Positions 1 through 58,106 of a DNA stretch of 58,106 nt are shown here, piece by piece (within the stretch, counting starts at the first letter, position 1; each line of letters starts with the position of its first letter). Location: IMG/VR virus record IMGVR_UViG_3300030329_004093, positions 1-58,106 of that record; one strand, given 5' to 3'. This stretch comes from a virus. Taxonomy: Duplodnaviria; Caudoviricetes. A program made the translations under genes and the position numbers. The notes below the pieces were generated by a model. The model worked only from the letters and a program-made list of their open reading frames with translations, was not told where the DNA came from and did no database searches.

Positions 1-99
1 TGAACAATCTACTGTTTTAATTACTTCGTTAAACACATCTTGTAATCTCTTATCACAAGTTGCTAATTTCTCTTTACTTCTTTTGCCAAACTTTGCCAT
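1..99 (-). CDS. Endolysin, peptidase M15 (L-Ala-D-Glu peptidase-like), N-terminal part, truncated by window edge
   Basis: Manual translation MAKFGKRSKEKLATCDKRLQDVFNEVIKTVDCS with SD (GGAG) upstream; typical N-terminus of phage M15 endolysins. Confidence 0.8.
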   Translation of the reverse strand, partial: MAKFGKRSKEKLATCDKRLQDVFNEVIKTVDCS

Positions 100-116
100 T
101 GTTTCTCCCTTTTTAT

Positions 117-1967
117 TTAAAATTTAAAGTGAGGAGTATCGTCAGATATAGAGCCAGTTCCTCTTACTGTTCCAGATAAATTAACACCTATCATTGTATT
201 AGTATGATAATGAATACCTCCTCCTAAATATTCCATGCTTGTTGATTGCCCAGAACCATTTGAAAATGCTGTTATAACCAATCCAGCGGTACTAGTAGGT
301 TGAACTATTGTATCTATAGTAATTTCACCAGATTGATTGTCGTCATATATAGTAACTCCTCCAAAAGTAATTGTGTCATTAGATGTAGAGTTTTGAGTGA
401 CATTTAACCACAGTCTAACTCTATATGGATGTCCAATAGCAACTATTCCACCGTCAGCTCCATACCATCTATATCTACTTGCATTTAACGCAGGCGTATA
501 ATTATATCTACCACTTGGTTGAGTTGCACTTATCCACATATCATTCGTTAAAACTCCTGGACTTGTTTGCCCAGAACCATCTCTTACAAATTTTCTATCA
601 TATTCATTTGACCCGTCATCATAAGTCCATCCATTAGTTGCTGTGCTATAAGGAGAAGTGTCATGAGTAGGGTCAGTATTATCAGTATCAGAATTATAAT
701 AATTAAGCCTACTATGTATAGAATCTGAATGTGAATAATTATTTTTATTTTGGTTCCTCCATTCCGATGCTGTGCCAGCTAGTAGTCCATCACAGCTCAA
801 AGGGTTTAAACCTCCCGTTATGGAATAATTAGCCATTCCATACATATAATTTTGAGAATATATAAATCTTATTTCATTACTACCAATTTTATCGAAATCC
901 TTATTATTGGCTCCAGTTATCCATTTTCCTCCTTTTGACCAATTACCTGAATCAGTTTCAGTGTCAGGATAAAGCCATTGACCTTCGTTGTCTCCAAAAT
1001 AAAAAGTAGAATCAATTCCTGTAGTATTTCTATAACTTGGCCAACTAATCCCAGTTCCATGAGACAGATACCATACAGCATTTCTGTCAACATTCCTGTA
1101 AGAAGTGCCAGGGTAATATGCACTGATACCAAAATGACTTATAGAGCCATAAAAAAATTCGCTTGCAGTACTTCCATCCATTTTTGCACCAATATAACTT
1201 TCTGTTTTATTAGCATGAAGTATTTTAGTATGAATTGCAAAATCAGTATCATTCTTTACATGGTAATAATATGTCATAAGGGTTTCTTCATCATCGGTCC
1301 ATTCTGACAATGGTTTACTTGGAGTCCATCCATCCCAACCTCCTGCATATCTGAAAGCACTATTTTCATTGGGATGATAATAACAGTCTTCATGGCCATT
1401 CTCTACATCTTGATGTCTAAGCCATCCTAATAATTTATTTGTATAAGTATTCCAGCACAGATAAACAAAATGCCATACACCTTCATTAACTGTACCTTTA
1501 AACGTTAAAACATCATGAGCATATGTACCAGCGCTGCTATTATGACAACCAATAAGCAGTTTTAATTTATTGCCTCCATTTTCAAAATATAACTTAAATA
1601 CACCTGAATTTACGCCAGTTATATTAGACCCATTGTGATATAATACTTGGGTGGTTCCTGCGGTATTATTGTGGCTAGTTTTTTTAAACCAGAGAGCCAC
1701 TTTTTTATGATGACCTTTATACTGCATTGTAGAAGCATTGTAATAATTCCAATTATGTGCAGTACTAGAAGGTTGTACAGTCCAATCAGAAGGCTGTCCA
1801 TCATTACAATACCATCTTAACTCATTAAAGGTAGAATACATTTTACAATAATCTCCATCACCAGATAAATTTAAACTAGTAATAGGAGGGTCAGGGTCTG
1901 GTTGCATTTGCCAATCTTCTCCATAATGACTATTTGAATATGATAATATAGCAGTTTTAGAAAACAT
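117..1967 (-). CDS. Tail fibre/spike protein with N-terminal LamG/concanavalin A-like domain
   Basis: 616 aa; LamG-like motifs (VALWFK, GVWHFVYLCW, YIGAK...FFYGSISHFGI); Gly/Ser/Asn/Trp-rich; in structural operon. Confidence 0.65.
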   Translation of the reverse strand: MFSKTAILSYSNSHYGEDWQMQPDPDPPITSLNLSGDGDYCKMYSTFNELRWYCNDGQPSDWTVQPSSTAHNWNYYNASTMQYKGHHKKVALWFKKTSHNNTAGTTQVLYHNGSNITGVNSGVFKLYFENGGNKLKLLIGCHNSSAGTYAHDVLTFKGTVNEGVWHFVYLCWNTYTNKLLGWLRHQDVENGHEDCYYHPNENSAFRYAGGWDGWTPSKPLSEWTDDEETLMTYYYHVKNDTDFAIHTKILHANKTESYIGAKMDGSTASEFFYGSISHFGISAYYPGTSYRNVDRNAVWYLSHGTGISWPSYRNTTGIDSTFYFGDNEGQWLYPDTETDSGNWSKGGKWITGANNKDFDKIGSNEIRFIYSQNYMYGMANYSITGGLNPLSCDGLLAGTASEWRNQNKNNYSHSDSIHSRLNYYNSDTDNTDPTHDTSPYSTATNGWTYDDGSNEYDRKFVRDGSGQTSPGVLTNDMWISATQPSGRYNYTPALNASRYRWYGADGGIVAIGHPYRVRLWLNVTQNSTSNDTITFGGVTIYDDNQSGEITIDTIVQPTSTAGLVITAFSNGSGQSTSMEYLGGGIHYHTNTMIGVNLSGTVRGTGSISDDTPHFKF

Positions 1968-2518
1968 TAGTCTTTAATTACTCCAACTCTTATAGATAAA
2001 GTTGCTCCAGCATAACTATTTGTACTATTAGCCATAGCCCATACCCATAGACTTTTTGAATTAGGTTCAGCTTGAAGCATTAAACCACAATTAATTTTTT
2101 GTTGAATACATAATTTTCCCACATCAAAAGGACTAGTCATTTGAATTATTCCACATACACTTTCAGCATCAGCTCTTACAAAATTCGTCATACTACTAAC
2201 AGCGTCACTTAATTCTTCAGTATTATTACCATCTGGCATGTCACCTTTAGATTGAAATATTAGTGTTATTGGACCTTGAGCATTTGAACCATCTCCTGAA
2301 GCATCATCTGCATTATCAGTTGCTACAGTTATAACAGAATGCAATAATGCGGTTCCTCCATTTACTGATACACAATTTGGTATCTCAATTGGTAACATCA
2401 TTATATCGCCATCTGCATAATTAGCGTTATAAAGAGTGCCTTGTACTGTTATAATATCAGCATCCATTTTGTTTAGTTTTTCTTGGACTGTAAAGTCTTG
2501 TAATTTTGTTTCAGCCAC
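1967..2518 (-). CDS. Virion structural/adaptor protein, paralog of 4503..5042
   Basis: Shares QEKLNxMD, IxNxVxxxGGxALLHS, NCGxxL and GxIKD motifs with 4503..5042; TAATG overlap with downstream LamG gene. Confidence 0.6.
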   Translation of the reverse strand: MAETKLQDFTVQEKLNKMDADIITVQGTLYNANYADGDIMMLPIEIPNCVSVNGGTALLHSVITVATDNADDASGDGSNAQGPITLIFQSKGDMPDGNNTEELSDAVSSMTNFVRADAESVCGIIQMTSPFDVGKLCIQQKINCGLMLQAEPNSKSLWVWAMANSTNSYAGATLSIRVGVIKD

Positions 2519-2535
2519 TTTTTTTACCTCCTTTA

Positions 2536-4503
2536 TTAATTATAAATTCTTGAATCAGGTTTATCATAAGCCCAAGAATTAGCTCCTGGGGTCGATATAT
2601 CTAAATTATTACCATAAGCAACAGAGTTTGGAGCAGCAACACAATTAATAACTTGCATTCCATGATTACCTCCAGAATCTGCTCCTCTATGTATTAACAA
2701 TACATTATGTGTTCTTTTTAATCTCAAATTATTTATTTCACAATATTTTCCACTTGTGCTACTTGTTAACTGCAAAACAATAAAAGCTTTAGCACCAGGA
2801 GCTTTAAAATCATATAACAATGAATGTCTAATTCCTTTTCCAATGTTTGCTACTTTATGGTCTACACTAGCGTCGTATGCAGCTGAAGTATTAATACATG
2901 CATTTAAATTAGAGTTTCCTCCTACAATATCAAAAGTTAATTCATATATATGTCCAGCAGTAGTATCAAAATCTATAGATACAATCCCTTGAGAATTTGC
3001 TCCATTTTCTAATCTTGCTCTTTTAGAAACTATAGTAAAAGCAGCGCTAAGGTCTGCTGTAAATTTATTAGTACCTACTAAATTAAAAGCACTTGCAGTA
3101 TGACAATCTAATATCTTATCATCTGATGACAAAACATCATGTAATGCAGTCTTTTGATTAGAGCTTAAAAAAGAATCCATTTCATCTAAAACAGGTTGTC
3201 TAACATATGTATTTGAAAACGAATGTATATTTGTAGTCCCAGTTGTAATTTCTAATACTTCCTTTAATTTTGCTCCATATAAAGAAAAATAACTAGTATC
3301 AGCAGTTGGTTGTGTAGAAAAGGTTGGAGATGTATATATTATAAAAACAATTCCCATCATTGTATGTGCATATTCTTTATTTACACCAGTAGCTATATCT
3401 TGACTTAACTCTCCAGGAGTAGATGAGCCTAAAAGTCCTCCCAAAGCCCTATAATATAAATTACCAATCTCGTCCCAATTAGAACCATTGCCTTTATCAT
3501 TTACATCCCAAGCACTATTATCTATACCATTATACGTTATTTCATCTTCAAATAAATCATATTCAGCTGCCCAATGGCTTAGGTCAGGGCTACCAAAAGT
3601 TGAGTCATAAGTCCAATCCTTATAATGACTTCCTTTTTTACATCTATCAATAAATATACATCCATCCCCAACTTTTAAGCTATTAAAATCAAAGTCATCA
3701 TCTCCAAGAGGAAAAGAACATAATACATGCGGTTGGTTAGGATTAATAGAACTATCTAAATTACTAGCAAGATAACCTTCTCTAGCAGATGGTTCTTTAT
3801 GGTCTGAACTAGCTTTATAAACTCCAAAATCTCTTATTGTTATATTTGCAAAATCTTGAGGAGCTCCATTTCCATATTTTCTAGCTCCTATAAATTGTAA
3901 TTGAGATAATTCTTCGTTAGTTCCACCATTTTCAAAGTTAAAATCATATGTAGTAGTTTTATATCCAGCTTCCGACATTCTAGGTATACTACCTTCATTA
4001 GGTACAAAATTATTTTTAGAACTATCTGATTTTTGAGCAATCCAAGAATAAATTCTATCTCCACTGGATGCTTGACCACGTATACTTACTTGTAAAAAAT
4101 ACCAAATATTAGTTTGAATAGTTTCATTTTCAGGTTCAGGTATTAAAGTTGTTGTTTCACTACCTAAGCCATATCCTGTATCTATTTTTAAATTACCACT
4201 ACTATCTACATATATATTTAATTGATGTTCTGCTTGATGGCCAATAGAAAATATTGTGCTATCTCCACTTAGTGCATTAAATCTAATCCAGCAAGAAATA
4301 GTAAAAACTTCATCTATAGACCATCCTCCTGATTGTGCGCTTGAAAGATATTTAGGTATATTTTTATTACATACGGTAATATATTGGTCAACACCATCTA
4401 ATTTTACAGAACTCCTATTAATACCTTGATAATCACTTTCATAATAATTACTTATCTTAGAACCTGAACTAAAAACTTTTGTTTTATATTGAGATTTGAA
4501 CAT
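2536..4503 (-). CDS. Tail fibre/spike protein with LamG/concanavalin A-like domain
   Basis: 655 aa; LDGVDQYI, FTISCWIR, NIWYFL, FIGAR...ITIRDFGVY are LamG-3-like signatures. Confidence 0.7.
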   Translation of the reverse strand: MFKSQYKTKVFSSGSKISNYYESDYQGINRSSVKLDGVDQYITVCNKNIPKYLSSAQSGGWSIDEVFTISCWIRFNALSGDSTIFSIGHQAEHQLNIYVDSSGNLKIDTGYGLGSETTTLIPEPENETIQTNIWYFLQVSIRGQASSGDRIYSWIAQKSDSSKNNFVPNEGSIPRMSEAGYKTTTYDFNFENGGTNEELSQLQFIGARKYGNGAPQDFANITIRDFGVYKASSDHKEPSAREGYLASNLDSSINPNQPHVLCSFPLGDDDFDFNSLKVGDGCIFIDRCKKGSHYKDWTYDSTFGSPDLSHWAAEYDLFEDEITYNGIDNSAWDVNDKGNGSNWDEIGNLYYRALGGLLGSSTPGELSQDIATGVNKEYAHTMMGIVFIIYTSPTFSTQPTADTSYFSLYGAKLKEVLEITTGTTNIHSFSNTYVRQPVLDEMDSFLSSNQKTALHDVLSSDDKILDCHTASAFNLVGTNKFTADLSAAFTIVSKRARLENGANSQGIVSIDFDTTAGHIYELTFDIVGGNSNLNACINTSAAYDASVDHKVANIGKGIRHSLLYDFKAPGAKAFIVLQLTSSTSGKYCEINNLRLKRTHNVLLIHRGADSGGNHGMQVINCVAAPNSVAYGNNLDISTPGANSWAYDKPDSRIYN

Positions 4504-5042
4504 TAGTCTTTTATTAATCCTATTCTAAATTTAGATAAACTTAGACCATAATTATCAGAGGATAGTGCTATACCCCACATATATACATCTCTACTGCCAG
4601 ATTCAGCTTTTAAAACTATACCACAATTAGCCTTATGAGATAAAGCAACCCTACCTAAATCTATTATATTATTCATATGAACAACACCGCAAGTATTGCT
4701 AAGTACGTCAGAAGTAATTGAAGCTGTAAGTAGAGAAGAACCAAGACCTATACCTGTCCCATCAGAACTAGAGGTAAATACTAATGAATAAGGATTTTGA
4801 ATCAATGCAGCGTCACTTAAATTTTCATTTGTATTGGAAAAAGTTAAACCTACTATGGAATGTAATAGAGCGCTACCTCCTTCAATAGGCACAGCATTCT
4901 CTATTTTAATAGGGTCGTTCCACATAAAAGTATTTGCTGTCGCAGAATTTGTAGTTGCCCCGCTAGTTACAAGTATGGTATCAACATCCATACTATTTAA
5001 TTTTTCTTGCATTGTCCTTTTCTGCAAGTCAGTTTTTGCCAT
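4503..5042 (-). CDS. Virion structural/adaptor protein, paralog of 1967..2518
   Basis: Same motifs as 1967..2518; SD GGAGG upstream. Confidence 0.6.
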   Translation of the reverse strand: MAKTDLQKRTMQEKLNSMDVDTILVTSGATTNSATANTFMWNDPIKIENAVPIEGGSALLHSIVGLTFSNTNENLSDAALIQNPYSLVFTSSSDGTGIGLGSSLLTASITSDVLSNTCGVVHMNNIIDLGRVALSHKANCGIVLKAESGSRDVYMWGIALSSDNYGLSLSKFRIGLIKD

Positions 5043-5086
5043 ATTACCCTCCTATCCTAAGCACTGGCAGTGCGTGAATGGATTAG

Positions 5087-5494
5087 TTATCTTATTGCAT
5101 GAGAGCCAGGAGAAGTTATTCTTAAACCACTTATTCTTGAATTCTCCCATTTTTCTACCATTTTTCTAAATTCTCTCATTGCATATTCTTTTAATTTAAT
5201 TTCTCCTTCATCTTCAGCTAATTTAGCTTTTACATAATAAACTAAAGCTTTCTGAAGATAAACAGGTAAATCGAACTCATATGATTCATCTTCTATATCA
5301 CTATTTAAACTAATTGTATAAGTAATTTTTAAACCATCAGTTACAGATTCTTGTGGAGATTCCCAGGCACTTTTTACTACTCCAGGGCCATACTCTTTGC
5401 TAGCAACATTATTATTAAAACTAACGTTTTTTTGAACAATAGCAATTTTATTTCCTTCTAAGTAATAAGCATACTGTTTTACTGAATCTGCCAT
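5087..5494 (-). CDS. Putative head-tail connector/ring protein (C-terminal-like half)
   Basis: LPVYLQKALVYYVKAKL resembles the C-terminal helix of tail tubular/adaptor proteins; coupled to 5494..5775. Confidence 0.45.
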   Translation of the reverse strand: MADSVKQYAYYLEGNKIAIVQKNVSFNNNVASKEYGPGVVKSAWESPQESVTDGLKITYTISLNSDIEDESYEFDLPVYLQKALVYYVKAKLAEDEGEIKLKEYAMREFRKMVEKWENSRISGLRITSPGSHAIR

Positions 5495-5775
5495 TATACA
5501 TCATCCTCATCTTTAATTGGTGGCTTATGAATCATTCTAGGTATGGTTCTGTATTCATCTTTAGCATTTAAATGGTTTTTAGCTGTTATATCAAGCATTT
5601 GAACCATATCGTTTGGCATAGAATAAAATCTTTTATCTTTAACTATATCAATACTAGTAACTTCAGTACTGACTTCAGTAAGCATATTAATTTCTTCTAA
5701 ACCATCTTTTACATAAGCTATAGCTTTTCCAGTTTCAACCATACCTATTCTTTCCATGAGTTCTTTTAATTTCAT
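5494..5775 (-). CDS. Putative head-tail connector/ring protein (N-terminal-like half)
   Basis: MKLKELMERI...YSMPND resembles adaptor N-termini; TAATG overlap. Confidence 0.45.
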   Translation of the reverse strand: MKLKELMERIGMVETGKAIAYVKDGLEEINMLTEVSTEVTSIDIVKDKRFYSMPNDMVQMLDITAKNHLNAKDEYRTIPRMIHKPPIKDEDDV

Positions 5776-5777
5776 TC

Positions 5778-6071
5778 TTATGGTTTACCTTTCACAGGAA
5801 CCTTTCCAGCAACATTAGGCGAAGATATTTGCCCAGCCCCAGCTGGTTTACTTGGTTTACCCATTGATTTTGGTTTTTTACCTGTTTGTGCTTCAGTAGT
5901 TTGTCCTGGTCTACTGCCAGAACCTCTTTTACCAGTAGGTTTATCTAATTTACCTTTCATATCCTTACTGAATTTTGCCCAAGATGATGAAGCCTTAGCT
6001 TTACCACTACCACTTTTTCCTTTACCTTTCTTTTTGCTCCTTCTTCTTCTTTTTAAGCTTAATTTAGCCAT
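5778..6071 (-). CDS. Small Lys/Arg/Gly-rich basic protein
   Basis: KRRRRSKKKGKGK; SD AAGGAG upstream. Confidence 0.55.
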   Translation of the reverse strand: MAKLSLKRRRRSKKKGKGKSGSGKAKASSSWAKFSKDMKGKLDKPTGKRGSGSRPGQTTEAQTGKKPKSMGKPSKPAGAGQISSPNVAGKVPVKGKP

Positions 6072-6090
6072 TATTATACTCCTTTTATTG

Positions 6091-6435
6091 TTATTTTCCT
6101 TTATAAACTAATAATTTCATTCTATTTCCAGTATTTGCAGTAATGTTTACATAATTAAAACATCCCCAAAACATATCGCCAGGAAATAAGCTTGTAGAAC
6201 CTAAATCATCTCCATTCAAACTTTGAGCGGTAAAGGTAATTACATCACTAGCTTGAACAGTAGGTAAAGCACCTACAGCTTTAATTGCAACAAAAATATA
6301 TTCTCCACTTTTATTCCCAGATTCTCCTATACTTGCTGTTACAGTAAGTTGTTCTACTCCTAAACCTCCTATAGCAAGATTACCTGCTTCTTCACCACTA
6401 TAATGTCTCAATCCTTTATGTTTATGAATACCCAT
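6091..6435 (-). CDS. Small virion protein, paralog of 6438..6779
   Basis: Shared GLRxY..NxAxG, IKAVG, GD...LFPG..F..V.ITAN motifs. Confidence 0.55.
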   Translation of the reverse strand: MGIHKHKGLRHYSGEEAGNLAIGGLGVEQLTVTASIGESGNKSGEYIFVAIKAVGALPTVQASDVITFTAQSLNGDDLGSTSLFPGDMFWGCFNYVNITANTGNRMKLLVYKGK

Positions 6436-6437
6436 AA

Positions 6438-6779
6438 TTAACCCCTATAACATAAAATTTTTAAAGCATTTGTCGGAGCAGCTACAGTTCCAGCCCCATT
6501 AGCTGTTATTTGAACGCTACTAAATGGACCAAAAACTGAACCTCCAGGAAAAAGAACAGTAGTTATAGGTGTATCTCCTATTTTATTTATAGTAGTTACT
6601 TGAATATATGCAGTTGATACCAATGGATGTGTAACTATATTAGCAGCATCACCTACAGCTTTTATTAAAGTAAAATCACCTGTCTTTGTACTTGTACCTG
6701 TACATTCTACAAAACCAGCTTGCCCTAAAGCAACATTACTTATTACATCACCAGCATATTCTCTTAATCCAGAAAACAT
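6438..6779 (-). CDS. Small virion protein, paralog of 6091..6435
   Basis: Same motifs as 6091..6435; in late operon. Confidence 0.55.
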   Translation of the reverse strand: MFSGLREYAGDVISNVALGQAGFVECTGTSTKTGDFTLIKAVGDAANIVTHPLVSTAYIQVTTINKIGDTPITTVLFPGGSVFGPFSSVQITANGAGTVAAPTNALKILCYRG

Positions 6780-7267
6780 TAGCTACTTACTACTCCTATT
6801 ACGTCAGCGCTTATTATTTCAGCTCCTGCAGAAGAAGCTATTCCACCGCCTATATAATTTACGCTAGCACATCTTAAATCAGCTACAGTTACTCCATTTA
6901 ATTTTAAAACTAATATTTCTTTAGGACCAATAATTAAATTATTAGTATTAGCTCCTCCAGTACCATTATATAATGGATTATTTGAGCCAAAACTTAACAT
7001 TATACTTTCAGAAGTATTTTCTCCGCTAGAATTTTTACCAGTATGTTTTATGCAAATCCAACAAACTTGTTTGGCTGTAGTTAAATTAGTATTTAATTCT
7101 AAGTATTTATCAGATGTATTAAATAAAGTACTAGAATTGCCTATTGTTCCTTTTTTATAAACCCAAGCTTCATCCGAATTAATAACATAACTACAATTTC
7201 CTCCTAATTTTGTTTGTAATAAACCTGGTAAAACTTTTGCATTTGTACTTGATGTTGCATTTGCCAT
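6779..7267 (-). CDS. Putative virion structural protein
   Basis: Beta-rich composition; overlapping start/stop codons in structural operon. Confidence 0.5.
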   Translation of the reverse strand: MANATSSTNAKVLPGLLQTKLGGNCSYVINSDEAWVYKKGTIGNSSTLFNTSDKYLELNTNLTTAKQVCWICIKHTGKNSSGENTSESIMLSFGSNNPLYNGTGGANTNNLIIGPKEILVLKLNGVTVADLRCASVNYIGGGIASSAGAEIISADVIGVVSS

Positions 7268-8349
7268 TATTCTTCTTCCTCATATCTTTCTTGTTCTTGT
7301 GGTTTCATAGCCTTTGGAGGTCTTCCAGGGCCTGGTTTTTTAGGTTGACCTAACATTAATGTTATTCCATCAGTATATTCTTTCATAAAAAATGAATAGT
7401 TATCTATATACCATTTATATGAAGTAAACTTTTCTTGCAATTCTTGTGAATATTGAGATATTTCATATTGATATTTATATAAATGACTTCTATATTCAGT
7501 TATTTCTTTTTGTAATTTAGAATCTGAATTTTTACTTACAACTTCTAAAGCTGATTTGAATATCTCAGAATCTCTTTCATATTGTTTTTCTGCCTGCTCA
7601 TTATTATCTTTTTGTATCTCCAGCTCTTTAGTAACTATATTTTCTAATTTTTCTGCCATATCAAAATCTTCTTTATTAATAGCCAATTTCATATTTGCTA
7701 TCTCTCCACTTACATTTACTTCCTTAGGAAGATAAAACGGAACATCTGGTAAAGATATATCAGTTTTTGAAAAAGAAGGAGCAATTGGAGCTATAGGAAC
7801 TTCTGGCATATTTTTTTGTATATCAGAAGCTTTAGCTAAACATGTCATTGCAGCAGAATAATACATAATTAAATGAGTATATTCGCTTGGGAAATTATCA
7901 AAAGTACTATCAGAAGAAGAATCAACATCGCTGTCATAAAATAATTGTGTTATTTCAGCTGATTCAGCTAAAGATGGAATTGGAGATACATATATCTTAT
8001 TATCTAAAATATAAAATGCAGGATTATAAGCACTTCTATAATTAAAACTTTCTGGATTATTTACCTCACTTCTTAATATAGCTGGTATTTGAGTGGCGGG
8101 TCTATTATAGTTACGATAATTTCTAAGCACTCCAAGAATTTTACCATTTAAAGATAGACCGTTACCATCTTGAAGTAATGATGTTGTTGTAAATTTAACA
8201 GCATCATCTGGTCTTAAATTAGTAATTTTATTTACAGTGCATGTAATAGCATCTTTAATAATACTATCTAATTCAACTTTACTAGGACTCGTAGATGCCC
8301 CAATGGATATTTGAGTCATCCCCTCAATTTGTGCTTGAAATGTTGCCAT
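7267..8349 (-). CDS. Putative head-tail adaptor / tail tubular protein with coiled-coil extension
   Basis: PAFYILDNKIYVSPIP and FPSEYTHLIMYYSAA resemble podovirus/crAss-like ring proteins; C-terminal coiled coil. Confidence 0.55.
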   Translation of the reverse strand: MATFQAQIEGMTQISIGASTSPSKVELDSIIKDAITCTVNKITNLRPDDAVKFTTTSLLQDGNGLSLNGKILGVLRNYRNYNRPATQIPAILRSEVNNPESFNYRSAYNPAFYILDNKIYVSPIPSLAESAEITQLFYDSDVDSSSDSTFDNFPSEYTHLIMYYSAAMTCLAKASDIQKNMPEVPIAPIAPSFSKTDISLPDVPFYLPKEVNVSGEIANMKLAINKEDFDMAEKLENIVTKELEIQKDNNEQAEKQYERDSEIFKSALEVVSKNSDSKLQKEITEYRSHLYKYQYEISQYSQELQEKFTSYKWYIDNYSFFMKEYTDGITLMLGQPKKPGPGRPPKAMKPQEQERYEEEE

Positions 8350-8825
8350 TATACACTAGCTACAAATATCTCTAAATCAACACTTGCTGTATCAGCTTGA
8401 GCATAGACATTTGTTAAATCAGCTAATTGCCCAGAACTTGCAGCTCCAGCTGTATTTGCATCAAATGTATCTACTACTCCACCTGATAAATCAGCATTGT
8501 ATACAAACGATTGACCAAAATCTAGTTTTACAGCAAATTCATCATTGCTTTCATTTTTAAAGAATAAAACTACATGATTAGCATTATCTTTATTTGTAAT
8601 TCTAATATATCTTATATTAGCTTCCAAGAAACTTCCTCTATCTGTTCCTGATGCAATAGCAGCAAATAATTCGTTTCTATCGGTAGTGCATGTAACTATA
8701 TGTTTAAATACTTCGTTTACATTAGAAACAGTAAAACTATTTGAAGCACCTTGTTGTGAACCATTTAAATTTACACTTTCTGTGACCGTTACAGTCAAAT
8801 CGGCATTTGAAATTGTACTTGCCAT
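8349..8825 (-). CDS. Virion structural protein
   Basis: YIRITNKD..NHV motif, beta-rich, downstream of capsid genes; SD AAGGAG. Confidence 0.55.
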   Translation of the reverse strand: MASTISNADLTVTVTESVNLNGSQQGASNSFTVSNVNEVFKHIVTCTTDRNELFAAIASGTDRGSFLEANIRYIRITNKDNANHVVLFFKNESNDEFAVKLDFGQSFVYNADLSGGVVDTFDANTAGAASSGQLADLTNVYAQADTASVDLEIFVASV

Positions 8826-8852
8826 TTATTTAATCTCCTTTAATTTTAAGTT

Positions 8853-8901
8853 AGAGTCTACCCCCCTTTTTGGAGAAACAACCAAGAAGGAGGGCAAACT
8901 C
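8853..8901 (-). terminator. Intergenic stem-loop (possible terminator or processing site after capsid operon)
   Basis: Minus-strand GAGTTTGCCCTCCTTCTTGG...CCAAAAAGGGGGGTAGACTC forms an imperfect hairpin. Confidence 0.45.
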
Positions 8902-8909
8902 ATTGTTAT

Positions 8910-9236
8910 TTAAGCATTAATACCAACTGCGACCCAGCCACTAGTAGTACCATCATCTACCCATGTAAATAGGCAAGCTTTAGTATTAGCTATAGCTACG
9001 CTTGATAATCCTATCATTGTTGCAGGTGTAACTGTTTTGTTTCCACCTCCTCCAGAATTAACAATAAGCGCCATTTGGCCATTATAAGAACCGTCTGCTA
9101 ATGTCATAGCTTGAGCTCCACTTCCAGTACAAAGAGTTGTACCTTCAACAGAACACGCTCCAGCAGTAGCTTGAGATTTTACAACTTGCCAATGAGGATG
9201 TACAGCAGGCTTACTAACCTTTGCTAATATTGCCAT
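8910..9236 (-). CDS. Putative capsid decoration/auxiliary protein
   Basis: TLADGSYNGQ...GWV motif, small, downstream of MCP; SD GGAGG. Confidence 0.45.
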   Translation of the reverse strand: MAILAKVSKPAVHPHWQVVKSQATAGACSVEGTTLCTGSGAQAMTLADGSYNGQMALIVNSGGGGNKTVTPATMIGLSSVAIANTKACLFTWVDDGTTSGWVAVGINA

Positions 9237-9247
9237 TACCTACCTCC

Positions 9248-9790
9248 TTACGCATTAGTTGCTGATGTTTTAACGAAAGTACATATTACGTCAACTGTGC
9301 CAGTAGCAACTAAATCATTATTTAAAGGTGTGAACCTAAAATGAACGTCTCTAGCACCAGCACTATATAAGTCTCCTACTACAGGACTTGCTTCAGAAGT
9401 TGCTGTGCCAAGACCTACAAAAGCATTAGCACCTTGACCTAAACCACCTGAAATCACCTCATAAGCAGCACCAGCTGTTAATGAAACAGAAGCTCCATCA
9501 ATTAATGCTTTAGCAGCAAGGATTTGAGCACCACCAGCAGCAGTACCCATACTAAAATCCAGGTCATCAGAACCACCACTATCAGAAGTTATTACGCTTT
9601 GAGGAGAAATTATAACACTTCTCAAAGTAGTTCCTGCAGGTTGAGCAACAGTACCATCTGAATTAGCTGCTGCAGTAGCAGTAATAGCTTTTGAAGTCTT
9701 AACTACAGTTTTTTCAAGAATAACATGATTACTTTTAATACTATCAATAAGTCCATCAGCTTTATTTTGTCCATACATTGGATTTGCCAT
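9248..9790 (-). CDS. Putative auxiliary capsid protein
   Basis: MANPMYGQNKAD N-terminus, Ala/Gly/Thr-rich, immediately after MCP. Confidence 0.5.
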   Translation of the reverse strand: MANPMYGQNKADGLIDSIKSNHVILEKTVVKTSKAITATAAANSDGTVAQPAGTTLRSVIISPQSVITSDSGGSDDLDFSMGTAAGGAQILAAKALIDGASVSLTAGAAYEVISGGLGQGANAFVGLGTATSEASPVVGDLYSAGARDVHFRFTPLNNDLVATGTVDVICTFVKTSATNA

Positions 9791-9801
9791 AGTTTACCTC
9801 C

Positions 9802-11379
9802 TTACAGCCAGATAGCATGAGATTCAGGCATTGACCATTCCATCCCAGCTTCTGTTAAGATTAAGTCTACTCTTCTGTCGACCCCAGAGTTTTCAAGTGT
9901 TTGTACACCAACGTAGATTGAAGTATCTCTATCAAGACCATTTCCAACTAAAGGTCTATAAGCAACATTCTTCATATTAACACCAAGTATTTTAACATTT
10001 GTTCCATCTAAGTGGATATTTCTAGCAACATTCAAATCACCATAAGGTGTAGAGAAAGTACTAATATCAACGCCAAATACTTTTTTCTTACCAGTCATAG
10101 CTAAGTCAGCTCTAAATTGAGAAGAAACTTCAAGATTATTCTTAAAGTATCCACCTAATTTATGTAGCCAATTATATACAGCTGTATTTACGAAAAATAC
10201 ATTAGCATTTCCGTTGTTATATCTTGGGTCTAAGAAATTAGACATATCATCCAAGAAATCATCGGAAGTTTTAGTAGCTGTATCCAAACTAAATTGGTTA
10301 CCATAACTTGTAATGAAATCAACAGCACCTTGTGTTGTATTATAAGTTGCACTTTGTGAACCAAACAATAAAGAAGCCTCAATATCCCATTTATGTTCAA
10401 TTAGCTTTTCTTTCCAAATACGTGCCCACTCGTTACCTTCATATTTTAATGAAGTTGCGCGAGCTGTATTTGTCATAGCCATTGAAGTTTTCCAGATTTG
10501 AGTATTTCCATATTGAGTACTATATGGTTGGTCTTTCCATGTTTCGGGATAACCTTCACCTTCACCATGAGCAGAACCAACAACATAAGAACGATTAGCC
10601 TCTAGTTCACCTGAAATGCTTCTATCAGATACTTGCTCATCATCAGATGTAGCAGTTCCAACACCACCAGCAGAAGGTGTATCGTTATAGAATGATGCAT
10701 ATTCAGGAGCAGCACTATCAAACTTAACAATAGTTCCTGATAATTTAACACATTCTTTTGCTGAGCCACCACCAGCTACTTTTGATAAACTATCTACCAC
10801 ACTTTCTACTTTTAAAATGTGATATCCTGAAGTACCAGTTGATGTTGGTAGAGCTTTACCAGGTATTTTAACTAATTGACCAGGTAAAAAGAATGCTGGT
10901 CTTGTACCTGCGTCACCAACATCTATTTTAACACCTGCAGCATTGTTATTGTATATGTTTTGAATATTGCCTGATGATAGGTAATCTGTAGACATAAATA
11001 CAGAAACTTGGTCACCTACAGCAGCTATAGCTCCAGATGAGTCATCTTTAACGATTTCTGAATTATTAAATGTTTCTACACCATTAGCTACATGCCCTAT
11101 CACATAAGCATATCTTTTATGCCACGAATGCCTTTTTTCAGTAAATTTGAAAGTAGGGTCATTTGTGGGCTTTTTTCCAACTTTGTTTATGAAACGAAAA
11201 AATGGGTCTTGCGCAATTGCAAGTTCTGAAACTCTGTCACCAAACGCATACTTACGTCTTAAGTCACCAGTATTCGGATTATTCGTTGAATCACCAGCTC
11301 CTCTAGACAATACGCCTCCAGTGTCTAAGGCAGTTCCCGCACCCAATTCGCTCAATTGAACGTAATCATTTAAAGCCAT
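9802..11379 (-). CDS. Major capsid protein (HK97 fold)
   Basis: 525 aa after portal and scaffold; NTQIWKT...KLIEHKWDIEASLLFG, TPYGDLNV, YRPL, LILTEAG motifs typical of crAss-like/N4-like MCPs. Confidence 0.85.
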   Translation of the reverse strand: MALNDYVQLSELGAGTALDTGGVLSRGAGDSTNNPNTGDLRRKYAFGDRVSELAIAQDPFFRFINKVGKKPTNDPTFKFTEKRHSWHKRYAYVIGHVANGVETFNNSEIVKDDSSGAIAAVGDQVSVFMSTDYLSSGNIQNIYNNNAAGVKIDVGDAGTRPAFFLPGQLVKIPGKALPTSTGTSGYHILKVESVVDSLSKVAGGGSAKECVKLSGTIVKFDSAAPEYASFYNDTPSAGGVGTATSDDEQVSDRSISGELEANRSYVVGSAHGEGEGYPETWKDQPYSTQYGNTQIWKTSMAMTNTARATSLKYEGNEWARIWKEKLIEHKWDIEASLLFGSQSATYNTTQGAVDFITSYGNQFSLDTATKTSDDFLDDMSNFLDPRYNNGNANVFFVNTAVYNWLHKLGGYFKNNLEVSSQFRADLAMTGKKKVFGVDISTFSTPYGDLNVARNIHLDGTNVKILGVNMKNVAYRPLVGNGLDRDTSIYVGVQTLENSGVDRRVDLILTEAGMEWSMPESHAIWL

Positions 11380-11438
11380 TTCTAACTCCTTTTTGGGTTA
11401 TATTAAATTAATAGAGTTAAAAAGCTATAATTATAAAA

Positions 11439-12332
11439 TTAATCAGAACCTAATAACTCTTCTATATTTCCATCTGAATTAAGAAGTGTGTCAAATATTT
11501 CATCGCTAGGATTTTTAGAAACTTCTCCTGCGTTATTTGAAGCACCTTGGCTAGTAGGTATGTCTCTAACATTTTTCATTTGATTGAGCATATCTTGTTT
11601 AGTAGAATTAGCAACATTTTGTGCTGCTTGACCCTTGTTAATAATTAACCACATATCATCGAAATTCATGCCTTCATTTTGAAATTTACTCTGAGCTTTA
11701 GCAACAAAATCATTAAATTGCTCTTCAGATAAATTATTGTTTCGCATAAATTCAGCAGCTTGCTTATTTAAAGAATTTTTATATTCTTCCTCTGCATTCT
11801 GCCTTTCCATATTACTTAACATTTGGCCTGTTCTTTGTTGAACAATGTTATCTACCATACTATTAAAAACTTTTCTAGACTCTCCTTTTGAATTATTTAT
11901 CATATCATCTGCATCAAATTCAAAGTTTTCATCTAGATTAAGTTGCTTTTTAATATCATCAGATACTTCTCCACCTTTTTCAAAATAGTTTCTGACATGA
12001 TTTACTAAGCCATTATCTTTCTTCATTGCGTCTAACACAGGGACAAAAGGTTTCAACTCATTAAGTTGGGCTTTTAAATTCTGTGCTTCACGACTTGAAT
12101 CGCTATACCTCTTCCTCATATTCTCTAATTCAGAGTTCTGCGAGATGTCAGCCTTTGCCTCTACATTGCCAGCGTCCCTTGTGGGAGTTACTGATGTTTT
12201 AGCCTCTGGCGAATCACCCTCTGCAACCATTCCATTAACAGAATCGTCCAGAGCCGAAAAGAAATCATCACTATTGGAGCCAACTACATTATCTTGAACT
12301 GTACTTGGGTTACCTTGTGTATCATCTTTCAT
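11439..12332 (-). CDS. Capsid scaffolding protein
   Basis: Acidic, coiled-coil, KRYSDSSREA motif, between portal and MCP. Confidence 0.7.
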   Translation of the reverse strand: MKDDTQGNPSTVQDNVVGSNSDDFFSALDDSVNGMVAEGDSPEAKTSVTPTRDAGNVEAKADISQNSELENMRKRYSDSSREAQNLKAQLNELKPFVPVLDAMKKDNGLVNHVRNYFEKGGEVSDDIKKQLNLDENFEFDADDMINNSKGESRKVFNSMVDNIVQQRTGQMLSNMERQNAEEEYKNSLNKQAAEFMRNNNLSEEQFNDFVAKAQSKFQNEGMNFDDMWLIINKGQAAQNVANSTKQDMLNQMKNVRDIPTSQGASNNAGEVSKNPSDEIFDTLLNSDGNIEELLGSD

Positions 12333-12355
12333 ATTATTTCTCCTTTATATTGCTT

Positions 12356-12363
12356 GTAATATA
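12356..12363 (-). promoter_or_regulatory. Candidate late promoter motif TATATTAC
   Basis: Same 8-mer upstream of minus-strand genes at 17860-17867 and 49201-49208. Confidence 0.4.
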
Positions 12364-12365
12364 TA

Positions 12366-14654
12366 TTAATTATTATTTAATTGCAAATTCTTTTCAAATT
12401 CTTTTTGTTTATCATCACTTCTTTTGATTTTATATTTAGAATCTTGGTCCATTGCATTCCTTAAATTTCTCTGCATTGCCTTGGTTTCAAGTTCATCTTT
12501 ATAAATAGAAGCTTTAGAATCTTGAACTTTTTTATTTACTTCAACATTACCTTGCATAATTTTATTTTTAATACCTGCTTGTACTAATTGTCTCTCTAAT
12601 GTTTCAATAGTACCAGCTTGGTCTTTAATTTTTTCTTCTTGAGAAGATAGTTGATTTTGAAGTTGCGAATACAGAGATTTTCTTTGAACAATTTTATCTT
12701 TATTTTTAATATCTGTTTCAGCAAGTACTGCTATATCATCTACAACATTAAGTTGCATCAATTGTTTTAATTCTTCTAGATAAGCCCATCTATTTACAGG
12801 TAAAGTAGAACCAGCAACTATTTTAACATCAAATTTAGACGATTCATAATCTCTCCATTTACCTACAGCTTCACCAAAATCATTATATATTGGAACATTG
12901 ATTTCAACTCTTTTATCTTCTTGTATTGCATTTGGTTGAACAATTCTAAATACTTTATGTGCGGTATATATAGCTTGAGAATATTGTTTAACTACTTCAC
13001 CTACTTGTCGTAATCCTGGTTCAATGCAATGTTTTAACCAATATTTAATTCTTCTAGTTCCGTATTCATCCATTGCTAGCATACCTTTGTAAGGCATATC
13101 TTTACTTGCTCCAGTATCTCCCATTTGAGATGAAAATATACCAGCTAAATATTCCATATCTTGTTTGCCAGTTTGTGTCAAACTAAAAAATGCATTATTT
13201 AACTGAAAAGGTTGGACAGGAGTAGGGGGATTATATCCCTGTCTCATTGGAAGCAAAGCTCCAGGAGCACTTGAATATTTTTCCCAATAATCTGTATCTA
13301 CACTACCTTCTTCGTACATCCACCTTAAAGAACTACCAAGAGATGCATTATGTATCATCAATTGGTGAGCTTTATTCATTTCCCGTTGTTTGCCTATTAA
13401 AGGGGATACAGCACTCATAGGAAATGGAGTACCTGTCCATTTATAATGAAACGGTATTATAGGATATTCAGTAATAGGTAACCATTTTTCATAAATAGTT
13501 TTATCTCCTATAACACAACATTGTTTAATCCTATTTTCATAAAATTTAATAGCATCTACTATTTTATTCTGCAAATCAGGATTTTTCATCATTATTTTAA
13601 ATTCTTTTTCAGATATAATTTTATTTTCAACCTTAGAAGCTTCTTCTTGTAATCTATTTTCAATTTCAATAGCGAAAGATTGTAATTGTTGTTCCATCAT
13701 TTCTTGTTCTTTTTGCAATTCAAGTTGCATTCTTTCTGGTAGCATTTCTCCTGCTTTAACAGCTGCTTCCATTTGAATTTTCTTTTCTTTCATAGATACA
13801 GCCATTTCTTGCTGCATTTTCTTAATTTGGATTTGAGCTTCTTGTTTTATTTTAGCTAAAGTTTTTGCATCTGGTGGTACTTGATAAAAAACATTCATAT
13901 AAGCTATTTTCTCTTTTTCATACAATTCAAAAAATTCAATTAATTCATTATCTTTATCTGACCATAATGAATTATTATTAATCATTTCTTTATATCCAAA
14001 ATCGTGTTGGTCTCCATCTATAGACTTTTCACTGTAATTTTCATATCTATTCTCATTAGAGGATGCTGCCATGATTGCTTTTTTGCTGTCAGGGAACAAT
14101 TGAACTAGGTGTCCTTTGGGGAGTATTTTTCGGATTAGAATATAGGCAGCATCTCTAAATAATATATCTCTTGATTTATTGTCTACAAATACATCGAATG
14201 GTTCTGGTTGCTGTATAACTACTTCTCCCATTCCTCTATCTGCATCATGGTCTACTGTAACCATTAAATAACCTAATGATTTAGTTACAGCATCATTAAC
14301 AGCATTTGAAAATAATGTATCGCCCTCAGAGTTGTGCCATATATAATCAGATATATCTGAAAATACAGAAGCAACATCACTATCACTACCTTCCGCTCCA
14401 ACAGCTTGCCATCTAGGTGTTTTTGCTGTTGCATAAAAATTTAACATTTCTACTACAGGTATAATTCTATTTATAGTAAAGGTTGGCATTCCTTGTTCTT
14501 CAAGTAAAGTTTTTTCTTCTTGACTTAATTGATTATCATTAGCAAAATCAAAACCTTTTTGGTTAATATACTCCCACTGAACTCTATTATTAGTTTTAGA
14601 ATATTCAAATATTTGCTTTACTTTTTCAGCTGTTTTATCTTTTCTTTTTGCCAT
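12366..14654 (-). CDS. Portal protein
   Basis: 762 aa downstream of TerL; P22-like portal motifs (DFANDNQL...INRIIP, YPIIPF, LIGKQREMNK, FDVKIVAGST). Confidence 0.85.
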   Translation of the reverse strand: MAKRKDKTAEKVKQIFEYSKTNNRVQWEYINQKGFDFANDNQLSQEEKTLLEEQGMPTFTINRIIPVVEMLNFYATAKTPRWQAVGAEGSDSDVASVFSDISDYIWHNSEGDTLFSNAVNDAVTKSLGYLMVTVDHDADRGMGEVVIQQPEPFDVFVDNKSRDILFRDAAYILIRKILPKGHLVQLFPDSKKAIMAASSNENRYENYSEKSIDGDQHDFGYKEMINNNSLWSDKDNELIEFFELYEKEKIAYMNVFYQVPPDAKTLAKIKQEAQIQIKKMQQEMAVSMKEKKIQMEAAVKAGEMLPERMQLELQKEQEMMEQQLQSFAIEIENRLQEEASKVENKIISEKEFKIMMKNPDLQNKIVDAIKFYENRIKQCCVIGDKTIYEKWLPITEYPIIPFHYKWTGTPFPMSAVSPLIGKQREMNKAHQLMIHNASLGSSLRWMYEEGSVDTDYWEKYSSAPGALLPMRQGYNPPTPVQPFQLNNAFFSLTQTGKQDMEYLAGIFSSQMGDTGASKDMPYKGMLAMDEYGTRRIKYWLKHCIEPGLRQVGEVVKQYSQAIYTAHKVFRIVQPNAIQEDKRVEINVPIYNDFGEAVGKWRDYESSKFDVKIVAGSTLPVNRWAYLEELKQLMQLNVVDDIAVLAETDIKNKDKIVQRKSLYSQLQNQLSSQEEKIKDQAGTIETLERQLVQAGIKNKIMQGNVEVNKKVQDSKASIYKDELETKAMQRNLRNAMDQDSKYKIKRSDDKQKEFEKNLQLNNN

Positions 14655-14669
14655 TATATAACCTTTATT

Positions 14670-15005
14670 TTATTTGTATGGTTTCCAAAACTTATCTTTA
14701 GTTCCAATCATAGGCCAATCATCTGGAATTCTACCTTCACCTTTAGGAGTTCCTAAAACTTGAGCTATACCTTCATCTAATTGTTGTTTAATTAATCCAA
14801 GTTGAGTCATAGTTGCTTCTAAAGCACCAGGTAAAGGTTCAGCTTTTTGTTCTGGAGTTTGATGCAGTTTATGTCCTTCTGGATACTCAATATAACCAAG
14901 AGAATCTCTTTCTATTCCAGCATATTCGTCAACTCCTGGAAACTGATACTTTCTTTGTTGCTCTCTTTGACTTTGTTTTAATCTTTCTTTAATCCATTCC
15001 CACAT
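14670..15005 (-). CDS. Hypothetical protein
   Basis: ORF with SD AAGGAG between TerL and portal. Confidence 0.55.
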   Translation of the reverse strand: MWEWIKERLKQSQREQQRKYQFPGVDEYAGIERDSLGYIEYPEGHKLHQTPEQKAEPLPGALEATMTQLGLIKQQLDEGIAQVLGTPKGEGRIPDDWPMIGTKDKFWKPYK

Positions 15006-15015
15006 AATATTCTCC

Positions 15016-16581
15016 TTAAGCTATGACCCAAGATTTGGCTTGAGGTCTATGTTTAAAAAATCTTTTATCTTTCTTTTCTTCATGAACACCTATAGGAGGA
15101 TTAGCATATTTACATGCATAAGCCAATGCATCTATAGTATCATCATGTCCCATACGAGGACCAAAAGTTGTTATTTCATGCTCTAAATCATAATCATTTT
15201 TCCTTAAATGAATCTGACCTATAGCAAATCTTTGTGCAAGTATCTCTTGTATTCTATCTCTTTTACTCATTCTTGTTCCAGGTTTTTCTTCTTTAAATCG
15301 AACTGTAAAATCATTTCTCCTTCTAGTTTCAGCTCTTAAAGTTTGAAATATAGGTTTACTCATAGTAGTATCTTCTACTACGTATAAACTGGGATGATAC
15401 ATTTTTGAATACTCAAACATATAGTCTACTATCCCTTTATTTCTTTCTCCTGGAATTCCAAGTACTGGAATACCTCTTTTTCTTATATAGTCAATAATAT
15501 AAATATTATTATCAGAATCAACTCCTATAATCATTATAACACTATAGTCTGCATCTCTTCTTTGACTATCTGTAGCTGGGTCTACCCCAGCAAAAATATT
15601 GACAGGTTTATGTTCTCCATCTATTACTATAAATGATATATCAGTTTCTTCATCATATTTATATTTACCCTCATGATACCTTATATGGTCTCTAGTAAAT
15701 ATAGAATCATCAGCAGACTGAACTTCCATCATATATTCTTGGTAAAATTTATATGGTTGACCTGAATCTGCGTAGAACTTCTTTTTACGCTCCATTTCTT
15801 TTTTACCGAACCAGCTATTCCATAGCATGGTCCCATCATCCATTATAGCTTTCTTAAGAACAACATCCCAAGAAAATTCTTCACCTTCCTTAACAGATTT
15901 CTCATAATTGACGATGAGATTATTAATGAAACTATCATAGTGAACAGGTGTACCATTAATTCTAAGCCTACCAGTAGCAGGTTCCAAAGCAGGGAACACA
16001 ACAGCAGTAATAAGGTTCGAGTTTTTTGCTCGTGCTTCTGGGGTAATGGTATTATTCTCGTCCTCAAAGTCATCAAGTATTACCAAATCATATCTTTTAT
16101 GCAGTTTTGCACCACCTCTAATACCTGAGATGTTTGATTTCGAAATAAGTTTACACCCATTTGTTGTCTCTACGTCTGTTTCTGTCCATTTTGTACCTTT
16201 TAAACTACCGAAATAATACAAAATTCTTTCATTAAATTCCAAATGATATTTAATATAATCCATATTACCAGTTGCAAGTTTAGCAGTTGCAGATACCCAT
16301 CCATAAAATAGTGGTTCTTTTGTAAAACAAAAAGATTGCAGTATATCACATTTAGTAAGAACTGTTTTTCCATGCCCTCTAGGTAGTATAATAGCTACCT
16401 GTCTTTTATCTTTATTTGTAATATTATCGGCAATTTCATAATGAAACGGAGGAGTTTCAGACCTGAGGAAGTCATCTTGCAGGAATAATTTTCCGAAAGC
16501 AATTAAATCCTTTGAGGCTAATTGAAGTGCCTCCTCCTGTTTCGATAATTGTTTAGGTGAGTATTTATTAATATTTGCCAC
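15016..16581 (-). CDS. terL: Terminase large subunit
   Basis: Walker A PRGHGKT, Walker B LVILDDFE, GTP coupling motif, RNase H nuclease GVDPA...DYS and HDDTIDALAY. Confidence 0.93.
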   Translation of the reverse strand: MANINKYSPKQLSKQEEALQLASKDLIAFGKLFLQDDFLRSETPPFHYEIADNITNKDKRQVAIILPRGHGKTVLTKCDILQSFCFTKEPLFYGWVSATAKLATGNMDYIKYHLEFNERILYYFGSLKGTKWTETDVETTNGCKLISKSNISGIRGGAKLHKRYDLVILDDFEDENNTITPEARAKNSNLITAVVFPALEPATGRLRINGTPVHYDSFINNLIVNYEKSVKEGEEFSWDVVLKKAIMDDGTMLWNSWFGKKEMERKKKFYADSGQPYKFYQEYMMEVQSADDSIFTRDHIRYHEGKYKYDEETDISFIVIDGEHKPVNIFAGVDPATDSQRRDADYSVIMIIGVDSDNNIYIIDYIRKRGIPVLGIPGERNKGIVDYMFEYSKMYHPSLYVVEDTTMSKPIFQTLRAETRRRNDFTVRFKEEKPGTRMSKRDRIQEILAQRFAIGQIHLRKNDYDLEHEITTFGPRMGHDDTIDALAYACKYANPPIGVHEEKKDKRFFKHRPQAKSWVIA

Positions 16582-16705
16582 GTTTCCTTGTTTTCGGCTT
16601 AGTGGATTTTTTGGTTATTCTCTTTCCTGTTCTCTTAGCATACGCTTTAGCTGCAGCTTTACCCTTCTTTGAATAGCTGAACTTTTTTCCTCCTACTTTC
16701 GGCAT
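16568..16705 (-). CDS. Small highly basic protein (45 aa)
   Basis: Manual translation MPKVGGKKFSYSKKGKAAAKAYAKRTGKRITKKSTKPKTRKRGKY; SD GGAG, TAATG coupling. Confidence 0.6.
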   Translation of the reverse strand: MPKVGGKKFSYSKKGKAAAKAYAKRTGKRITKKSTKPKTRKRGKY

Positions 16706-16905
16706 TATACTTTCTCCTTCTTTGGTTCTAAGTCATCTAAAGTTATTATATCATCATAACTAATCATATTTTCCTCCTTTACATGTTTTTTATAACATTC
16801 TTCTATCTTAGGATTAGAATTTAATAATTTAATCCATTCCTCTAGTGGTATCTGTTCTGATAACCACATATCTAAATATTCCTTAGGTGTTACTTTATTT
16901 CCCAT
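16705..16905 (-). CDS. Hypothetical protein
   Basis: Probable start MGNKVTPKEY at 16905; also has an internal strong SD before MISYDD. Confidence 0.45.
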   Translation of the reverse strand: MGNKVTPKEYLDMWLSEQIPLEEWIKLLNSNPKIEECYKKHVKEENMISYDDIITLDDLEPKKEKV

Positions 16906-17620
16906 TAATTTTCTTAGGCCTTTCGGCAGCTTCAATCATATCATCTGTTAATCCTTGAAACTGAACTCCAGTAATCTGCTGAACCTTAGCTGAATTCTTA
17001 TCTTCTAAGTCAAGTATATCAGATAGTTTAAATAGAGCTTTAAGTTTAGTATCATCTTTCTCAGCAGTTTGAGCTACTATTTTAATATTTTCTAATACCA
17101 TTTTTTCACTTATTTCTAACTCTTCTAGTATAGGTTTTAATTCTTCTTTCACAGCAGTCTTAATCCTTTCTGTTTTAATTAAATTAACAGCTTTCATCCT
17201 AGCGTATCGTTTATTATTAGTAGGAAAAGCCTTAACATATGCATCCTCAGGGGATAAACCTTGTGATATATAAGTAACAAACAACTCCTCATTAGCTGTC
17301 ATATTCCTTCTGTTAGCTACTACTTGTTCAGGAGTAGAATTACCTCCAAACGAGTATATATTAGTTCTTCTATCTGTATCCATATAAGTATCTTTTGAGA
17401 CCGTAAAAGTACCAGTACATGTACCTATATAGGCCATATCTCCGTTCTTTCTAAGCATAGTACCTTTACGAAGTATCTGTATAATAGACTCATCATCTGC
17501 AAGTACCCAATCTCCTATATTGCCTTTTCTCCAGTCCTCTACGACTTTAATAGAAGGAGGTACTTCAGATAGAGTTTCATATACAATGTGATTAACTCTA
17601 TTTACCTTGTAAGTTCTCAC
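16895..17620 (-). CDS. Putative terminase small subunit
   Basis: C-terminal half has HTH-like AYVKAFP and helical LKALFKLSDIL segment typical of TerS; upstream of TerL. Confidence 0.55.
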   Translation of the reverse strand: MRTYKVNRVNHIVYETLSEVPPSIKVVEDWRKGNIGDWVLADDESIIQILRKGTMLRKNGDMAYIGTCTGTFTVSKDTYMDTDRRTNIYSFGGNSTPEQVVANRRNMTANEELFVTYISQGLSPEDAYVKAFPTNNKRYARMKAVNLIKTERIKTAVKEELKPILEELEISEKMVLENIKIVAQTAEKDDTKLKALFKLSDILDLEDKNSAKVQQITGVQFQGLTDDMIEAAERPKKINGK

Positions 17621-17856
17621 TAAGATTCTCCAACTTCATATAAGTCACCTAATAGCTTTATATCTTCATCATCCCAATAATCAGCCAAATAATCAAAGTT
17701 AGAATCTAGTGGGAGTGCTTCTCCAACTTCATCTATAACCTCAACTATATATTCAACTGTATCACTATCAGGATTGACAGCTATTTCAAGTGTATATATA
17801 AGAGTACCTTTCTTTAGTTTCTTACGTTCTTTTTTAAGTTTATCTGATTTAATCAT
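17620..17856 (-). CDS. Hypothetical protein, first gene of late operon
   Basis: 78-aa ORF, basic N-terminus and acidic C-terminus; no SD; TATATTAC 3 nt upstream. Confidence 0.5.
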   Translation of the reverse strand: MIKSDKLKKERKKLKKGTLIYTLEIAVNPDSDTVEYIVEVIDEVGEALPLDSNFDYLADYWDDEDIKLLGDLYEVGES

Positions 17857-17859
17857 GTA

Positions 17860-18300
17860 GTAATATAAGAAATGTGAATCAATTTCCCAAAAAAAATTGA
17901 TGAACTCGTATCAAAAGGGCGTAGGTTCCCCCTGATAAAAAAAATTAATTTTAAATTTCACTTAAGCCAGTACTCTAAGACCCATACCTAAGCTTATATT
18001 AAAACAATTTGTGGAACTATCGGGGACAAACCTGAACTCTATTTGAGGGGCTACCCAACTTCTGAACCTCGAAGCAGAACCATTGCAGGGGTACTTAAAG
18101 GCTGATAAATTATAAATATTACAACTTGTTCCGCATCAAATTTACTGTAGCTTAATTTAAAAACCAAATAAAAAAGGTTAACTTTCAAAAATTTGTACAA
18201 AATAATATACACACCAATTATACTTTTAAGGCCACCCAATTTCCCTTTTTTTATATGGGAATTGCGTTATAATTCATTTCAATTAGGAATAGAAAGGACG
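17860..18300. promoter_or_regulatory. Divergent control region between late (minus) and early (plus) blocks
   Basis: Strand switch; AT-rich tracts; TATAAT at ~18267; hairpin CAATTTCCC...GGGAATTG at ~18237-18265. Confidence 0.55.
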
Positions 18301-18304
18301 ACAT

Positions 18305-18646
18305 ATGTCAGATTACATCGCACTTAAACTTGAGAAGAGAGAGTGGACTTCCAAGACAACAGGTGCTTCAGGTTCCACTTATTGCTTCAACAACCAGAAC
18401 AACTCTACTATTAATTTTGGTGGTCATAGCGTATCATTGAGCATACTTGACGGTACTACTCAACAAGCCAAAGAGCCAAAAGTATTTGGTTGGGTTAATG
18501 AGATGACTGATGCACAGTATGAGGCATTTATAGAAGAATATGGTGACACAGTATATATTCATACACCAACAAAAGAAATGATTACTCAACAAGAGTATGA
18601 TGAACTTGGAGTTGAAGAAACTGTACAACCAACAGCATCATTTTAG
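18305..18646 (+). CDS. Hypothetical early protein
   Basis: 113 aa, SD AAAGGA; first plus-strand gene. Confidence 0.6.
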   Translation: MSDYIALKLEKREWTSKTTGASGSTYCFNNQNNSTINFGGHSVSLSILDGTTQQAKEPKVFGWVNEMTDAQYEAFIEEYGDTVYIHTPTKEMITQQEYDELGVEETVQPTASF

Positions 18647-18822
18647 TTAGATGAGCCATACATTGTCATAGGTAGCAGGTGATAGAGTTACCGTTATGTA
18701 TCATCTTTGAGGGTTTAGATAGTGTATTTCCACGCTATCTATTCCCTCGCATACTCTACTATATATATAAATAAACAGCCCCTAAACAAGGGCATATTTA
18801 AAAGAATTAGATGTAAACAATT

Positions 18823-19590
18823 ATGTGGTGGTATCGCATCGCATATAAAACACAAGGATAAGTGTAGTAATACATAAAAGTAGCAACATGTTACAGTGTT
18901 GTAGCGCCTGTAAAGGTCCAGAGATACAAGCCTTGTTCGTTAATGTCTCAAACTCAGTGCCTAACGGTGAGAGTGACAGATGTTAGTACCCAAGATGGTA
19001 ATTGGGTTGAGTGTGGTGACACACAATAGATTAAAAGGTAGGAGTTTAAGCTGAACTATGGTGGTAAGGCTGTTCTCCATTGTTAAGGTTGTATGTCTCG
19101 AGTGATTGAGATGTATATAATTATGCCTGAAACAAATTGTTTGATGATACCAGTCATTAAATAAAGGTATTGAGTGTAGTATTTATTGTCCCAAAAGGAT
19201 AGTAAGCTACTTGTTAAGCACTCGAACCAACTTGCCCGTTAATTAACTTAACTAAATAGCCTAATCGGCTAACAATTAAATGAATAACGATAAAAAACGT
19301 AAAAGACTTAACACGATTAGGAGCATAGGGCTCTAATACCTCACACATTGTGAATGAGGTGCATCAAAGACCACAAGTCGGAGATGTTTTGTGATGAAAG
19401 ACACTAGTAGTGGGTCGCTCCTGCTATCTGCGTTTATTAGTCGCTGAAATAACCTAATCGATAAGAGTGATAGTCTATAACTATTGAGCCTGTTGTGATA
19501 CTAGTGTGCAAACATTAGTGGATACGAGACAAACCCTCGGGAACTTAACTCAAAAGACACAACATTAAAGAGTATAATCTCAACTCTCAA
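18823..19590 (+). ncRNA. GOLLD-like large structured RNA (boundaries approximate)
   Basis: ~770 nt ORF-free with many hairpins. GAGTGTAGTATTTATTGTCCCAAAAGGATAGTAAGCTAC...GCACTC and the 3' end TACTAGTGTGCAAACATTAGTGGATA...AAAGAGTATAATCTCAACTCT resemble my recollection of the conserved GOLLD 3' domain; phage location near a tRNA fits. Confidence 0.65.
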
Positions 19591-19614
19591 ATTTATTTAA
19601 AAGGAGGGAATGCA

Positions 19615-20046
19615 ATGTCAGATAAATGTATCATTTGTGATGTAGATGGCACTGTAGCACTAATGAATGGTAAAAGAACACCATTTGAATGGGATAAAGT
19701 GATGTTAGATGACCCTAATAATTGGGTTATATCATTAATAAGAGGATATTTATCATCAAATCCTGGTGTTAACCTGATATTCTTGTCAGGTAGAAGCGAA
19801 GAATGTTATGGACTAACAGATAAATGGCTTCAAGATTGGTTTGGAGATATTAAATATTCATTATTTATGAGACCACTAGACCAATTGTATGAACCAGATG
19901 CTAAAATTAAGTATGAATTGTATTATAAACATATCAGACCTAATTATAATGTACAATTTGTAGTCGATGACAGAAAACAAGTAGTTGAGATGTGGCGAAG
20001 AGTAGCAGGTCTACCAGTTGCTCAAGTTGCAGAAGGTAACTTTTAA
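19615..20046 (+). CDS. HAD-family polynucleotide 3'-phosphatase (T4 PNKP/PseT phosphatase-domain-like)
   Basis: DVDGT, SGR, LFMRP, K, VVDDRKQVVEMWR, QVAEGNF motifs; no kinase domain. Confidence 0.85.
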   Translation: MSDKCIICDVDGTVALMNGKRTPFEWDKVMLDDPNNWVISLIRGYLSSNPGVNLIFLSGRSEECYGLTDKWLQDWFGDIKYSLFMRPLDQLYEPDAKIKYELYYKHIRPNYNVQFVVDDRKQVVEMWRRVAGLPVAQVAEGNF

Positions 20047-20062
20047 CTAACACGAGGTGAAG

Positions 20063-20188
20063 ATGATTAAATTCTTCAATAAAGACCCATTACATTTAAT
20101 ATCAATATATTTAAATATAGTACTAAATATGTTGTTAATAACAGGTATCATATGTTTATTTAAATGGTGTTGGTCTCTCGTGCTATAA
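20063..20188 (+). CDS. Small membrane peptide (41 aa)
   Basis: SD GAGGTG; hydrophobic MIKFFNKDPLHLISIYLNIVLNMLLITGIICLFKWCWSLVL. Confidence 0.45.
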   Translation: MIKFFNKDPLHLISIYLNIVLNMLLITGIICLFKWCWSLVL

Positions 20189-20272
20189 ATATTGTCTAAT
20201 GACAATGTTGTGGCTCGTAAGACAGAAAGGCTCGTTCTTAATTGAGTGGGCCTTTCAAACATAAGGAGGAAT

Positions 20273-20515
20273 ATGAAATTAAAAAGAAAATTTGAATCAT
20301 TAATCACTATTCACGGTGAGATATTAAACAGCAATTGCCCTGAATGTGATGGAGAAGGTGTATTTTTAGATGATTATACTAATGCAAGTGGTGGTGAAAT
20401 GATACCAAGACTATGTGGATATTGTGATGGTGATGGTGTTATTACTGAAGATAAGGTTGATGCTGTAAATTATGATAAAGAAGGACAACCTCATATAATT
20501 TATAAAAATAAATAA
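20273..20515 (+). CDS. DnaJ-type zinc-finger protein
   Basis: Two CxxCxGxG repeats (CPECDGEG, CGYCDGDG); SD AAGGAGG before ATG 20273. Confidence 0.65.
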   Translation: MKLKRKFESLITIHGEILNSNCPECDGEGVFLDDYTNASGGEMIPRLCGYCDGDGVITEDKVDAVNYDKEGQPHIIYKNK

Positions 20516-20529
20516 AAGGAGTACGAGCT

Positions 20530-20985
20530 ATGGGTATGGATATAAGTGGTAAAAATCCTGTAAGTAAAACAGGTGATTATTTTAGAAATAATTGTTGGTG
20601 GTGGAGACCATTATGGAGTTATTGCTATCATGTAGCACCTGATTTAATAGATGAAGATACATATGTAGGTGGTGGCTATAATGATGGGTGTGGATTAGAT
20701 GCAAAAGGCGCTGCCAAATTAGCTGTCATATTAGAGACTAAAATAGCAGAAGGACATACTAAAATATGGAAAAAAGAAAGAGATTTATATCTTGATTCTT
20801 TAGAAGATGAGAATTGTGGTGTATGTAATAATAACAATAGAGGGCATAAGAAAAAGAAAGATTGCTTTGCTTGTAAAGGTAAAGGAACAAGAGATGCCTG
20901 GGAGAAATCTTATCCATTTGATGTAGAGAATGTAGAGAATTTTGCTAAATTTCTTATAGATAGTGGTGGATTTGAAATATGGTAA
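20530..20985 (+). CDS. Conserved phage protein with CxxC zinc ribbon
   Basis: YFRNNCWWWRPLW, CGVC...CFACKGKG, GGFEIW C-terminus. Confidence 0.65.
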   Translation: MGMDISGKNPVSKTGDYFRNNCWWWRPLWSYCYHVAPDLIDEDTYVGGGYNDGCGLDAKGAAKLAVILETKIAEGHTKIWKKERDLYLDSLEDENCGVCNNNNRGHKKKKDCFACKGKGTRDAWEKSYPFDVENVENFAKFLIDSGGFEIW

Positions 20986-20994
20986 AGTAATTAT

Positions 20995-21065
20995 AGCGGA
21001 GGAGTGAAACGGTTCACGCTTGGCTCATAACCAAGAAATATTGGGTTCGACTCCCATCTCCGCAA
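20995..21065 (+). tRNA. tRNA-Met(CAT), initiator-like, atypical
   Basis: Acceptor (A)GCGGAG/CTCCGC(A), D arm GTGA/TCAC, anticodon arm CTTGG-CTCATAA-CCAAG, T loop TTCGACT; no encoded CCA. Confidence 0.85.
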
Positions 21066-21660
21066 CAAAATTGAGTATGATTAGCGTCATACAAAATAGT
21101 TGTCAGGTGGACAAAATACTCACGACTGTTAAACATTGGTAGTCCTAGGATGCCATAGAGTACATCTCACGTATTGCCACAACTCCTGAAACAGGATGAA
21201 CTAACTACCTAGACGATTTATCGACTAAACTGTTAGCAGTCTTTAAGCACAGATATGTGTAAACCGCAGTTGATTCCTTCTTAGACTGGCTGTGGACTAG
21301 AATTATATAATTGAGAGTCAAGATATAAGCCTTGTTCAATATTACGAGATTAGTATATTGATGAAAAATGGTGTAGTGTACTTAATTGCCCACCTGTAAT
21401 GATGAAGTTGGGTCATGACCTGAATGCCAGTTGAGCATAGTATTTTCAACTCTGGTCATCAGATAAAGACTGGCAGCCATGCAATAAAACTAGACACGAG
21501 TGGCGGTCTAGCACGACTCTCATATTATTGAGAGCCAATAACTGGTCCTCCTCAAGAGCCACCTCCAACAAAGCTGAGGTGAGAGGGTAAATAAGTCCTT
21601 ATGAAGTACCTGAAAATGAACTGGTGAAGAAGGCAAAGGAATATGTGAGGCTCTCATACA

Positions 21661-21883
21661 TTTGAGGGAGAGTATATATCGTAAGAATATACAACAATGT
21701 TAATAAGACCCAAGTTCACAGATATTATTAGCTTTGTGTTTCACTCCCTCAATAAACTTATAAACCGAGGGATAGGAGGGAGATATACCAGGTACAGAGG
21801 AAGCGCTACTTAGTAGCAAACCAGAAGTCGCTGTATATCGAGGAAAAAGTGTAGGTTTATATAAATTAGTTTGAGGGAGAGTA
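21661..21883 (+). repeat. 14-nt direct repeat TTTGAGGGAGAGTA (21661-21674 and 21870-21883)
   Basis: Exact match read from sequence. Confidence 0.8.
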
Positions 21884-21963
21884 ACGTGGATAGAGAGAAC
21901 TTAGGTTCTGTGAGGGGAGGGTGCAAATCCTTCGTGTAAAACTAATAAAATTGTATACAACAG

Positions 21964-22031
21964 ATAAAGCAGGTGAGCTTGGATAGCACTCATCGCGTTG
22001 AGGAGGGTTCGATTCCTTTAACCTGCTTTAT
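21964..22031 (+). ncRNA. Minimal tRNA-like element
   Basis: 11-bp closing stem ATAAAGCAGGT/ACCTGCTTTAT, T arm GAGGG-TTCGATT-CCTTT, small arms GCTTGGATAGC and CTCATCGCGTTGAG. Confidence 0.5.
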
Positions 22032-22166
22032 TGATTAAAGAATTACAGGTAGTTGCCGTAATGAATCTAGAGTCCTGTAATAACAGAGATAGTTTAGAAA
22101 TAAACTGTAATGTCAATGAGGGTAGGTAGTCGGATACTTACCCTCAAAATTTAAAAGGAGAGTCAC

Positions 22167-22469
22167 ATGATAAAGTTAAAAGATGTATTAGATTTTATCT
22201 TAGCAACTAAAGACAACGAAGTTCTTGTTGAAATAAATGATGCTGTTAAAGATAAATTTAAAACTAACTCCAGTTATCTTAAATGTAAGCTAATGCCTGG
22301 TGATAAAGTTAGAATAAATGGTAGTGGTAAAATAGAAAAAGGCACTATTATTAAAGTTAATAGAACAAGAGCTTTAGTTAAATGCTGGAATGAAGAAAAA
22401 CAATGGAATGTAAGATATAGCGTTCCATTTACAATGATAACAAGGGAGGCAAATGGCAAAGAAATATAA
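22167..22469 (+). CDS. Hypothetical protein with SH3/KOW-like C-terminus
   Basis: PGDKVRI...GTIIKVNRTRALV; SD AAGGAG. Confidence 0.6.
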   Translation: MIKLKDVLDFILATKDNEVLVEINDAVKDKFKTNSSYLKCKLMPGDKVRINGSGKIEKGTIIKVNRTRALVKCWNEEKQWNVRYSVPFTMITREANGKEI

Positions 22470-22737
22470 TTTATTGAACCCAGAAGAAAGAACTGCTTAC
22501 TGGACTGAGTTTGTTAAAAAGAGATTAATAGGTAAGACTATTGTAGATGTAGAATATTTAACTAATAGTGAATGTAAAGATTTAGACTGGTATTGTAGAC
22601 CAGTAGCATTCAAATTAAATGATGGTTCTTGGGTATATTCTCAAAAAGATGATGAAGGTAATGATGGTGGTGCTTTATACTATCATCAAGAAGATGATTG
22701 TACAGTATTTCCTGTATTGGGAAGAGAGGATGGATAA
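22453..22737 (+). CDS. Conserved phage hypothetical protein
   Basis: LIGKTIVDVEY...DDEGNDGGAL motif; SD GGAGG. Confidence 0.6.
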   Translation: MAKKYNLLNPEERTAYWTEFVKKRLIGKTIVDVEYLTNSECKDLDWYCRPVAFKLNDGSWVYSQKDDEGNDGGALYYHQEDDCTVFPVLGREDG

Positions 22738-22907
22738 TGGTTACAGAAAATCAAATAAAAGACCAAATAGAAATAGCTATAACCAAAGCAGAACAAATGG
22801 AATATTGGGACGGAGAGCCTGATTTACAATATAATGATGGTTATATAAGAGCTTTGAGATGGGTTATAGGTAAAGCTTATTCACTTTATAATAAGGAGGA
22901 TATATAA
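22737..22907 (+). CDS. Hypothetical protein
   Basis: Start MVTENQ via TAATG; GYIRALRWVIG motif. Confidence 0.5.
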   Translation: MVTENQIKDQIEIAITKAEQMEYWDGEPDLQYNDGYIRALRWVIGKAYSLYNKEDI

Positions 22908-23077
22908 TGATAAATGAAGAACAATGGAATGAATATAGAGACGTACAAGATAGTGGTATGTTTAACATGTTCAGCCCAAGAGCAAGAGAAATGACATCTT
23001 TAACAAAAGATGAATGGATATATATCCTTAAAAATTATAATAAACTAAAAAAACAATATGAAGGAGACGAGTCGTGA
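22907..23077 (+). CDS. Small DUF5049-like phage protein (56 aa)
   Basis: Manual translation MINEEQWNEYRDVQDSGMFNMF...; SD AAGGAGG. Confidence 0.55.
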   Translation: MINEEQWNEYRDVQDSGMFNMFSPRAREMTSLTKDEWIYILKNYNKLKKQYEGDES

Positions 23078-23595
23078 AATCATTATCAAAGCAACAACGT
23101 GATTACTTTATTGATAGAATAAGAGGTGAAATAAATAAAGAAATATCAATACTAGAGCAAATACATGCAACTGGTATAGAAACAGTAGCTAATAAACAAT
23201 ACAAGTCTTATTTAAAAGAGACTGGCTTAGGTAAAATCTTTAAAGAATATGAAGCAGCTGAAACTAAATGGAATAAAGTAAGAGATAGAATGCAGACTAT
23301 ATGCAAAGCATTACATGAGAAGACTGAATATCCAGGTAAAGATAGTTATTTTCATGCACCATATGATAGTCAAGGTGTTGAAAAGTTCTTAAGAGAGATA
23401 TGCAATGCATTAGCAAGAGATAATTTCATTAATACTCCTAAAGGTAAAAGATTAAAAGAGCTGGAAGATAAAAGAACAGCTGCAATCGATACTGTTATGG
23501 GTATGACTGAAACTGAACCTCTTGTTCAAGCTCTTAATAAAATCTTTAAAGGCACTAATGTTCCTTTATTAGGAGGTAGCAATGGCCAAAAGTAA
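23074..23595 (+). CDS. Hypothetical helical protein
   Basis: 173-aa ORF, GTG start with SD GGAG. Confidence 0.6.
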   Translation: MKSLSKQQRDYFIDRIRGEINKEISILEQIHATGIETVANKQYKSYLKETGLGKIFKEYEAAETKWNKVRDRMQTICKALHEKTEYPGKDSYFHAPYDSQGVEKFLREICNALARDNFINTPKGKRLKELEDKRTAAIDTVMGMTETEPLVQALNKIFKGTNVPLLGGSNGQK

Positions 23596-23752
23596 AATAA
23601 ATACTTGGGTAAGTTATCTTTGGAGAATGAATAAAGATGAAAGCGATGAAGTATTGTGCGAAATAAGAAACTTTTTATTTCAATTTAGAAACAATGCTCA
23701 AAAAGAATATTCATTAATTAAGGAGGATTCTAATGGCAAAGAAGATGAGTAA
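23582..23752 (+). CDS. Hypothetical protein (56 aa)
   Basis: SD AGGAGG before ATG 23582; fills the gap in the operon. Confidence 0.45.
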   Translation: MAKSKINTWVSYLWRMNKDESDEVLCEIRNFLFQFRNNAQKEYSLIKEDSNGKEDE

Positions 23753-23972
23753 ACAAGAGAAAGTCTTAATGTATCTTCAAACTTATGGAAGTATTACTCC
23801 TCAGGATGCTTATGAGCTCTTTCAATCCATGCGATTGGGAGCTCTAATCCATAACTTGAGACATAACGAGCCTTATTATAATATAACATCTAAGTTAGAA
23901 GGTAAAGCTGGTTATGCAAGATACACACTTGAAGATGGAGTATATAAGGATTATGATTCGGATAATTCATAA
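23733..23972 (+). CDS. Winged helix-turn-helix DNA-binding protein
   Basis: QEKVLMYLQTYGSITPQDAYELF..MRLGALIHNLR...YARYTL, typical small phage wHTH. Confidence 0.7.
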   Translation: MAKKMSKQEKVLMYLQTYGSITPQDAYELFQSMRLGALIHNLRHNEPYYNITSKLEGKAGYARYTLEDGVYKDYDSDNS

Positions 23973-24013
23973 TTTTAACGTAAATTACAAGGCTGTCAAA
24001 TAAAGGAGAATAA

Positions 24014-24760
24014 ATGAAAACATTACTCATTGACCTTGAGAATGGATATAAATCTATCGGCGGTAAAGACACAATAGAAGAGAAATTTGGGTTACCATTA
24101 TTAAACTTCAATGACTTTACATCCTTTAGGAATTTTATAAGCCAGCTCTGGTCTCGTAAAATGATTGAAAAAGATGTTAAAGTAGGTAATATATCTATTC
24201 CACAGAAATCATACCAGATAACAGCAAAAGATGGTGTTGAGGTGGATTGTATGGTTATAGATACAGGTAGTGAAATGGCTAAGAAATATGCTAGAGAGTT
24301 AAAAGGTAAAGCTGAATCTTTACAACTTAAACAATGGGGTAAGCTTAAAGATACTCTTGATAATTTCTTTTCATTTACTAACGCTATACCTGCTAGTTTA
24401 ATAGTAAATTGCCATTCTAAAATGCAAGAAGACCATGAGAATGGTGTAGTTAGAGTTATGCCTTATATCGAAGGTTCTACTAAAGTAGATGTCGGTAAAT
24501 GGTTTGATTTTGTCTTTTATACAAAAGTTCATAAAAGTAAAGATGGCTCACGTAAATATATGTGGGTAACAGCTAGAGATGAACATTTTTGTCACGCTAA
24601 AGACAGAACACAGTTATTAGATACTGAAATACCTCAAGATTATGAGATAGTATTTAATGCTGTAAAGGAAAAAGGATGGGATACTGCTAAGGTTCTTATA
24701 ATAGGAGAACCAGGTAGTGGTAAAACATTGAGTTTGAAAACATTAACAAAAGTCAAGTAA
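24014..24760 (+). CDS. AAA_24/Sak4-like ATPase, apparently circularly permuted
   Basis: TLLIDLENG, Walker B MVIDTG, WGKL, NCH, AKDR motifs; Walker A GEPGSGKT at the extreme C-terminus. Confidence 0.8.
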   Translation: MKTLLIDLENGYKSIGGKDTIEEKFGLPLLNFNDFTSFRNFISQLWSRKMIEKDVKVGNISIPQKSYQITAKDGVEVDCMVIDTGSEMAKKYARELKGKAESLQLKQWGKLKDTLDNFFSFTNAIPASLIVNCHSKMQEDHENGVVRVMPYIEGSTKVDVGKWFDFVFYTKVHKSKDGSRKYMWVTARDEHFCHAKDRTQLLDTEIPQDYEIVFNAVKEKGWDTAKVLIIGEPGSGKTLSLKTLTKVK

Positions 24761-24770
24761 AGGAGAATAA

Positions 24771-25289
24771 ATGGCTATAACAGTAACTAAGTCAAGTGGT
24801 GGATATGATGAAGGTTGGAAAACTGTAACTATATCTAGCGCTGTAAAGGGTGATTTTAGTGGTTCTAAATATATAGACCTTTTCTTTGAAACTTATCCAG
24901 AAACTCTTAAATGTAGAATCTGGGAAGCTAGAAATAAAGATGGAGAGGAATTTTCTGTATCAAATATGGTAAGATATTCTAATCCAACTGTATTGGAAGA
25001 AATGGACAAAGATGGAACAACAGCTGCAAGTCTTGATGATTCGCCAACAGGTTTAAAAGGCAAATCTCTTCAAGTGTTATTCTATAAAAAGGATAATGGA
25101 TATTCTGATATATCTCAAAAAGTAGCTCCAGCTGAACCATTTCAAAACATAGTAGATAATTTTACCGAAGATAGAATATCTAGGATAAAACAATCTGCAG
25201 AGAAATATCAAGCTAACAGAAAGGTAGTATCTAATGGCGTAGAAACAACTGATTCAACATCAGATTCTACTAATGATATGCCTTGGTAA
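24771..25289 (+). CDS. Putative single-stranded DNA-binding protein
   Basis: Follows Sak4-like gene; beta-rich N-terminus; acidic tail ending DMPW. Confidence 0.6.
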   Translation: MAITVTKSSGGYDEGWKTVTISSAVKGDFSGSKYIDLFFETYPETLKCRIWEARNKDGEEFSVSNMVRYSNPTVLEEMDKDGTTAASLDDSPTGLKGKSLQVLFYKKDNGYSDISQKVAPAEPFQNIVDNFTEDRISRIKQSAEKYQANRKVVSNGVETTDSTSDSTNDMPW

Positions 25290-25299
25290 TAATAATTAA

Positions 25300-25360
25300 A
25301 GTAAAGGTAGTAGCTAACTTATACTGCTTTAAATGAGAGAACAAGAACTCAGCCTTTACT
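25300..25360 (+). promoter_or_regulatory. Structured leader upstream of primase-helicase
   Basis: Closing stem AGTAAAGG/CCTTTACT with two inner hairpins, ending just before the SD. Confidence 0.35.
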
Positions 25361-25378
25361 CTAATAAGGAGAAATAAT

Positions 25379-27130
25379 ATGGTAAGAGAATTTGCATTCG
25401 GACTATCAAATAGGCATCACTTTTTTCCTAGCGATAATTCAGTAAAATGGGAAAATGTTGCTAAAGATACATTTCTATCCTTATATGGCTATGATGAAAC
25501 AGTAAAAGAATACTTCGATAAAAACAAAACACTATCAGGCTTTGATGGCAATATATATATGCCTAAAGAGTTTATGTTAGATGTGGACGGTTCTGAAATA
25601 AAAGAAGCTCAAGATAAAACTATTAAATTAGTTAGCATCTTAGATGATTTAAAAGTACCTTGCAATATTTATTTTAGTGGTAGAGGATTTCATATTGGAA
25701 TACCAGATACTGCTTTTAAATGGAGACCAGGTAAGAATTTACATCTTAGAGTTAAAGATGAGCTTGATAAAAGAGGAGTATACGAATACGCTGATGTTTC
25801 AGTAACTGATAAAACTAGAATAATTAGATTAAATAATACTTTAAATTGTAAATCTAGATTATGGAAGATTTATATAAAGAAAGAAGAGTTATATAATCTA
25901 AATGCTTTAGGGATATCAGCCTTAGCAAACAAACCAAGAATGATAAATATACCTCAATTACAATGTGAGCCAGTATTTGATGTAACTGAAAGGGAGATTA
26001 AAAAGCAAACTATCAAGTTTAAAGAAACTATAGGTAGTGAGCCAGACCCTATGTTATATCCATGCATACAAACAATGTTAGGTGGTTCTTCTTATGGAGG
26101 GAGACATGCAACAGCATTACGTTTAGGTGCTTGGCTTAGATGGAGGTATCCAGAGAATGTAGTAAGATTAATCATGGAAGACTGGCGTAAAAGGGTAAGT
26201 ACTTTAGAACATCCTTTTAAAGAAGATGAAATGAATAGACTTATTACTGATTGTTATAAAGGTCATGGAGGTAGTGGATATAGATATGGCTGCAATGATA
26301 AAATAATGGATAAACATTGTAATTCTACGTGTACTTTATTTAAAGCGAAAAAATCTCAAGGTGTCATGAGTGCTGAAGATATGGAAGAAAATTTAATAAG
26401 TTTTCTAAAAGGAGATACTAAACCTATAAATCTAGGTAGATTATATGGTAAAGACTTTCCTATATATCCTGGCGAATTAGTAGTAATCCAAGCTCCACCT
26501 AAATCTATGAAAACTATGTTAGTTCAAAACTGGGTTAATTCCCTTAAAAGACCTACATACTTTCTTGAAATGGAAATGTCTGCAAGACAAATGTGGCAAA
26601 GATTCATTCAAATAGAAGAAGGATGGAGTGAGGAGCAACTAAGAGAGCACTATGCTAATACTAATTATAAACTAGCTAATAAATTTAAATGGTTAAACAT
26701 GGATTATCAACCTTGTTTTGCTATTGAATTAGAAAAGCGGTTAAGTATATTGCCAGTTAAACCAGAAATTGTAGTTATAGACCATATGGGATTATTACTC
26801 TCTAAACATAGAGACCTTAATCTTAAAATGGAAGAAATATCTGGAGCATTAACTGAAGCTGCAATAAAGAATAATATAGTAGTTATAGCAATATGTGAGA
26901 TTACTAAGCAAGCAATGACTGAAGGTATGGGAATATCTTCTGTAAGAGGTTCATTTAGAATCGCTTACAATGCAAGTAAAATAATGTCTCTAACAACAGC
27001 TAAAGATACTGAAGGTAATGTTAATACTATGGTAATAAAGACTGAAGCTAATAGAGAAAGAGGTTCACTTGATGTATTGCTTAAAGTAAATGGTTTAAGG
27101 ATAGATACTAAAGGAGGTGAATATGCCTAA
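25379..27130 (+). CDS. Primase-helicase fusion (AEP primase + Cys-rich domain + SF4/DnaB-like helicase)
   Basis: AEP motifs LDVD, FSGRGFH, D..RIIRL; Cys cluster; helicase YPGELVVI-APPKSMKT, LEMEMS, VVIDH. Confidence 0.8.
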   Translation: MVREFAFGLSNRHHFFPSDNSVKWENVAKDTFLSLYGYDETVKEYFDKNKTLSGFDGNIYMPKEFMLDVDGSEIKEAQDKTIKLVSILDDLKVPCNIYFSGRGFHIGIPDTAFKWRPGKNLHLRVKDELDKRGVYEYADVSVTDKTRIIRLNNTLNCKSRLWKIYIKKEELYNLNALGISALANKPRMINIPQLQCEPVFDVTEREIKKQTIKFKETIGSEPDPMLYPCIQTMLGGSSYGGRHATALRLGAWLRWRYPENVVRLIMEDWRKRVSTLEHPFKEDEMNRLITDCYKGHGGSGYRYGCNDKIMDKHCNSTCTLFKAKKSQGVMSAEDMEENLISFLKGDTKPINLGRLYGKDFPIYPGELVVIQAPPKSMKTMLVQNWVNSLKRPTYFLEMEMSARQMWQRFIQIEEGWSEEQLREHYANTNYKLANKFKWLNMDYQPCFAIELEKRLSILPVKPEIVVIDHMGLLLSKHRDLNLKMEEISGALTEAAIKNNIVVIAICEITKQAMTEGMGISSVRGSFRIAYNASKIMSLTTAKDTEGNVNTMVIKTEANRERGSLDVLLKVNGLRIDTKGGEYA

Positions 27131-27611
27131 AAGAAGTCTAAACCAAATAAGTAGTGATATTATGTTAGTACAAAATAGTTTCGAGCTAACCGAGCAAGAA
27201 ATAGACGAGCAACTAGATATACTACATACTGAACTACATGAAAAAGAAAATGGAGTTTACTGGTTTTATAGGAATCTCGATAGTAAAATTGATTTAGCTA
27301 AAGAGTATAAAGAAAAAGCAGATGCAGTAATTAAAAAGCTTAAATATACTCAAGAAAAACTAAAGAAATTAGTATTAGAAGCTTATTCAGCTAGTAGTCA
27401 ACTCCCATCTCATGATGAGTTCAATCCTATTAAGATAATAGAAATGGGTAAAGTAGAGATAATAGATGAATCTAAAATACCAGATGAATATTATATTGAG
27501 AAGATTGAGACCAGATTAGATAAACGTAGAATACTTGAGGAATTAAAAGAAGGAGTAGAGATTCCTGGAGTAACATTAAGGAAAAACAAACATGTCAGGG
27601 GGTTAAAATGA
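27123..27611 (+). CDS. Siphovirus Gp157-like protein
   Basis: Coiled coil followed by VEIIDESKIPDEY...LDKRRILEELKEGVEIPGVTL; SD GGAGGTG. Confidence 0.75.
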   Translation: MPKRSLNQISSDIMLVQNSFELTEQEIDEQLDILHTELHEKENGVYWFYRNLDSKIDLAKEYKEKADAVIKKLKYTQEKLKKLVLEAYSASSQLPSHDEFNPIKIIEMGKVEIIDESKIPDEYYIEKIETRLDKRRILEELKEGVEIPGVTLRKNKHVRGLK

Positions 27612-28405
27612 TAAATCCTTATGGAGAAATAAGAAAAGTACCTTTAGATTATCAAGGTATTACATCTTCAGCTTATGCAGTACAAAGACAAGAGCTAAAA
27701 GATGAGAAACTTATGTGGAAAGAATGTGGAGTAGTTGGTAGTAACTATCTTCTTGTTCCTAACACAGAGGTAAGGGACCTTGCAAATGAAATAGCATCAG
27801 AATCTAACCATGAATGGGAGCCTATGAAAACTTTCTTTGATGGTAAAAGATTTATTTATTTCATGCAATCTAAGTCAGAGACTACTCAAATAAAAGAGGG
27901 TGATGATGTTGCTCTTGGTATGGGTTTCTGGAATAGTTATGACGGTTCTACAGCGTTACAATTTAGAACGTTTCTTGTAAGATTATTATGTACTAATGGT
28001 ATGATAACTAAAGACTTCATGAATTTAATGAGGTTTAAACATAATAATAAATCAGAAGGTTACGAGGACCAGATAATAAACGCTGCTAAAGTAGTTGACA
28101 ACTGTGGAGAGGATATTGAAACAGTTGCACAAAGGATGAGGAAAATGGTAGAAACTCCACTTAATTTAAATGAACTAGCTTATATGAGAAATCATGACTT
28201 AGCTCATTTACCTGTTACATTATGGGGTAAGATTAGTACACACTTTATGAATAAAGACCGTGAGAAAATCTTAAATAATGATGTAAGTATGTGGGATTTC
28301 TACAACGCATGTACGGATGTACTATGGCACGATGAGAAACCTACTATGGCCTCATTTGAGCATAATCAGATAATAACTGATAACTTGCTTCAAGCTATGG
28401 CTTAG
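27608..28405 (+). CDS. DUF932-like phage protein
   Basis: GVVGSNYLLVPN, NSYDGS, RLLCTNGM, WDFYNACT motifs. Confidence 0.75.
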   Translation: MINPYGEIRKVPLDYQGITSSAYAVQRQELKDEKLMWKECGVVGSNYLLVPNTEVRDLANEIASESNHEWEPMKTFFDGKRFIYFMQSKSETTQIKEGDDVALGMGFWNSYDGSTALQFRTFLVRLLCTNGMITKDFMNLMRFKHNNKSEGYEDQIINAAKVVDNCGEDIETVAQRMRKMVETPLNLNELAYMRNHDLAHLPVTLWGKISTHFMNKDREKILNNDVSMWDFYNACTDVLWHDEKPTMASFEHNQIITDNLLQAMA

Positions 28406-28420
28406 GAGGAACGCACCAAA

Positions 28421-28454
28421 AGGAGAGGGGGTACTCGTCCTACCTCCTCTCTTT
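28421..28454 (+). terminator. Stem-loop after DUF932-like gene
   Basis: GGAGAGGGGGTA...TACCTCCTCTCT followed by TT. Confidence 0.5.
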
Positions 28455-28472
28455 AACTTAAAAGGAGATAAT

Positions 28473-28637
28473 ATGGCAAAAAAGAAAAAAAGTGAAATAG
28501 AAGAAATATATGAGGAATTAGATGAACATGCAGAAGCGTTAGAGATGTTCGCTGGTGATATTAATAAAATAGTACCTAAATTAGAAGCAATTGATGCTGC
28601 TATGAAAAGAATAATGAAAAGATTGGGGATGAGTTAA
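28473..28637 (+). CDS. Small coiled-coil protein (54 aa)
   Basis: Manual ORF with SD AAGGAG. Confidence 0.5.
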   Translation: MAKKKKSEIEEIYEELDEHAEALEMFAGDINKIVPKLEAIDAAMKRIMKRLGMS

Positions 28638-28936
28638 TGAAAAAACCAACTATAAAAGAACTTAAAACAGAGATAGATAAAGAAAGAGAAAGACTTGATT
28701 TAACAGTAAGGCAACTTAATTTTAGCACAAGAATGTTAGATAGTATAGGTATTGCTTTTAGTAATTATGTTAAGTATAAAGGTGATGAGCAGAACTTTAA
28801 AGATTATTTGGAAAATAATAAAAACTTACATAAATTAAACAAGGAAGAGGATGAAGACAGAAAAAAAGGACATCTTGAAGGAATTAATACTGTATCAGAT
28901 AAGGAAGTACGGGAAGAAAGCTCTGGAAAAGAATAA
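28637..28936 (+). CDS. Hypothetical protein
   Basis: Coupled ORF (TAATG). Confidence 0.5.
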   Translation: MKKPTIKELKTEIDKERERLDLTVRQLNFSTRMLDSIGIAFSNYVKYKGDEQNFKDYLENNKNLHKLNKEEDEDRKKGHLEGINTVSDKEVREESSGKE

Positions 28937-28938
28937 TA

Positions 28939-29187
28939 TTGATTGGAGAAAATATGTTCAAGAAATGTCCTAAATGTGGGTGGAGTATGCCTAAATATCT
29001 TGAAAACATAAGTTCACCTTATACTAAATATGAAATAGCATGGGCTTATACACCCACTGAAAATAAAGATAAATGGCATGCTTTAAAAAAAGCAAGAATA
29101 CGTGCAGAAATAGAGAAAAGGAGACTCGATGAATTGGAAATTTTGGAAAAAGAAACCAAAGCAACCAAAGGAATTAAAACCTTTTAA
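28939..29187 (+). CDS. Small CxxC protein
   Basis: CPKCG; probable start MFKKC after SD GGAG. Confidence 0.45.
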   Translation: MIGENMFKKCPKCGWSMPKYLENISSPYTKYEIAWAYTPTENKDKWHALKKARIRAEIEKRRLDELEILEKETKATKGIKTF

Positions 29188-29308
29188 AAAGAAAGATACT
29201 GTAGACATGAAATTAGCCAAGATTGTTGAAGAACAGAATCGGTTAAATATGAGAATGGATGGTATAGATAATGTTTTTAAAAGAATAAGAAACCGAATAG
29301 GAATATAA
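29129..29308 (+). CDS. Small basic protein (59 aa)
   Basis: Manual ORF MNWKFWKKKP...RIGI with SD AGGAG; C-terminus resembles 28473..28637. Confidence 0.4.
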   Translation: MNWKFWKKKPKQPKELKPFKKKDTVDMKLAKIVEEQNRLNMRMDGIDNVFKRIRNRIGI

Positions 29309-29547
29309 TGAGTAATGTAAATGCACTTATAGAAAGAGCTGAAAATCTAGTTGAATTCGCAAGACATTCTAATGATAATGAGCTTGACATTGTAGTTAAA
29401 GAGATTGTAAATTTCGTACAAGAACAAAGATTAGAAATGCTGTCTGAAGTTCTACAATTAATTAAACAAAGAGGTCAATGTGAAGCCATCGTCAAGGAAA
29501 GGCAAGGGGAGGAGACTTCAAAACTTTCTAAAGGAAGAACTCTATAA
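29308..29547 (+). CDS. Hypothetical protein
   Basis: TAATG-coupled ORF. Confidence 0.4.
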   Translation: MSNVNALIERAENLVEFARHSNDNELDIVVKEIVNFVQEQRLEMLSEVLQLIKQRGQCEAIVKERQGEETSKLSKGRTL

Positions 29548-29824
29548 ATATTTCCCTTCATTAAGAGAAGGTGATATAAAAACTGCTGTGATGGGAGAGT
29601 CTGGTGAAGACATCATTCTCTCTCCAGCAGCCAGAGATTTAATACCATTTAGTTTTGAATGTAAGAATCAAGAAAGACTAAATATATGGGAATCTCTAAC
29701 TCAAGCCGAAGAAAATTCAAACAATTACACACCAGCTGTAGTATTTAAAAGAAATCGAACTAAAACATATATAACTCTTGAATTAGAAGAGTTTCTTAAA
29801 ATTATAGGAGAGCTAAATGAATAG
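29480..29824 (+). CDS. Holliday junction resolvase-like PD-(D/E)xK nuclease
   Basis: SRKGKGRRLQ, GEDI, FSFECKNQE, PAVVFKRNR motifs. Confidence 0.8.
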   Translation: MKPSSRKGKGRRLQNFLKEELYKYFPSLREGDIKTAVMGESGEDIILSPAARDLIPFSFECKNQERLNIWESLTQAEENSNNYTPAVVFKRNRTKTYITLELEEFLKIIGELNE

Positions 29825-30002
29825 AGAAAAAAGAATGGCAAAAGAATTTGAAAACAGTATTATTAAATGCGCTATTATTGATTTTTTAATAGAAGAAATA
29901 ATGCTAAAGGGTAGTTATGAAAAGCTTTCTTATTGGGATAAAACTGCTGTATCGAAATTAGTTGGTAAAAAACTTTATTTATTTGGAAGAGTTACTGCTT
30001 AA
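29817..30002 (+). CDS. Hypothetical protein
   Basis: Last plus-strand ORF, SD GGAG; converges with 29999..33598. Confidence 0.45.
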   Translation: MNREKRMAKEFENSIIKCAIIDFLIEEIMLKGSYEKLSYWDKTAVSKLVGKKLYLFGRVTA

Positions 30003-33000
30003 TCTTCATCAATCAAACTCTGTAAAGCATCCTTAGATAAACCATGAGTTGTTGCACTTGGGAAAACTGGTCTTGCAATATCCATAAAACTATTAGCTGC
30101 TAACTCACCTCTTTCTAAAGCAATATGGAATATTAATAATAACCAATCCATTGTCCATGTTACTCCATATCCAAATGGTGCATTCATAACAAATTTTCTC
30201 ATAAATCTTGATGTTTCTTCCCACTCATCATCATCGTCATCAAAACCTGCTGCTGCTTGGATAGCAAATACTAAAATACTCGCTAATCCTTGAGCATACA
30301 TTGAAGGTAACCCTCTAATCATACCACCTAAACCTACTGCTCTAGCTGTATTTTTTATAACACTTAACATAGCTAGATTACCTAAAGGACCCCATATTAC
30401 TAAATCCATTAACGCTGCTGTTAAAACTCCAGTTGTCAGAAACTTATACATTTGAGCTACTTCTTTTTGAGCTATATTCATCTTATTATAATTATGTAAA
30501 CTCCAATAAGAATACTTGCCAGGAACTGCTCCTTTTTTAATTATTTTAGTAACTGCTTTGGCCCAAGGAAAGAATCCAGTTTTATGCAAATCAACAAGTC
30601 CCATTTGAGTTATAGCGGCGTTTTTTGTAACTCTCCAATCACGACCATTCTTTTGAAATCCCCAATAATTAAATTTTTGTAACCATTTACCTAAACTTCC
30701 ATAACCTGCAGCTCCCATATCAGTGCTAGATAAACCCATATTTGAATACTTAGATATTTTCCTGCCTATTTCCATAGCTTTAGATAGCTCTTCACCTTCT
30801 AATTCCCACATATGAACGCTACTATCTATATATCCTAATCTTTGAGCTTGTAGTACACCTACTATAAATGATATACTTCTAATCCAAGATTCACCTGCAG
30901 ACATAGTTAAATTAGCTGATTTATATATCTCACCCTTAGCTTTCCACCAAACAGATAATCCCTTATATATATTAGCAGGAGTTTTATATTTCCAATTAAA
31001 CATAGAAGCGAAATGATTAATCTCATATTCCTTAGTTAGTGCATATTCAACCCAAGTATTTAAAATTGCATCTAATTTTTTACTTATAATATTTTGTTTT
31101 CTTATTTTAATATCATCTTTAGCTAATATTTTATTAACTTCTAGATTATAAGCTGGTGAGTTTTTCATTATATCTTTAACAAGAGCTCTAAATTCTAATA
31201 AAGATAGTGTATTAACCATATCTTCTTTAGATACACCTTCTGTAGCTAGTTTAACTTTCTTCATTTGAGCAATTAATGCACTTTTACTCATATTGGAAAA
31301 CATTTCTTTTGTAGCTGGATGATTTAACATAGCAGCATATATCTTCTCAACACTATGATTATCCATATTAAATCCAACTTTATCATTAACAAGAGATTTG
31401 CTAAAGAAATCTTGGAAAGCAGCAACTCCAGATTTAGCTATAAACATAGCAACTTCTTCAGGATGTTGATTCATGTATTCCTGAGCATCTTGAACAGCAT
31501 TAAAATTCCAATCTTGAACTGTTTGCATAATAGCTACTTTATTGATTATAGCTGTGCTCATTCCTCCTAAAAATGTAGCACTAAGTACTTTATTAATTCT
31601 ATTAGATATTCTTTGTATATTATGAACATCCATTCCTAAGGCATTGGCTATTTTTTGGTCAGATATACCTAAAGGACCTTCAACAGTAGGTGAATTAAAT
31701 GGTACTTTATAGTAATTTATTATACCTTTTTGAACAGATTCACTTTTAGTAAGCAATAAAGCTTCTAGCATTTCAGCTGTTAGTTTATTCCTATTAATGG
31801 CAGCAAATGTTTCATTTAAATGTTCATAATAAACAGCTTTATCTACATTAAGATTACGTATATCAAATGCATTAGTAACTCTCTTTAAATGTTTATGATG
31901 CCTAACAAATGGCATTTCCTCGCCTCTTACCATATCTTCTGGGTATATACCATCTTTCATTTCACTTATATTTCTAGCTCTTTTTAACTGGCTTTGTGTG
32001 ATACTTAATTTTTCATTTACATATTCAAGTTCATTTCTAGGAGATTCAAATTTCGCACTAGAATAAGGTAAATTATTTTCTATAACTTTTATTATTTGGT
32101 TTCTTCTTTTTTTCCAGCCTGCTTCTTCTTTCTCTAATCCATCTATATAACTATCCCACATAAGTTTAAAGGTTTGATTGGGATACCTTATTGGAAAGTG
32201 ATTTCTTCTATATTCAGATTCATTTGCTTGATTTCTAAACATTTCAACTTTAGCAATATTGCCAAAAGTTTCTTTAAAAGTATTATATTTTTCCATATAA
32301 GATGTTTTATGCTTATCGTCTAAATATTTTATTCTATCTAATATTTTCTTCCTATCTTTAATTTTCCATTCTTCAAAAAATAAAGTAAAAACCTCACCTT
32401 CACTTAAATCAGGAAAATGTTTTCTTAATGCTGATTTCATTGCATCAACAGATTCTAAAAACTCTTTTCTTGAATGTTTATATAAAGCATCTTCAATTTT
32501 TCTCGCTTCCTTAGTCATACTTAAGAATGATTTTATTTGAGTTTTAGTAAAAGGTATATTAAAAGAACCGTTTCTAAAATCTTTCAAATCTACTGGGTCA
32601 CTAAATGCAAATATAGGCTTTTTAGTTCCTTCATAAAACTCACCTGTTGTACCCCAGTTTTTATTTGCTTTAAATTGGGTACCATCAAATTCAATTTCAC
32701 CTATCATGTATCTTATAAAGAACTCTATCATTTTTTGCTTTTTAGTTAGCATTTCTCCCTTAGGTAGTTTCCATTTTTTTATATTAAGAACCATATCTTC
32801 TAAATCTTTAAAAATATCAGACATACCTTTAAATTCAACTTTAACAGATTTACCTTTTATTCTTTTAGTAACTGTTCTTTTATACATGAAATTACCAATA
32901 TCATTTTCTACAGATTCATAGTATTTATCCATTTGTTGAGAAAACTTAAAATATGCTCCACTTCTTTCTTTTTTACCTAATTCTTTTGGAGTAGTCCATC

Positions 33001-33598
33001 TAACCATAAATTTACCAAAAGCTCCTTTAGCAAATGTATTCTCATCAACAAAATCTTCTTTAGCAGTAGCCCAATTCCATGCTTTTCTATATATAACTTT
33101 CAAGGTTCCTACAGGTTGTACTCTTAAAATTTGTTTTAATTGTTCTTCTTTACTTAATTTATCGAAATCTTTTTTCTCTAAACCACCTTTACCAAATAAA
33201 GATGACTCTATAGATTCACTGCTAGGGGCCCATGGAAGAGCGCTTTTTCCCTTTTTACCAGAAGGCATGTGTCTCCATAACTCTTCTTGTACCATATCTT
33301 TCATTAATGGATTAGCAATAAATAGAGTAGCTATTTTAAATGCAAGTAAATATCTTTCACCTTGAGTACCATATTGTTGGTTAATAAAATCTTCTATCTC
33401 ATTCTCTGGAATAACATCATATAAAAGCTCTTTTATAGCTTCTTCACTAGCGGTTTTAAAATGCTCATCTACTTGCTGAACAAGTTCTTTCATGCCTATT
33501 ACATCAGCTTCTGTTATAATAGCATCTTGTATAGCCTGTTCAATAACATCTAAATCATTATGACCATCTTTTACTATTTGACAATTACTTTTAGCCAC
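29999..33598 (-). CDS. Large internal virion/ejection protein
   Basis: 1199 aa, helical, hydrophobic C-terminal segments; directly downstream of the giant RNAP gene. Confidence 0.55.
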   Translation of the reverse strand: MAKSNCQIVKDGHNDLDVIEQAIQDAIITEADVIGMKELVQQVDEHFKTASEEAIKELLYDVIPENEIEDFINQQYGTQGERYLLAFKIATLFIANPLMKDMVQEELWRHMPSGKKGKSALPWAPSSESIESSLFGKGGLEKKDFDKLSKEEQLKQILRVQPVGTLKVIYRKAWNWATAKEDFVDENTFAKGAFGKFMVRWTTPKELGKKERSGAYFKFSQQMDKYYESVENDIGNFMYKRTVTKRIKGKSVKVEFKGMSDIFKDLEDMVLNIKKWKLPKGEMLTKKQKMIEFFIRYMIGEIEFDGTQFKANKNWGTTGEFYEGTKKPIFAFSDPVDLKDFRNGSFNIPFTKTQIKSFLSMTKEARKIEDALYKHSRKEFLESVDAMKSALRKHFPDLSEGEVFTLFFEEWKIKDRKKILDRIKYLDDKHKTSYMEKYNTFKETFGNIAKVEMFRNQANESEYRRNHFPIRYPNQTFKLMWDSYIDGLEKEEAGWKKRRNQIIKVIENNLPYSSAKFESPRNELEYVNEKLSITQSQLKRARNISEMKDGIYPEDMVRGEEMPFVRHHKHLKRVTNAFDIRNLNVDKAVYYEHLNETFAAINRNKLTAEMLEALLLTKSESVQKGIINYYKVPFNSPTVEGPLGISDQKIANALGMDVHNIQRISNRINKVLSATFLGGMSTAIINKVAIMQTVQDWNFNAVQDAQEYMNQHPEEVAMFIAKSGVAAFQDFFSKSLVNDKVGFNMDNHSVEKIYAAMLNHPATKEMFSNMSKSALIAQMKKVKLATEGVSKEDMVNTLSLLEFRALVKDIMKNSPAYNLEVNKILAKDDIKIRKQNIISKKLDAILNTWVEYALTKEYEINHFASMFNWKYKTPANIYKGLSVWWKAKGEIYKSANLTMSAGESWIRSISFIVGVLQAQRLGYIDSSVHMWELEGEELSKAMEIGRKISKYSNMGLSSTDMGAAGYGSLGKWLQKFNYWGFQKNGRDWRVTKNAAITQMGLVDLHKTGFFPWAKAVTKIIKKGAVPGKYSYWSLHNYNKMNIAQKEVAQMYKFLTTGVLTAALMDLVIWGPLGNLAMLSVIKNTARAVGLGGMIRGLPSMYAQGLASILVFAIQAAAGFDDDDDEWEETSRFMRKFVMNAPFGYGVTWTMDWLLLIFHIALERGELAANSFMDIARPVFPSATTHGLSKDALQSLIDED

Positions 33599-36500
33599 AA
33601 ACTTCCTCTATATGTTTTTCAATCATTAAATCACCCACTCTATTAAATCTTTTTTCCATGTTCCTATTATTAGCAACTTCTTTATTATACAGCTCAGCAA
33701 ATTTACTCAATATTTTAGCATCTAACAATTGCTTTTCTGATTTAGACCTACTAGCTGGAGGTATATGAGTTCTTGTTTTAGTACCATCCCATCCTTCAAG
33801 GAAATGATATGTAGCAGCTACTTGAGCTACCCTTGATAATGCTTTAAAATCTTTATCAAAATTTGTTTTCCAAACTACAATTGGTTCATTTCTTTCCATA
33901 AAAGTAGGACTATCTGCTGATTTATCATTTGCATCTATAATACCTTTAAATCTACCCAACATATTTCTAGCATATAATTCACCTTTATCCCACTCAGATT
34001 TAGCCCAAGCACTCTTTTTACCCTGAACTAATCCTGATTTAGTATCCTCTAAAAATGCATCTCTTAAATATTGCTGCGCTATAGAAGGTAATAGGAAGTA
34101 TTCAACTGCTCTATCATGTGCATTTCTGTGTACATTATAATGCAATTTAATAGGACTACCATCAGAACCTATAATATTATATTTATTTTGCCATATTTCA
34201 TACTCTACATAAGGAGCAATAGCTATCTCTTCTATAGGAGTTAGTATGTTTGATTTAAAAGATACTCTTATATCTGGAGCAATACCTTTTATATAAGACT
34301 CTCTGTCTCTGGTATACTGATAGTAAGTAGAACTCTCATCTATTGTATCACTTAATCTTAACTTACCTTCTTCAAAATCAAATCCACTTCTAACTTTATT
34401 AGGAGTTTTCAAAAATTTCAAGTATGGTTTAAGCTTTTTAAATGCTGTTGCTGAGATAGTTTGACCTGCTTGAGGATGACCTTCTCCATATTTAAATAAT
34501 GAACGAGATAAACCATCATATGTATAGTTCCATTGTTGCAATAACATGTATTTAGCATTATCTACAGCAGCCTGAAGATATATCCTGAGTATTTTAGATA
34601 CCGTAAATGTTGGTATTTTACCATCTATTTTACCTACATTAAATTTAACCTTTTCATCTGGTTGCTTTAATTCAACTCTACCTACACCTGTTACGTTTAT
34701 ATGGTCAATTGTATTGACAAGTAATCCATATATAGATTGTATATTAACTATTTCACCTTGTTTATTATAGGTCATAGCTTCCATTAGCCTAAACCTATCA
34801 TCAGCCTTAGATAAATCTAATTGCCCTAATTTAGAATCAAATTCATTTAAATTAATACCACCTACCTCAAGTTCTTTAAAGAATTCAATAAAAGTATCTT
34901 CTATCTCTGATACAAATTTACCATCTGTATACTCATAAGGTAGCATTTCAAGTGATACCCAATCTCCATCATAATCTCCTTCAAGTCTTGCAAATACATC
35001 ATAAGGACTAAGCTCTATTAATCCACCTCTATTAAATAATCTTTTAATTCTAATTATCATAGCTCCACCAGCATGTGGTATAGGAGACCTAGCCATAAAC
35101 ATATTTACTGGATTTTCTGCAAGCCATTCATTTATTTCAGAAACATCTGTATCCTCAGCAACTTTCAAAGATATATTTTTAGCTGTTGCAAACTTAAGTA
35201 ACACTTGTTCTGCATTAGATTTCGAAAGCGCTGCTTCCCCTCTTTTTAAATCTCCTCTTAAATTAGGAGCTAAGTCAGCTTTAGTTCCTGGTTGTCTTTT
35301 AATCTTTAAGGTAGGAGTCATTTCTTTTGTTTGATATAAAACATTTAACATTGGTTCTAAATGCCATACAAAACCAAGTTTATTTAATTCTACTAGAGTA
35401 TTTCTAAATCCTATTTCATCATTTATATCTATTTTCTCAATTATATCAGATACTCTTTTAGATGCTGATTTAACAGTGGTGTCAGAGAAATCTCTATATA
35501 TACCAGCTATTTGAGCCTTAACATTAGATAGTATGTGATTTTTAAATGCACTTATTACTCTGGAGTCTGTTATGTGATTATACCACTGCATCATATGATT
35601 GCCAGTAACAGCATATTTTTCATCAGCATATTTAGTAAAACCTATCTCTCTTCCACTTACAGTAATACCTTTTTTACTAGTAGCTCCACCATACACCCAC
35701 TTAGCTTCATCTTGTGTTATAATCATATCCATACCTGCTGCTTCACCATCAACGAAGTTACCATTTTCATCTACTCTAGCAAGTAAAGTATCTCCCTCCC
35801 ATATCTCTATGCCCGATTCGGGCTGATAATGTTGGTGTTTAACTGCAACACCTTCCCCATCCCTATTCTTATATATAACAGTTTTAGCTTTAGCTTGTCC
35901 AGGTGTTAATCCATGATGTAATTCAAATGCTTCAAATAGTTGCCTAGCAGTAATACTACCACCATCTCCTATATAAAGATTGTCTACAGTCTCTACTAAT
36001 CTATATCCTTTGTTTGTTTTCTCTCTATATTTAAATACTAATTTTTCTTTATCTGCGATATACATATTAACATCAGTCATAGATGGGCTAATAGTCATAG
36101 GAGTAAAAGGTAGCTTTATTCTTTTACCTACAGTAGCAGCATCCATATCTAAATAATCAGGAAATATACTAGTCATAGCACTATGAACAGCTAATTCCTG
36201 AGCTGAATCAAATCCCATACTTTTATAATAAGCTTTATGATTATCAGTAACATCTACTATTAACAGCTTATCTGAATCACCTCTTGACATAACTATAGTT
36301 TTACTATGCTGAGTATAAAGCTCATCATTTAAAGTAGAAAGCTCATCTGCTGTAAAGAATCCATATCTAGACTTTTTATTCTGAAGAACATCTTTACCGC
36401 TTATAAAGGATATTAATCCACCACGAATACTCGTTAAATGTGTATACTTTTCATTATTATTAAGCTCAAATGGTGTTATTTTATCTGTAGAATTATTCTT

Positions 36501-39500
36501 TCCTCCAAGTTTGCTATCTGGTCCTTTTAATTCTATGCTCATTTCCTTAGCTACAGTACCTGCAAAATTACCTTCTGAATCAGTTATTACATCGTATTTT
36601 GTAATAATAGCATAAAAATTATCTCTAGCATTCATTTTACCACCTTCAGAATTGATAGTTAAACTGCTGAATAATCTATTAAACTTTTTAATTTGTTTTC
36701 TTGTCATACTAGGAGGGTAGCTTGCTCTTTTACCTATAATTTTAGAAACTTCTTTAACCCAAGTATCGAATTTATTCTCTATACTTAAATCTCTCATTAT
36801 ACTATAAGCTAGTTTATTTAATTGTTTAGCTACGTCAAAATCAACATGTACTCCAAACTCATCTCTATATGCAAAATCATTAGAACTTAAAGACCTTTCG
36901 TCACTTTCATTTTTATCTATTAAACCAGCCCAGCCTTCTCTATTTGCTCTCTCTATTTCAGTTAAAAAGCTAGATACTCCCATATCTATTTCTTCCTGAG
37001 GAACTAAAGTTTCTTGGGCTTTTCCAACAGCTGTATCTTTATAAGCTAATGAAGAATGCTTAGAGAACATAGTATCATACCAGAAAGAAAACTTAGAATG
37101 CAATTCAGGTGGTAACATGCTCATCATAGCATGTCTAAAATATTCAGGATGCACATAAAACTTTCTGGCTAATGCTTTATTTGTTTCATTCATCACTATA
37201 TTTAAATCTAACCATGCATTTTTAAATATTCTATTTATCTCTATATTTTTAGACAAATTAGGGTCTTCAATTTTCTGGTATCTTATCTGGTTATTAATTT
37301 TATTACTAAGTTGATTTAAATCTTTAGGAGTAGATGATTCGGCATCATGCTTTTCAATTACTTTCTGCATTCTAAACGTCTGATATGAAAGGACCCCTGG
37401 TATATTAAGGTATGTAATTTTCATAGTCTGACCTTTGCTCCAAGAAGGAGTGAGTATTTCATAATCAATCAAACCTTGTTTCTTCATATCTTTAACTATA
37501 ATATTTAAATCTTTTATAAATGGACCAGTTTTACCTTTTATCATAGGAAGCTCAATAGTCTCACCTGTTTCTTTTGATTCAACTTTCTTTATCTCTCTGT
37601 AATGCTTTAATACTAATTTTTGAGCTTCAGACCCTCTCCATAAAACTGCATTAGTTTTATTATTATGCTGTGGTTCATAATAAGCTTCATATAAATCTTT
37701 ACCAATCTCATCTTTTTGTGCATTACTTAAAAAATCAAATTTATCTACAATATTATTTACTATACTGCTTGCTTTTTCAACTCTAGACATTGTTTCTCCA
37801 CGACCATCTGGAAAACTTGCAGTTGAGAGATGTTCTCTGAATACATTCATCAAATAATTCCAAGCAGATTCATCAGCAGTATTGTAAAAGCTAAATGCTA
37901 AATCATTTCCTTGAATCATAAGATTAACTGCACCTAATCCAATATGTAATGATGGCTTTCCGTTTGCTGCTGAACGTTGTATTGAATTTAATATACGTAT
38001 TTTATTTAAACTTTTCTTTAAAGTGACTAAGTTTTTAGCAGGGCCTAATACGCCTGGAAGAATCTCATCTATCTGACTATCAATATTTTCTTTAGTAGCA
38101 TCTTCAGTTACAATATCTTTCATAATTTCAAGTGATTTATTTCTAAACTCAGTAATAGGTATAACTTGTCTTGTTAAATTACCTATCCTTTTTAAAAGTC
38201 GTTCTTGAAATATCATTCCAATAGAACCTGATAATTGCATTTTTCTTATAGATAAAAATTCATTAAAATCTTTGTCAAATTCATTATTCTCTTTTTCAAT
38301 CTCTTTAAAATGAACTAAGTTTTTAAATCTATTTCTTAAACCAAAAATAAAACCATAAAAACCTCTATCATTATCTCTGAATGTCTCTATTAGCTTTTTC
38401 TTAACAATACCTTTTTTTCCTTTTATAACAACATTCAAGCTATCCTCTAAAAGTATTTGTAATTCATAATTTACCTGATTTAATTTTATCTTAGGTATTT
38501 TAAACATTCGGCTTAATTCAATATCATTAATTTTCATTAAATCATTTTTAGAAGATATTCTATTTTTTAGAACTTGATTGTATTTAAAAATCTTTTCGTT
38601 AAGCCAATCTTCTATAGCAGAATCTTTTAAAGCTCCTTTATTTGACAGGATGAAATCAAAAGCATCAACCTCTTCTATATATCTTATATTTAAAAGATTA
38701 GAATAAAGTTCTTTAGGCGCTCTTCCAGTAACTATTTCATCTAATATTTCTAGAGACATCTTATTCAAGGTATGAGTTAATATTTTACTTGAATTAGGAG
38801 CAAAGTAATCAAACATTATATTACCAGCTTCTCTGTAACCTATATTCGTATTAGCTTGCTCAACAGAAACGAAGGATTTATTCCATATTATATCACTAAG
38901 TTTCTCCCAATTTAAATTTGAATACTCTTTAGTTAATGCATATATATATAATTTTTCAATTTCAGATATTCCAGATGATGATTTCATATACTTCTCTGAT
39001 GACGATGATGAATCAGATAAATATCTTTTTATATTTTCAGGAGAAAAATCTAATTTATCAACAGCATTTCCAAAATGTGATATATTTTTATTTAACCACT
39101 TTGTTTTAATAACAGACATTATCTTAACTTGACCATTCTCGCTATTAACTATATTATTTAAATGTTTAGATATTAAATTAATTGCATCATCAGTCCATGT
39201 AACCTCAAATACATTCAAACTTTGACCTGCAGGCAATCCGTTTAAAAGCTTACCGTACCAACCATATCCTAAAGATTTAACTACTTTTTCTTCTAATACT
39301 TCAATATCTTTTGTGATTAAATCTGTTTCACCAGTTAATCCAGTTTGCTTTTCTTCATTTCTTTTTTTTATATATTTATCTGGATTTTCAACATACTCAT
39401 AAATTTCATCTTTTATTATTTCATCATTAGCAGCTATAACATCAGTCTGATATTCATGAGCAATATCTGTATCTTCTATATCAGGAGGTAATGTCTGAAC

Positions 39501-42500
39501 TCTGTACCAACCAGCTGCATTAACAGCTCTATCCGTAGTCTCTGTATCTCCAAATTTTCCTAAATGTATATTATGACCTATGCCTTGACCACCATGTTTC
39601 TCATAAGTATCATAAGCTTTACCTGCAAAGAAATAAATCTTCTTGCTAGGTAATGGTCTTCCTATTTCTAATTCAATAGGCTCATAAAAGTTGTCTTCAT
39701 CTTCTTGCTCAATGTTTTGAGGGATGGTTAAATTAGAGCTTTCATATAATTCTACTGCTTCTGAAGTAAAAGCACTTTGAACTGTAACGTAATCTTGATG
39801 ATAGCTACTTTCAGCAGCATGTATATTATAATTTTTCCTCATAAATCTTGTATACATGTTAACCCATGCATCAAAAGATAAAGGATTATCATCGTTTACT
39901 ATTTCAGACCACTCTACAGTTCCTAAGCTTTCAATAAACTCATTAAATATTACTTGTTCTTGAGTCTTGATAGGCTTTTTACCTTTAAAAGAAGTTAATA
40001 ATTGAGAATAACTAATCTTAGTATCTTTAGTATTCAATTGCAATTGTTTTATTCTATCTACTACAGCATATTTAAAAGAAAGTTCTATTAATTTATATTG
40101 AACAGCATTGCTAACTTTACTTACCCACCCATCACCAAAAGCTACTGGAGATTGACCAGCTGCTTCGTCAGATGTAGGAGGTATTAAACCAACATCTTCT
40201 AATCTAGTAAATACTAATTGGTCTTGTAAATGATTCAAAGAAGATACTAAAAGCCTATTATCTCCATCTAATAAATCAGATTTTATTTGAGCTTTGTAGT
40301 TTTCTAAATGTTTAGATAGCTTTTTTTCACCCCATAGAGATTTAGGCAAACCTATTTGTTTTAATAATCTATCATGTATTTTCTTAGGAAGTTCTTTTAA
40401 CTGAGCTTGAGCTCTTCTATAAAGTTTTCTTTCTTTTGGTTTTAAGCTGCTTAAATCTTTACCGTATTTTCTTAATTTTTTTATACCATCTATAATCTTA
40501 TCAACTTCATCATTAGCTATATTCATATAAGCTGGAATAACTACTTTTGTATGATAATTATATTCAGCATTACCGTATTCTATAATATCATCTTCAAAGC
40601 TAATATCTGTATTTTCTCCAAATTCTTTTCTTAGTGATTCAAATTCTTTAGTATCCAGTATTAAACCTTGTTTAAGCAATTTATCATATTGAATTGCAGT
40701 AGTTACGCTGGTAGGTTTTAAATCATCTAATATAGTATACCTATTATCGTCAAGCATCATATCAACAACTTTACCTAAAGTCATATTATCTTTAGCAAAA
40801 TCATAGAAATCAACATCAAGATTGTATTTAGAGTTATCTCCGAATAAAAATCTCTTAACTAAATCTAAAAACCTTTTCCATGCATTTATAATACCAGACC
40901 ATTTACTATTTCTTTGCTGATAATCAGATAATTGTTTAGCTTTCTTAGCTGCTTCTCCAAAAGTCTCGGCTAAAACTTCTTCTATAAATCCATCACTACC
41001 CTCTTGAAGTTCAGGATATTCTTTTAAAACCCATGCATATAATTTCTTTCCTTCATCATCTTTAATAATATCTTTATATATATCTAAAACACTACCCTTA
41101 ACCTGTTTATTATTTAGTAATGCTCTAGCAATAACATGCCCTATCTCATGAAAAGGAGTACTCATAGTCATGTACTTAGGGTTTAACCAAATAGTATCTG
41201 TATCTGAATCATATGCACCTCTAAAATTATAGAGACTACTATTTCTTTCATTTTCAGGAACTAATTTAAATTGAATTGTTTTTGAAGTATCTACATCAAG
41301 TGCATCTTGTAATGGAGTTTTTGATATAGTTCTAGAGAATTTTTTATTTAAAATATCAATAGATTGTTGTATAAATACTTCTTTTTCTTCTTCAGCTAGC
41401 TTCTTAATATCTTCTTCAGATAGAACCTTTTGTTTTCGAGACTTTTCAGAAACAGGCAATTCTAGGCCTCTTTTTTTCAACTCAGCCTTAATAGAGGCTT
41501 TGTTCATTTTAGCGGCCATATTGCCCCTTTTTTGGCTTTCTAAAACAGAACCTTTAAAGGATTTCAGTAAATCTTCATCAGAAAGGTCTTCCCAACTAGC
41601 TTTTTCTTTAACCTTTTCTAAATAAAACTTAGAGTCAGTTTCATCACCAACTTCAGGAGTTTTTTGAGCACTTATCTTTTGTTTTACTTTTTTAGTAACC
41701 CTAGGTAATGGTAAACCTCTTTCTTTTAATTCAGTTCTTATAATAGGAATTTCCATATCTACTCCACCCTTAGCTTTTCTTTCAAGATATTCATCTTTAA
41801 GTTCTTGGTCTGAGTATTGTTTATATTTTCCTACATCTACTTCTGTTTTTATATCCTCTCCAACTTCTACAGTTTTTTCATCTAATAAATCTTCTCTTTC
41901 TATAACTGTATCAGGAGATATATCTTCTTCATCTTTTTCAATTAAATCTTCTTTAACAATCTTTTTACCATCAGGATTTACATCCATATCTTCTGCCTGT
42001 TCGCTTTCAGTAGGAACTTCTAATAAATTATCTATTTTACTAAACTCTTCAGCATAAACTTGCTCCCACATATTATCTTTCATAGCAGATAGTAAGTCAG
42101 ATTTTTTAACTCCAGCTCTATTTAAAATTTCAAATGCATTACCTGTTTCCTTTTTAGACTTTTCTAATATTTCTAATATCTTTTCAGGGCTTCTTTTATT
42201 ATCATCTAGATTGTCATAAAAGTCAAGTTCATCTCCATCCTCTAGCATATTAACAAACCCAGCTAATATATTAGCATCTTCATCTACATTCATAGTACCA
42301 TCTTCATTATAAGTAACAGTACTTTTTCTTCCAGCTTTTCTTTCATTAAAATCTGCATTTTTCTCAGCTTGTTTTTCTACGCTATTAATATTTAACTTTT
42401 CTTGTCTTTCAAAATTCCAAGCTTTTTGAGCAGTATCAAATGTAACACTATTAAGTAGATTTCCATTTGCTCCAATAATATCTACAATATATTTCTTACC

Positions 42501-44822
42501 TACTTTTTTTATTTCAGTTTTAGCGCCTATATAATCTTTAAATACTTCTGGCTTATTTTTATCTAAAAACTCAGAAGTAAATTGTCTTTCTAATTGTTTA
42601 ACTCTTTGATAAGATTCTTTAAATGTACTAAATGTTTCTCCAGTATCAAATTCTTCTACAGGTCCTTCAATTTTATTCCCATCTTTATCTAATTTATAAC
42701 TACCATCTTTATTTCTTTTAAATGTAGCTGAAGAATAAAATACATTATATGTATTATCTTCATTCTTTTTAGAGAATACCTTCAAGAATTTATTCTTATT
42801 ATTTAATTTGTTCCAATTATCTAATCTATCTTTAATAGTCCCTGTATATAAAGCAGACGCTCCACCTAAAGCACCACCCATAGAAAGTCCACCCCAAGCA
42901 GTTTCAGCTAAAGTATTCCAATTAAATTCATCTCTAAATCCTTCTTTTTTATATCCACCAGGACCTATAGTAGCGAAGAATATTTGAGAAACATATTGAG
43001 ACATTTCCTCAGCTGCATTACCTCCCATAGATAAAAACATTTTAGTTAGAACATTTGAGTTTGTGGCATCCCATCTTCCTAATTTTCCAACAATAGGTAA
43101 TTTTCTAGTTTCTTTTATAAGGTAATTAATAGAACTTCTATTGGCTCCCTTACGCATTAAATCCTTACCACCAAAACCCCATATTTTACCTATACCATCT
43201 AATAGAGATTTTTCTAACATATATGTAACACCTGTAGAAAACATTAAACTAGTACTAGCTATTTTAAATGCATCAGATGGATTCATTCCTTTTTTCATAA
43301 CATTTTTACCACTTACAATATAATTATCATTTTTATATTGCTCTATCATGCTATCTATTATATAAGGCTCATAACCTTTTTCATATAATTCATCTTTATA
43401 TTCATTTAGTTCTCCATTCATAATATCAAGATTTATAAATTCAGGTGCTGTTTGATAGGTAATTGCTTCTCTAGCCATAGATTCCATTTCCATACTAGTT
43501 AAGTAAGCAGCTCCTGCTCTAGTACTTTTTGTAAGTCCAGTTACAGCAATGGCTTGAAAAGCACTTGTAAGAGCTCCATAAGTACCTGCCCATAATCTTT
43601 TCCATCCAGTACCATCTCCAGCCATTACATCTCTTATAAAATTTTCACTTTTATTATATTCATTCCATTTGTCTAAAGCTTGATAATGAGGGTCATTATG
43701 TAATTTATTTTCTATATTCTCACCTATCTCTTTATAGAGCTTATCCATTTTCTCATTATAAGTTTTATCCTTAATATTTCTTTCCCAATTATGATATGGT
43801 AAAGTATATCTCAAATCATTAGTCATATCTACCCTATCCTTTAAAGGCAAGTGACCGAAATCTGTCTCTGCAATTATTTTAGCATAACCATATTCTGCAG
43901 ATTTCACAACAGCTTCAACTAAACTTGCATCAGGTATAGGTTCTCCATTTTTAAGAGATTCATTGTATTCATATACTTTATTAGCCATAATCAACCAATC
44001 TTCTCCTAACGGATAAAGAGGATGAGATGTATCTGAAAGAATATCATTAAATTTATCGCTATGTAAAATTTGGGCTTGTTCGTTAATATTTGCTAAAGCA
44101 TCTGTAAGATTAAAATCTTTATCTATATTTTTTCTTTTATGCATCATAGAATCAATTTGAGCTTGATTCTTACCTTTCATATTTACTTCATCTGATTCAG
44201 CTTTAAAAGAACCAGTATACTTATCAGGAAAGTAATCAAATAAACTTGTTTGCATTTTATATTTACTATATTCACTATCTTCCCAGAAAAATGCATCCTT
44301 AAAGGTATTTTTAAAGTTATCCCAACTATAAAAAGGGCTTAGTTTTTTTCGTTCTTCATCAGGAAGGTCCCTTAATTGGTCAACTGTTAATCCAGTTTCA
44401 CTATGCTTATATCCTTGCCATTTACTTTCACCTCCAAATAATGTATAAACTCTATCAATAGGTTTAACAAATGGCTTAGTATATTTATCTACCATTCCCC
44501 ATATAGTAGGAGATACGTGAGTTTCTAGAGTAGACCTATCTTCAGAAAAAGGATTTATAACTTGAGGAGCTTTGAATAACATTTCTTTAGGCATTTCAAG
44601 AGCTGTTTTTGTTTGACCTTTAAGAACATCCATACTATATTCAGGTTCATCTAAAACTTCATCCCATCCACCTAAATTATCCATTAATTCTGGTTGATAG
44701 TCTTTAAAGTAATCGATTAATTCTAAATCGGATAATCCTTGATACTCTGGGTTAGGATAATATAGTCTAATTAAGCCAGCTATTTCGGAAAGATTTAAAC
44801 TTTCTTCACGTCCATATGACAT
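33591..44822 (-). CDS. Giant polyvalent virion protein: putative virion RNA polymerase with zincin-like protease domain
   Basis: 3743 aa; HEIGH...EEVLAE at aa ~1225; MARSP followed by GDYDGD at aa ~3283, the DxDGD active-site loop of double-psi-barrel polymerases. Confidence 0.75.
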   Translation of the reverse strand: MSYGREESLNLSEIAGLIRLYYPNPEYQGLSDLELIDYFKDYQPELMDNLGGWDEVLDEPEYSMDVLKGQTKTALEMPKEMLFKAPQVINPFSEDRSTLETHVSPTIWGMVDKYTKPFVKPIDRVYTLFGGESKWQGYKHSETGLTVDQLRDLPDEERKKLSPFYSWDNFKNTFKDAFFWEDSEYSKYKMQTSLFDYFPDKYTGSFKAESDEVNMKGKNQAQIDSMMHKRKNIDKDFNLTDALANINEQAQILHSDKFNDILSDTSHPLYPLGEDWLIMANKVYEYNESLKNGEPIPDASLVEAVVKSAEYGYAKIIAETDFGHLPLKDRVDMTNDLRYTLPYHNWERNIKDKTYNEKMDKLYKEIGENIENKLHNDPHYQALDKWNEYNKSENFIRDVMAGDGTGWKRLWAGTYGALTSAFQAIAVTGLTKSTRAGAAYLTSMEMESMAREAITYQTAPEFINLDIMNGELNEYKDELYEKGYEPYIIDSMIEQYKNDNYIVSGKNVMKKGMNPSDAFKIASTSLMFSTGVTYMLEKSLLDGIGKIWGFGGKDLMRKGANRSSINYLIKETRKLPIVGKLGRWDATNSNVLTKMFLSMGGNAAEEMSQYVSQIFFATIGPGGYKKEGFRDEFNWNTLAETAWGGLSMGGALGGASALYTGTIKDRLDNWNKLNNKNKFLKVFSKKNEDNTYNVFYSSATFKRNKDGSYKLDKDGNKIEGPVEEFDTGETFSTFKESYQRVKQLERQFTSEFLDKNKPEVFKDYIGAKTEIKKVGKKYIVDIIGANGNLLNSVTFDTAQKAWNFERQEKLNINSVEKQAEKNADFNERKAGRKSTVTYNEDGTMNVDEDANILAGFVNMLEDGDELDFYDNLDDNKRSPEKILEILEKSKKETGNAFEILNRAGVKKSDLLSAMKDNMWEQVYAEEFSKIDNLLEVPTESEQAEDMDVNPDGKKIVKEDLIEKDEEDISPDTVIEREDLLDEKTVEVGEDIKTEVDVGKYKQYSDQELKDEYLERKAKGGVDMEIPIIRTELKERGLPLPRVTKKVKQKISAQKTPEVGDETDSKFYLEKVKEKASWEDLSDEDLLKSFKGSVLESQKRGNMAAKMNKASIKAELKKRGLELPVSEKSRKQKVLSEEDIKKLAEEEKEVFIQQSIDILNKKFSRTISKTPLQDALDVDTSKTIQFKLVPENERNSSLYNFRGAYDSDTDTIWLNPKYMTMSTPFHEIGHVIARALLNNKQVKGSVLDIYKDIIKDDEGKKLYAWVLKEYPELQEGSDGFIEEVLAETFGEAAKKAKQLSDYQQRNSKWSGIINAWKRFLDLVKRFLFGDNSKYNLDVDFYDFAKDNMTLGKVVDMMLDDNRYTILDDLKPTSVTTAIQYDKLLKQGLILDTKEFESLRKEFGENTDISFEDDIIEYGNAEYNYHTKVVIPAYMNIANDEVDKIIDGIKKLRKYGKDLSSLKPKERKLYRRAQAQLKELPKKIHDRLLKQIGLPKSLWGEKKLSKHLENYKAQIKSDLLDGDNRLLVSSLNHLQDQLVFTRLEDVGLIPPTSDEAAGQSPVAFGDGWVSKVSNAVQYKLIELSFKYAVVDRIKQLQLNTKDTKISYSQLLTSFKGKKPIKTQEQVIFNEFIESLGTVEWSEIVNDDNPLSFDAWVNMYTRFMRKNYNIHAAESSYHQDYVTVQSAFTSEAVELYESSNLTIPQNIEQEDEDNFYEPIELEIGRPLPSKKIYFFAGKAYDTYEKHGGQGIGHNIHLGKFGDTETTDRAVNAAGWYRVQTLPPDIEDTDIAHEYQTDVIAANDEIIKDEIYEYVENPDKYIKKRNEEKQTGLTGETDLITKDIEVLEEKVVKSLGYGWYGKLLNGLPAGQSLNVFEVTWTDDAINLISKHLNNIVNSENGQVKIMSVIKTKWLNKNISHFGNAVDKLDFSPENIKRYLSDSSSSSEKYMKSSSGISEIEKLYIYALTKEYSNLNWEKLSDIIWNKSFVSVEQANTNIGYREAGNIMFDYFAPNSSKILTHTLNKMSLEILDEIVTGRAPKELYSNLLNIRYIEEVDAFDFILSNKGALKDSAIEDWLNEKIFKYNQVLKNRISSKNDLMKINDIELSRMFKIPKIKLNQVNYELQILLEDSLNVVIKGKKGIVKKKLIETFRDNDRGFYGFIFGLRNRFKNLVHFKEIEKENNEFDKDFNEFLSIRKMQLSGSIGMIFQERLLKRIGNLTRQVIPITEFRNKSLEIMKDIVTEDATKENIDSQIDEILPGVLGPAKNLVTLKKSLNKIRILNSIQRSAANGKPSLHIGLGAVNLMIQGNDLAFSFYNTADESAWNYLMNVFREHLSTASFPDGRGETMSRVEKASSIVNNIVDKFDFLSNAQKDEIGKDLYEAYYEPQHNNKTNAVLWRGSEAQKLVLKHYREIKKVESKETGETIELPMIKGKTGPFIKDLNIIVKDMKKQGLIDYEILTPSWSKGQTMKITYLNIPGVLSYQTFRMQKVIEKHDAESSTPKDLNQLSNKINNQIRYQKIEDPNLSKNIEINRIFKNAWLDLNIVMNETNKALARKFYVHPEYFRHAMMSMLPPELHSKFSFWYDTMFSKHSSLAYKDTAVGKAQETLVPQEEIDMGVSSFLTEIERANREGWAGLIDKNESDERSLSSNDFAYRDEFGVHVDFDVAKQLNKLAYSIMRDLSIENKFDTWVKEVSKIIGKRASYPPSMTRKQIKKFNRLFSSLTINSEGGKMNARDNFYAIITKYDVITDSEGNFAGTVAKEMSIELKGPDSKLGGKNNSTDKITPFELNNNEKYTHLTSIRGGLISFISGKDVLQNKKSRYGFFTADELSTLNDELYTQHSKTIVMSRGDSDKLLIVDVTDNHKAYYKSMGFDSAQELAVHSAMTSIFPDYLDMDAATVGKRIKLPFTPMTISPSMTDVNMYIADKEKLVFKYREKTNKGYRLVETVDNLYIGDGGSITARQLFEAFELHHGLTPGQAKAKTVIYKNRDGEGVAVKHQHYQPESGIEIWEGDTLLARVDENGNFVDGEAAGMDMIITQDEAKWVYGGATSKKGITVSGREIGFTKYADEKYAVTGNHMMQWYNHITDSRVISAFKNHILSNVKAQIAGIYRDFSDTTVKSASKRVSDIIEKIDINDEIGFRNTLVELNKLGFVWHLEPMLNVLYQTKEMTPTLKIKRQPGTKADLAPNLRGDLKRGEAALSKSNAEQVLLKFATAKNISLKVAEDTDVSEINEWLAENPVNMFMARSPIPHAGGAMIIRIKRLFNRGGLIELSPYDVFARLEGDYDGDWVSLEMLPYEYTDGKFVSEIEDTFIEFFKELEVGGINLNEFDSKLGQLDLSKADDRFRLMEAMTYNKQGEIVNIQSIYGLLVNTIDHINVTGVGRVELKQPDEKVKFNVGKIDGKIPTFTVSKILRIYLQAAVDNAKYMLLQQWNYTYDGLSRSLFKYGEGHPQAGQTISATAFKKLKPYLKFLKTPNKVRSGFDFEEGKLRLSDTIDESSTYYQYTRDRESYIKGIAPDIRVSFKSNILTPIEEIAIAPYVEYEIWQNKYNIIGSDGSPIKLHYNVHRNAHDRAVEYFLLPSIAQQYLRDAFLEDTKSGLVQGKKSAWAKSEWDKGELYARNMLGRFKGIIDANDKSADSPTFMERNEPIVVWKTNFDKDFKALSRVAQVAATYHFLEGWDGTKTRTHIPPASRSKSEKQLLDAKILSKFAELYNKEVANNRNMEKRFNRVGDLMIEKHIEEVCG

Positions 44823-44823
44823 A

Positions 44824-46392
44824 TTACTTACCTGAATTGATTAAATGTATGAGTTCTTTGAATTTCGGGTCTATTTTAGTTGAGTCTGATTGTTGTACAA
44901 GTTTCATTAGTTGTTCCATTAATTCGTTGTTTGATGAAGTTTTACCAGGATTTGCTATTATCATATTTTGATAATCACTTGCTTCATCTGTAGTTATATT
45001 ACCTTGTTTAAGCATACCAGCAACAAACATCATATCTTTTTTTTGTTCTTCACTTAACCAACCACCACTATCTATAGCATTTTCTTGTAAATCTTTAGCA
45101 AATTCTAAATCCCTTTTAAGCATAGCTTTATGAGTAGCATTAAGGCTTGTAGCTGTTAGTGCTGCTTCATCTACATACCATTTTCCAATAGGGTCACCCT
45201 CTTTATTTTTATTTGTATTTTTAATAAGAGCTCCTTCTTTACCTTTTTTTCCTATCCAAAATTCAACAGGGTCTCTATTTACGGAACTATAATCATCGCC
45301 ATACCATTGGTCACTATTTTTTTGCCACTCATTCATTAAGGGTTTATCCCACCAATGGTCAGAGGCATGACTAGTCATAACTTGTATATTTTTACCAAGC
45401 TTATCGTATAAAGCCCATTTTTGTTGTTGATTTTTTTCAAGATTATAGCCCATTTCTTTAAAACTTTGTATTTTAAGGCCAGATATATCGGAATAACCTT
45501 TTTTCCTTACCCTTTCAGCAACAAGATTATAATCACTTGTATTGTAGTTACCAATTCTTTGCTTATATAAATTGTTTTGAGCAGTTTCATCTAATTTTAT
45601 TTCATTAAATTTAGCTATATTAGCATCATCTGTAGGTAGATAAGTTCCTGGGTCAATACCTCTAGCCATTAATTCTTGATTGGTATATTCTATTTTAGAG
45701 CCATATCTTCCTATTTTAGCATCTTTTCCTTGAGGAGTTTTAAATGCAGTAGCCAGATAATTATCTACCCATATTTTTTTACCTTCATTAAGAGGGTCAT
45801 CAACTTCTTTTTTAAATACATTTCTATATTCAGGATTATCAATCATTGCTTCTAAATCCATTATATCTACTACATTCTTAATACCTTGTTCTGTACCAGC
45901 TTTAGCATAATAATTAGGAAGTTTATCTATTTCTCCTGTCATATTATTAAGAACACCCATTATTTCTCTATTCTTTTCAGATGCTTTTCTTACAGTATCA
46001 AAGTAATCATACTTATCATTTAAATCATTAGCTTGATAAAAATAACCATTTTTTAATTCAACATTATAATCTTCCATTAAAGCTTCAGCATCTCTAGTAG
46101 TATGTTTTCCATCAGAAGATATATTATTCTTTAATTCAGTTTCGGTTAATCCATATAAGTTTAATTTATACAAACTTTGATGTATATCTTTTAGTCCTTG
46201 AGTATATTCATTCATTACCAATTGCTGTTCTTGACTATACTCTCTGTCTAAATTTTTACTTAATTGTTGAAGTTCGAAATGATTTTGTTGTTGATTTTCA
46301 GCAGCTTGATACTTTTCCTCTAAATCATCCTGTCTCCAGATGCCTGTAGTTATAGTTTCAATAAGATTTAATGCATTAGTTAAACTAGACAT
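44824..46392 (-). CDS. Putative internal virion/ejection protein
   Basis: 522 aa, Gln-rich coiled-coil N-terminus, upstream of giant protein. Confidence 0.5.
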   Translation of the reverse strand: MSSLTNALNLIETITTGIWRQDDLEEKYQAAENQQQNHFELQQLSKNLDREYSQEQQLVMNEYTQGLKDIHQSLYKLNLYGLTETELKNNISSDGKHTTRDAEALMEDYNVELKNGYFYQANDLNDKYDYFDTVRKASEKNREIMGVLNNMTGEIDKLPNYYAKAGTEQGIKNVVDIMDLEAMIDNPEYRNVFKKEVDDPLNEGKKIWVDNYLATAFKTPQGKDAKIGRYGSKIEYTNQELMARGIDPGTYLPTDDANIAKFNEIKLDETAQNNLYKQRIGNYNTSDYNLVAERVRKKGYSDISGLKIQSFKEMGYNLEKNQQQKWALYDKLGKNIQVMTSHASDHWWDKPLMNEWQKNSDQWYGDDYSSVNRDPVEFWIGKKGKEGALIKNTNKNKEGDPIGKWYVDEAALTATSLNATHKAMLKRDLEFAKDLQENAIDSGGWLSEEQKKDMMFVAGMLKQGNITTDEASDYQNMIIANPGKTSSNNELMEQLMKLVQQSDSTKIDPKFKELIHLINSGK

Positions 46393-47866
46393 TATTGCCT
46401 TGTAAATATGACGCTACATCTGAATGTTTTATATTTCCTAACCAATCTTGGAACTGTTTAAACTTATCAATCTCAGTAAGACCTGCTGTAAATGGTGCAT
46501 AAGCTTGAGGGTAAGGGTCGCCAGTTGGCTTAGAACCTCCTGGCTTAATATCTTGTCTATATTCATCATAATACCCTGGCATATATTCATCAGTATCACC
46601 TCCTATAAATATGTCAGACTCACCAAACTTTTTACCTCTATAGCCTATATCACCTGTGCCTGGAGTCTCTGTTCTACCAGCAATATGCTCTCCAAATTTT
46701 TTATGCTCATCATATAAATCACTCATCATATTGTCCATTTGTGTATAAGCTTGACTAGCTCCACTTGTCATACTTTCCAATCCCTCACCAACATCTTCAC
46801 CAGCTTCAGTTAATATTTTTTGTGCATCACCTCTCTCATCTTCAATTCTTGATAATTCTCCTTGATATAAATCTTCTATATCTCTTTTTTCTAAAACAAT
46901 ATCTCTTAGAGTTTTATCTGAAACTGCTTGTTCTTGAAGAACTCTTTCCGCTGCAGGCGCAGAATAAGCCATTCCAGTTCTAGCTATATTAGCTTGTTGT
47001 TGTTCTATGTCACTAGGAAGTCCTCCGATAATTTCTTTTCTAGCTAAAGTTTGAAGATAATCAGCTTTTTCTTTATCCTGCTCTGCTGTAATTTCTTGTT
47101 CATCAAGGTCAGTAAGTGTATCATGATAATCCGTCTCTGCTTGAGCATAGTCATCCATTAAGTTGCCTGCTGTACCTAAATCTGTTTTTAAAATTAATGG
47201 GTCACCGCTTGAACCTGCAAATTGAGATAAACTACCTCCAGCTAAAGTCTCTAGCATTGTACGTACTTGTTGATTGATAGCACTTAAAGGTTCAAATACT
47301 GCCCCTATATCTCCAGCACCTCCAATTGTTTGTGAAATAGGGTCTGATAAAGCTGTTCTTAAATATGGTTTATAATAACCTTCTGCAAATCCTTCTGAAT
47401 ATTTTTGCATTCTCTCTTTCATGTCATCACCCTTAGGATATGTAGCGTCATTTTGGAGAGCATTACCACGATGTTTAGTATCACTTGAATATATTCTAGA
47501 GCCATCTAATTTTGTACTCCAAGGAACTGTAGGTCTACCTGTAACCCATCCTGATTCAGGAGGTGTAGGAAATTCACCAATCTCATGAGGAATATTTTTT
47601 CCTTCTGGACTAAATCCCTGATAACCTCCCAGACCACCAGCATAAGGTATTTGCTTAGGAAAACCAAAATCATAATCTTTAAGTTTAAATGCAGTTCTTC
47701 CAATATCTGTTGCACCACTACCAAAATCATAACTATGAGATTTGCCAGTAAAAAATTCTTTACATTCATCTATAGGTCCGTTATATTCACGAGAATCAGA
47801 AGAAACCTCAACCAATTTTCCTTTATTATCATCCCATTTAAAATTTACTTCTGTATATATCTTCAT
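46385..47866 (-). CDS. Putative internal virion/ejection protein
   Basis: N-terminal MKIYTEVNFKWD...YNGPIDEC leader; acidic coiled coil; RTGMAYS motif. Confidence 0.5.
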   Translation of the reverse strand: MKIYTEVNFKWDDNKGKLVEVSSDSREYNGPIDECKEFFTGKSHSYDFGSGATDIGRTAFKLKDYDFGFPKQIPYAGGLGGYQGFSPEGKNIPHEIGEFPTPPESGWVTGRPTVPWSTKLDGSRIYSSDTKHRGNALQNDATYPKGDDMKERMQKYSEGFAEGYYKPYLRTALSDPISQTIGGAGDIGAVFEPLSAINQQVRTMLETLAGGSLSQFAGSSGDPLILKTDLGTAGNLMDDYAQAETDYHDTLTDLDEQEITAEQDKEKADYLQTLARKEIIGGLPSDIEQQQANIARTGMAYSAPAAERVLQEQAVSDKTLRDIVLEKRDIEDLYQGELSRIEDERGDAQKILTEAGEDVGEGLESMTSGASQAYTQMDNMMSDLYDEHKKFGEHIAGRTETPGTGDIGYRGKKFGESDIFIGGDTDEYMPGYYDEYRQDIKPGGSKPTGDPYPQAYAPFTAGLTEIDKFKQFQDWLGNIKHSDVASYLQGNNV

Positions 47867-47880
47867 AAAAATCCTTTCTT

Positions 47881-49167
47881 TTATCCTATCCTTTTAAAAG
47901 GAACGTCTATTTTATTATAATCTACCATTTCATAGCCAGTATTGTGAACTGACGTAGCCCAAGGTACATCCTTAGATAAAACTCCTAAATATCTACCTTC
48001 TAAGCCCTTATAATCAAAACTATAAACAGGTATACCAGATTTAGATTTACCTTTATATTCAATATTTTCTTTTAATCTAACATCACTAAATATTTTACCT
48101 AAAAATGTATGAGGTTTAGCTAAGCCTCCTAATAAATTTAATGCCATCATAGCCCACCCAACAGGAGTCATGCCTTTAAGTAATCCTCCTGGAGCATTTG
48201 CTAAATTATGAAATAAACCTTTTTTTGTAGGATTTAAAGTTTTAGCTAAACCTTTACCCCAATATTTAGGATTTGATTGAAACCCTAATTGTTGAGCGAA
48301 TCCACCTTTCCCTACATTGCCCATCTCCTTAGCATATTTTAATGCTTTAATTGCTGGAAATACTGGTTTTGTATCAGAAGCAACATTAGAAGCATTAGGT
48401 CCAAGTCTACTAGTAGCACCAACTTCACTATATTTAAGAGGAATATCAGTCGATATTGATGCTAAACTATCAGAAACCTTCACACCTTTAGGGTCAAATG
48501 TTTTATATCCTTCAACTAAAGCTTTCTCATAAGCATTTTGTCCTATATCAGCTGTTACTTTATCTGTAACTTTTTTACCCTTAGGTTTAAATATTTTTTT
48601 AAGTCTTTTTCCAAAATTTTTAAAAGGAGTTTTTTTAGGATGTAAACCAGGAAGTAATTCGCTTCTTAAAGACATAGGTTGACCAGTAGACTCTAAATAT
48701 TTATCCATAATTTCTGGAGTCCAATGTGTATGAGCAAATTTAGCCCCTTTTGACTTTTGATTAATCCAAGGCATATAACGTGACATTTGCTTTCTATGTG
48801 CATCTGTTATTGGAGTTAATGCCTCTCCTTTATTCCAACCTAATGTGAGAGCTTCATTTATTTTCATTTGCTCTTCAAATGGTTTAAAAGTTGATTTAAC
48901 TTTACCACCCCACGCACCAGATGGTTTATCATGCATTAATATAGAAGTTGATGCACCTGTGCCTTTATCTCTATCTATTATTAATTTAGGGTCAGCTTCT
49001 AAACGTTTAGCTGCTTGTATAGTGTCTCTTCTTCTATCTTCTGCTATCTCTATTACACTCTTTAATACTTCTAAATTATCACCACTAGTATCGCTTTTAG
49101 GAGTAATAGCTTTTTCAGGGGTTGTATATTTTTGATATCTATAAGGTCTGATAGTTACTAAAGACAC
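47881..49167 (-). CDS. Virion protein with C-terminal peptidase S74 / intramolecular chaperone domain
   Basis: SDVRLKENI...GIPVYSFDYK...GVLSKDV...GYEMVDYNKI; hydrophobic segment before it. Confidence 0.75.
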   Translation of the reverse strand: MSLVTIRPYRYQKYTTPEKAITPKSDTSGDNLEVLKSVIEIAEDRRRDTIQAAKRLEADPKLIIDRDKGTGASTSILMHDKPSGAWGGKVKSTFKPFEEQMKINEALTLGWNKGEALTPITDAHRKQMSRYMPWINQKSKGAKFAHTHWTPEIMDKYLESTGQPMSLRSELLPGLHPKKTPFKNFGKRLKKIFKPKGKKVTDKVTADIGQNAYEKALVEGYKTFDPKGVKVSDSLASISTDIPLKYSEVGATSRLGPNASNVASDTKPVFPAIKALKYAKEMGNVGKGGFAQQLGFQSNPKYWGKGLAKTLNPTKKGLFHNLANAPGGLLKGMTPVGWAMMALNLLGGLAKPHTFLGKIFSDVRLKENIEYKGKSKSGIPVYSFDYKGLEGRYLGVLSKDVPWATSVHNTGYEMVDYNKIDVPFKRIG

Positions 49168-49234
49168 GATATTCTCCTTATTGTATTAAAATAATTCATT
49201 GTAATATAAAATACTCTCTTTATATATACAACAT

Positions 49235-50524
49235 TTAAATTGTAAATTCTACGGTTAAACTTCCTTTTATATTTTTTGTACCAACACCACTAGTATATCT
49301 AAATACTAAAAACAATGCATCTCCTGCATTTATTACATGGTTTATATCACTCACATTTAAAATTTGCTTCCATGTTGAAGCAGTTACTGAACCAAGATTA
49401 TATGCAGACCCTATTCTTGCTGCTGTAGAAGCTGCTGCATTACCGTTATTAATAACTACATCCCATAATTCAGCACTATAACTAGCAGTACTATCTACAG
49501 CTCCTACCCATCTTATATTATTTATAGTTGAATTTGTAGTCGGCACAAAAATAGCTTTTTCTGCTATACCATAACCACTCCCTAAATCCCAATCAGAAGC
49601 TGATAAAGAACCTGTAGTTCCTAAATCTGTTCCACCAGCATGCCAATTACTATTAGTAAGCCTACTTGATACTTCTTTTGTTAAATAATGCTTATTAGCA
49701 CTTATATCTGCTCTAAGCTCATCAGGAGTTCTATGTTTTATATAACCTCTAGTAGTATTATCTGTTACTAAAATCTTATTACCAGACACGCCTGAAGGTA
49801 TAGTTCCTACTTGAAGCCATCCTCCAGAAGTAATAGCAAGCCTTATTGCGCTATCAGCAGAAGATGGAGTTAAGTCAGATAATTTTCCAGCTATACCAGC
49901 ACCGCCTCCACCACTTCCTGTCTTCTGCATTAGTTTAAATTTATTTTCGGATGTATCTAATCCAAGAACCCAAGCAACTGTTGAAAAAGTTTCTGGATGA
50001 ACTGTTCCAAAGCTACTAAATTGGTCCCATTTATCAGTACCTGTATCAGCATCTTTATGTGTAAAAAACCTCATATGAGCATGTCCTGTATTTTCAATAA
50101 GAAAAGTAGGGTCTTTAGACTCATCATCAGTCATACTCACTTTGTCATCTCTTTTGAAAAAAGCTGGTGTTTTTAAATCTGCATTATTATCTTTATCTAT
50201 AGAAATTAAATGCTCTACTTTTTTTCCTTTATAAATCTTAGTTTTATTATCTTTATCTAAACTTATTTCACCAGCTTTACTTGGTTTTCTACCAACAGGT
50301 AAATATACAGGCTCTTGTCGTTCACTCCTTTTTGAAGTATATAAAGACATTCTACTACCATACCAATTTTCACCCCATTTGTAAAAAAAGAATAAACCTC
50401 TTCCAGGTACATGTCTTATAGTAAAATCACCATCCCTACCTTCTCTATTAGCAGGAATTCCTTCACCTCTTGTAATAAGTTTTTGTTTTAATCTTAATTC
50501 AGCTTTTAAATTTCTAGTCTTCAT
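49235..50524 (-). CDS. Putative tail/fibre-associated protein
   Basis: GIPANREGRDGD...YKWGENW N-terminal motif; beta-rich C-terminus. Confidence 0.5.
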   Translation of the reverse strand: MKTRNLKAELRLKQKLITRGEGIPANREGRDGDFTIRHVPGRGLFFFYKWGENWYGSRMSLYTSKRSERQEPVYLPVGRKPSKAGEISLDKDNKTKIYKGKKVEHLISIDKDNNADLKTPAFFKRDDKVSMTDDESKDPTFLIENTGHAHMRFFTHKDADTGTDKWDQFSSFGTVHPETFSTVAWVLGLDTSENKFKLMQKTGSGGGGAGIAGKLSDLTPSSADSAIRLAITSGGWLQVGTIPSGVSGNKILVTDNTTRGYIKHRTPDELRADISANKHYLTKEVSSRLTNSNWHAGGTDLGTTGSLSASDWDLGSGYGIAEKAIFVPTTNSTINNIRWVGAVDSTASYSAELWDVVINNGNAAASTAARIGSAYNLGSVTASTWKQILNVSDINHVINAGDALFLVFRYTSGVGTKNIKGSLTVEFTI

Positions 50525-50954
50525 CGTGTTTATTTGTAGAAATATCTCTTCTAGTTACATATTCTAACCCAAAGTCATTTATAAATAAATTACCTGGCCA
50601 TACAGGAGAAAAAAACTTTAATTGAGCATCTTTTACTGATAAATTTAAATCAGATAAATCTACTTTATAATAATATGCACCTCCAGAAGTTCCTTGTCTA
50701 ACAAGGTCAGAATTAGTCATAGAAAAAAGAGGAATAGAGTTTTCTCCAATTATACAAGATACACTTAAATAAAAATCATTTGATTCTAATACTCCATATT
50801 CATCATATATTTGAGGACCATAAAAAACATTAACATAAGCTCCTGTAATTCTTTTCTCACTATTTACAACACCTAAATCTGTAAGCTTTGTGATAAACTT
50901 CCAGTGTGTACTTACAGGTTTTGAATTCCATATTTTAGCAGATACAACCTTCAT
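50514..50954 (-). CDS. Hypothetical tail-associated protein
   Basis: Overlaps nozzle gene; TKLTDLG...K and INDFGLEY resemble tail tubular B C-termini. Confidence 0.45.
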   Translation of the reverse strand: MKVVSAKIWNSKPVSTHWKFITKLTDLGVVNSEKRITGAYVNVFYGPQIYDEYGVLESNDFYLSVSCIIGENSIPLFSMTNSDLVRQGTSGGAYYYKVDLSDLNLSVKDAQLKFFSPVWPGNLFINDFGLEYVTRRDISTNKHDED

Positions 50955-53900
50955 CTTGTTTCCTTAGTCCCATCTAAATGATTCGGGCTTCTGTGACCAG
51001 TATTAGTAATAAACAAAGGAGTACTTGATTCTACACCAGCACTAATAACATTAGTCATATTATTACCATATCCATTATTAATTCTTTTTTCTCCATATGT
51101 CCAGTTTTTTGTATTTAAACTATAAATCATAACATTACCACCTATCATCGAAGAACCCGATAATACATTAGATGCTTCAAAATCTTGTCCAACAATGCAT
51201 TCCATTGAGCTAGAATTATATATTACAAAAACTTCAGTATCTTCACCTGCTCTTTCGAAGATATTTTTCCAATGATTAAATATACTGCTATCAAGCCTAC
51301 CAGTATTATCTGCTCCTGTAATTTTTCTTTCTTTTTCATCATCGTCACCTGAATAATGTAAATTATTTACTTTATCTCCATCATATAAATAAGCTCCATT
51401 TTTATTTACCCAAAATAAACCTTCTTCAGTTTCTACTACATGATGTTTACTAGATATTCCTTTATATTTATGTCTTTCTTCAACAAAGAATTCAGAAGGA
51501 ATTCCAGAAGATATATTAAGTATATACATTATATTCTTTTTAAACTGAACAACTTTATCACCTATACTCATTAAAGATACAATTTCATCACCATCAGATA
51601 TATCTAAGTCTAATACTCCATAAGGATAAGGGAATGTATCTAATTGGTTAGCTGGACTTAATACTACTCTATCATTAAAATAATCATAACTACCATCTAT
51701 TCTTTTTACTGCAATATTTCCTACAAAACTTCTTCTGCCTGCTATACAATGAGTTTTATATCTTATATCTGTTGTATAGTTTTTAGTAGGAGAAAATCCA
51801 TTTGTTTTTTCAAAACTATCTATTTTAGGCATAGTATAAAAATCTATTGCTCTTGTTGAATCACTTGGTGTGCCATCTTGATTTTGAATATATGCAATAG
51901 TTGAATTTCCAGAACCTTTTAATTTCCATTTATAGACTTGACCGAGTCCAGTATCAAATCCTGGAGTAAATACTTCATTAGCTTTATTAAATCCAGAATC
52001 CCAAGTTACTTTACCTAAACTCCAAAATGTTTCATGCCCTTCTTCAGAGCTAGTATAATAGATATGTATTCCTTTTACATTTCTATTGAAAATATAATCA
52101 TCTCCACCATTATTAGTTGGTTTAACTGCTATTTGAATGCGAAGATGATGGCCATCTTCAACTCCAAGTGTATCTCCAAATTCCATAACATTACCACTAC
52201 CTGAAGTTTGAAAAGTATGAGCTGGTATACTTTCTCCATCATCTTGGAAAATAGCTGCAGCATAAAATATACAATCGCCAATCCAATCTATTCCATCACC
52301 ATCATCTACTTTAGTAAATTGAACACCCATATTTGCTACATCATTATAACTACTTGCAGTAAAAAAGTAATCAATATCTGAAGTGTAAGTACGCAAACCA
52401 TTGTATCTATTTTGTGCGGTTTGACTATCATCATAAGTGAATATCCAATCTCTCGTATTGTCTTCAAGATAATATCCAGTTTTAGTTAAATGTCCAGTTG
52501 GGTCCCAAATATCCCATTGAGATGCTAAATCAGCTAAAGTATCCCATCCAAAAAACCCACTACGTAAATTGTCATAATATTTTAACTTGTAATTAGGATT
52601 ATTAAGAGCGAAATTACTTTCACATAATCTTAATTCACTTCCTTCATTCCAAAAAACAGGTTTTGTATTTTCACCAGACTCATAATACCATGGCAAAGAA
52701 TCTTCATATCCAGTTTTCCACATACCTTGGTGTTTGCTATATAAATTTACATATACTCTATAATTAGTCATGCCTGAGTCATAACCATTATCAGATGAAC
52801 TAACAGCTACTTCACTATTAGTTAGTAATAATGTTATTTCTTCAGAAATTCCTTGAACCACCTCTCTAGAACTATCTGGATTATCATTAAGGTCTACTAT
52901 AACTTCAAATTGAGAATTTTGACCAGCTGCGTCTGATGTAATCTCTATATAAGTATTTGGATTTGAATGAGTAGCTGTTATTCCCGTATAATGGTCATTT
53001 ATATAATCTTTAATAGCTGGTAAATCTATAGTCCAAGTATTGTTTAATCTATATTCATTTCCTGACTGAAATAACGGATGAGATGTTAATCCCTGAGTAC
53101 CACTTCCATAAATAACACCACTACCTGCAGTATTTCCATTTTTAATTATTATATTAAATAAATCTCCAGAGTATTCAACTCCTAGAAAATCTAATTTCCA
53201 TTTGTCTTTTGTAGTAGAAACACCACCACTCATTAATCTGCTTTGTCTATTAAAAAATCCTGAACCATAATCTCTATACTTAGCATTTTCCCAATCATCT
53301 TTCATTGTCTCTGTTATTTCTCCAGTATTTTCTGGACACCAATGAACCCACTCATTACCATCTTCACTTATTGGATGATAACCATATTTATGTATAATAG
53401 AACCAGCTGCATGAGAAGCTGCAGTCGTATTGCTTCCTGTAGATTCATCATATTGAGCTCTTCTTACTTCTAAATAAAATCCTCTTGATAAACTATCATT
53501 ATTTAATATAAGTGGATATACATGATTTAAAATTTGATGGTCATAATTAATACCATGTACTGGTCCTTGCTTATCAACTACTAAAAATACTTCACTATTT
53601 ATTTTAAACTTTTCTCCTACTCTAGTTCTAAGCCAAAATTCTTTAGTTATACATAAAGCTCCATCTGATACTCCTCCATTCGCGTAATTGGAAAACGGTG
53701 TATATACAAATAATTTTTTAACAGAGGCAGTAAGAGCGTCAGCTGCAACAGTATTGCTAGGCCAATAGGCCCTCCAATTAATTGTTTGAGATGCATATGG
53801 TCCTTGAGTAATTACTCCCTCCTCCGATGTATTATCTCCCGCACTTTCTACATCGTATCCATAATAATTATCTACAACTCTTTCTACAGCTCTAGTAACT

Positions 53901-56227
53901 CCCCATACTTTTCCAGTATCTGTTCCCCAATAATCATCAGAATAATAATTTCTACTATCAACTGCTGTGCCATCAGTATACCACTGTTTACCAAGCATTG
54001 GAAACCAAGTTCTTTCTGGTACAAGTAAATCATTACCACTTCCAGAAGCATTTTTTAAATTTGCTCCAGTACAATGAACAGTTAATTGTTTTCCATTTAA
54101 ACTACCCATATCAAATTCTTGACTTCTTATAATCAAATAATCATTAATATAATTAGTAAAATGCTTTATTTCATTATAGCCTTGTTCGGGGTCACCATAT
54201 ACTTTTTCATAATCAAAATTAGCAAAATAAGCTTCATACTTATCTGTAGAATCACTACCAGGATAATCATTAATTGCTTTACATATATGCATTAATAAAG
54301 ATAATTTAACTAATTTAGCTGAGCTTCTTTCCCAAAGACTTTTAGAAGGAATAAAATTTTCATTATTATTATCTACATACCAATCACACATTTCTTTAAA
54401 ATTAGCTAAATGAGGTTGAGGAAAATTAATTTCAGATGTTATTTTATAAGGAACGTCGCCTTCTGGACCTGCATCACCATTTTGACTATCGTGAGTTCCT
54501 GGATATGTATATAAGGCTCCTGATGCAGGATATCGATAATCTTGAGTATCTTGCCATAAATCAGAATCATAAGGTTTTCTATTTTTGTTAATATGTTTTC
54601 TTGAAACGTATTTATGATTTTTTCGTAAGTTACCTCCATCATTATTAAATCCTGAAAACATATGAAATCCTATTGCACTTCTAGCAAATGGTGAATTGCT
54701 GTAACCATGTACAAACCTACTGTCATTCCATACAGCATAATCTACAGCATAATGACTATCTTTTGTTTCATACCAATCAACTCCTTGCGCAGATTTAACT
54801 AAATATTCTCCACCAACATCTGGATTACTTCCAGTTGAATTTCCTCCTCTGTGGTCAAAAAATGTAAAATAATAAGGACTAGGATTTTCTTGCCAAAAAT
54901 ATCTAACTATAGGTTCTCCAATAGCCCCTTCTCCATTTAGTCCAGCATTATATCCCCAGATTGGCTTTTTATCATGGGAAGGACCAGGTAAATCTTGCCC
55001 TATATTATTTAACATTATTAAACTACCAGTTGTAGACTGACATGGAGCATTATGTCCTCTAGCTACAAAAAAATCCCATTCAACTTCATCTGCAAAATAA
55101 CGACTTAAATTTGGAACAGAAGAATTTTGATAAAATGATGTACTATTATCTGCAATATACATATCCTTACCGAAATAAGTATGTGGTCTTCTTTGTCCAC
55201 CAGCTCCAGATAACCCAGTATATAATTCCTCCATTATAGTTTCTGCATCAATATCTGTAGAAGGTGAATGAAGATTTGCGTCAGCCCAATTATCGCCTTG
55301 ATAGTCTGGCATTGTATAGTCATGCCAATCTACATTAGTTCCACAAGGATAAACACCAAATATTTTTTCCTTAAAAGTATAAGCTATATGAACATAATAT
55401 GGAGAATCCCAAGGATATGGATAAGGAGTAAAGTAACCTCCTGTTATACCTGCTTTCATACTATATACTGGAGAGCCTTGATAATTCATTTGATGTCCAG
55501 GCCATAATCCTATTTGACCATCATGTGCTGGAAAATTATAATCGTATCCATCACTTGGTGTTGGGTCACTTGAATTAGACATAGGTATAGTAGAATATAC
55601 ATTGTTAATAGGACCAGATTCCCCATCAGGTGTTTGTGGAGGTTGAGTACAATAATTCCACCAGGTAAAGTCTCTAAATTTATCAATACCATCAGCATCT
55701 CCTGTTCCTCCAGTTAATCTAAATCCATTAGCTAAACTCCCTTCTCTTACAATAAGAGGGTCCATTATAGCAACACCGTTGACTTTAAGTTGTATTTTTA
55801 ATTGACCAGATTTTATAGTCTGACTTTTTTTATGCAAGTTTCCATCAACTGCTTTAGATACATCTTTATCATCTTTAAATAACCATAAAAGACTTAAAGG
55901 GTCAAAAGCTACATGACAAGGTTCTCCTGGAGTATAATACTCTTCATGATTAACTCTAATTCTAGCATGTTGAGCGCCACCAGGAGTAAATGTATAATCA
56001 GAAAAAAAACTTGCTAATCCTTCTCCTGGAATAATGTCTCCATATATACTAGTTTCTGGGACAAAGTTTTCATTCTTTTCAGCTATACCTAAAGTTTTTA
56101 AAACACCTAATTGGTCTACAGCAATATTTTCTAAATGCTGAAATTCATTAGAATTAATATCTTTAGGATTTGAATAATTACTTAATCCTCCTGAAAAGTC
56201 ATTAAATTTCCATATTTCTTTAGCCAT
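50951..56227 (-). CDS. Tail nozzle / tubular protein B-like (stabilisation protein) with large insertion
   Basis: FNDFSGGL...NPKDI...ENI N-terminus and beta-propeller-like C-terminus (GRRSFVGN, DGDEIVSL, GLFWVNKNGAYLYDG). Confidence 0.7.
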   Translation of the reverse strand: MAKEIWKFNDFSGGLSNYSNPKDINSNEFQHLENIAVDQLGVLKTLGIAEKNENFVPETSIYGDIIPGEGLASFFSDYTFTPGGAQHARIRVNHEEYYTPGEPCHVAFDPLSLLWLFKDDKDVSKAVDGNLHKKSQTIKSGQLKIQLKVNGVAIMDPLIVREGSLANGFRLTGGTGDADGIDKFRDFTWWNYCTQPPQTPDGESGPINNVYSTIPMSNSSDPTPSDGYDYNFPAHDGQIGLWPGHQMNYQGSPVYSMKAGITGGYFTPYPYPWDSPYYVHIAYTFKEKIFGVYPCGTNVDWHDYTMPDYQGDNWADANLHSPSTDIDAETIMEELYTGLSGAGGQRRPHTYFGKDMYIADNSTSFYQNSSVPNLSRYFADEVEWDFFVARGHNAPCQSTTGSLIMLNNIGQDLPGPSHDKKPIWGYNAGLNGEGAIGEPIVRYFWQENPSPYYFTFFDHRGGNSTGSNPDVGGEYLVKSAQGVDWYETKDSHYAVDYAVWNDSRFVHGYSNSPFARSAIGFHMFSGFNNDGGNLRKNHKYVSRKHINKNRKPYDSDLWQDTQDYRYPASGALYTYPGTHDSQNGDAGPEGDVPYKITSEINFPQPHLANFKEMCDWYVDNNNENFIPSKSLWERSSAKLVKLSLLMHICKAINDYPGSDSTDKYEAYFANFDYEKVYGDPEQGYNEIKHFTNYINDYLIIRSQEFDMGSLNGKQLTVHCTGANLKNASGSGNDLLVPERTWFPMLGKQWYTDGTAVDSRNYYSDDYWGTDTGKVWGVTRAVERVVDNYYGYDVESAGDNTSEEGVITQGPYASQTINWRAYWPSNTVAADALTASVKKLFVYTPFSNYANGGVSDGALCITKEFWLRTRVGEKFKINSEVFLVVDKQGPVHGINYDHQILNHVYPLILNNDSLSRGFYLEVRRAQYDESTGSNTTAASHAAGSIIHKYGYHPISEDGNEWVHWCPENTGEITETMKDDWENAKYRDYGSGFFNRQSRLMSGGVSTTKDKWKLDFLGVEYSGDLFNIIIKNGNTAGSGVIYGSGTQGLTSHPLFQSGNEYRLNNTWTIDLPAIKDYINDHYTGITATHSNPNTYIEITSDAAGQNSQFEVIVDLNDNPDSSREVVQGISEEITLLLTNSEVAVSSSDNGYDSGMTNYRVYVNLYSKHQGMWKTGYEDSLPWYYESGENTKPVFWNEGSELRLCESNFALNNPNYKLKYYDNLRSGFFGWDTLADLASQWDIWDPTGHLTKTGYYLEDNTRDWIFTYDDSQTAQNRYNGLRTYTSDIDYFFTASSYNDVANMGVQFTKVDDGDGIDWIGDCIFYAAAIFQDDGESIPAHTFQTSGSGNVMEFGDTLGVEDGHHLRIQIAVKPTNNGGDDYIFNRNVKGIHIYYTSSEEGHETFWSLGKVTWDSGFNKANEVFTPGFDTGLGQVYKWKLKGSGNSTIAYIQNQDGTPSDSTRAIDFYTMPKIDSFEKTNGFSPTKNYTTDIRYKTHCIAGRRSFVGNIAVKRIDGSYDYFNDRVVLSPANQLDTFPYPYGVLDLDISDGDEIVSLMSIGDKVVQFKKNIMYILNISSGIPSEFFVEERHKYKGISSKHHVVETEEGLFWVNKNGAYLYDGDKVNNLHYSGDDDEKERKITGADNTGRLDSSIFNHWKNIFERAGEDTEVFVIYNSSSMECIVGQDFEASNVLSGSSMIGGNVMIYSLNTKNWTYGEKRINNGYGNNMTNVISAGVESSTPLFITNTGHRSPNHLDGTKETR

Positions 56228-56374
56228 TTATTTTTTTATTTTATCCAATATAGGTTTTAATACCATATCGAAAATCAAATCATCTTTTTTAGATGGACTT
56301 AATTTTATACCTTTTTCAAGCACATATAATGCTAATAAAAAATATTCCCAATTTGATGTAATTAATTCTATCAT
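56228..56374 (-). CDS. Small membrane protein (holin-like), 48 aa
   Basis: Manual ORF MIELITSNWEYFLLALYVLEK...PSKKDD. Confidence 0.5.
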   Translation of the reverse strand: MIELITSNWEYFLLALYVLEKGIKLSPSKKDDLIFDMVLKPILDKIKK

Positions 56375-56661
56375 TTTCTAATCTCCCTTTTTTCTATTTT
56401 ATTTATTCTTTTTTCAAGTTTTCTATAATCACCTTTGGTAAATACAGGAGGATGAGAGTCTGCTTTAAGTATAGCTACATTCTTCTCAAGTTCTTCTATA
56501 TATCTACCTTGTCTATTTACTACTTTTCTTAATTGCTTTACTTGTATATCAAGCTCATTAGGTTCTTCAACATATTTTTGTATGTTTTTAACAACCTTCT
56601 CTTTTAACACTTGTTTAGCAATATTTCCAAGTATTTTTTTACCTATTATTTTTCCTATCAT
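56371..56661 (-). CDS. Hypothetical coiled-coil protein (possible spanin-like)
   Basis: In lysis cluster; YVEEPNELD, DSHPP. Confidence 0.45.
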   Translation of the reverse strand: MIGKIIGKKILGNIAKQVLKEKVVKNIQKYVEEPNELDIQVKQLRKVVNRQGRYIEELEKNVAILKADSHPPVFTKGDYRKLEKRINKIEKREIRK

Positions 56662-56670
56662 AATATCTCC

Positions 56671-56847
56671 TTAAAGGTTTTTTATTTTAGCATATAAAGT
56701 CATAGAACCTATAACTATTCCAATCCCTAAAGATATAAAAGTTAATACAGGATTCAAAACTTTTAAAACACCAATTAATGTAGATAAAAAGCTTGTTCCA
56801 ATACCTATTTCAGGATTACTAGCTAAAACTTTTAAAGTATCTTTCAT
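56671..56847 (-). CDS. Holin-like membrane protein (58 aa)
   Basis: Manual ORF with two hydrophobic segments and a basic tail; SD AAGGAG. Confidence 0.55.
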   Translation of the reverse strand: MKDTLKVLASNPEIGIGTSFLSTLIGVLKVLNPVLTFISLGIGIVIGSMTLYAKIKNL

Positions 56848-57209
56848 TTTCTCTCCTTACAATCATCCCATTTTTTCAAGTCTAGCATTGGTAAAGGCTT
56901 TTCTATCATATGGTCTTTTAATTTATCATTTTGTATTGCAACTTTATTTCCACCTTTAATAAAAGGTTTACCATTAGTGCAACCTACTTCATATACGAAT
57001 AATATCGTTTTCCAAAATCCTACTCTAACTACTCTTGCTGGTCTATCATCAAATATAATTACATCATCTGTATTTAAATCATCACCAGCAAAGACTTTAA
57101 TAGCCTCAATGGTAGATTCAATTGTCTTTCTTCCAATTAAGAACACAAAAGCTAATACAGCCATCCAACCATATTGTCCAATTAAATTCTCTATTGCTTC
57201 TTGTTCCAT
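56844..57209 (-). CDS. Membrane-anchored hypothetical protein
   Basis: N-terminal TM segment and small beta domain reminiscent of the MscS middle domain. Confidence 0.5.
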   Translation of the reverse strand: MEQEAIENLIGQYGWMAVLAFVFLIGRKTIESTIEAIKVFAGDDLNTDDVIIFDDRPARVVRVGFWKTILFVYEVGCTNGKPFIKGGNKVAIQNDKLKDHMIEKPLPMLDLKKWDDCKERK

Positions 57210-57218
57210 AAATCTCCA

Positions 57219-57986
57219 TTATTTATTTCCGTCTATTAACTGCCCCCATACTGTTGCTTTACCATCTATTATCTGCACAACATCTACAGTGAATTTACCT
57301 TTATCGTAAAAATCAATTATTGCAAATGCATGAGCCCAATTAATTTTTCTATGTCCAAGCCATTCATTAGCTTCATCAGACATATCTTTTAAACAACCTA
57401 TACTCCAAGCTCCTTTAGGTCCATCAATATGTGTAGCAGTCATATGCTGTAAATCATGCCAATGCCCATACATTATATTACCACCTAATTTTCTTAAATG
57501 ATTAGCTGTATGATATTGACCACCATAATGATGACCATGATAAAAATTCATTTTACCGACCTTTAAGTACTCACCCATAGGATAGTACTTATAACCTCTT
57601 TTATCAAGTTTAAGAGCGTTTTTTGCTAAGTATTGAGGTAAATAAGGATGCTCTTCTACTAATAAGTTAAGCCAATTCTCATGATTTCCCTCACAAAAAT
57701 ATTTTTCTTTACAATTTACTTTATCAAGAGATTCGTCAATAATATCCATACCTGCATTAACATTTTTAATATCTCTATCATAAGTATCTATTAAATATTC
57801 TAAAGGAGGTTTTGTTTTACCTCTCCACTTATGTTTAGAAAAAGCTTCCCATTCTCCTGTATCACCTAAATCAATATATATATTAGGCTCTACCAATTCT
57901 ATTGCTTTGCAGACTGCTTTAATAGCTGGGATGTCTGCATGAGGAAAATGTTTATCTGGTGTAACTACTGCTCTTTTCTTAAGCAT
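57219..57986 (-). CDS. Calcineurin-like metallophosphoesterase
   Basis: DKH, LGD, GNHE, HGH, GHWH motifs. Confidence 0.85.
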   Translation of the reverse strand: MLKKRAVVTPDKHFPHADIPAIKAVCKAIELVEPNIYIDLGDTGEWEAFSKHKWRGKTKPPLEYLIDTYDRDIKNVNAGMDIIDESLDKVNCKEKYFCEGNHENWLNLLVEEHPYLPQYLAKNALKLDKRGYKYYPMGEYLKVGKMNFYHGHHYGGQYHTANHLRKLGGNIMYGHWHDLQHMTATHIDGPKGAWSIGCLKDMSDEANEWLGHRKINWAHAFAIIDFYDKGKFTVDVVQIIDGKATVWGQLIDGNK

Positions 57987-58105
57987 TAATCCACCAACTC
58001 AAAATGAGGAAAATCATCAAACTTATTGTCATCTACCTCAAAGTTCATATTCCAGTCTCCTCCCCAGCGAAGAGTAATACCCATCCTATTAGCCACCCCA
58101 AGGAC
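57986..58105 (-). CDS. Endolysin, peptidase M15, C-terminal part, truncated by window edge
   Basis: VLGVANRMGITLRWGGDWNMN...FDDFPHFEL*, the WGGDW...DxPHFE M15 signature. Confidence 0.85.
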   Translation of the reverse strand, partial: VLGVANRMGITLRWGGDWNMNFEVDDNKFDDFPHFELVD

Positions 58106-58106
58106 A

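Follow-up and report, generated by a model that had tools for sequence, protein, structure and literature searches.

A probable phage non-coding-RNA island combining a GOLLD RNA, a kinase-less 3'-phosphatase gene and tRNA-Met with a separable array of structured RNA modules

The region 18305-22166 of IMG/VR virus record IMGVR_UViG_3300030329_004093, a complete 58-kb Caudoviricetes genome (all 58,106 nucleotides of which are called the window here), is probably a non-coding-RNA island of a marine phage, consisting of two separately inherited units for which roles can be proposed, a reading to which we assign a probability of about 0.6. Unit 1 (~18.8-21.06 kb) comprises a GOLLD RNA gene, a gene for a 3'-phosphatase lacking a kinase domain, and tRNA-Met(CAU). 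Unit 2 (21.07-22.15 kb) is an array in which about eight self-contained RNA modules, each with its own closing helix, follow one another head to tail. All features described below lie on the plus strand. The intervals 18647-19614 and 20986-22166 hold no convincing ORF and make up about 2.15 kb of non-coding sequence out of 3.86 kb, in agreement with a preliminary description of this DNA, which had put about 2 kb of structured non-coding sequence in the first 4 kb of the early block; 21066-22160 is both non-coding and structured. The position of GOLLD beside a tRNA and a repair-type phosphatase that putatively acts on RNA ends gives a fresh lead on the possible role of GOLLD.

The first gene of the rightward block is a 113-aa ORF (18305-18646) without Pfam or PHROG match, and an ORF 38% identical to it stands before GOLLD in the related loci L029/L030. 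Between this ORF and GOLLD lies a stable hairpin, GAGGG...CCCUC (18708-18749; -24 kcal/mol, z -8.55, 0 of 200 shuffles as stable), upstream of the 5' part of GOLLD common to relatives; the hairpin previously noted at this place is thus real. The GOLLD RNA itself (18816-19586) is about 770 nt long and consists of a variable 5' half and a conserved 3' half. The full model (1-416) of Rfam family RF02032 matched 19166-19586 with 192.7 bits (E 8.3e-53) against a gathering score of 150 bits, so that what had been described as GOLLD-like is a true GOLLD. For the 5' half, similarity to the relative G025 begins at about 18816. Positions 18835-19560 were covered by contigs of all four RNA libraries (three studies), contigs that carry no strand, end or level information and may include DNA.

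The ribosome-binding site of the next gene begins about 10 nt past the end of GOLLD. This gene (19615-20046) encodes a T4-Pnkp-type HAD 3'-phosphatase of 143 aa, matched by Pfam HAD_PNKP (PF25109; E 1.7e-40, residues 4-143 of 143), PHROG 505 (E 6e-45) and PDB 5uj0/1ltq (E ~1e-20). Residues 3-143 align with 159-301 of T4 polynucleotide kinase (PDB 1ltq), and the catalytic motifs DVDGT, SGR, K and DDR are retained, which bears out the earlier recognition of a stand-alone PNKP-type phosphatase. The enzyme is homologous end to end with the C-terminal HAD phosphatase domain of T4 Pnkp/PseT, from which it differs in its lack of a kinase domain (143 vs 301 aa). The phosphatase of T4 Pnkp also works on DNA 3'-phosphates, and RNA is therefore named here as the putative substrate. 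No AAA_33-type kinase, Rnl1/Rnl2-type ligase or RtcB was detected across the complete 58-kb genome, consistent with the previous remark that no RNA ligase or kinase was recognised, the negative result for PF09511 being weak because its control matched none of the control genomes. Unlike the tRNA repair by T4 Pnkp and Rnl1, a classical heal-and-seal pathway is therefore not encoded by this phage.

A possible hydrophobic small ORF of 43 aa (20057-20188) lies within the 200-nt gap 3' of the phosphatase gene. Further downstream, a small Cys-rich protein with two CxxCxGxG motifs (20246-20515) scored slightly under the Pfam cut-offs (A2L_zn_ribbon, 22.7 vs 22.9; DnaJ_CXXCXGXG, 22.5 vs 32.7); its real start is likely the ATG at 20273, which is preceded by AAGGAGG, and relatives of it are present in six of the related loci. 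The following gene (20530-20985) encodes a 151-aa Cys-pair protein (CxxC...CxxCxGxG) widely conserved in the phage group (68 related loci on viral contigs) and without Pfam or PHROG match. The two Zn-finger genes proposed before are accordingly present as Cys-pair genes, with no Pfam match above cut-off. The tRNA listed in that description was confirmed: ARAGORN called it as tRNA-Met with anticodon CAT (20996-21064), CCA not being encoded, and it matched the Rfam tRNA family with 46.2 bits. The position of this tRNA varies among relatives: it comes no more than about 20 nt after the phosphatase stop codon in five loci and lies upstream of GOLLD in three others.

The array begins 4 nt past the end of tRNA-Met with Module A (21068-21320), a structured RNA of about 250 nt with nine helices. 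Module B (21321-21523, ~200 nt), closed by the helix UUGAGAGUC/GACUCUCA, has partial homologues in two relatives' loci and was not detected by the CD covariance model. It is the only one of the array modules covered by RNA-library contigs, which come from two of the four libraries (21311-21498 in X7 and 21303-21451 in X11). Module CD (21523-21666) has the core GAGAGCCAAUAACUGGUCC...UGUAAGUCC[variable]AGGCAAAGGAAUAUGUGAGGCUCUC and carries two inserted hairpins here. Module G (21661-21753) is hairpin-closed by UUGAGGGAG/CUCCCUCAA and folds with -25.8 kcal/mol (z -5.61, 0 of 200 shuffles as stable), and Module E (21756-21867) is built as UAUAAACCGAGG...GGGAGA[variable hairpin]CGAGGAAAAAGUGUAGGUUUAUAUA. 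Module X (21867-21946) is a small junction RNA with a T-arm-like hairpin, a weak fold (z -2.10) and no Rfam match; in two related loci it lies within CD's variable loop. Module T (21963-22032; z -3.34) is a tRNA-like cloverleaf with a 12-bp closing stem, a D-like hairpin, an arm of 4 bp and 6 nt, and a T arm with GGUUCGAUUCC; it was not called a tRNA, ARAGORN being silent and Rfam tRNA-Sec reaching 18.5 bits against a cut-off of 47. Neither G nor T had a homologue among the relatives' loci compared. Module F (22033-22152; z -5.27) consists of UUACAGG[hairpin]CCUGUAAU, a short hairpin and a terminal GC-rich hairpin, and has homologues of 79-90% identity in five loci, with compensatory changes in the terminal hairpin.

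At least three of these modules, A, CD and E, represent conserved RNA families that show base-pair compensation on the gene-sense strand and lack an Rfam match; no Rfam family, ROOL included, matched the array at E values up to 10. The alignment of Module A (8 sequences, 52 pairs, 95.9% of cells paired) contains 16 pairs with compensatory changes, a score equalled in 0 of 500 shuffles and against which slid controls reached at most 5; its 3' motif recurs in 13 viral-contig stretches. Module CD is present in a single copy in the window (covariance model R1, 58.4 bits, E 4.9e-14) and in 113 distinct copies on other marine phage contigs, mostly as a solitary intergenic element. Its outer closing helix covaries, and its G-U/U-G cells far outnumber A-C/C-A cells, so that the wobble pairs fit the plus strand. 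Module E was found in 22 viral-contig stretches (22 distinct copies), and in an alignment of 13 sequences 7 of its 14 pairs show compensatory changes.

It is possible, though on balance unlikely, that the array modules, and CD and E generally, are cis-acting transcript elements and not free small RNAs, such as intergenic hairpins that serve processing or stability, terminators or antiterminators, or translational operators, of which the window accumulated many in one long leader. In the 89 CD copies with both flanks, the non-coding block has a median of 194 nt and the next ORF is on the same strand in 76, at a median distance of 25 nt; since CD stands mostly alone and so close to the next ORF, a cis-acting role fits it equally as well as a trans-acting one. 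Several CD closing stems terminate in a U-run, Module E directly precedes a ribosome-binding site and ATG in four loci, and the terminal hairpin of Module F directly adjoins the ribosome-binding site of ORF 22167-22469 in the window and that of the following ORF in two relatives. Furthermore, the conserved 3' strands of both families hold a ribosome-binding-like word, a start codon and a stop codon (GAGG-5 nt-GUG-UAG in E; AAGGA-AU-AUG-UGA in CD). However, many different genes follow CD (the largest family accounts for 8 of 77), and CD is therefore not the operator of a single gene. Among phages with proteins of 35-55% identity its core hardly varies, a constraint exceeding that of a usual processing hairpin. 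In the window eight modules follow one another in tandem with no ORF between them, and two RNA libraries contain separate short contigs for Module B.

For Unit 1, the main evidence comes from relatives. GOLLD was found in 6 of 47 related viral records and PF25109 in 5, four of which are GOLLD-positive. The fifth, G046, had been retrieved via the phosphatase itself and carries a 301-aa form; with this record set aside, the phosphatase occurs in 0 of 40 GOLLD-less relatives. In a second sample of 21 stretches drawn by GOLLD sequence motif, the 16 records searched all contained GOLLD and six contained PF25109, every phosphatase being downstream and on the same strand. Pooled and with the window counted, 11 of 23 GOLLD-bearing viral records have a downstream same-strand phosphatase at a distance of 29-611 nt, and 12 have none, one of these (G061) being uninformative with GOLLD at its contig end. 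The GOLLD motif also occurs in 52 metagenome stretches. Where the downstream flank reached 1000 nt or more (32 stretches), 11 had the phosphatase; of the 20 with a shorter flank, 3 did. Its strand was that of GOLLD in every case, and it lay downstream in 13 and upstream in one. When the first three downstream ORFs of 53 distinct GOLLD-motif loci are grouped into families, that of the phosphatase comes out largest, with 15 members against 8 for the next. Strand and order are retained in 24 of 25 linked loci (11 viral and 14 metagenome, the sets overlapping), although such counts exceed the number of independent events because the records lack independence: G007 is a near-duplicate of G045, and the phosphatases of L287 and L300 are 100% identical to those of the window and L029. 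All these samples represent one marine subclade chosen by sequence motif. The phosphatases of L004, L029 and G021 are only 37-41% identical to that of the window, which indicates that the linkage with GOLLD is old.

A rather doubtful explanation for this linkage is hitch-hiking within one mobile accessory cassette, the enzyme serving DNA ends or nucleotides (e.g. salvage after host DNA breakdown) and being unrelated to GOLLD. The patchy distribution of the cassette, the GOLLD records without phosphatase, the non-independent samples and the DNA 3'-phosphatase activity of T4 Pnkp would all agree with it. Against it stand the absence of the gene from the GOLLD-less relatives, the retention of strand and order despite the low protein identity and changes in flanking genes and tRNA position, and the location of the gene among RNA genes, away from the replication genes at 24-28 kb. 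The window's copy resembles GOLLD (RF02032) in its full-length conserved 3' domain, variable 5' half and total length, and in being phage-borne and near a tRNA-Met. It differs in having no embedded tRNA (ARAGORN) and, like about half of its marine subclade, in being followed by a stand-alone Pnkp-type phosphatase gene. The cryo-EM representative env-38 comes from a marine sample and lies downstream of a Met-tRNA, according to the accessible text of the preprint (Kretsch et al. 2024; 10.1101/2024.12.08.627333), where the words 'phosphatase' and 'kinase' occur 0 times. The GOLLD literature searched contained no mention of the linkage, and a search for 'GOLLD' with 'polynucleotide kinase' returned unrelated plant papers only.

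The preliminary description had gone further and joined GOLLD, phosphatase, tRNA and the entire array into one host-takeover or anti-defence RNA system with a common signal, CYCTCAAA(A)TTT, and end healing after anticodon-nuclease cleavage, which we consider improbable. Part of that proposal stands: GOLLD, phosphatase and tRNA co-occur in relatives, the enzyme is closely related to the phosphatase domain of T4 Pnkp, and all parts lie on the same strand, with no strong terminator-like site found between them by a scan. However, module order and content vary between relatives' loci, the array (Module A and companions) occurs in G001, G006 and G011, all without GOLLD and phosphatase, and Module A is missing from the GOLLD-bearing G021, G024 and G025, so that the two are separate units. 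The end word is literally present at both block ends (19586-19594 and 22143-22152), but CTCAAA(N)TTT is at chance frequency in the window (3 found vs 3.62 expected; at least 3 in 73 of 100 shuffles) and is kept after GOLLD in 0 of 5 relatives examined, which speaks against a common processing signal. The word TTTGAGGG is mildly enriched in the window (6 found, 1.65 expected, 1 of 100 shuffles reaching 6), each site forming the 5' strand of a GAGGG/CCCTC stem, and the stems belonging to different modules. Furthermore, without kinase, RNA ligase and RtcB the classical repair of an anticodon break could not be completed by the phage alone, and host RtcB needs the very RNA end that a 3'-phosphatase would remove. 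That the array block is a DNA-level feature (replication origin, packaging site or promoter cluster) and not RNA is highly improbable: it does lie near replication genes, share short near-identical words with diverged phages and include CD, which often follows an SSB-like gene (24 of 92 upstream ORFs), but compensatory changes preserve its helices, many G-U pairs would turn into A-C mismatches if the opposite strand were read, sigma-70-like promoters (15) are below the shuffle mean of 21.9, and Module B is covered by RNA-library contigs.

For the functions of the GOLLD-phosphatase unit and the array under the preferred two-unit reading, we infer the following course. The whole block would be transcribed rightward together with the early and replication genes, and the transcript would be cut to stable RNAs, as happens in phage T4 with its cluster of tRNAs and stable RNAs. 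The phosphatase may strip 3'-phosphates or 2',3'-cyclic phosphates from RNA ends in a GOLLD/tRNA pathway, such ends arising perhaps by processing or by a host nuclease, and phosphate removal would allow extension or recharging of the 3' end with no need for a kinase or ligase. The array modules may influence translation or RNA metabolism of the host, or serve as punctuation in phage transcripts, and an anti-defence or host-takeover role is conceivable.

The T4 tRNA gene cluster holds two small stable RNAs, species 1 and 2, of unassigned function. The window resembles it in having a phage tRNA followed by stable-RNA genes in one non-coding block, presumably co-transcribed and processed, and differs in its single tRNA with about eight non-tRNA modules, which belong to conserved families shuffled among phages, CD being widespread as a lone intergenic element. 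ROOL and other large structured phage RNAs also occur near tRNAs, and the part of Weinberg et al. (2017; PMC5737381) available gives them no assigned function and suggests co-transcription with tRNAs; the array is modular in contrast to their single conserved architecture, and has no Rfam match to ROOL. By comparison with Rfam, modules A, CD and E appear uncatalogued; Fremin and Kyrpides (2023; PMC10690425) list 8,495 models of candidate structured RNAs from IMG/VR, which may already include them. As far as the available text of that study goes, its RNAs share the source and character of those described here, being short covarying intergenic RNAs of uncultured viruses, and some are tRNA-like or immediately 5' of genes, as are modules of the window.

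The boldest reading of the data, to which we give a rough probability of 12%, is that a GOLLD RNA, a kinase-less Pnkp-type phosphatase and a tRNA form a conserved module tying GOLLD to RNA 3'-phosphate chemistry, adjoined by an array of RNA modules in which module CD would engage ribosomes. The preliminary description had joined these elements into one system with a common processing signal; its observation was real, and its interpretation was partly supported. At gathering thresholds only two Rfam matches were obtained in the whole window, GOLLD and a tRNA. The GOLLD match (RF02032, 19166-19586, + strand) scored 192.7 bits against a gathering score of 150 (E 8.3e-53) and covered the full model, positions 1-416 of 416. 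From about position 18816, the less conserved 5' region resembled those of four relatives (G025, L029, L004 and G021), and together with the conserved 3' region it gives an RNA of about 770 nt, in line with the roughly 800 nt of the class. The context was also that of the class, namely a phage record with terminase genes and a tRNA-Met 1.4 kb downstream. The hairpin pointed out upstream of GOLLD is real and strong (18708-18749, z -8.55). In two other GOLLD loci, L257 (3311-3400) and L292 (439-533), ARAGORN called a 'tRNA-Stop(tta)' of 90-95 nt. Each lies some 600-700 nt upstream of the 3' motif of GOLLD, a position within the 5' region of that RNA or immediately ahead of it; embedded tRNAs have been reported for some GOLLD RNAs, and these calls resemble them. 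GOLLD has been in the literature since 2009 and has an atomic structure, without an established function or a known protein partner (10.1101/2024.12.08.627333); the 14-mer RNA cage is established for GOLLD env-38 only (10.1101/2024.12.08.627333); and the association of GOLLD with tRNAs is already in print (10.1101/2024.12.08.627333; PMC5737381).

The common processing signal, CTCAAA(A)TTT, was not borne out. The word was present at the ends of both non-coding blocks, but its frequency was that of chance (3 in the window against 3.62 expected) and it was not kept after GOLLD in L004, L029, G021, G024 or G025. The CUC at the GOLLD end is part of a GAG...CUC hairpin that is conserved and terminal in the Rfam model. 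Module F of the array (22033-22152) has, in the window and in the related loci L003 and L005, a covarying hairpin with (U)CAAAA(A)UUUAA behind it, a feature of that module and not one common to both blocks. The expected co-occurrence in relatives held for GOLLD, phosphatase and tRNA but failed for the array. The 3' motif of module A was found in 13 viral-contig stretches, and six of these contigs were searched for GOLLD, which was present in G007, G044 and G045 and absent from G001, G006 and G011; the GOLLD-bearing records G021, G024 and G025 were not among the contigs with the module A motif. Because module A and GOLLD each occur without the other, the array and the GOLLD cassette are gained and lost separately.

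The array (block 2, 21066-22166, + strand) had no match to any Rfam 15 family at its gathering score when 17800-22600 and 21060-22170 were searched at E up to 10, the best sub-threshold scores being 15-22 bits (E 0.76 or worse). Comparison of 21066-22166 with relatives by blastn showed that the block is a mosaic of short near-identical cores, each piece closed by its own helix, whose order varies by phage: A, CD, pieces of B, E and F in L003; A, CD, F and E in L029; and A, F and E in L004. In L020, CD (21523-21666 in the window) stands alone with module X (21867-21946) inside it, and X recurs within CD in L026 as well. Module A (21068-21320) is a 250-nt piece with 70-83% identity in relatives; its 52 predicted pairs form nine helices with 95.9% of cells paired, and 16 pairs were changed on both sides, a number reached by none of 500 shuffles, while slid controls gave at most 5. 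Module E (21756-21867), known from 22 distinct copies, has an 8-bp closing helix, two conserved purine-rich loops and a covarying inner helix, with 7 of 14 pairs compensatory. Compensatory changes were also found in the terminal hairpin of module F homologues, and no homologues of modules G (21661-21753) and T (21963-22032) were found among the fetched relatives. Block 2 is not a run of decayed tRNA genes, as resemblance to tRNAs was confined to the fold of T and X, and the tRNA models recognised neither (T 18.5 bits on tRNA-Sec against a cut-off of 47, X no match, ARAGORN silent on both). Modules A, CD and E are structured RNA families whose helices are kept by compensatory changes. Block 2 thus has three or more covarying motifs with no counterpart in Rfam. 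Judged against Rfam these three look new; the 8,495 IMG/VR candidates described in PMC10690425 lie outside this comparison.

Module CD is a widespread RNA. Its 19-nt 3' word occurred in at least 119 viral-contig stretches, yielding at least 113 distinct full copies. Of the 17 pairs of CD, 8 were compensatory. In an alignment of 64 sequences the closing helix of about 12 bp covaried strongly, one column pair being AU in 40 sequences, UA in 19, GC in 4 and UG in 1 and broken in none, and the G-U pairs fit the gene-sense strand. Inside it, a short inner helix and two internal loops were invariant, and a variable apex is closed by a third helix; the invariance of the D side is partly due to the search word, while the C side was merely held within 2 mismatches of a 13-nt word. 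The invariance of this core is comparable to that of a ribozyme or riboswitch core. With more than 100 uncultured marine phage contigs carrying it, CD is well suited to structural and functional work. The window has a single copy, the covariance model finding no second, and module B (21321-21523), which that model did not detect, is no paralogue of CD. Among 17 relatives fetched irrespective of CD, nine have one or two copies. Two copies lying several kb apart, with the same core and different closing helices, were seen in L013 (1205-1310 and 6911-7016), G006, G008 and G012. No CD was found in cultured phages at E up to 1. A scan of genome contigs for the 3' word returned nine stretches, of which only L203 had the full motif (6166-6268, - strand), the rest being chance matches. 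No other full motif was seen beyond the viral and metagenome contigs; the L203 contig, 26.7 kb long and binned into a Flavobacteriales MAG, may itself be a phage contig, and the evidence for a host is too thin.

The surroundings of CD bear on one of the two main alternatives, possible if doubtful, that the array modules work in cis. The 89 listed copies with both flanks lie in a non-coding block of median 194 nt; the next ORF begins a median of 25 nt away and shares the strand of CD in 76 of the 89, and the preceding ORF does so in 79. The downstream genes are diverse, the largest family making up 8 of 77 among the matches listed, so CD was rejected as a cis-regulatory leader or riboswitch of one particular gene. 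The commonest upstream gene is SSB-like (24 of 92 among the matches listed); the SSB-like ORF of the window itself (24771-25289) has an acidic tail, and no CD is present at that spot.

In the boldest reading CD is a widespread, near-invariant RNA of marine phages whose GAGG-rich loops and start-stop words suggest engagement of ribosomes. The word GAGG is concentrated in the 3' half of the array (21576-22118), with 14 occurrences. Over the 1.1 kb of block 2 this amounts to 12.7 per kb, compared with 1.8-2.6 in the genome as a whole, and none of 2000 shuffles reached this enrichment. Predicted loops of modules E, X, T and CD hold many of these copies. The invariant 3' strands of CD (21640-21653, AAGGA-AU-AUG-UGA) and E (21839-21856, GAGG-AAAAA-GUG-UAG) read like a ribosome-binding word and a start codon with a stop codon directly behind it. 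Any engagement of ribosomes by these strands is speculation from the sequence.

The linkage of GOLLD to the phosphatase was examined in relatives fetched via a 151-aa protein (68 loci) and via the RNA motifs, 47 records of which were searched for GOLLD and for PF25109, the profile of the phosphatase. GOLLD was found in 6 and PF25109 in 5 of the 47. Four of the five PF25109 carriers were GOLLD-positive, and the fifth, fetched by the phosphatase query, encodes a 301-aa form; the gene was found in none of the 40 other GOLLD-less relatives. A second sample was obtained with a 22-nt GOLLD word, which gave 21 stretches and 16 new searchable records. All 16 had GOLLD, and six had the phosphatase, on the same strand and downstream. 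With the window counted, the phosphatase was present in 11 of 23 GOLLD records with gaps of 29-611 nt, these counts coming from overlapping samples that include near-duplicates, represent one marine GOLLD subclade and ignore kinship. Among 52 metagenome stretches with the GOLLD word, the downstream flank reached 1 kb or more in 32, of which 11 had the phosphatase, as did 3 of the 20 shorter ones; all 14 genes were on the GOLLD strand and 13 were downstream. When the first three ORFs downstream of GOLLD were compared across 53 distinct loci, the phosphatase was the largest family, with 15 members (the next had 8), and no other enzyme family recurred. An alternative RNA-end enzyme was sought downstream of GOLLD in the phosphatase-less loci, where only uncharacterised small ORFs were recurrent. 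In 151 sampled Bacilli genomes the GOLLD search matched none, with 8 candidates scored per genome and a control that matched none of the control genomes.

These counts also bear on whether the phosphatase merely hitch-hikes with GOLLD, which we consider improbable. The enzyme is present in a part of the GOLLD loci. The phosphatases of L004, L029 and G021 are 37-41% identical with that of the window, and the adjoining genes and the position of the tRNA vary among loci, the tRNA lying within about 20 nt downstream of the phosphatase stop codon in L004, L029, L273, L265 and L300 and upstream of GOLLD in G021, L252 and L288. The linkage has therefore outlasted much divergence. GOLLD beside a tRNA is known in phages, while the GOLLD-phosphatase linkage looks new: none was found in the literature searched, a query for 'GOLLD' with 'polynucleotide kinase' returning unrelated plant papers only, and the words 'phosphatase' and 'kinase' do not occur in the preprint of Kretsch (10.1101/2024.12.08.627333).

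The phosphatase ORF (19615-20046) is stand-alone, as had been claimed. It encodes a complete HAD_PNKP domain (PF25109, 138.9 bits against a cut-off of 27.6, E 1.7e-40, profile positions 2-143 of 143) that aligns with residues 159-301 of T4 polynucleotide kinase. In the alignment to 1ltq/5uj0, the motifs DVDGT, SGR, K and DDR, which we take to be the catalytic HAD residues, were in register. The protein has 143 aa with no room for the N-terminal P-loop 5'-kinase domain, and is thus not a full T4 Pnkp. Profile searches of the whole genome gave no match to AAA_33 kinases, nor to the Rnl1- and Rnl2-type RNA ligases and RtcB (PF09511, PF09414 and PF01139) at E up to 0.1, in agreement with the earlier remark that no kinase or ligase was recognised; the negative for Rnl1 is weak, since the PF09511 control matched none of the control genomes. 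A heal-and-seal repair system of Pnkp and RNA ligase was rejected, as no ligase was found alongside the phosphatase. The tRNA at 20996-21064 was called tRNA-Met(CAT) by ARAGORN and matched by the Rfam tRNA model (20995-21065, 46.2 bits against 29). In the window it is separated from the phosphatase gene by two small genes which had been described as Zn-finger genes; both have paired CxxC motifs, but Pfam scored below the cut-off for one and gave no match for the other. A 43-aa hydrophobic ORF (20057-20188) with its own ribosome-binding-like site lies between the phosphatase gene and the first of the two Cys-pair genes. In L029 (5310-5386), and also in L030 and L300, an unusual tRNA whose anticodon has four letters (tata) was called by ARAGORN immediately 3' of the phosphatase gene, at the site where other relatives have tRNA-Met.

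The whole block is probably transcribed rightward, because all elements are on one strand and the ribosome-binding site of the phosphatase begins about 10 nt past GOLLD. The transcript would then be processed to stable RNAs, for which the nearest precedent is presumably the cluster of tRNA and stable-RNA genes of T4, and the phosphatase may act on RNA 3' ends in a GOLLD/tRNA pathway. The enzyme by itself is unable to reseal a broken anticodon loop, but it could render an end with a 3'-phosphate or cyclic phosphate extendable, which would suffice for tRNA 3'-end repair or after cleavage that leaves such ends. In the boldest reading, the enzyme would clear 3'-phosphate or 2',3'-cyclic-phosphate from the GOLLD-associated tRNA or from GOLLD itself, such ends arising from host nucleases that target tRNAs or from the release of GOLLD by processing. 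The CCA-adding enzyme of the host could next restore the 3' end, and therefore no kinase or ligase would be needed. A recurrent, strand-locked neighbour of GOLLD with the chemistry of 3'-phosphate removal offers a concrete biochemical test of GOLLD function, with GOLLD, the adjacent tRNA and cleaved host tRNAs as candidate substrates. If either the GOLLD cassette or the array affects translation or defence against tRNA-cutting nucleases, the known uses of RNA by phages would be wider.

Assembled contigs of four RNA libraries from three studies were placed on 17000-24000; they report presence in the libraries but carry no information on strand, ends or level, and DNA carry-over is possible. GOLLD was covered within 18835-19560 by contigs of all four libraries, mostly at 99% identity or higher in X7 and X9, and module B (21303-21498) by contigs of two (X7 and X11). 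The phosphatase ORF and modules A, CD, E, X, T and F were without cover, which is not evidence of absence. Contigs of X7 and X19 end at 19560 and 19559, at most a weak hint, from contig ends without a paired DNA run, that a 3' end lies nearby.

The region belongs to a genome of 100% completeness by CheckV (an IMG/VR record of 58,106 bp). Leftward genes, including the large and small terminase subunits, reach 17.6 kb, and the rightward block starts at 18.3 kb and later encodes a Sak4-like protein, the SSB-like ORF, a primase-helicase and a DUF932 protein. No cultured phage resembled the region by blastn: 52 records matched, none covered 80% of the query, and the matches were pieces of tRNA and PNK genes only; with the GOLLD region as sole query there was no match in cultured phages. 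Among public runs, the best DNA matches were marine metagenomes (shares 0.95 and 0.88), one of which may be the source sample. Three very large ORFs on the - strand, 33591-44822 (3743 aa), 50951-56227 (1758 aa) and 29999-33598 (1199 aa), had no Pfam match at E up to 0.001; the size of the first is, we assume, like that of the virion RNA polymerase of N4-like phages. The 445-nt intergenic region between the divergent gene blocks (17862-18300) has counterparts with 79-82% identity in L047 and L026, and parts of it are also conserved in L058 and L039. Long-range pairing was predicted there by RNAalifold, with 4 of 31 pairs compensatory and an unfavourable covariation term, and the region could hold promoters or another RNA. 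The genes of the window have strong AAGGAG-type ribosome-binding sites.

Follow-up and report, generated by a model that had tools for sequence, protein, structure and literature searches.

A GOLLD RNA gene in an uncultured marine phage, with one consensus junction hairpin absent

GOLLD RNAs are a family described by Weinberg et al. 2009 (as cited in 10.1101/2024.12.08.627333). According to the Kretsch preprint (10.1101/2024.12.08.627333), they self-assemble without protein into closed dihedral cages, in which the 3' domains form the rings and the half-shell contacts, the 5' domains form the caps and a variable linker points inward. Pull-downs of GOLLD with ribosomes are mentioned there too, and the preprint had already counted 806 non-redundant GOLLDs, drawn from bacterial genomes and from GenBank phages. 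A second source (PMC12990946) gives the marine env-38 GOLLD (833 nt) as a 14-mer (PDB 9MEE) and the Streptococcus agalactiae GOLLD (700 nt), which is without P21b among other elements, as a 12-mer (PDB 9L0R). The 3' domain of the S. agalactiae RNA alone yields mainly 10-mers, and the copy number of the cage is reported to depend on P21b and other elements (PMC12990946). According to these sources, RNA-only cages of 10-14 copies are known from just two GOLLD RNAs, env-38 and that of S. agalactiae. A published hypothesis has the cage storing or shielding tRNAs or another translation component.

We analysed a stretch of DNA of 58,106 bp (the window), which is a whole IMG/VR virus record, rated 100% complete, of an uncultured marine phage. 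Open reading frames cover 93.5% of it (58 ORFs of at least 50 aa, chosen greedily by length), and among the gaps that they leave, 18878-19614 (737 nt) ranks second in size. The two ORFs that flank this gap (Table 1) are separated by 968 nt, in which the longest ORF in any frame has 51 aa (31, 51 and 32 aa in the frames of the + strand; 38, 39 and 44 aa on the - strand). An earlier note, made from the letters of the DNA alone, had marked 18823-19590 as ORF-free and as a GOLLD-like RNA. Its borders lie within a few bases of the conserved extent found here (~18825-19586), and the family match was borne out. Infernal with the Rfam model of GOLLD (RF02032) gave a match on the + strand at 19166-19586 with 192.7 bits (gathering score 150 bits; E 8.3e-53) over the full length of the model (positions 1-416 of 416), which spans only the conserved 3' domain of GOLLD. 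The note had also proposed the ROOL model as a check, and this had no match anywhere in the window at Rfam gathering. A scan of the whole window with Rfam 15 at gathering produced two matches, GOLLD and a tRNA (20995-21065), and a permissive scan of 17600-21200 found no other Rfam family, ROOL included, at E up to 1. The RF02032 match is the sole non-tRNA one in the window and is confined to the + strand, the reverse complement staying below gathering, which speaks against a score due to composition alone; no match was seen in 14 control genomes. When 18647-19614 was compared by blastn with GenBank phages (50,697 records), no match was obtained, i.e. there is no close copy in these cultured phages; this comparison is silent on the family.

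As RNA, 18825-19590 folds at -212.1 kcal/mol, compared with -181.8 +/- 10.6 for dinucleotide shuffles (z -2.87; none of 20 shuffles as good), and its G+C content is 38.0% vs 32.0% for the window. All six stems listed in the earlier note are present in the DNA. Five of them are consensus pairs of the Rfam GOLLD alignment: GAGTG/CACTC with its CAAAA loop, ACCTCA/TGAGGT, TACTAGTG/CATTAGTG, TGTTGTG/CACAACA and the terminal GAGT-ATAATCTCA-ACTC. The remaining stem, ACCCAA/TTGGGT (18990-18995 with 19004-19009), is part of the 5' domain, and its counterparts in the closest homologues are ACATCA/TGATGT (L185) and ACACCA/TGGTGT (L006). We conclude that 18825-19586 (+) almost certainly encodes a GOLLD RNA, made up of a 5' domain of ~340 nt, an A-rich variable linker and a conserved 3' domain of ~420 nt. 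The 5' end of the gene is uncertain by ~40 nt, conservation with two related loci (L185 and L146) beginning at ~18825 in nhmmer alignments; the 3' end is set by where the Rfam model ends. The copy is a further member of a known family, of which the phage association, the marine members and the cage are all already known. What the note stated of GOLLD RNAs (phage-associated, often near tRNAs, cage-forming, of unknown function) agrees with the preprint (10.1101/2024.12.08.627333).

Table 1. Coordinates of the GOLLD gene, its parts and its neighbours in the window.
Feature	Position	Strand	Evidence
Upstream ORF, 113 aa (ORF113), no family	18305-18646	+	ORF calls, family searches
Two hairpins between upstream ORF and GOLLD: GAGGG...CCCUC (18709-18749) and GCCCCUAAACAAGGGC (18778-18793)	18709-18793	+	sequence; second hairpin in terminator-like scan
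GOLLD RNA gene, whole conserved extent (~762 nt)	18825-19586	+	Rfam 3' match, 5'-domain profile, nhmmer conservation, RNA-library contigs
GOLLD 5' domain (variable 'cap' domain of the family)	18825-19165	+	profile match and covariation
First hairpin of 5' domain, GGUG-GUAUCG-CAUC (helix 1)	18827-18840	+	87.6% paired across alignment A1
Hairpin GUGUA-G.UAAU-ACAU, conserved loop AGYAAY (helix 4)	18862-18875	+	both sides change in 5 of 5 pairs; 91.4% of cells paired
Short helix, well supported in A1	near 18906-18917	+	covariation
Helix UUGUUAAGGU/GCCUGAAACAA (19080-19089 with 19127-19137), enclosing hairpin 19088-19119 (helix 17)	19080-19137	+	both sides change in 7 of 9 pairs; 79.3% paired
GOLLD 3' domain (conserved 'ring' domain)	19166-19586	+	RF02032, 192.7 bits, model 1-416 of 416
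Variable A-rich linker of the 3' model	19226-19300	+	unpaired RF02032 model columns
Downstream ORF, 143 aa, HAD-type phosphatase domain of polynucleotide kinase-phosphatase	19615-20046	+	PF25109 HAD_PNKP, E 1.7e-40; phrog_505, E 6e-45
tRNA-Met (CAT)	20996-21064	+	ARAGORN; Rfam tRNA, 46.2 bits

We examined the 5' domain by comparison with other viral GOLLD loci, which were gathered from IMG/VR by a motif pattern for the 3' end (at least 119 stretches). Of 200 fetched loci, 28 contained a homologous 5' domain according to a profile of seven 5' sequences (E < 1e-3). Fourteen loci, which supplied 14 of the 20 sequences other than the window in the alignment described below, were rescanned with Rfam, and in 13 of them a GOLLD 3' domain above gathering was found directly downstream of the 5' homology; that of L185 is below gathering. 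In the reverse direction, a profile made without the window, from the 5' domains of 20 other viral sequences, gave a single match in the window, at 18810-19211 (E 1.5e-23). When only the 15 distant 5' domains were used, the match was at 18853-18964 (E 1.2e-4).

The 21 5' domains, including that of the window, were aligned with MAFFT (alignment A1). RNAalifold predicted 20 pairs on this alignment, and both sides change in 17 of them. We also mapped 103 pairs onto A1, namely the centroid fold of the window's own sequence together with a helix that pairs a loop with downstream sequence as a pseudoknot. The covariation score of these pairs was 0.247, against 0.108 in shuffles (none of 500 reached it) and 0.056-0.091 with slid partners, and 62.5% of cells were paired vs 51.0% in shuffles. 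Helices 1, 2, 4, 6 and 17 were paired in 79-100% across A1. The pseudoknot (helix 2), between the loop at 18831-18835 (GUAUC) and 18923-18927 (GAUAC), is 100% paired (21 of 21 sequences), with changes on both sides in three of its five pairs. Covariation on this alignment supports the 5' domain, in which five helices covary among 21 sequences. Other helices of the window's single-sequence fold were paired in 31-57% in the MAFFT alignment (31-37% for helices 5, 8, 9 and 14 of the window's own fold) and were dropped; the poorly paired helices may be lineage-specific or misaligned.

The RF02032 alignment places the known features of the 3' domain: a long first hairpin that carries the CAAAA loop, the A-rich linker, the long-range pseudoknot, the later hairpins and the terminal hairpin. 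The consensus helices are kept, including the pseudoknot and the terminal hairpin, with the exception of one deleted junction hairpin. In the long-range pseudoknot (19311-19320 with 19451-19460) eight of ten pairs are kept, and the same two positions are unpaired in all four relatives compared. The terminal hairpin (19570-19586) carries the loop AUAAUCUCA, the consensus loop being RUAAUCUCA. The linker contains a small hairpin, UAGCC-UAAUC-GGCUA, at 19257-19271; ARAGORN found no tRNA embedded in the linker, its sole tRNA call being at 20996. Absent from the copy are 17 model positions (~246-262), the second hairpin of a consensus three-way junction, after the first CGCAA-type hairpin. The same deletion occurs in the closest relative (L083), and the junction is shortened in L084. 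We take the missing hairpin to be the putative P21b, from its place in the Rfam consensus and not from a published figure. Judged by these sequence comparisons, the structure of both GOLLD domains is under selection.

Compared with the RF02032 family, the copy has the full 3'-model match, the two-part build with variable 5' domain and linker, a phage genome, a tRNA nearby and a length of ~760 nt in common, but one consensus junction hairpin is absent, the linker is without a tRNA and the nearest tRNA is 1.4 kb away. As described in these sources, env-38 shares with the present copy a marine origin, a nearby tRNA-Met and the two-domain architecture. It differs in being described as downstream of a Met-tRNA, whereas here the tRNA-Met is downstream of GOLLD, and the present copy is ~70 nt shorter, the two being compared by description. 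In env-38, as described, the P21b loop makes one of two self-kissing contacts between half-shells, whereas the putative P21b is missing here. The S. agalactiae GOLLD is without P21b, as our copy appears to be, but is described as also being without P9, P11a-c and part of P7 and P10 (PMC12990946), and it comes from a Firmicute chromosome. ROOL, as described, is likewise a large, cage-forming, phage-borne RNA near tRNAs, but its sequence and fold are unrelated.

By analogy with these structures, the RNA would fold as two separate domains, and ~10-14 copies of it would assemble free of protein into a closed dihedral cage with two layers, in which 3' domains make up the ring and 5' domains the caps, while the linker faces the interior. 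The missing hairpin (putative P21b) would bring the number below 14. We therefore propose that the 762-nt RNA probably forms a cage with fewer than 14 copies; 12 would be the most likely number, as guessed from one missing hairpin. During lytic growth, such a cage might hold or shield a component of the translation or tRNA system, which we suggest with low confidence, the sole basis being the tRNA genes near or inside GOLLD.

Alternatively, the copy could be a true GOLLD by descent that functions as a single molecule, or together with proteins or ribosomes, and does not form an RNA-only cage. We regard this as unlikely. The absent hairpin speaks for it, since the loops of that junction are reported to join the half-shells in the 14-mer (PMC12990946), and the ribosome pull-downs mentioned in the preprint (10.1101/2024.12.08.627333) would also fit. 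However, as given in PMC12990946, the S. agalactiae RNA still forms a 12-mer without P21b, and its 3' domain makes 10-mers with nothing else. Moreover, the terminal loop and the long-range pseudoknot, which organise the 3' domain, are kept here. A predicted protein-free cage, probably with a reduced copy number, is the reading that we prefer.

We next consider the genome in which the gene is found. To the left of GOLLD, the - strand encodes the small and large terminase, a P22-like portal and a head protein. From ~18300 a block on the + strand holds GOLLD, the HAD-type PNKP phosphatase, the tRNA-Met, an AAA_24 ATPase, a DnaB-like helicase, a Gam-like protein and a RusA-like resolvase. The placement of the RNA at the head of the early region, as the earlier note put it, is a fair description of the site, with the timing inferred from gene content. 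The tRNA-Met is on the same strand as GOLLD, 1.4 kb downstream, with three ORFs between. The nearest cultured terminases, of Lentibacter ICBM2, Roseobacter CRP-5 and Vibrio ICP2, are 25-28% identical. Genome-bin labels of terminase relatives (Poseidoniales, Dehalococcoidia, Methanosarcinales) were considered as pointers to the host; they are mutually inconsistent and probably binning artefacts, and for this reason we name no host.

One statement of the earlier note is not supported, namely that this is a virion-RNAP phage. The ORF concerned (33591-44822, - strand; 3743 aa) had no match in Pfam, PHROGs or PDB sequences: 0 Pfam families, 0 PDB sequences, and nothing in PHROGs at E 0.001 (with the limit relaxed to 5, the best E was 0.16). 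Its residues 801-2600 gave 0 tblastn matches in the 50,697 GenBank phage records, and the best ESM Atlas score for residues 900-2900 was 0.79, below the level that counts. The central 2001 residues are recognisable in only one of five near-complete relatives, the terminases of which are 70-88% identical. A catalytic polymerase core is usually not so poorly kept among near relatives. The ORF may still encode a very divergent polymerase.

Transcription of GOLLD would run rightward, together with that of the phage's genes for replication and recombination, and the RNA may be cotranscribed with the next ORF, which begins 29 nt beyond the GOLLD end. A scan for sigma-70-like promoters gave 11 sites vs 17.7 expected, none of them placed to drive GOLLD, and no repeated intergenic promoter motif was found in the window. 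A candidate phage promoter before GOLLD, TATAAATAAACAGC, was rejected; it is unique in the window at 0 mismatches, and with up to 3 mismatches it has 29 matches vs 23.9 expected. The two hairpins upstream of GOLLD (Table 1) are possibly terminator or processing signals. A hairpin like that at 18778-18793, together with TATAAAYAAACAGC, is found at the same place in L005, a related locus without GOLLD.

This arrangement raises the question of whether the RNA is a long structured 5' leader that regulates the HAD_PNKP phosphatase operon in cis. We consider this very unlikely. In its favour, GOLLD ends 29 nt before the ATG of ORF 19615-20046, which stands behind an AAGGAGG site, and no strong terminator was found between the two. 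Against it, the phosphatase occurs without GOLLD in L005, where it follows a 547-nt spacer, and no homologue of it was detected in 119 other GOLLD-motif loci among the matches listed (tblastn, E 1e-3). The GOLLD family as a whole adjoins many different genes. Used as a bait for related loci, the phosphatase brought up one distant locus (L002, 32% identity), which is without GOLLD.

In order to see whether the gene is represented in RNA, public sequencing runs were used. According to an index of public runs, part of 18300-20100 occurs in 20 runs (10 studies), all of them marine or aquatic metagenomes and eight of them RNA libraries. Contigs from four RNA runs (three studies, marine metatranscriptomes) were compared with 17600-21300. 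They covered 18835-19560 (X6, X9), 18978-19556 (X10) and 18978-19559 (X16), and one more contig of X6 lay on 17668-17840; such contigs report presence only, with no strand, ends or level, and RNA libraries may contain DNA. The GOLLD copy is likely transcribed as a discrete RNA. We make no claim that GOLLD is more abundant than the flanking ORFs (18305-18646 and 19615-20046), and absent contig cover over these is no finding. The contig ends at 18835/18836 and 19556-19560 were likewise rejected as RNA ends, because they fall at the first hairpin and at the conserved terminal motif, where variants share sequence and assembly graphs branch.

The listed differences of the RNA contigs from the window comprise 22 positions. 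Six of these make up three compensatory pairs, eight keep a standard pair, two break one and six are unpaired; pairing was judged on the minimum-energy fold of the window, which is not independent of the sequence, so that these counts are supporting only. The compensatory pairs are U18889A with G18896U, C19099U with G19108A and A19470G with U19484C. The last belongs to a helix of the Rfam consensus, and C19099U/G19108A is located inside the helix at 19080-19137.

To determine how widely the gene occurs in this lineage, we used relatives of the large terminase, of which IMG/VR holds at least 598. The best 80 were fetched, and RF02032 was run over the whole records of 75. GOLLD was present in 3 of the 75 (records of L006, L071 and L079; best 80 of at least 598), and in none of the 12 that are at least 90% complete. 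A further locus added by nhmmer (L004) has a GOLLD cut by the contig end. The site itself is covered (at least 2 kb beyond the small terminase) in 39 of the 80 loci, and three of these carry GOLLD. L006 shares the gene order of the window (ORF113, GOLLD, phosphatase, ORF89, ORF151). In L005, with a terminase 91% identical, the spacer between ORF113 and the phosphatase contains a 64-aa ORF and no GOLLD. GOLLD is thus optional (accessory) in this phage lineage and dispensable for the phage type. The neighbours are also rare, an ORF113 homologue being found in four and the phosphatase in three of the 39 relatives that cover the site; therefore the whole head of the operon is a variable region.

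Rarity in the lineage (3 of 75 relatives), together with the missing hairpin and a score of 192.7 bits where the best viral GOLLD copies reach up to 304.9, could suggest a decaying, non-functional GOLLD remnant, which we hold to be highly improbable. The match is full-length and above gathering, and the same hairpin is missing in L083, whose many other substitutions keep pairs. Of the natural changes at paired positions, 14 of 16 keep pairing, and the copy is present in RNA libraries. Finally, the stretch has next to no chance of coding instead for small proteins: short ORFs are present (32 aa at 18888-18986 on the + strand; 39 and 44 aa on the - strand), but L006 has gaps of 2, 1, 7, 1, 1 and 10 nt across 18888-18986, so that no frame is kept, and the conservation is accounted for by the Rfam and covariation evidence. 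A GOLLD RNA under selection for structure remains our reading of the stretch.

More generally, a tRNA was found within 2 kb in 55 of 121 IMG/VR GOLLD-motif loci (among the matches listed, a sample of which was checked by covariance model). In the same set, tRNA-Met was the commonest nearest tRNA (14 loci), and in 13 loci a tRNA call lay inside the RNA span.

GOLLD does not occupy the largest ORF-free gap of the window; this is 20986-22166, which consists of the tRNA-Met and a further 1.1 kb (21065-22166). This 1.1 kb has no ORF longer than 45 aa and 39% G+C, and matches no Rfam family at E up to 5, apart from a weak tRNA-Sec match. Its first 240 nt (~21070-21312) are kept in relatives, more widely than GOLLD. 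A motif scan for them yielded 21 stretches in IMG/VR; judged by the alignment, two of these are apparently chance matches. RNAalifold on 15 sequences of ~21070-21312 gave 30 pairs, with both sides changing in 18, and G-U pairs favour the + strand; the folding energy of this part is unremarkable (z -0.72). The remaining 854 nt have a fold z of -3.07 (0 of 20 shuffles as good), on a par with GOLLD, and at 21966-22029 they include a tRNA-like cloverleaf whose T-loop is GGUUCGAUUCC; this is the weak tRNA-Sec match (18.5 bits, E 1.3). From these alignments, 21065-22166 looks like it holds at least one unclassified, structured and covarying RNA (~240 nt), specific to the phage lineage. It is conceivable, and we offer it tentatively as a doubtful reading, that GOLLD, the tRNA-Met and the RNAs of 21065-22166 together make up an accessory module rich in RNAs, placed where the rightward operon begins. 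If this were true, and these RNAs acted with GOLLD, e.g. as cargo or partners of a smaller, P21b-less cage, the locus would be a natural system for the function of GOLLD cages.

A full-text literature search (main texts, part of the journals) returned no description of GOLLD in this phage lineage, which is weak evidence that the lineage has not previously been described with one. The copy adds little to the definition of the GOLLD family, for which cage structures have been solved while the function is not known for any member. Its setting is a complete 58-kb genome of an abundant marine phage type that is mostly without GOLLD (72 of the 75 relatives searched), and the copy is visible in RNA libraries of three studies. 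The window and L006 on one side and L005 on the other provide presence/absence pairs of GOLLD with the same flanking genes. A sub-type without one of the loops that join the half-shells would bear on how the size of the cage is set.

A structured RNA candidate of unclassified type was found directly downstream of tRNA-Met. Its conserved motifs are a hairpin with a UUAGCG loop, AAAUAGUU, GUCCUAGG, AACAGGA and AGUCUUUAA...AGACU, and an Rfam search with E values as high as 5 assigned it to no family. A motif scan of IMG/VR retrieved 21 stretches, about 19 of them homologous. RNAalifold predicted 30 pairs from 15 sequences, 18 of which change on both sides, and the folding z-score was only -0.72. 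The element is also kept in relatives that do not carry GOLLD. The ORF-free stretch that follows folded with a z-score of -3.07 (0 of 20 shuffles were as good), and parts of it are conserved in three IMG/VR loci (L006, L007 and L010), the first being a relative with GOLLD. The tRNA-like cloverleaf within it was a weak match to tRNA-Sec (18.5 bits, E 1.3) and was not called as a tRNA by ARAGORN.

Features of the window and of one further GOLLD locus (L178)
Feature	Location	Strand	Details
Long hairpin, then CUCGC and TATAAAYAAACAGC	18709-18779	+	after the stop of the 113-aa ORF upstream of GOLLD
Stand-alone phosphatase domain of polynucleotide kinase-phosphatase	19615-20046	+	PF25109, E 1.7e-40
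Structured RNA candidate, unclassified	21070-21312	+	adjoins tRNA-Met on its 3' side
ORF-free stretch, 854 nt	21313-22166	+	no ORF >45 aa; G+C 39%
tRNA-like cloverleaf	21966-22029	+	T-loop GGUUCGAUUCC; within the ORF-free stretch
Giant ORF, 3743 aa	33591-44822	-	19% of genome
Pistol self-cleaving ribozyme (RF02679)	L178, 837-912	-	69.4 bits vs gathering 34.5

The protein encoded by the giant ORF had no match as a whole in Pfam, PHROGs or PDB sequences, and its central part had no match in GenBank phages and no meaningful match in the Atlas. The central 2001 residues were recognisable in only one of five near-complete relatives, where they are embedded in a frame of 3405 aa. The product is a giant, fast-evolving protein.

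The phosphatase lies between GOLLD and the tRNA and consists of the phosphatase domain only, with the kinase part absent; it is an RNA-repair-type enzyme adjoining two RNA genes. This link to GOLLD was seen in none of the 119 other listed loci with the GOLLD 3'-end motif (tblastn, E 1e-3).

tRNAs embedded in GOLLD are already known. Of the 121 motif loci listed, 13 have ARAGORN tRNA calls that fall inside the GOLLD span of 750 nt, some of them with stop-reading anticodons: tta (L201), cta (L187) and tca (L132). Each such call may represent a genuine tRNA or a GOLLD helix misread as one.

The hairpin that precedes GOLLD, together with the motifs after it, occurs once in the window and is shared, at the same relative place, with a GOLLD-less terminase relative (L005); a possible role is to terminate transcription of the gene upstream or to direct processing of its transcript. 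An Rfam scan of 17600-21200 (E up to 1) revealed nothing like the L178 Pistol ribozyme upstream of the window GOLLD. In L178 that ribozyme directly precedes the GOLLD 5' domain (427-826, minus strand), which suggests that in some phages the 5' end of GOLLD is processed by a ribozyme.

Follow-up and report, generated by a model that had tools for sequence, protein, structure and literature searches.

Gene neighbourhood of the array

The array described here occupies positions 21065-22166 on the + strand of the window, by which we mean the whole stretch of marine phage DNA analysed (58,106 nt), and consists of 1.1 kb without genes that holds about nine separately folded RNA modules. It lies in an early, co-directional gene block, 1.5 kb after a GOLLD RNA and directly after a tRNA-Met gene. 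The non-coding stretch around GOLLD begins at ~18647, and a gene with a polynucleotide kinase-phosphatase domain of the RNA-repair type is located between GOLLD and the tRNA. The phage genes also include those for a Sak4-like annealase and an SSB-like protein, and the capsid protein gave a single distant match at 23.5% identity. The neighbouring 151-aa Cys-rich protein belonged to no Pfam or PHROG family and its Atlas clusters were labelled only 'hypothetical'; no relatives were found for the downstream ORF at 22167-22469. Searches of the phage record for a TROVE (Ro60) or RtcB gene found none, and their controls responded. The features of the locus are as follows.

19166-19586, + strand: 3' domain of the GOLLD RNA (Rfam RF02032, 192.7 bits against a cut-off of 150)
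20996-21064, + strand: tRNA-Met (CAT), called by ARAGORN and matching the Rfam tRNA model at 46.2 bits, directly upstream of the array
21069-21314, + strand: M1, a multi-helix module of ~250 nt that takes in units 1 and 2 of the earlier note and two further hairpins
21312-21522, + strand: M2, a scaffold with closing stem UGAGAGUC/GACUCUCA, 5' arm AAGAUAUAAGCC, a 3' hairpin and a swappable cargo
21529-21656, + strand: M3, a near-invariant rod of P1, a conserved internal loop, P2, a loop and P3
21662-21752, + strand: M4, a hairpin-closed unit (UUGAGGGAG/CUCCCUCAA; folding z = -4.79)
21759-21861, + strand: M5, an invariant scaffold, UAUAAACCGAGG ... GGAGGGAGAU, cargo, AUCGAGGAAAAAGUGUAGGUUUAUA, with two cargo sites
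21865-21946, + strand: M6, a T-loop-like hairpin (GGGUGCAAAUCC) and a D-loop-like GGAUAG
21964-22031, + strand: M7, a tRNA-like unit with an acceptor-like stem, a D-like arm, a short arm (loop UCGCGU) and the T-arm GGUUCGAUUCC
22042-22081, + strand: M8, a hairpin whose stem covaries, with GGUNGUUGCCGUAAURAA as the conserved half of its loop and with the palindromic hexamer UCUAGA (22066-22071)
22088-22116, + strand: conserved linker preceding M9
22117-22146, + strand: M9, a strong hairpin (z = -5.12) without a U-tract

Separate, self-closed modules on the + strand

The longest ORF within 21065-22166 has 45 aa, and no conserved open frame was detected; the homologues of the modules differ by 1- and 2-nt indels, with paired compensatory changes between them. 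The array is enriched in GC, and its fold is more stable on the + than on the − strand. The earlier note, made from the sequence, had described about ten non-overlapping units, each closed by its own inverted repeat. All ten repeats were recovered at exactly the starts and ends that it gave, eight of them perfect and two with one non-Watson-Crick position, and in 8 of the 10 units both ends were paired in the unit's own minimum free energy (MFE) fold. Non-overlapping units closed by perfect 8-bp repeats tiled 0.683 of the region, a value reached by 0 of 300 shuffles (0.243 ± 0.131) and by one of the 48 other 1102-nt tiles of the phage (0.755). Against 200 dinucleotide shuffles, the folding z-scores of the units ranged from -0.9 to -5.1, modest values for single units, so that folding energy alone constitutes weak evidence.

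The reading of the units as separate, self-closed structured-RNA modules on the + strand was supported, and the unit interiors were unrelated, as the earlier note had it. Its division into units held except at the 5' end, where units 1 and 2 and the unassigned stretch 21242-21311 formed one module, M1, whose covariation-supported helices differ from the closing stems proposed for those two units. The TGAG start proposed as a common feature did not hold: in the M3 family, the largest, only 19 of the 68 aligned members have U at that place and 44 have A. The cut at a shared TTGAG...CTCA stem that the earlier note proposed is accordingly unsupported. The conserved core common to M2 and M3 is GAGAG(C/U)C. 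No helix bridging separate modules over long range was found apart from M1's own.

M1 is supported by an alignment of nine sequences (73% column identity), in which RNAalifold predicted 50 pairs, 16 of them with compensatory changes, and nhmmer retrieved 17 distinct rows. One of its hairpin loops carries the invariant palindrome CCUAGG (21144-21149) on a covarying stem, and its 3' end contains an invariant σ70-like element, TAGACT-18-TATAAT (21282-21311). A 15-mer scan for M1 returned mostly chance matches; only a few loci were truly M1, and the remainder served as unrelated controls.

M4 has one homologue (L104), which keeps both ends around a variable middle, and the first 14 nt of M4 are identical to a stretch inside M6. 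The closing stem of M6 changes with its context while pairing is kept, its T-like stem covaries, and its MFE is -19.5 on the + strand versus -8.0 on the − strand. M7 folds with z = -3.35 and has a homologue with compensatory changes (L075). M9, which ends 20 nt upstream of the start codon of the next ORF, has homologues with compensatory stem changes in L005 and L003.

Near-invariant scaffolds carry exchangeable cargo

M2, M3 and M5 proved to be near-invariant scaffolds with swappable structured cargo. The earlier note had missed this layout, as it had the covarying palindromic loop of M8. M3 was the most extensively sampled, with no fewer than 119 exact matches to its core in IMG/VR and 116 distinct variants of 77-206 nt; roughly 45 of its nucleotides are near-invariant, and both of its cargo sites are filled in the window. 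In 68 sequences, 86.5% of the cells were paired and 19 of 23 pairs showed double changes, a level of covariation reached by 0 of 500 shuffles, a control that ignores phylogeny. In the P1 closing stem, G·U outnumbered A·C by 31 to 1, and M3 therefore acts as + strand RNA. The covariance model R1 found a single M3 copy in the window (21523-21665, 56.3 bits; next match, 11.8 bits), which excluded M2 as a diverged M3. An 18-mer scan of genome contigs gave 10 matches, nine of them chance matches inside genes and one a real M3. This last was in a Flavobacteriales MAG contig, a single contig from which we draw no conclusion about the host.

The M2 homologues in L035, L003 and L175 keep both ends and carry different cargo, with compensatory changes in the 3' hairpin of L175. 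One M2 cargo contains the 10-nt palindrome GGUCAUGACC (21410-21419), which is GACUGCAGUC in L003; a search for further variants returned the same two. For M5, 21 distinct variants of 85-197 nt were collected. Cargo itself is structured and covarying, and 8 of 22 cargo regions were common to M5 and M3, always in a single orientation (reverse-complement control, 0 of 22).

Homologues of all the modules were found in IMG/VR contigs of related phages, where their order and combination differ. M3 precedes M1 in L005, and M8 comes before M5 in L029/L030 and L004 but after it in L003, L005 and the window. Modules also occur inside one another's tips: M6, alone in the window, lies in the M3 tip of L020 and L026, two hairpins of M7 are found within an M3 unit of L096, M5 cargo is present in M3 of L035, L089 and L094 and in M1 of L292, and an M8-like element is inserted in M5 of L105. 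Other copies stand alone in short intergenic gaps, which is frequent for M3, M5 and M8, and gene-free arrays elsewhere extend to about 2 kb. The cassette behaviour proposed from the one sequence was supported by modules gained, lost, reordered and nested between related phages. Each module evolves as a unit of its own, with its own closing helix.

A covarying palindromic loop in M8

The HIV-1 dimerisation initiation site is a symmetric kissing loop, formed by a loop sequence that pairs with its own copy. M8 has the corresponding sequence signature, a loop that stays self-complementary as its letters vary. Most matches of the metagenome scan for M8 arose by chance, and 83 of the 107 variants lacked the closing stem; among the 24 stem-closed variants, 23 were palindromic at this place, compared to a background of 1.4%. 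Six distinct palindromes were present in the stem-closed variants and two more in variants with weaker stems. The palindrome was complementary in all 66 cells, with double changes in each of its three pairs, and covariation was also present in 5 of the 8 pairs of the stem. When a palindrome switches and its surroundings stay fixed, the sole explanation is pairing with a second copy, an argument that Kretsch et al. (Nature 2025) make for OLE L9.3 and GOLLD L21a. M8 resembles these two loops, as presented there, in its changing palindrome and fixed surroundings, but it differs in having a hexamer with at least 6 to 8 palindromes on a ~40-nt hairpin that is also found alone between genes, and its dimer is a predicted one.

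We therefore regard M8 as a predicted symmetric kissing-loop dimerisation element. The self-pairing signal rests on M8 because palindromic hexamers are not enriched across arrays (314 observed versus 420 ± 21.5 in shuffles), a count that rules out a general enrichment. Weaker indications of self-pairing come from the invariant palindrome of M1 and the two variants of the M2 cargo.

Database searches and RNA libraries

When positions 20400-22800 were compared to the 4227 covariance models of Rfam 15, the tRNA-Met alone passed, seven other matches being far under the cut-off, and no module was a member of ROOL, ribozymes, riboswitches, Y RNA, SRP, 6S or tmRNA. At E <= 10, no GOLLD or ROOL match was found anywhere in this region, and nothing relevant in the L047 array. 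The 46 related loci yielded, at the gathering threshold, GOLLD in three, tRNA in three and otherwise nothing. Several classes considered for M3 and M8 were rejected, since Rfam gave no match and comparison of the motifs by eye showed them to be out of register with the pairing: hairpin, pistol and twister-sister ribozymes; riboswitches, SRP, RNase P fragments and Y RNA; and the k-turn and the 11-nt tetraloop receptor. Alignment of the 1102-nt array by blastn to a cultured-phage collection gave no match, and an exact search of a collection of papers with two M3 motifs, the sole search for a prior description, returned one unrelated paper on conifer chloroplasts.

Evidence from RNA libraries consisted of assembled contigs, which carry neither strand nor RNA ends and may include DNA carry-over. 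Two studies contributed contigs on M2 (21311-21498 and 21303-21451). The former, 191 nt long, covers M2 alone, and its stop at 21311 may reflect an assembly interrupted by strain differences rather than an RNA end. GOLLD was covered (18835-19560) in all four runs. In the four runs, no RNA contigs covered M1, M3-M9 or the flanking ORFs, which is uninformative either way, with exceptions at ~20584-20616 and 22726-22981; the first of these, in the upstream ORF, is a short fragment of a record that continues into unlike sequence on both sides.

Interpretation and alternative explanations

Taken together, the data lead us to propose, with moderate confidence, that 21065-22166 is an island of about nine autonomous structured-RNA modules that are co-transcribed, recombine and self-associate. 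The array would be transcribed with its flanking genes, each module folding independently, and single modules could plausibly be released by host RNases at the A/U-rich linkers. The invariant scaffold arms would provide short homology for cassette exchange between co-infecting phages, a process beside which the Sak4-like annealase and SSB-like protein of the phage may be mentioned. The invariant internal loops may bind a conserved partner, either the ribosome or a protein of host or phage. The palindromic loops would pair the RNAs with their own copies into dimeric or higher-order assemblies, objects presumably of the same kind as the neighbouring GOLLD RNA. A bolder version, which we advance tentatively, is that marine phages keep a combinatorial kit of scaffolds and cargo, in which recombination at the arms swaps the cargo and the kissing loops of M8 and M1 build RNA-only assemblies.

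A less probable reading treats the modules as cis-acting elements of the polycistronic early mRNA, namely RNase III-type hairpins, 3'-end stabilisers or pause, termination or antitermination signals, of which the window would hold an unusual pile-up. Copies of M3 do occupy narrow spaces between co-directional ORFs (median distances, 34 nt on the side of the next ORF and 28 nt on that of the previous one; <=60 nt from the next ORF in 62 of 104 units and from the previous stop in 71 of 102), beside many different genes (58 downstream clusters among 104). Its closing stem reaches 13 pairs and is stacked on two more helices, and a few copies are followed by a U run. M3, M5 and M8 occur singly between ORFs, M8 in one case in a 101-nt gap, and the position of M9 shortly before a start codon would suit such a role. 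These observations are set against the tandem arrangement of about nine different modules over 1.1 kb without an ORF, with arrays of ~2 kb elsewhere, and against the near-invariant nucleotides of M3, whose number is far beyond the needs of a cleavage hairpin. M3 is usually present in one or two copies per contig. Five terminator-like sites were found in 17500-23000, all outside the array or on the other strand, and no G+C-rich hairpin followed by a U tract, the hallmark of an intrinsic terminator, was detected on the + strand of 21065-22166. A covarying palindromic loop, finally, has no role in signals of this kind.

We think it quite unlikely that the entire 1.1 kb forms one giant ornate RNA, akin in kind to GOLLD and ROOL and oligomerising as a single molecule. 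The location in a phage beside a tRNA and GOLLD, the size of M1 as a multi-helix domain and palindromic loops resembling those that bridge GOLLD and OLE chains would all be expected of such an RNA, and in GOLLD, too, the 5' region and a linker are variable. The permuted module order and the solitary copies of M3, M5 and M8 argue against a single molecule, as does the finding of no GOLLD or ROOL match and of no inter-module helix beyond that of M1.

Very unlikely, in our estimate, is the view that the modules are decoys or sponges, with M6 and M7 mimicking the tRNA elbow for anticodon nucleases or tRNA-processing enzymes, or with GAGG-rich, Shine-Dalgarno-like loops holding ribosomes. The earlier note had likewise suggested decoys or sponges, or else antitoxins or guide mimics, and a decoy role is compatible with the island of autonomous modules that we prefer. 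The T-arm and D-loop-like features of M7 and M6 and the kinase-phosphatase gene upstream point in this direction, as do the number of GAGG and GGAG motifs (20 versus 8.6 ± 2.9 in shuffles) and a ribosome pull-down reported for GOLLD, which is cited in Kretsch et al. (Nature 2025). By the definition that we applied, a tRNA has a cloverleaf with a 7-nt anticodon loop and is called by ARAGORN or scores at least 29 bits with the Rfam tRNA model. M7 does possess a T-arm and an acceptor-like stem, but its middle arm combines a stem of 4 bp with a loop of 6 nt; M7 fails the Rfam tRNA models (best score, 18.5 bits with tRNA-Sec, whose cut-off is 47), and ARAGORN called one tRNA in the window and neither M6 nor M7. 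Although the tRNA-Met abuts an M3 unit in L082 and L140, M3 lies <=200 nt from a tRNA in only 2 of 115 units, which rules out a general tRNA association, and the lack of a TROVE or RtcB gene in the phage likewise speaks against decoys.

Most improbable is that the conserved arms are DNA sites, such as a replication origin, a recombination site or a miniature mobile element: M3 is often located between SSB-like and primase-helicase genes, and its invariant arms surround variable inserts and are near-identical in phages with proteins only 35-55% identical, but the G·U excess reveals selection on one strand, cargo is structured, covarying and shared in one orientation, the closing stem is extended, to a variable degree, by an inverted repeat rather than a direct target duplication, and RNA-library contigs are present.

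Relation to known RNAs

Like GOLLD and ROOL, the array is phage-encoded, non-coding, highly structured and tRNA-adjacent, and its self-association, as for those RNAs, would follow from changing palindromic loops. Unlike them, it has no Rfam match and no fixed architecture, its modules being permuted, single or nested, and its oligomerisation is predicted. Self-assembly of small RNA motifs of marine phages, the manA 60-mer cage and the EGFOA oligomers, is described in a recent preprint (bioRxiv 10.64898/2026.07.01.735769). The array modules are likewise short, structured and of phage or marine origin, and for the motifs of that preprint a role in RNA-only assembly is likely; the array motifs are different ones, with no manA or other Rfam match. 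Structured-RNA candidates from IMG/VR intergenic regions, 8495 of them unnamed, were catalogued by Fremin et al. 2023 (PMC10690425). The array modules come from the same data source and are the same kind of object, and M3 may be among the unnamed candidates; the available portion of that paper does not mention modular swapping, nesting or palindromic loops.

Older phage and bacterial systems offer partial parallels as well. The tRNA cluster of T4, like the present locus, places structured non-tRNA RNAs beside tRNA genes: its RNAs C and D are co-transcribed with the tRNAs in an early/middle transcript and freed by host RNases. Here, in contrast, a single tRNA is present and M3 is rarely near tRNAs, and we know of no description of scaffold-and-cargo swapping for T4. 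The RNase III hairpins of T7-type phages are long, have conserved internal loops and lie between co-directional early genes, about ten per genome. M3 resembles them when it stands alone between ORFs but differs in being present only once or twice per genome, in its ~45 invariant nucleotides and the large size of its structured inserts, and in its occurrence in gene-free tandem arrays. Bacterial Y RNAs such as YrlA join a protein-binding stem to a tRNA-like domain, and M3 tipped with an M6- or M7-type element (L020, L026 and L096) likewise combines a conserved stem with a tRNA-elbow-like domain; most M3 tips, however, are not tRNA-like, no Rfam Y RNA match was obtained and the phage has no TROVE (Ro60) or RtcB gene.

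Implications

GOLLD, ROOL and manA have recently been shown to form RNA-only cages, and the locus adds to them several motifs that are new, small and well defined and that have many variants in nature. At ~40 nt, M8 presents a clear and easily testable dimerisation signature. The modules thus offer compact targets to structural biologists and co-occurring partners to research on GOLLD. If marine phages do keep a kit of scaffolds and cargo, it would represent nature's counterpart to engineered RNA scaffolds and, in kind, a modular relative of the GOLLD and ROOL cages. For evolutionary biologists, the locus provides an RNA-level analogue of domain shuffling, with RNA domains exchanged between phages in cassette-like fashion, in genomes that also carry GOLLD.

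Genomic setting of the array

The virus record (complete, 58,106 bp) belongs to a podovirus-like phage whose portal is of the P22 type and whose capsid protein is of the SU10 type; it was found in metagenome runs of marine origin. Between about 18300 and 29800, the + strand carries early and replication genes, and within this early operon we read the stretch 21065-22166 as an island made up of autonomous structured-RNA modules (M1-M9). On neither strand does this stretch contain an ORF of more than 45 aa. Its G+C content is 0.36-0.46 compared with 0.30-0.33 in the flanking genes, and its fold energy is -298.2 kcal/mol for the + strand versus -264.9 for the - strand.

Modules of the array and upstream features
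19166-19586, GOLLD, a large ornate phage RNA (Rfam model, 192.7 bits), upstream of tRNA-Met
19615-20046, 143-aa ORF, polynucleotide kinase-phosphatase, phosphatase domain only (PF25109, 1.7e-40)
20530-20985, gene of a 151-aa Cys-rich protein, neighbour of the array
20996-21064, tRNA-Met, directly upstream of the array
21069-21314, +, M1
21312-21522, +, M2
21529-21656, +, M3
21662-21752, +, M4
21759-21861, +, M5
21865-21946, +, M6
21964-22031, +, M7
22042-22081, +, M8
22117-22146, +, M9 (conserved leader starts at 22088)

Since the non-coding stretch holding GOLLD (side region 18647-19614) begins at about 18647, the segment 18647-19165 probably contains the variable 5′ domain of this RNA. The phosphatase-domain ORF, an RNA-repair type enzyme, is located between GOLLD and the tRNA; neither an RtcB nor a TROVE gene was found in the phage. 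The 151-aa protein matched no Pfam or PHROG family, has 68 IMG/VR relatives and falls in an Atlas cluster whose 3567 members are mostly viral; many loci have RNA arrays no more than 4 kb from its gene. Separately, the - strand at 29999-57986 carries very large ORFs (3743, 1758 and 1199 aa), and the 1199-aa, 521-aa and 492-aa ORFs of that region had no Pfam family.

Inverted repeats and folding

An earlier note had described about ten units, each closed by its own inverted repeat. All ten repeats were present where it had placed them, eight of them perfect, and the units folded better than shuffled sequences, albeit only modestly (z-scores between -0.9 and -5.1). Tiling by units with 8-bp closing repeats covered 0.683 of the region, exceeding 300 of 300 dinucleotide shuffles (mean 0.243), and one of the 48 other tiles of the phage genome (AT-rich) reached 0.755. 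Thus, the modest z-scores and the higher tile elsewhere made the evidence from this sequence alone suggestive rather than decisive. GAGG was over-represented in 21065-22150 (12.9 per kb; downstream genes, 3.9 per kb), and GAGG and GGAG together occurred 20 times versus 8.6 ± 2.9 in shuffles. M4 and M6 begin with the same 14 nt, UUUGAGGGAGAGUA.

The first two units of the note proved to be a single module, M1 (~250 nt), and the two closing stems proposed within it differ from the helices having covariation support. Of 50 predicted M1 pairs, 16 showed compensatory changes among nine sequences; one loop, on a covarying stem, holds an invariant palindrome CCUAGG. A σ70-like TAGACT-18-TATAAT (21282-21311), invariant across M1 homologues, is located at the M1 3′ end just before M2 and may be an internal promoter or simply part of a conserved hairpin.

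Shuffling and nesting of modules

The neighbouring 151-aa protein led to 68 related IMG/VR loci, in which BLAST and nhmmer found homologues of every part of the stretch, as separate pieces. The cassette-like behaviour suggested in the note was borne out: among related loci, modules were shuffled, reordered and nested. The shared cut site at a TGAG stem, also suggested there, is hypothetical. In L005, M3 comes before M1; M8 lies ahead of M5 in L029/L030 and L004 and after it in L003, L005 and the window. M6, which has T-loop-like and D-loop-like features, is nested at the M3 tip in two loci (L020, L026); the M5 interior seen in the window reappears within M3 at L035, L089 and L094 and within M1 at L292; and M5 of L105 holds an M8-like element. 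M7 resembles a tRNA in its acceptor-like stem and T-arm but fails tRNA models. Compensatory changes are seen in an M7 homologue from L075, and the two 3′ hairpins of M7 occur inside an M3 in L096. Homologues of M4 and M9 keep both ends, with compensatory stem changes in M9. Gene-free arrays around M3 are longer still in two other phage contigs, L122 and L154 (1866 and 1983 nt), with no Rfam family at the gathering threshold.

Scaffolds and exchangeable cargo

M3 is built of P1, P2 and P3 separated by internal loops, with ~45 near-invariant nucleotides and two insertion sites accepting anything from a 6-nt loop to a structured RNA of >100 nt. An exact 18-mer from its 3′ arm was found in at least 119 IMG/VR stretches, and 116 distinct units of 77-206 nt were extracted from all loci. 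In the alignment of 68 members, pairing holds in 86.5% of cells, and both sides have changed in 19 of 23 pairs, a result that none of 500 shuffles and no slid register approached. P1 contained 31 G·U pairs versus one A·C pair, so the folded strand is the + strand.

The covariance model built from the M3 alignment (R1) detected exactly one M3 in the window, at 56.3 bits, with the next best hit at 11.8. M3 was near a tRNA in only 2 of 115 cases; in L082 and L140 it directly abuts tRNA-Met. The gap between the SSB-like and primase-helicase genes, the site of M3 in many relatives, lacks M3 in the window (25290-25378; R1, 9.5 bits) and carries a different small hairpin-rich element with UGAGAG...CUCA. 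Scanning 185,579 species genomes gave 10 exact matches, only one of them a real M3, on a 26.7-kb Flavobacteriales MAG contig (L308). This contig is a possible host lead; it may be a prophage or a phage sequence that was binned with the MAG.

M5 and M2 resemble M3 in this behaviour: M5 (21 distinct variants) has invariant arms and two cargo sites, and M2 keeps both ends with its interior swapped in L035, L003 and L175. Same-strand matches in M3 cargo were found for 8 of 22 M5 cargo regions, in some cases with 100% identity over 34 nt, compared with 0 of 22 in the reverse-complement control. Cargo thus moves between different scaffolds, in one orientation.

Palindromic loops

M8 consists of a covarying stem and 16-18 conserved loop nucleotides followed by a 6-nt palindrome whose sequence varies from one homologue to the next (UCUAGA, CCAUGG, CUGCAG, UCAUGA, GAUAUC, CUAUAG; in variants with weaker stems, also CUCGAG and GCUAGC). 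With membership defined by the closing stem only, the hexamer was palindromic in 23 of 24 variants compared with 1.4% of background hexamers; the single exception is without the usual stem sequence. Across 22 aligned sequences, all 66 palindrome cells were complementary and all three pairs changed on both sides. Because neighbouring nucleotides of a single chain are unable to pair with each other, the predicted partner must be a second RNA copy. Kretsch et al. (Nature 2025) applied the same palindrome-switching argument to the intermolecular bridges OLE L9.3 and GOLLD L21a, which were confirmed by their structures.

The invariant CCUAGG of M1 and a 10-nt palindrome of one M2 cargo, different in its two known variants, are weaker cases that also point to self-pairing. 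Palindromic hexamers were not enriched across the arrays as a whole, which argues against a general trend. At five loci (L334, L324, L339, L340, L331), M8 lies within another conserved non-coding stretch, ~380 nt long and without an Rfam match, which may be another structured RNA using the same predicted dimerisation hairpin.

Novelty and expression

Rfam 15 returned no family for any module, whether in the window or in L047 at E <= 10, and at the gathering threshold 46 related loci gave only GOLLD (three loci) and tRNA (three loci). The modules are new motif families relative to Rfam 15; overlap is possible with the 8495 unnamed IMG/VR candidates catalogued by Fremin et al. 2023 (PMC10690425). 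The exact-motif literature search gave no relevant match. Phage structured RNAs of unknown function with kissing-loop self-association are already known; the available parts of the related literature, searched by exact motif only, contained no mention of scaffold-and-cargo exchange or nesting.

In assembled contigs of four metatranscriptome runs from two studies, GOLLD was covered at 18835-19560 in all four runs with the flanking ORFs uncovered, and M2 in two (21311-21498, no mismatch, and 21303-21451). The contigs show neither ends nor strand and DNA carry-over is possible, so they give only a hint of array transcription.

Possible roles of the modules

M3 usually occupies a short gap between co-directional genes (median distances, 34 nt to the following ORF and 28 nt from the preceding one); the genes beside it are diverse, frequently with an SSB-like gene upstream and a primase-helicase gene downstream. 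That the modules act in cis as mRNA elements appears unlikely to us. We give still less credence to the whole stretch being one giant RNA. A decoy function, compatible with the reading that we favour, is improbable, and conserved arms serving as DNA-level sites we consider very improbable.

The simplest route for module shuffling between related phages would be recombination at the invariant arms of the scaffolds. A Sak4-like annealase is among the proteins encoded by the phage. Invariant loops would imply a conserved binding partner and palindromic loops self-pairing of the RNAs. For these reasons we favour, at about even confidence, the reading in which these RNAs, alongside GOLLD, would function in dimeric or larger assemblies.

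Follow-up and report, generated by a model that had tools for sequence, protein, structure and literature searches.

The Sak4 protein of coliphage HK620 has been described as an ATP-dependent annealase that is stimulated by the adjacently encoded SSB through the last six residues of the latter, NDYPPF, and the same account presents Sak4 as RadB-like (PMC5928155). The Sak4 of Staphylococcus phage 52A, reported as a Rad51-like filament-forming recombinase, is chain ORF016 of PDB entry 8RC5, a cryo-EM filament with ATP-gamma-S and Stl2 (PMC11846896). Natural circular permutation has been described in another part of the P-loop world, and the only natural P-loop permutants returned by our literature searches were GTPases: the YRG proteins (YlqF/YawG/RsgA/YqeH), with the motif order G4-G5-G1-G2-G3, and cpRAS, with G3-G4-G5-G1-G2, as given in PMC2430557.

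The window, that is, the whole stretch of 58,106 bases analyzed here, encodes an AAA_24/Sak4-like protein (P0001) in which the parts of the RecA core follow one another in a different order. Its features are:

24001 to 24013, plus strand: ribosome-binding region of P0001, made up of TAA, AGGAG and spacer, the in-frame TAA being 24011-24013
24014 to 24760, plus strand: permuted AAA_24/Sak4-like RecA-core ATPase (P0001), whole ORF, 248 aa
24017 to 24673, plus strand: domain body, residues 2-220, with strand beta-2 (LLIDLENG) as its first element and the helix PQDYEIVFNAVKEK as its last; positions 40-229 of the canonical-relative profile and 24-195 of AAA_24
24248 to 24262, plus strand: Walker B strand CMVID, residues 79-83, in which D83 is invariant in 76 permuted sequences
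24413 to 24415, plus strand: H134, where strand 128-140 ends; unchanged in 76 sequences
24674 to 24688, plus strand: short linker GWDTA, residues 221-225, between what used to be the C-terminal helix and what used to be the N-terminal strand
24689 to 24751, plus strand: relocated beta-1 (226-231), Walker A GEPGSGKT (231-238, nt 24704-24727) and alpha-1 (239-246)
24758 to 24760, plus strand: stop codon TAA, 2 residues past helix alpha-1, lying within the ribosome-binding region of the next gene

An earlier note on this DNA, made from the sequence alone, had claimed that the protein starts at MKTLLIDLENG behind a clear Shine-Dalgarno sequence and has its Walker A, GEPGSGKT, at the very C-terminus, and had proposed that an AAA_24/Sak4 RecA-type protein is naturally circularly permuted here, or else that the P-loop is donated in trans within the ring. 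Re-reading the ORF gave exactly those termini, with one helix after GEPGSGKT, and AGGAG lies 8 nt 5' of the ATG. The note had also recognized that an in-frame Walker A further upstream would undo its proposal; the in-frame TAA abuts the ATG of P0001, so that such a motif is impossible. When all six frames of the window were scanned, the strict pattern G-x4-GK[ST] turned up once, at 24704-24727. A 16-base direct repeat, TAAAGGAGAATAAATG, exactly flanks the P0001 gene and was considered as a recombination scar; it was rejected because the exact repeat is absent in 18/18 related loci, which have only generally similar ribosome-binding sites.

Compared with the Pfam AAA_24 profile (PF13479, curated cut-off 27 bits), P0001 scored 56.1 bits (E 5.9e-15), its residues 2-199 corresponding to profile positions 24-195, while the last 36 residues scanned alone matched AAA_24 positions 3-24 with residues 225-246 (E 3.2e-3). 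A profile built from 25 of 38 canonical relatives gave the same arrangement: a first domain in which hmm 40-229 equals residues 2-220 (i-E 1.9e-45), and a second in which hmm 14-38 equals residues 223-247 (i-E 1.9e-07). This two-domain, out-of-order pattern was found with the same profile in all eight permuted proteins tested. A six-frame AAA_24 search of the whole genome recovered both matches, again out of order and within a single open frame, and no second AAA_24 gene. Thus the pair of displaced segments that the earlier note expected from HMMER was obtained with Pfam, with the canonical-relative profile and in the six-frame search, and the collinear AAA_24 order, with the Walker A strand-loop-helix N-terminal and before the LxIDxE strand, is reversed in P0001. 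PHROG 124, "Sak4-like ssDNA annealing protein", also matches (E 2.2e-22); no other Pfam domain in P0001 scored above its cut-off, nor did any GTPase family.

The closest solved relative by sequence is the 52A Sak4 (8RC5 ORF016), found with a profile of the 76 permuted sequences at E 2.2e-09, and here too the order is changed: profile 206-245 falls on chain residues 21-65 and profile 72-204 on chain residues 113-253, the 52A protein having the canonical order and P0001 differing from it in this respect. The HK620 Sak4 resembles P0001 in belonging to AAA_24 / PHROG 124, in consisting of the core only, in its similar size and in having both Walker A and Walker B; it differs in that its Walker A strand-loop-helix comes first, whereas in P0001 this unit comes last, separated from the usual C-terminal helix by a 5-residue linker. 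Archaeal RadB and the eukaryotic Rad51 paralogues (XRCC2, RAD51D and others) are likewise RecA cores without an extra DNA-binding domain, but all of them have the canonical order and their similarity to P0001 is at the fold level only (TM 0.36-0.38). With the YRG and cpRAS proteins of PMC2430557, P0001 shares a natural permutation of a P-loop NTPase, a P-loop (G1) moved away from the N-terminus and a conserved family. Those proteins are, however, TRAFAC GTPases and not RecA-type (ASCE) ATPases, with no family-level homology to P0001; their cut points are others and leave motifs after the P-loop, while in P0001 the cut falls right after alpha-1 and the P-loop unit forms the extreme C-terminus. 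GTPase motifs G1-G5 in permuted order and GTP specificity (NKxD) are not features of P0001, an AAA_24 / RecA-core ATPase; the likeness lies in the type of rearrangement only.

The permuted order is conserved. Homologues of P0001 at E<=1e-3 numbered 239, and the best 120 of them (62-89% identity) were mostly of uniform length, 116 being 239-253 aa long. Walker A lies within the last 35 residues in 118 of these 120 and within the first 60 in none, so that retention of the C-terminal motif goes far beyond chance. The remaining two, of 207 and 228 aa, have no tail and are probably truncated or frameshifted records. Of the representatives of clusters at 50% identity, the best 150 divided into 63 full-length permuted proteins, 38 canonical ones and 49 that were fragments or ambiguous, the permuted order persisting down to about 24% identity among the 63. 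Homologues of the same order, which the earlier note had suggested seeking, are therefore many, both close and distant. Across 76 permuted sequences only four columns are invariant (D83, H134, G236 and K237), and two of these, G236 and K237, fall in the relocated P-loop. Within LLIDLENG, 20 close homologues show no change at D7, E9, N10 or G11, the E9 position being D in the distant clade; in the linker, G221 is invariant and W222 nearly so among close homologues. An AKDR motif that includes R198 is conserved as well.

The family is large and belongs to mostly marine, uncultured tailed phages; the 150 best matches contain no fewer than 63 of its clusters at 50% identity. A tblastn search of P0001 against 50,697 GenBank phage records returned only Moraxella phage Mcat23 (24% identity, residues 64-213); P0142 and P0170 had no match in the same records and, used as single queries for related loci, found none. 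The narrower alignment A4 recovered three viral loci in the related-locus search and no related locus in the genome contigs (genome_contigs).

The same data bear on whether the gene could be an artefact or in decay, through misassembly, a frameshifted fusion or the survival of a dead ATPase remnant. Contigs from two metagenome studies span 23769-24297 and 24670-25100 with 0-1 differences and so bridge both gene ends; in 18 independent IMG/VR contigs the gene has the same end and is followed by the same downstream gene, and the architecture is present in 18/18 loci. No sign of misassembly, which the earlier note had asked to be checked, was seen. The shared architecture of 118/120 close homologues from several sources, together with the permuted order of the 18 IMG/VR loci and the 63 distant cluster representatives, speaks against an artefact, and the invariance of all catalytic motifs against decay. 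We give this explanation practically no credence and in our judgement it is already refuted. The two homologues without tail (207 and 228 aa) are the sole exceptions on record.

We also predicted the structure of P0001 with AlphaFold2 from the 76-row alignment. The whole chain formed one confident domain, tail included (mean pLDDT 96.4, pTM 0.92), with mean pLDDT values of 98, 98, 98, 97 and 94 for successive 10-residue blocks over residues 201-248, and a strand at 226-231 and a helix at 239-246 were predicted; at 248 aa and with this pTM, P0001 has the form of a single-domain protein made of the RecA core only. The C-terminal strand-loop-helix is part of the predicted domain; that it packs into the NTP site, a point on which the earlier note had made its proposal depend, is judged from the model confidence. 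Foldseek comparison with BFVD returned canonical AAA_24/Sak4/RecA-like phage proteins at TM 0.5-0.67 under mixed names ("AAA-ATPase", "helicase (NTP-binding)", "putative sigma factor"). In the PDB nothing passed E<=0.001. The entries of highest probability (0.80-0.87) were the D chains of BCDX2 (RAD51-paralogue) complexes, for which TM was 0.36-0.38 and E exceeded 0.01, and 8RC5 was missing from the 50 best matches. Such an outcome is expected of a sequential aligner given a permutant, and it is not positive support for one.

The best reading of the model is that the relocated P-loop would pack in cis, within its own polypeptide. The same topology could also serve a P-loop acting in trans, in which the C-terminal strand-loop-helix enters the core of the neighbouring subunit as a domain swap in a ring or filament, making completion of the ATP site and assembly of the oligomer one event. 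RecA/Rad51-type ATP sites do sit at subunit interfaces, and the relocated element is a chain end that follows a conserved Gly which could serve as a hinge. Even when a protein swaps domains, AlphaFold models are prone to show it as a closed monomer, and swapped and closed arrangements are indistinguishable in its monomer models. The Sak4 of phage 52A makes filaments, as reported in PMC11846896, which would suit a swap. The linker, however, is just five residues long (221-225) and conserved, and the monomer model is confident throughout (tail pLDDT 94-98, pTM 0.92); for these two reasons we hold the trans arrangement to be decidedly unlikely. There is a correspondingly slim chance that the P-loop is a swappable module which each subunit hands to the next, an ATP site existing only once the subunits are joined; if true, this would couple assembly and nucleotide binding in a way new to the RecA superfamily.

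Taken with the order of the HMMER matches, the homologues, the single AlphaFold2 domain and the bridging contigs, the view of the earlier note that P0001 is a natural circular permutant of an AAA_24/Sak4 RecA-fold protein is supported. As to how it arose, a tree in which all 70 permuted rows were kept together had a log-likelihood 23.49 above that of the freely searched tree (AU p = 0.772), thus a single origin is not rejected; in a quick tree the permuted rows fell in three clades, with 2 changes needed. Most likely the permutation arose once, through a tandem duplication whose copies fused in frame and then shed their outer parts, and it then diversified widely in uncultured, mostly marine, tailed phages.

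A chimeric origin would lead to the same chain by another way: a core that had lost its own P-loop would have fused with part of an unrelated ATPase gene next to it and so gained the P-loop segment from the N-terminus of that gene; P0001 would then be a permutant at the fold level and not a permutation of a single ancestral gene. The last 36 residues match nSTAND3 and AAA_22 at E about 9e-4, equal to or slightly better than AAA_24; the tail is thus not AAA_24-specific and the P-loop piece could come from another ATPase gene instead of a duplicate. The finding of no duplicated or fused intermediates among relatives of 435-2000 aa points the same way, as weak evidence. Against this, the tail matches the canonical-relative profile over the whole strand-loop-helix (positions 14-38, i-E 1.9e-07), and the tail and core matches abut with neither gap nor overlap (hmm 38/40, residues 220/223), as duplication followed by truncation predicts. 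We regard the chimeric origin as very improbable. It bears on the history of the gene only, and not on its present function.

Downstream of P0001 lie three genes that give the locus its context:

24771 to 25289, plus strand: candidate cognate SSB-like partner, 172 aa, rich in beta structure, with a C-terminal helix and with NDMPW as the end of a polar/acidic tail (putative assignment)
25379 to 27130, plus strand: primase / DnaB-like helicase fusion, module context
27117 to 27611, plus strand: Mu Gam-like DNA-end protection protein, module context

In this conserved module the permuted Sak4 is followed by a small acidic-tailed protein whose tip is aromatic, then by a primase-helicase and last by a Gam-like protein. 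The small downstream protein ends in P-W or P-F in 18/18 related loci, in 4 of these with one further D. Two loci of a clade of only ~30% identity preserve the order from the permuted Sak4 through a small protein, likewise acidic-tailed and aromatic-tipped, to the primase-helicase. HK620 shows the same disposition, with a small gene directly downstream of Sak4 that encodes an acidic tail and a Pro-aromatic tip, NDYPPF there and NDMPW here, as far as described in PMC5928155.

The downstream ORF had no PHROG match and a sub-threshold match to Pfam Phi29 SSB (E 0.0023), its AlphaFold2 model from 13 rows was poor (pLDDT 48.7), and hhalign found no similarity between its family and the downstream proteins of the distant-clade loci L021 and L022 (probability below 1%). 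It has 270 homologues, and the 120 listed (71-98% identity) carry no precomputed Pfam domain. ESM Atlas returned only unnamed viral clusters, one of them with DUF669 on 15% of its members, which is a lead only. A complex prediction for the two proteins, with alignment A2 for P0001 and A3 for the downstream ORF, scored 0.00 against a mark of 0.32 and weighs neither way. We infer from its position and tail that the product is a candidate SSB-like partner of the permuted Sak4.

P0001 might also be a real permuted RecA-core ATPase that is no annealase, and instead loads or assists the primase-helicase or acts as a regulatory NTPase. The names AAA_24 and PHROG 124 are annotations and not tests, those of the BFVD matches are mixed, and the gene stands two genes upstream of the primase-helicase. 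The top family match is nevertheless to Sak4-like annealing proteins (2.2e-22) and the closest solved relative is a Sak4 recombinase; the Sak4-then-SSB order of HK620 and other phages, as set out in PMC5928155, is mirrored here down to the SSB-like tail tip, and a Gam-like end-protection gene in the module suits a role in recombination. A function other than annealing appears to us rather unlikely.

We return to the reading of P0001 as an annealase of the Sak4 type. What was observed directly for the permuted family is its segment order, its conservation, its intact ATPase motifs, a confident single-domain model and a conserved neighbourhood; ATPase and annealase activities may be ascribed to it from its sequence. 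A canonical chain goes from beta1 through Walker A and alpha1 to beta2 and on into the remainder of the domain; the permuted chain begins at beta2 (MKTLLIDLENG), passes through the whole core, the last helix and GWDTA, and ends with beta1, Walker A and alpha1. In the mechanism that we propose, the relocated strand would enter its usual place in the sheet of its own polypeptide, and the ATP site would be rebuilt with the Walker B D83, the acidic E9 after beta2 and the sensor H134, all in putative catalytic roles. H134 is presumably the gamma-phosphate sensor, by analogy with RecA-type ATPases. The protein would bind ssDNA in an ATP-dependent manner as a Rad51-like oligomer or filament and would anneal complementary strands, helped by the small SSB-like downstream protein, in what seems to be a replication/recombination module with a primase-helicase and a Gam-like protein. 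Taken as a whole, we consider it probable that P0001 is a genuine, functional Sak4/AAA_24 permutant, with its P-loop in cis, ATP-dependent annealase activity, an SSB-like partner and a single origin by duplication.

Our literature searches found no description of a permutation in AAA_24/Sak4, survey supplements (PMC13552848 and others) being places where the family may still be listed. As far as these searches show, P0001 would be the first RecA-type (ASCE) P-loop ATPase for which such a natural rearrangement is described.

The family has been filed silently under the ordinary name "AAA_24 / AAA family ATPase", hundreds of close marine variants included. This annotation, together with a sequential structure search of the PDB that misses the family altogether, calls for caution with annotation and fold-search pipelines. 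The P-loop strand is the middle of the RecA-type sheet, and since in P0001 it is both central and last in the chain, the core is incomplete until the final 25 residues emerge. The permuted family is thus a natural test case for the assembly of this fold and for the tolerance of P-loop ATPases to rewiring. It also serves as a marker for a recombination module widespread among uncultured marine phages, and a compact, differently wired Sak4 with an SSB-like partner of its own may be of interest for recombineering.

P0001, the Sak4-like ATPase under study, is encoded by the following reading frame:

24014..24760, + strand, permuted Sak4 ORF, 248 aa, N-terminus MKTLLIDLENG, C-terminal end AKVLIIGEPGSGKTLSLKTLTKVK

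Translation of this ORF confirmed both termini and the C-terminal Walker A described in the earlier note, the latter (24704-24727) being the only occurrence of the strict G-x4-GK[ST] motif when the complete record is read in six frames. The Shine-Dalgarno sequence announced ahead of the gene is an AGGAG located 8 nt 5' of the ATG. An upstream in-frame Walker A was also looked for and is absent; the codon directly preceding the ATG is TAA, and therefore the frame has no upstream extension.

The order of the segments was then read from profiles. Pfam AAA_24 matched P0001 with 56.1 bits (cut-off 27), residues 2-199 corresponding to profile positions 24-195, and when the C-terminal 36 residues were scanned alone, residues 225-246 aligned to positions 3-24; so short a piece scores about equally well with several other P-loop families and, taken alone, is not specific to one family. 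A canonical profile, built from 25 of 38 relatives having the P-loop unit first, matched P0001 as two domains whose order is inverted: residues 2-220 fall on hmm 40-229 (i-E 1.9e-45) and residues 223-247 on hmm 14-38 (i-E 1.9e-07), and the two adjoin without gap or overlap; all 8 permuted proteins tested displayed the same two reversed segments. When AAA_24 was searched against the genome translated in six frames, both segments were recovered in one open frame and no second AAA_24 gene was found. The out-of-order segments that the earlier note had predicted for HMMER were thus seen with Pfam, the canonical profile and the six-frame search, and the agreement of four independent profile comparisons indicates that, at the level of sequence, P0001 is a circular permutation. 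PHROGs family 124, "Sak4-like ssDNA annealing protein", also matches it (2.2e-22). Because profile, motif and architecture are those of AAA_24/Sak4 but the defining collinear order is not, P0001 is classified as a permuted variant of this family and not as an ordinary member; the permutation itself we regard as practically certain.

An AlphaFold2 model of P0001, computed with a 76-row permuted alignment, showed a confident fold throughout (mean pLDDT 96.4, pTM 0.92, no segment below 70), including the tail, in which 10-residue blocks from residue 201 average 98, 98, 98, 97 and 94. After the helix that closes the canonical core (210-220) come a linker of 5 residues, strand 226-231, the P-loop and helix 239-246; judging from model confidence and homology, strand 226-231 would sit inside the sheet beside Walker B. 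The alternative that the P-loop is given in trans, from subunit to subunit, is compatible with a monomer model, which cannot distinguish cis from trans, although the linker is short and conserved and the closed model is confident, and we consider it unlikely. Foldseek against BFVD placed first a member of the same family (82% identity, TM 0.96), followed by canonical phage AAA_24, RecA-like and Sak4-like models (TM ~0.5-0.67). A permutant is expected to score poorly with a sequential aligner. Against the PDB nothing matched at E<=0.001; chain D of RAD51-paralogue complexes ranked highest by probability (0.80-0.87, TM 0.36-0.38), an outcome that is a lack of support and not support. Among solved structures, the nearest by sequence profile is 8RC5 "ORF016" (E 2.2e-09), matched out of order; this is the Sak4 of Staphylococcus phage 52A, which is Rad51-like, forms filaments and is bound there to Stl2 and ATP-gamma-S (PMC11846896). 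The model also contains a long two-stranded beta hairpin at residues 46-71 (window 24149-24226; strands 46-57 and 60-71), after the first helices and ahead of the Walker B strand, within a gap of the alignment to the canonical-relative profile, which could be a DNA-binding or subunit-contact arm.

Homologues with the same order were found in large numbers. A word-indexed search yielded 239 at E<=1e-3, the best 120 of which come from ENA, JGI, Tara, NCBI and Logan assemblies and share 62-89% identity (116 are 239-253 aa long). Walker A lies within the last 35 residues in 118 of these 120 and within the first 60 in none; the two remaining proteins (207 and 228 aa) look truncated. G231, P233, G234, G236, K237 and T238 are invariant in a 20-sequence alignment. 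Representatives of 50%-identity clusters, searched exhaustively, yielded 329 matches at E<=1e-3. The best 150 comprise 63 full-length proteins (~24-48% identity) in which Walker A is found close to the C-terminus and is missing from the N-terminus, 38 canonical ones with Walker A at residues 19-38, and 49 fragments or ambiguous cases. Across 76 permuted sequences (mean column identity 23%) the only invariant columns are D83, H134, G236 and K237, two of the four falling in the relocated P-loop. The gene end and the gene downstream are the same in 18 of 18 related IMG/VR loci. Misassembly was checked with contigs that two studies obtained in marine metagenome runs; they span both the start of the gene (23769-24297 and 23798-24286, 0 differences) and its end (24670-25100, 0-1 differences). 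The permuted gene is therefore conserved, old and no artefact; that P0001 is an artefact or a dead gene has a negligible probability, and the natural permutation proposed in the earlier note stands on profiles, homologues, model and bridging contigs. In public records the homologues are annotated simply as "AAA family ATPase / AAA_24" or "hypothetical protein". Since three query proteins found no family member among 50,697 GenBank phage records, nor did one scan of prokaryote genomes, the family is known from uncultured viral contigs only, mostly marine. Some permuted homologues (P0105, P0107, P0108, P0112 and P0113) are labelled PF23916 (EndoS TIM-barrel) in precomputed Pfam assignments. This match is almost certainly spurious and is borderline: in P0105 its 27.1 bits just pass the cut-off of 27, and it covers residues 59-163 of the RecA core.

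For the origin of the permutation, a core tree (227 columns) was built by a quick method from 70 permuted and 38 canonical rows, the P-loop unit having been removed from all of them. Permuted rows formed three clades of 11, 14 and 45 rows; 2 changes of state are needed, of which well-supported branches force 1 only. The best tree holding all permuted rows together had a log-likelihood 23.49 above that of the free search and was not rejected by the AU test (p = 0.772), thus one origin fits the data, short of proof. Duplication, fusion and truncation is the textbook route to circular permutation, and it predicts the exact abutment of the two profile segments; no fused or doubled intermediate appeared among the longer proteins searched, which is weak evidence. 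That a foreign P-loop was captured, with no self-duplication, concerns the history only and seems very improbable. The gene is bracketed, at 24001-24016 and 24758-24773, by an exact direct repeat of 16 bases, TAAAGGAGAATAAATG (stop, Shine-Dalgarno, start); these are its 2 matches in the window with <=1 mismatch allowed, against 0.03 expected. As the exact repeat is absent from all 18 related loci, the copies are probably two look-alike ribosome-binding sites and not a recombination scar. In three marine metagenome runs, contigs agree with the window only starting at 24005, or only as far as 24772, and are unrelated beyond; these breaks fall at the two ribosome-binding sites, and 23731 and 24752 are further break positions. 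The breaks may reflect cassette exchange of the gene between phages, or short look-alike stretches.

The natural P-loop permutants found in our searches are GTPases only, from which P0001 differs as a RecA-type ATPase: the YRG family has the order G4-G5-G1-G2-G3 and cpRAS G3-G4-G5-G1-G2 (PMC2430557), a different class with different cut points. No description of a Sak4 permutation was found in the literature searched, whose coverage is partial, so that prior mention is possible; among the papers listed for Sak4 or circular permutation, none contains both terms. In the papers that mention Sak4 most often, "permut" refers to genomes that are not permuted and to reaction orders that are. Judged by their titles and the opening of their abstracts, papers on circularly permuted Walker A or RecA-like proteins include none about such a protein, and among the papers listed on circular permutation in P-loop NTPases no title names a RecA-type permutant (one instance concerns methylases). 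P-loop, AAA, ATPase, Walker and phage do not occur in the CIRPIN survey text.

The 58,106-base record is 100% complete by CheckV, with linear ends, and belongs to a tailed phage carrying terminase, portal and major head protein genes. The P0001 gene sits in an early module running rightward, whose other members and neighbors are:

19615-20046, polynucleotide kinase-like gene (PHROG 505, 6e-45), upstream of the module
23733-23972, + strand, HTH protein, first in the module
24771-25289, + strand, 172-aa ORF, directly after the permuted Sak4
25379-27130, + strand, primase / DnaB-like helicase fusion, after the 172-aa ORF
27117-27611, + strand, Mu Gam-like protein, after the primase-helicase
27608-28405, 265-aa gene, PHROG 1221 (function unknown), after the Gam-like gene

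The strict Walker A is absent from the primase-helicase, where the best candidate by eye is QAPPKSMKT, without the usual Gly before Lys, and from the six-frame translation of the terminase gene (15016-16581). Three very large ORFs, at 33591-44822, 50951-56227 and 29999-33598 (minus strand; 3743, 1758 and 1199 aa), occupy together about one third of the 58-kb genome.

The Sak4 of HK620 binds ssDNA, anneals strands in an ATP-dependent manner and is stimulated by the SSB of the adjacent gene; the SSB acts through its six C-terminal residues, NDYPPF, a sequence similar to DDDIPF, the tip of E. coli SSB (PMC5928155). The product of the 172-aa ORF is beta-rich, with a polar/acidic tail ending NDMPW (C-terminus ...TDSTSDSTNDMPW), and its counterparts in 18 of 18 related loci end in P-W or P-F, with one further D in 4. 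In L021 and L022, two loci of a clade only ~30% identical, the permuted gene is also followed by a small acidic-tailed protein (ends EDTSFPTA and DDELMF) and then by a primase-helicase. The match of the 172-aa ORF to Pfam Phi29 SSB is below threshold (E 0.0023), no PHROG or known family matches it, its fold model is poor, and from clade to clade the downstream proteins show no detectable homology; its SSB role is thus an inference, and we propose it as a candidate new SSB-like partner of Sak4-type proteins. That P0001 is an ATPase with another role in the replication module is improbable, if somewhat less so than a P-loop in trans; we favor, as the likely reading, that it is a working Sak4-type ATP-dependent annealase whose P-loop packs in cis.
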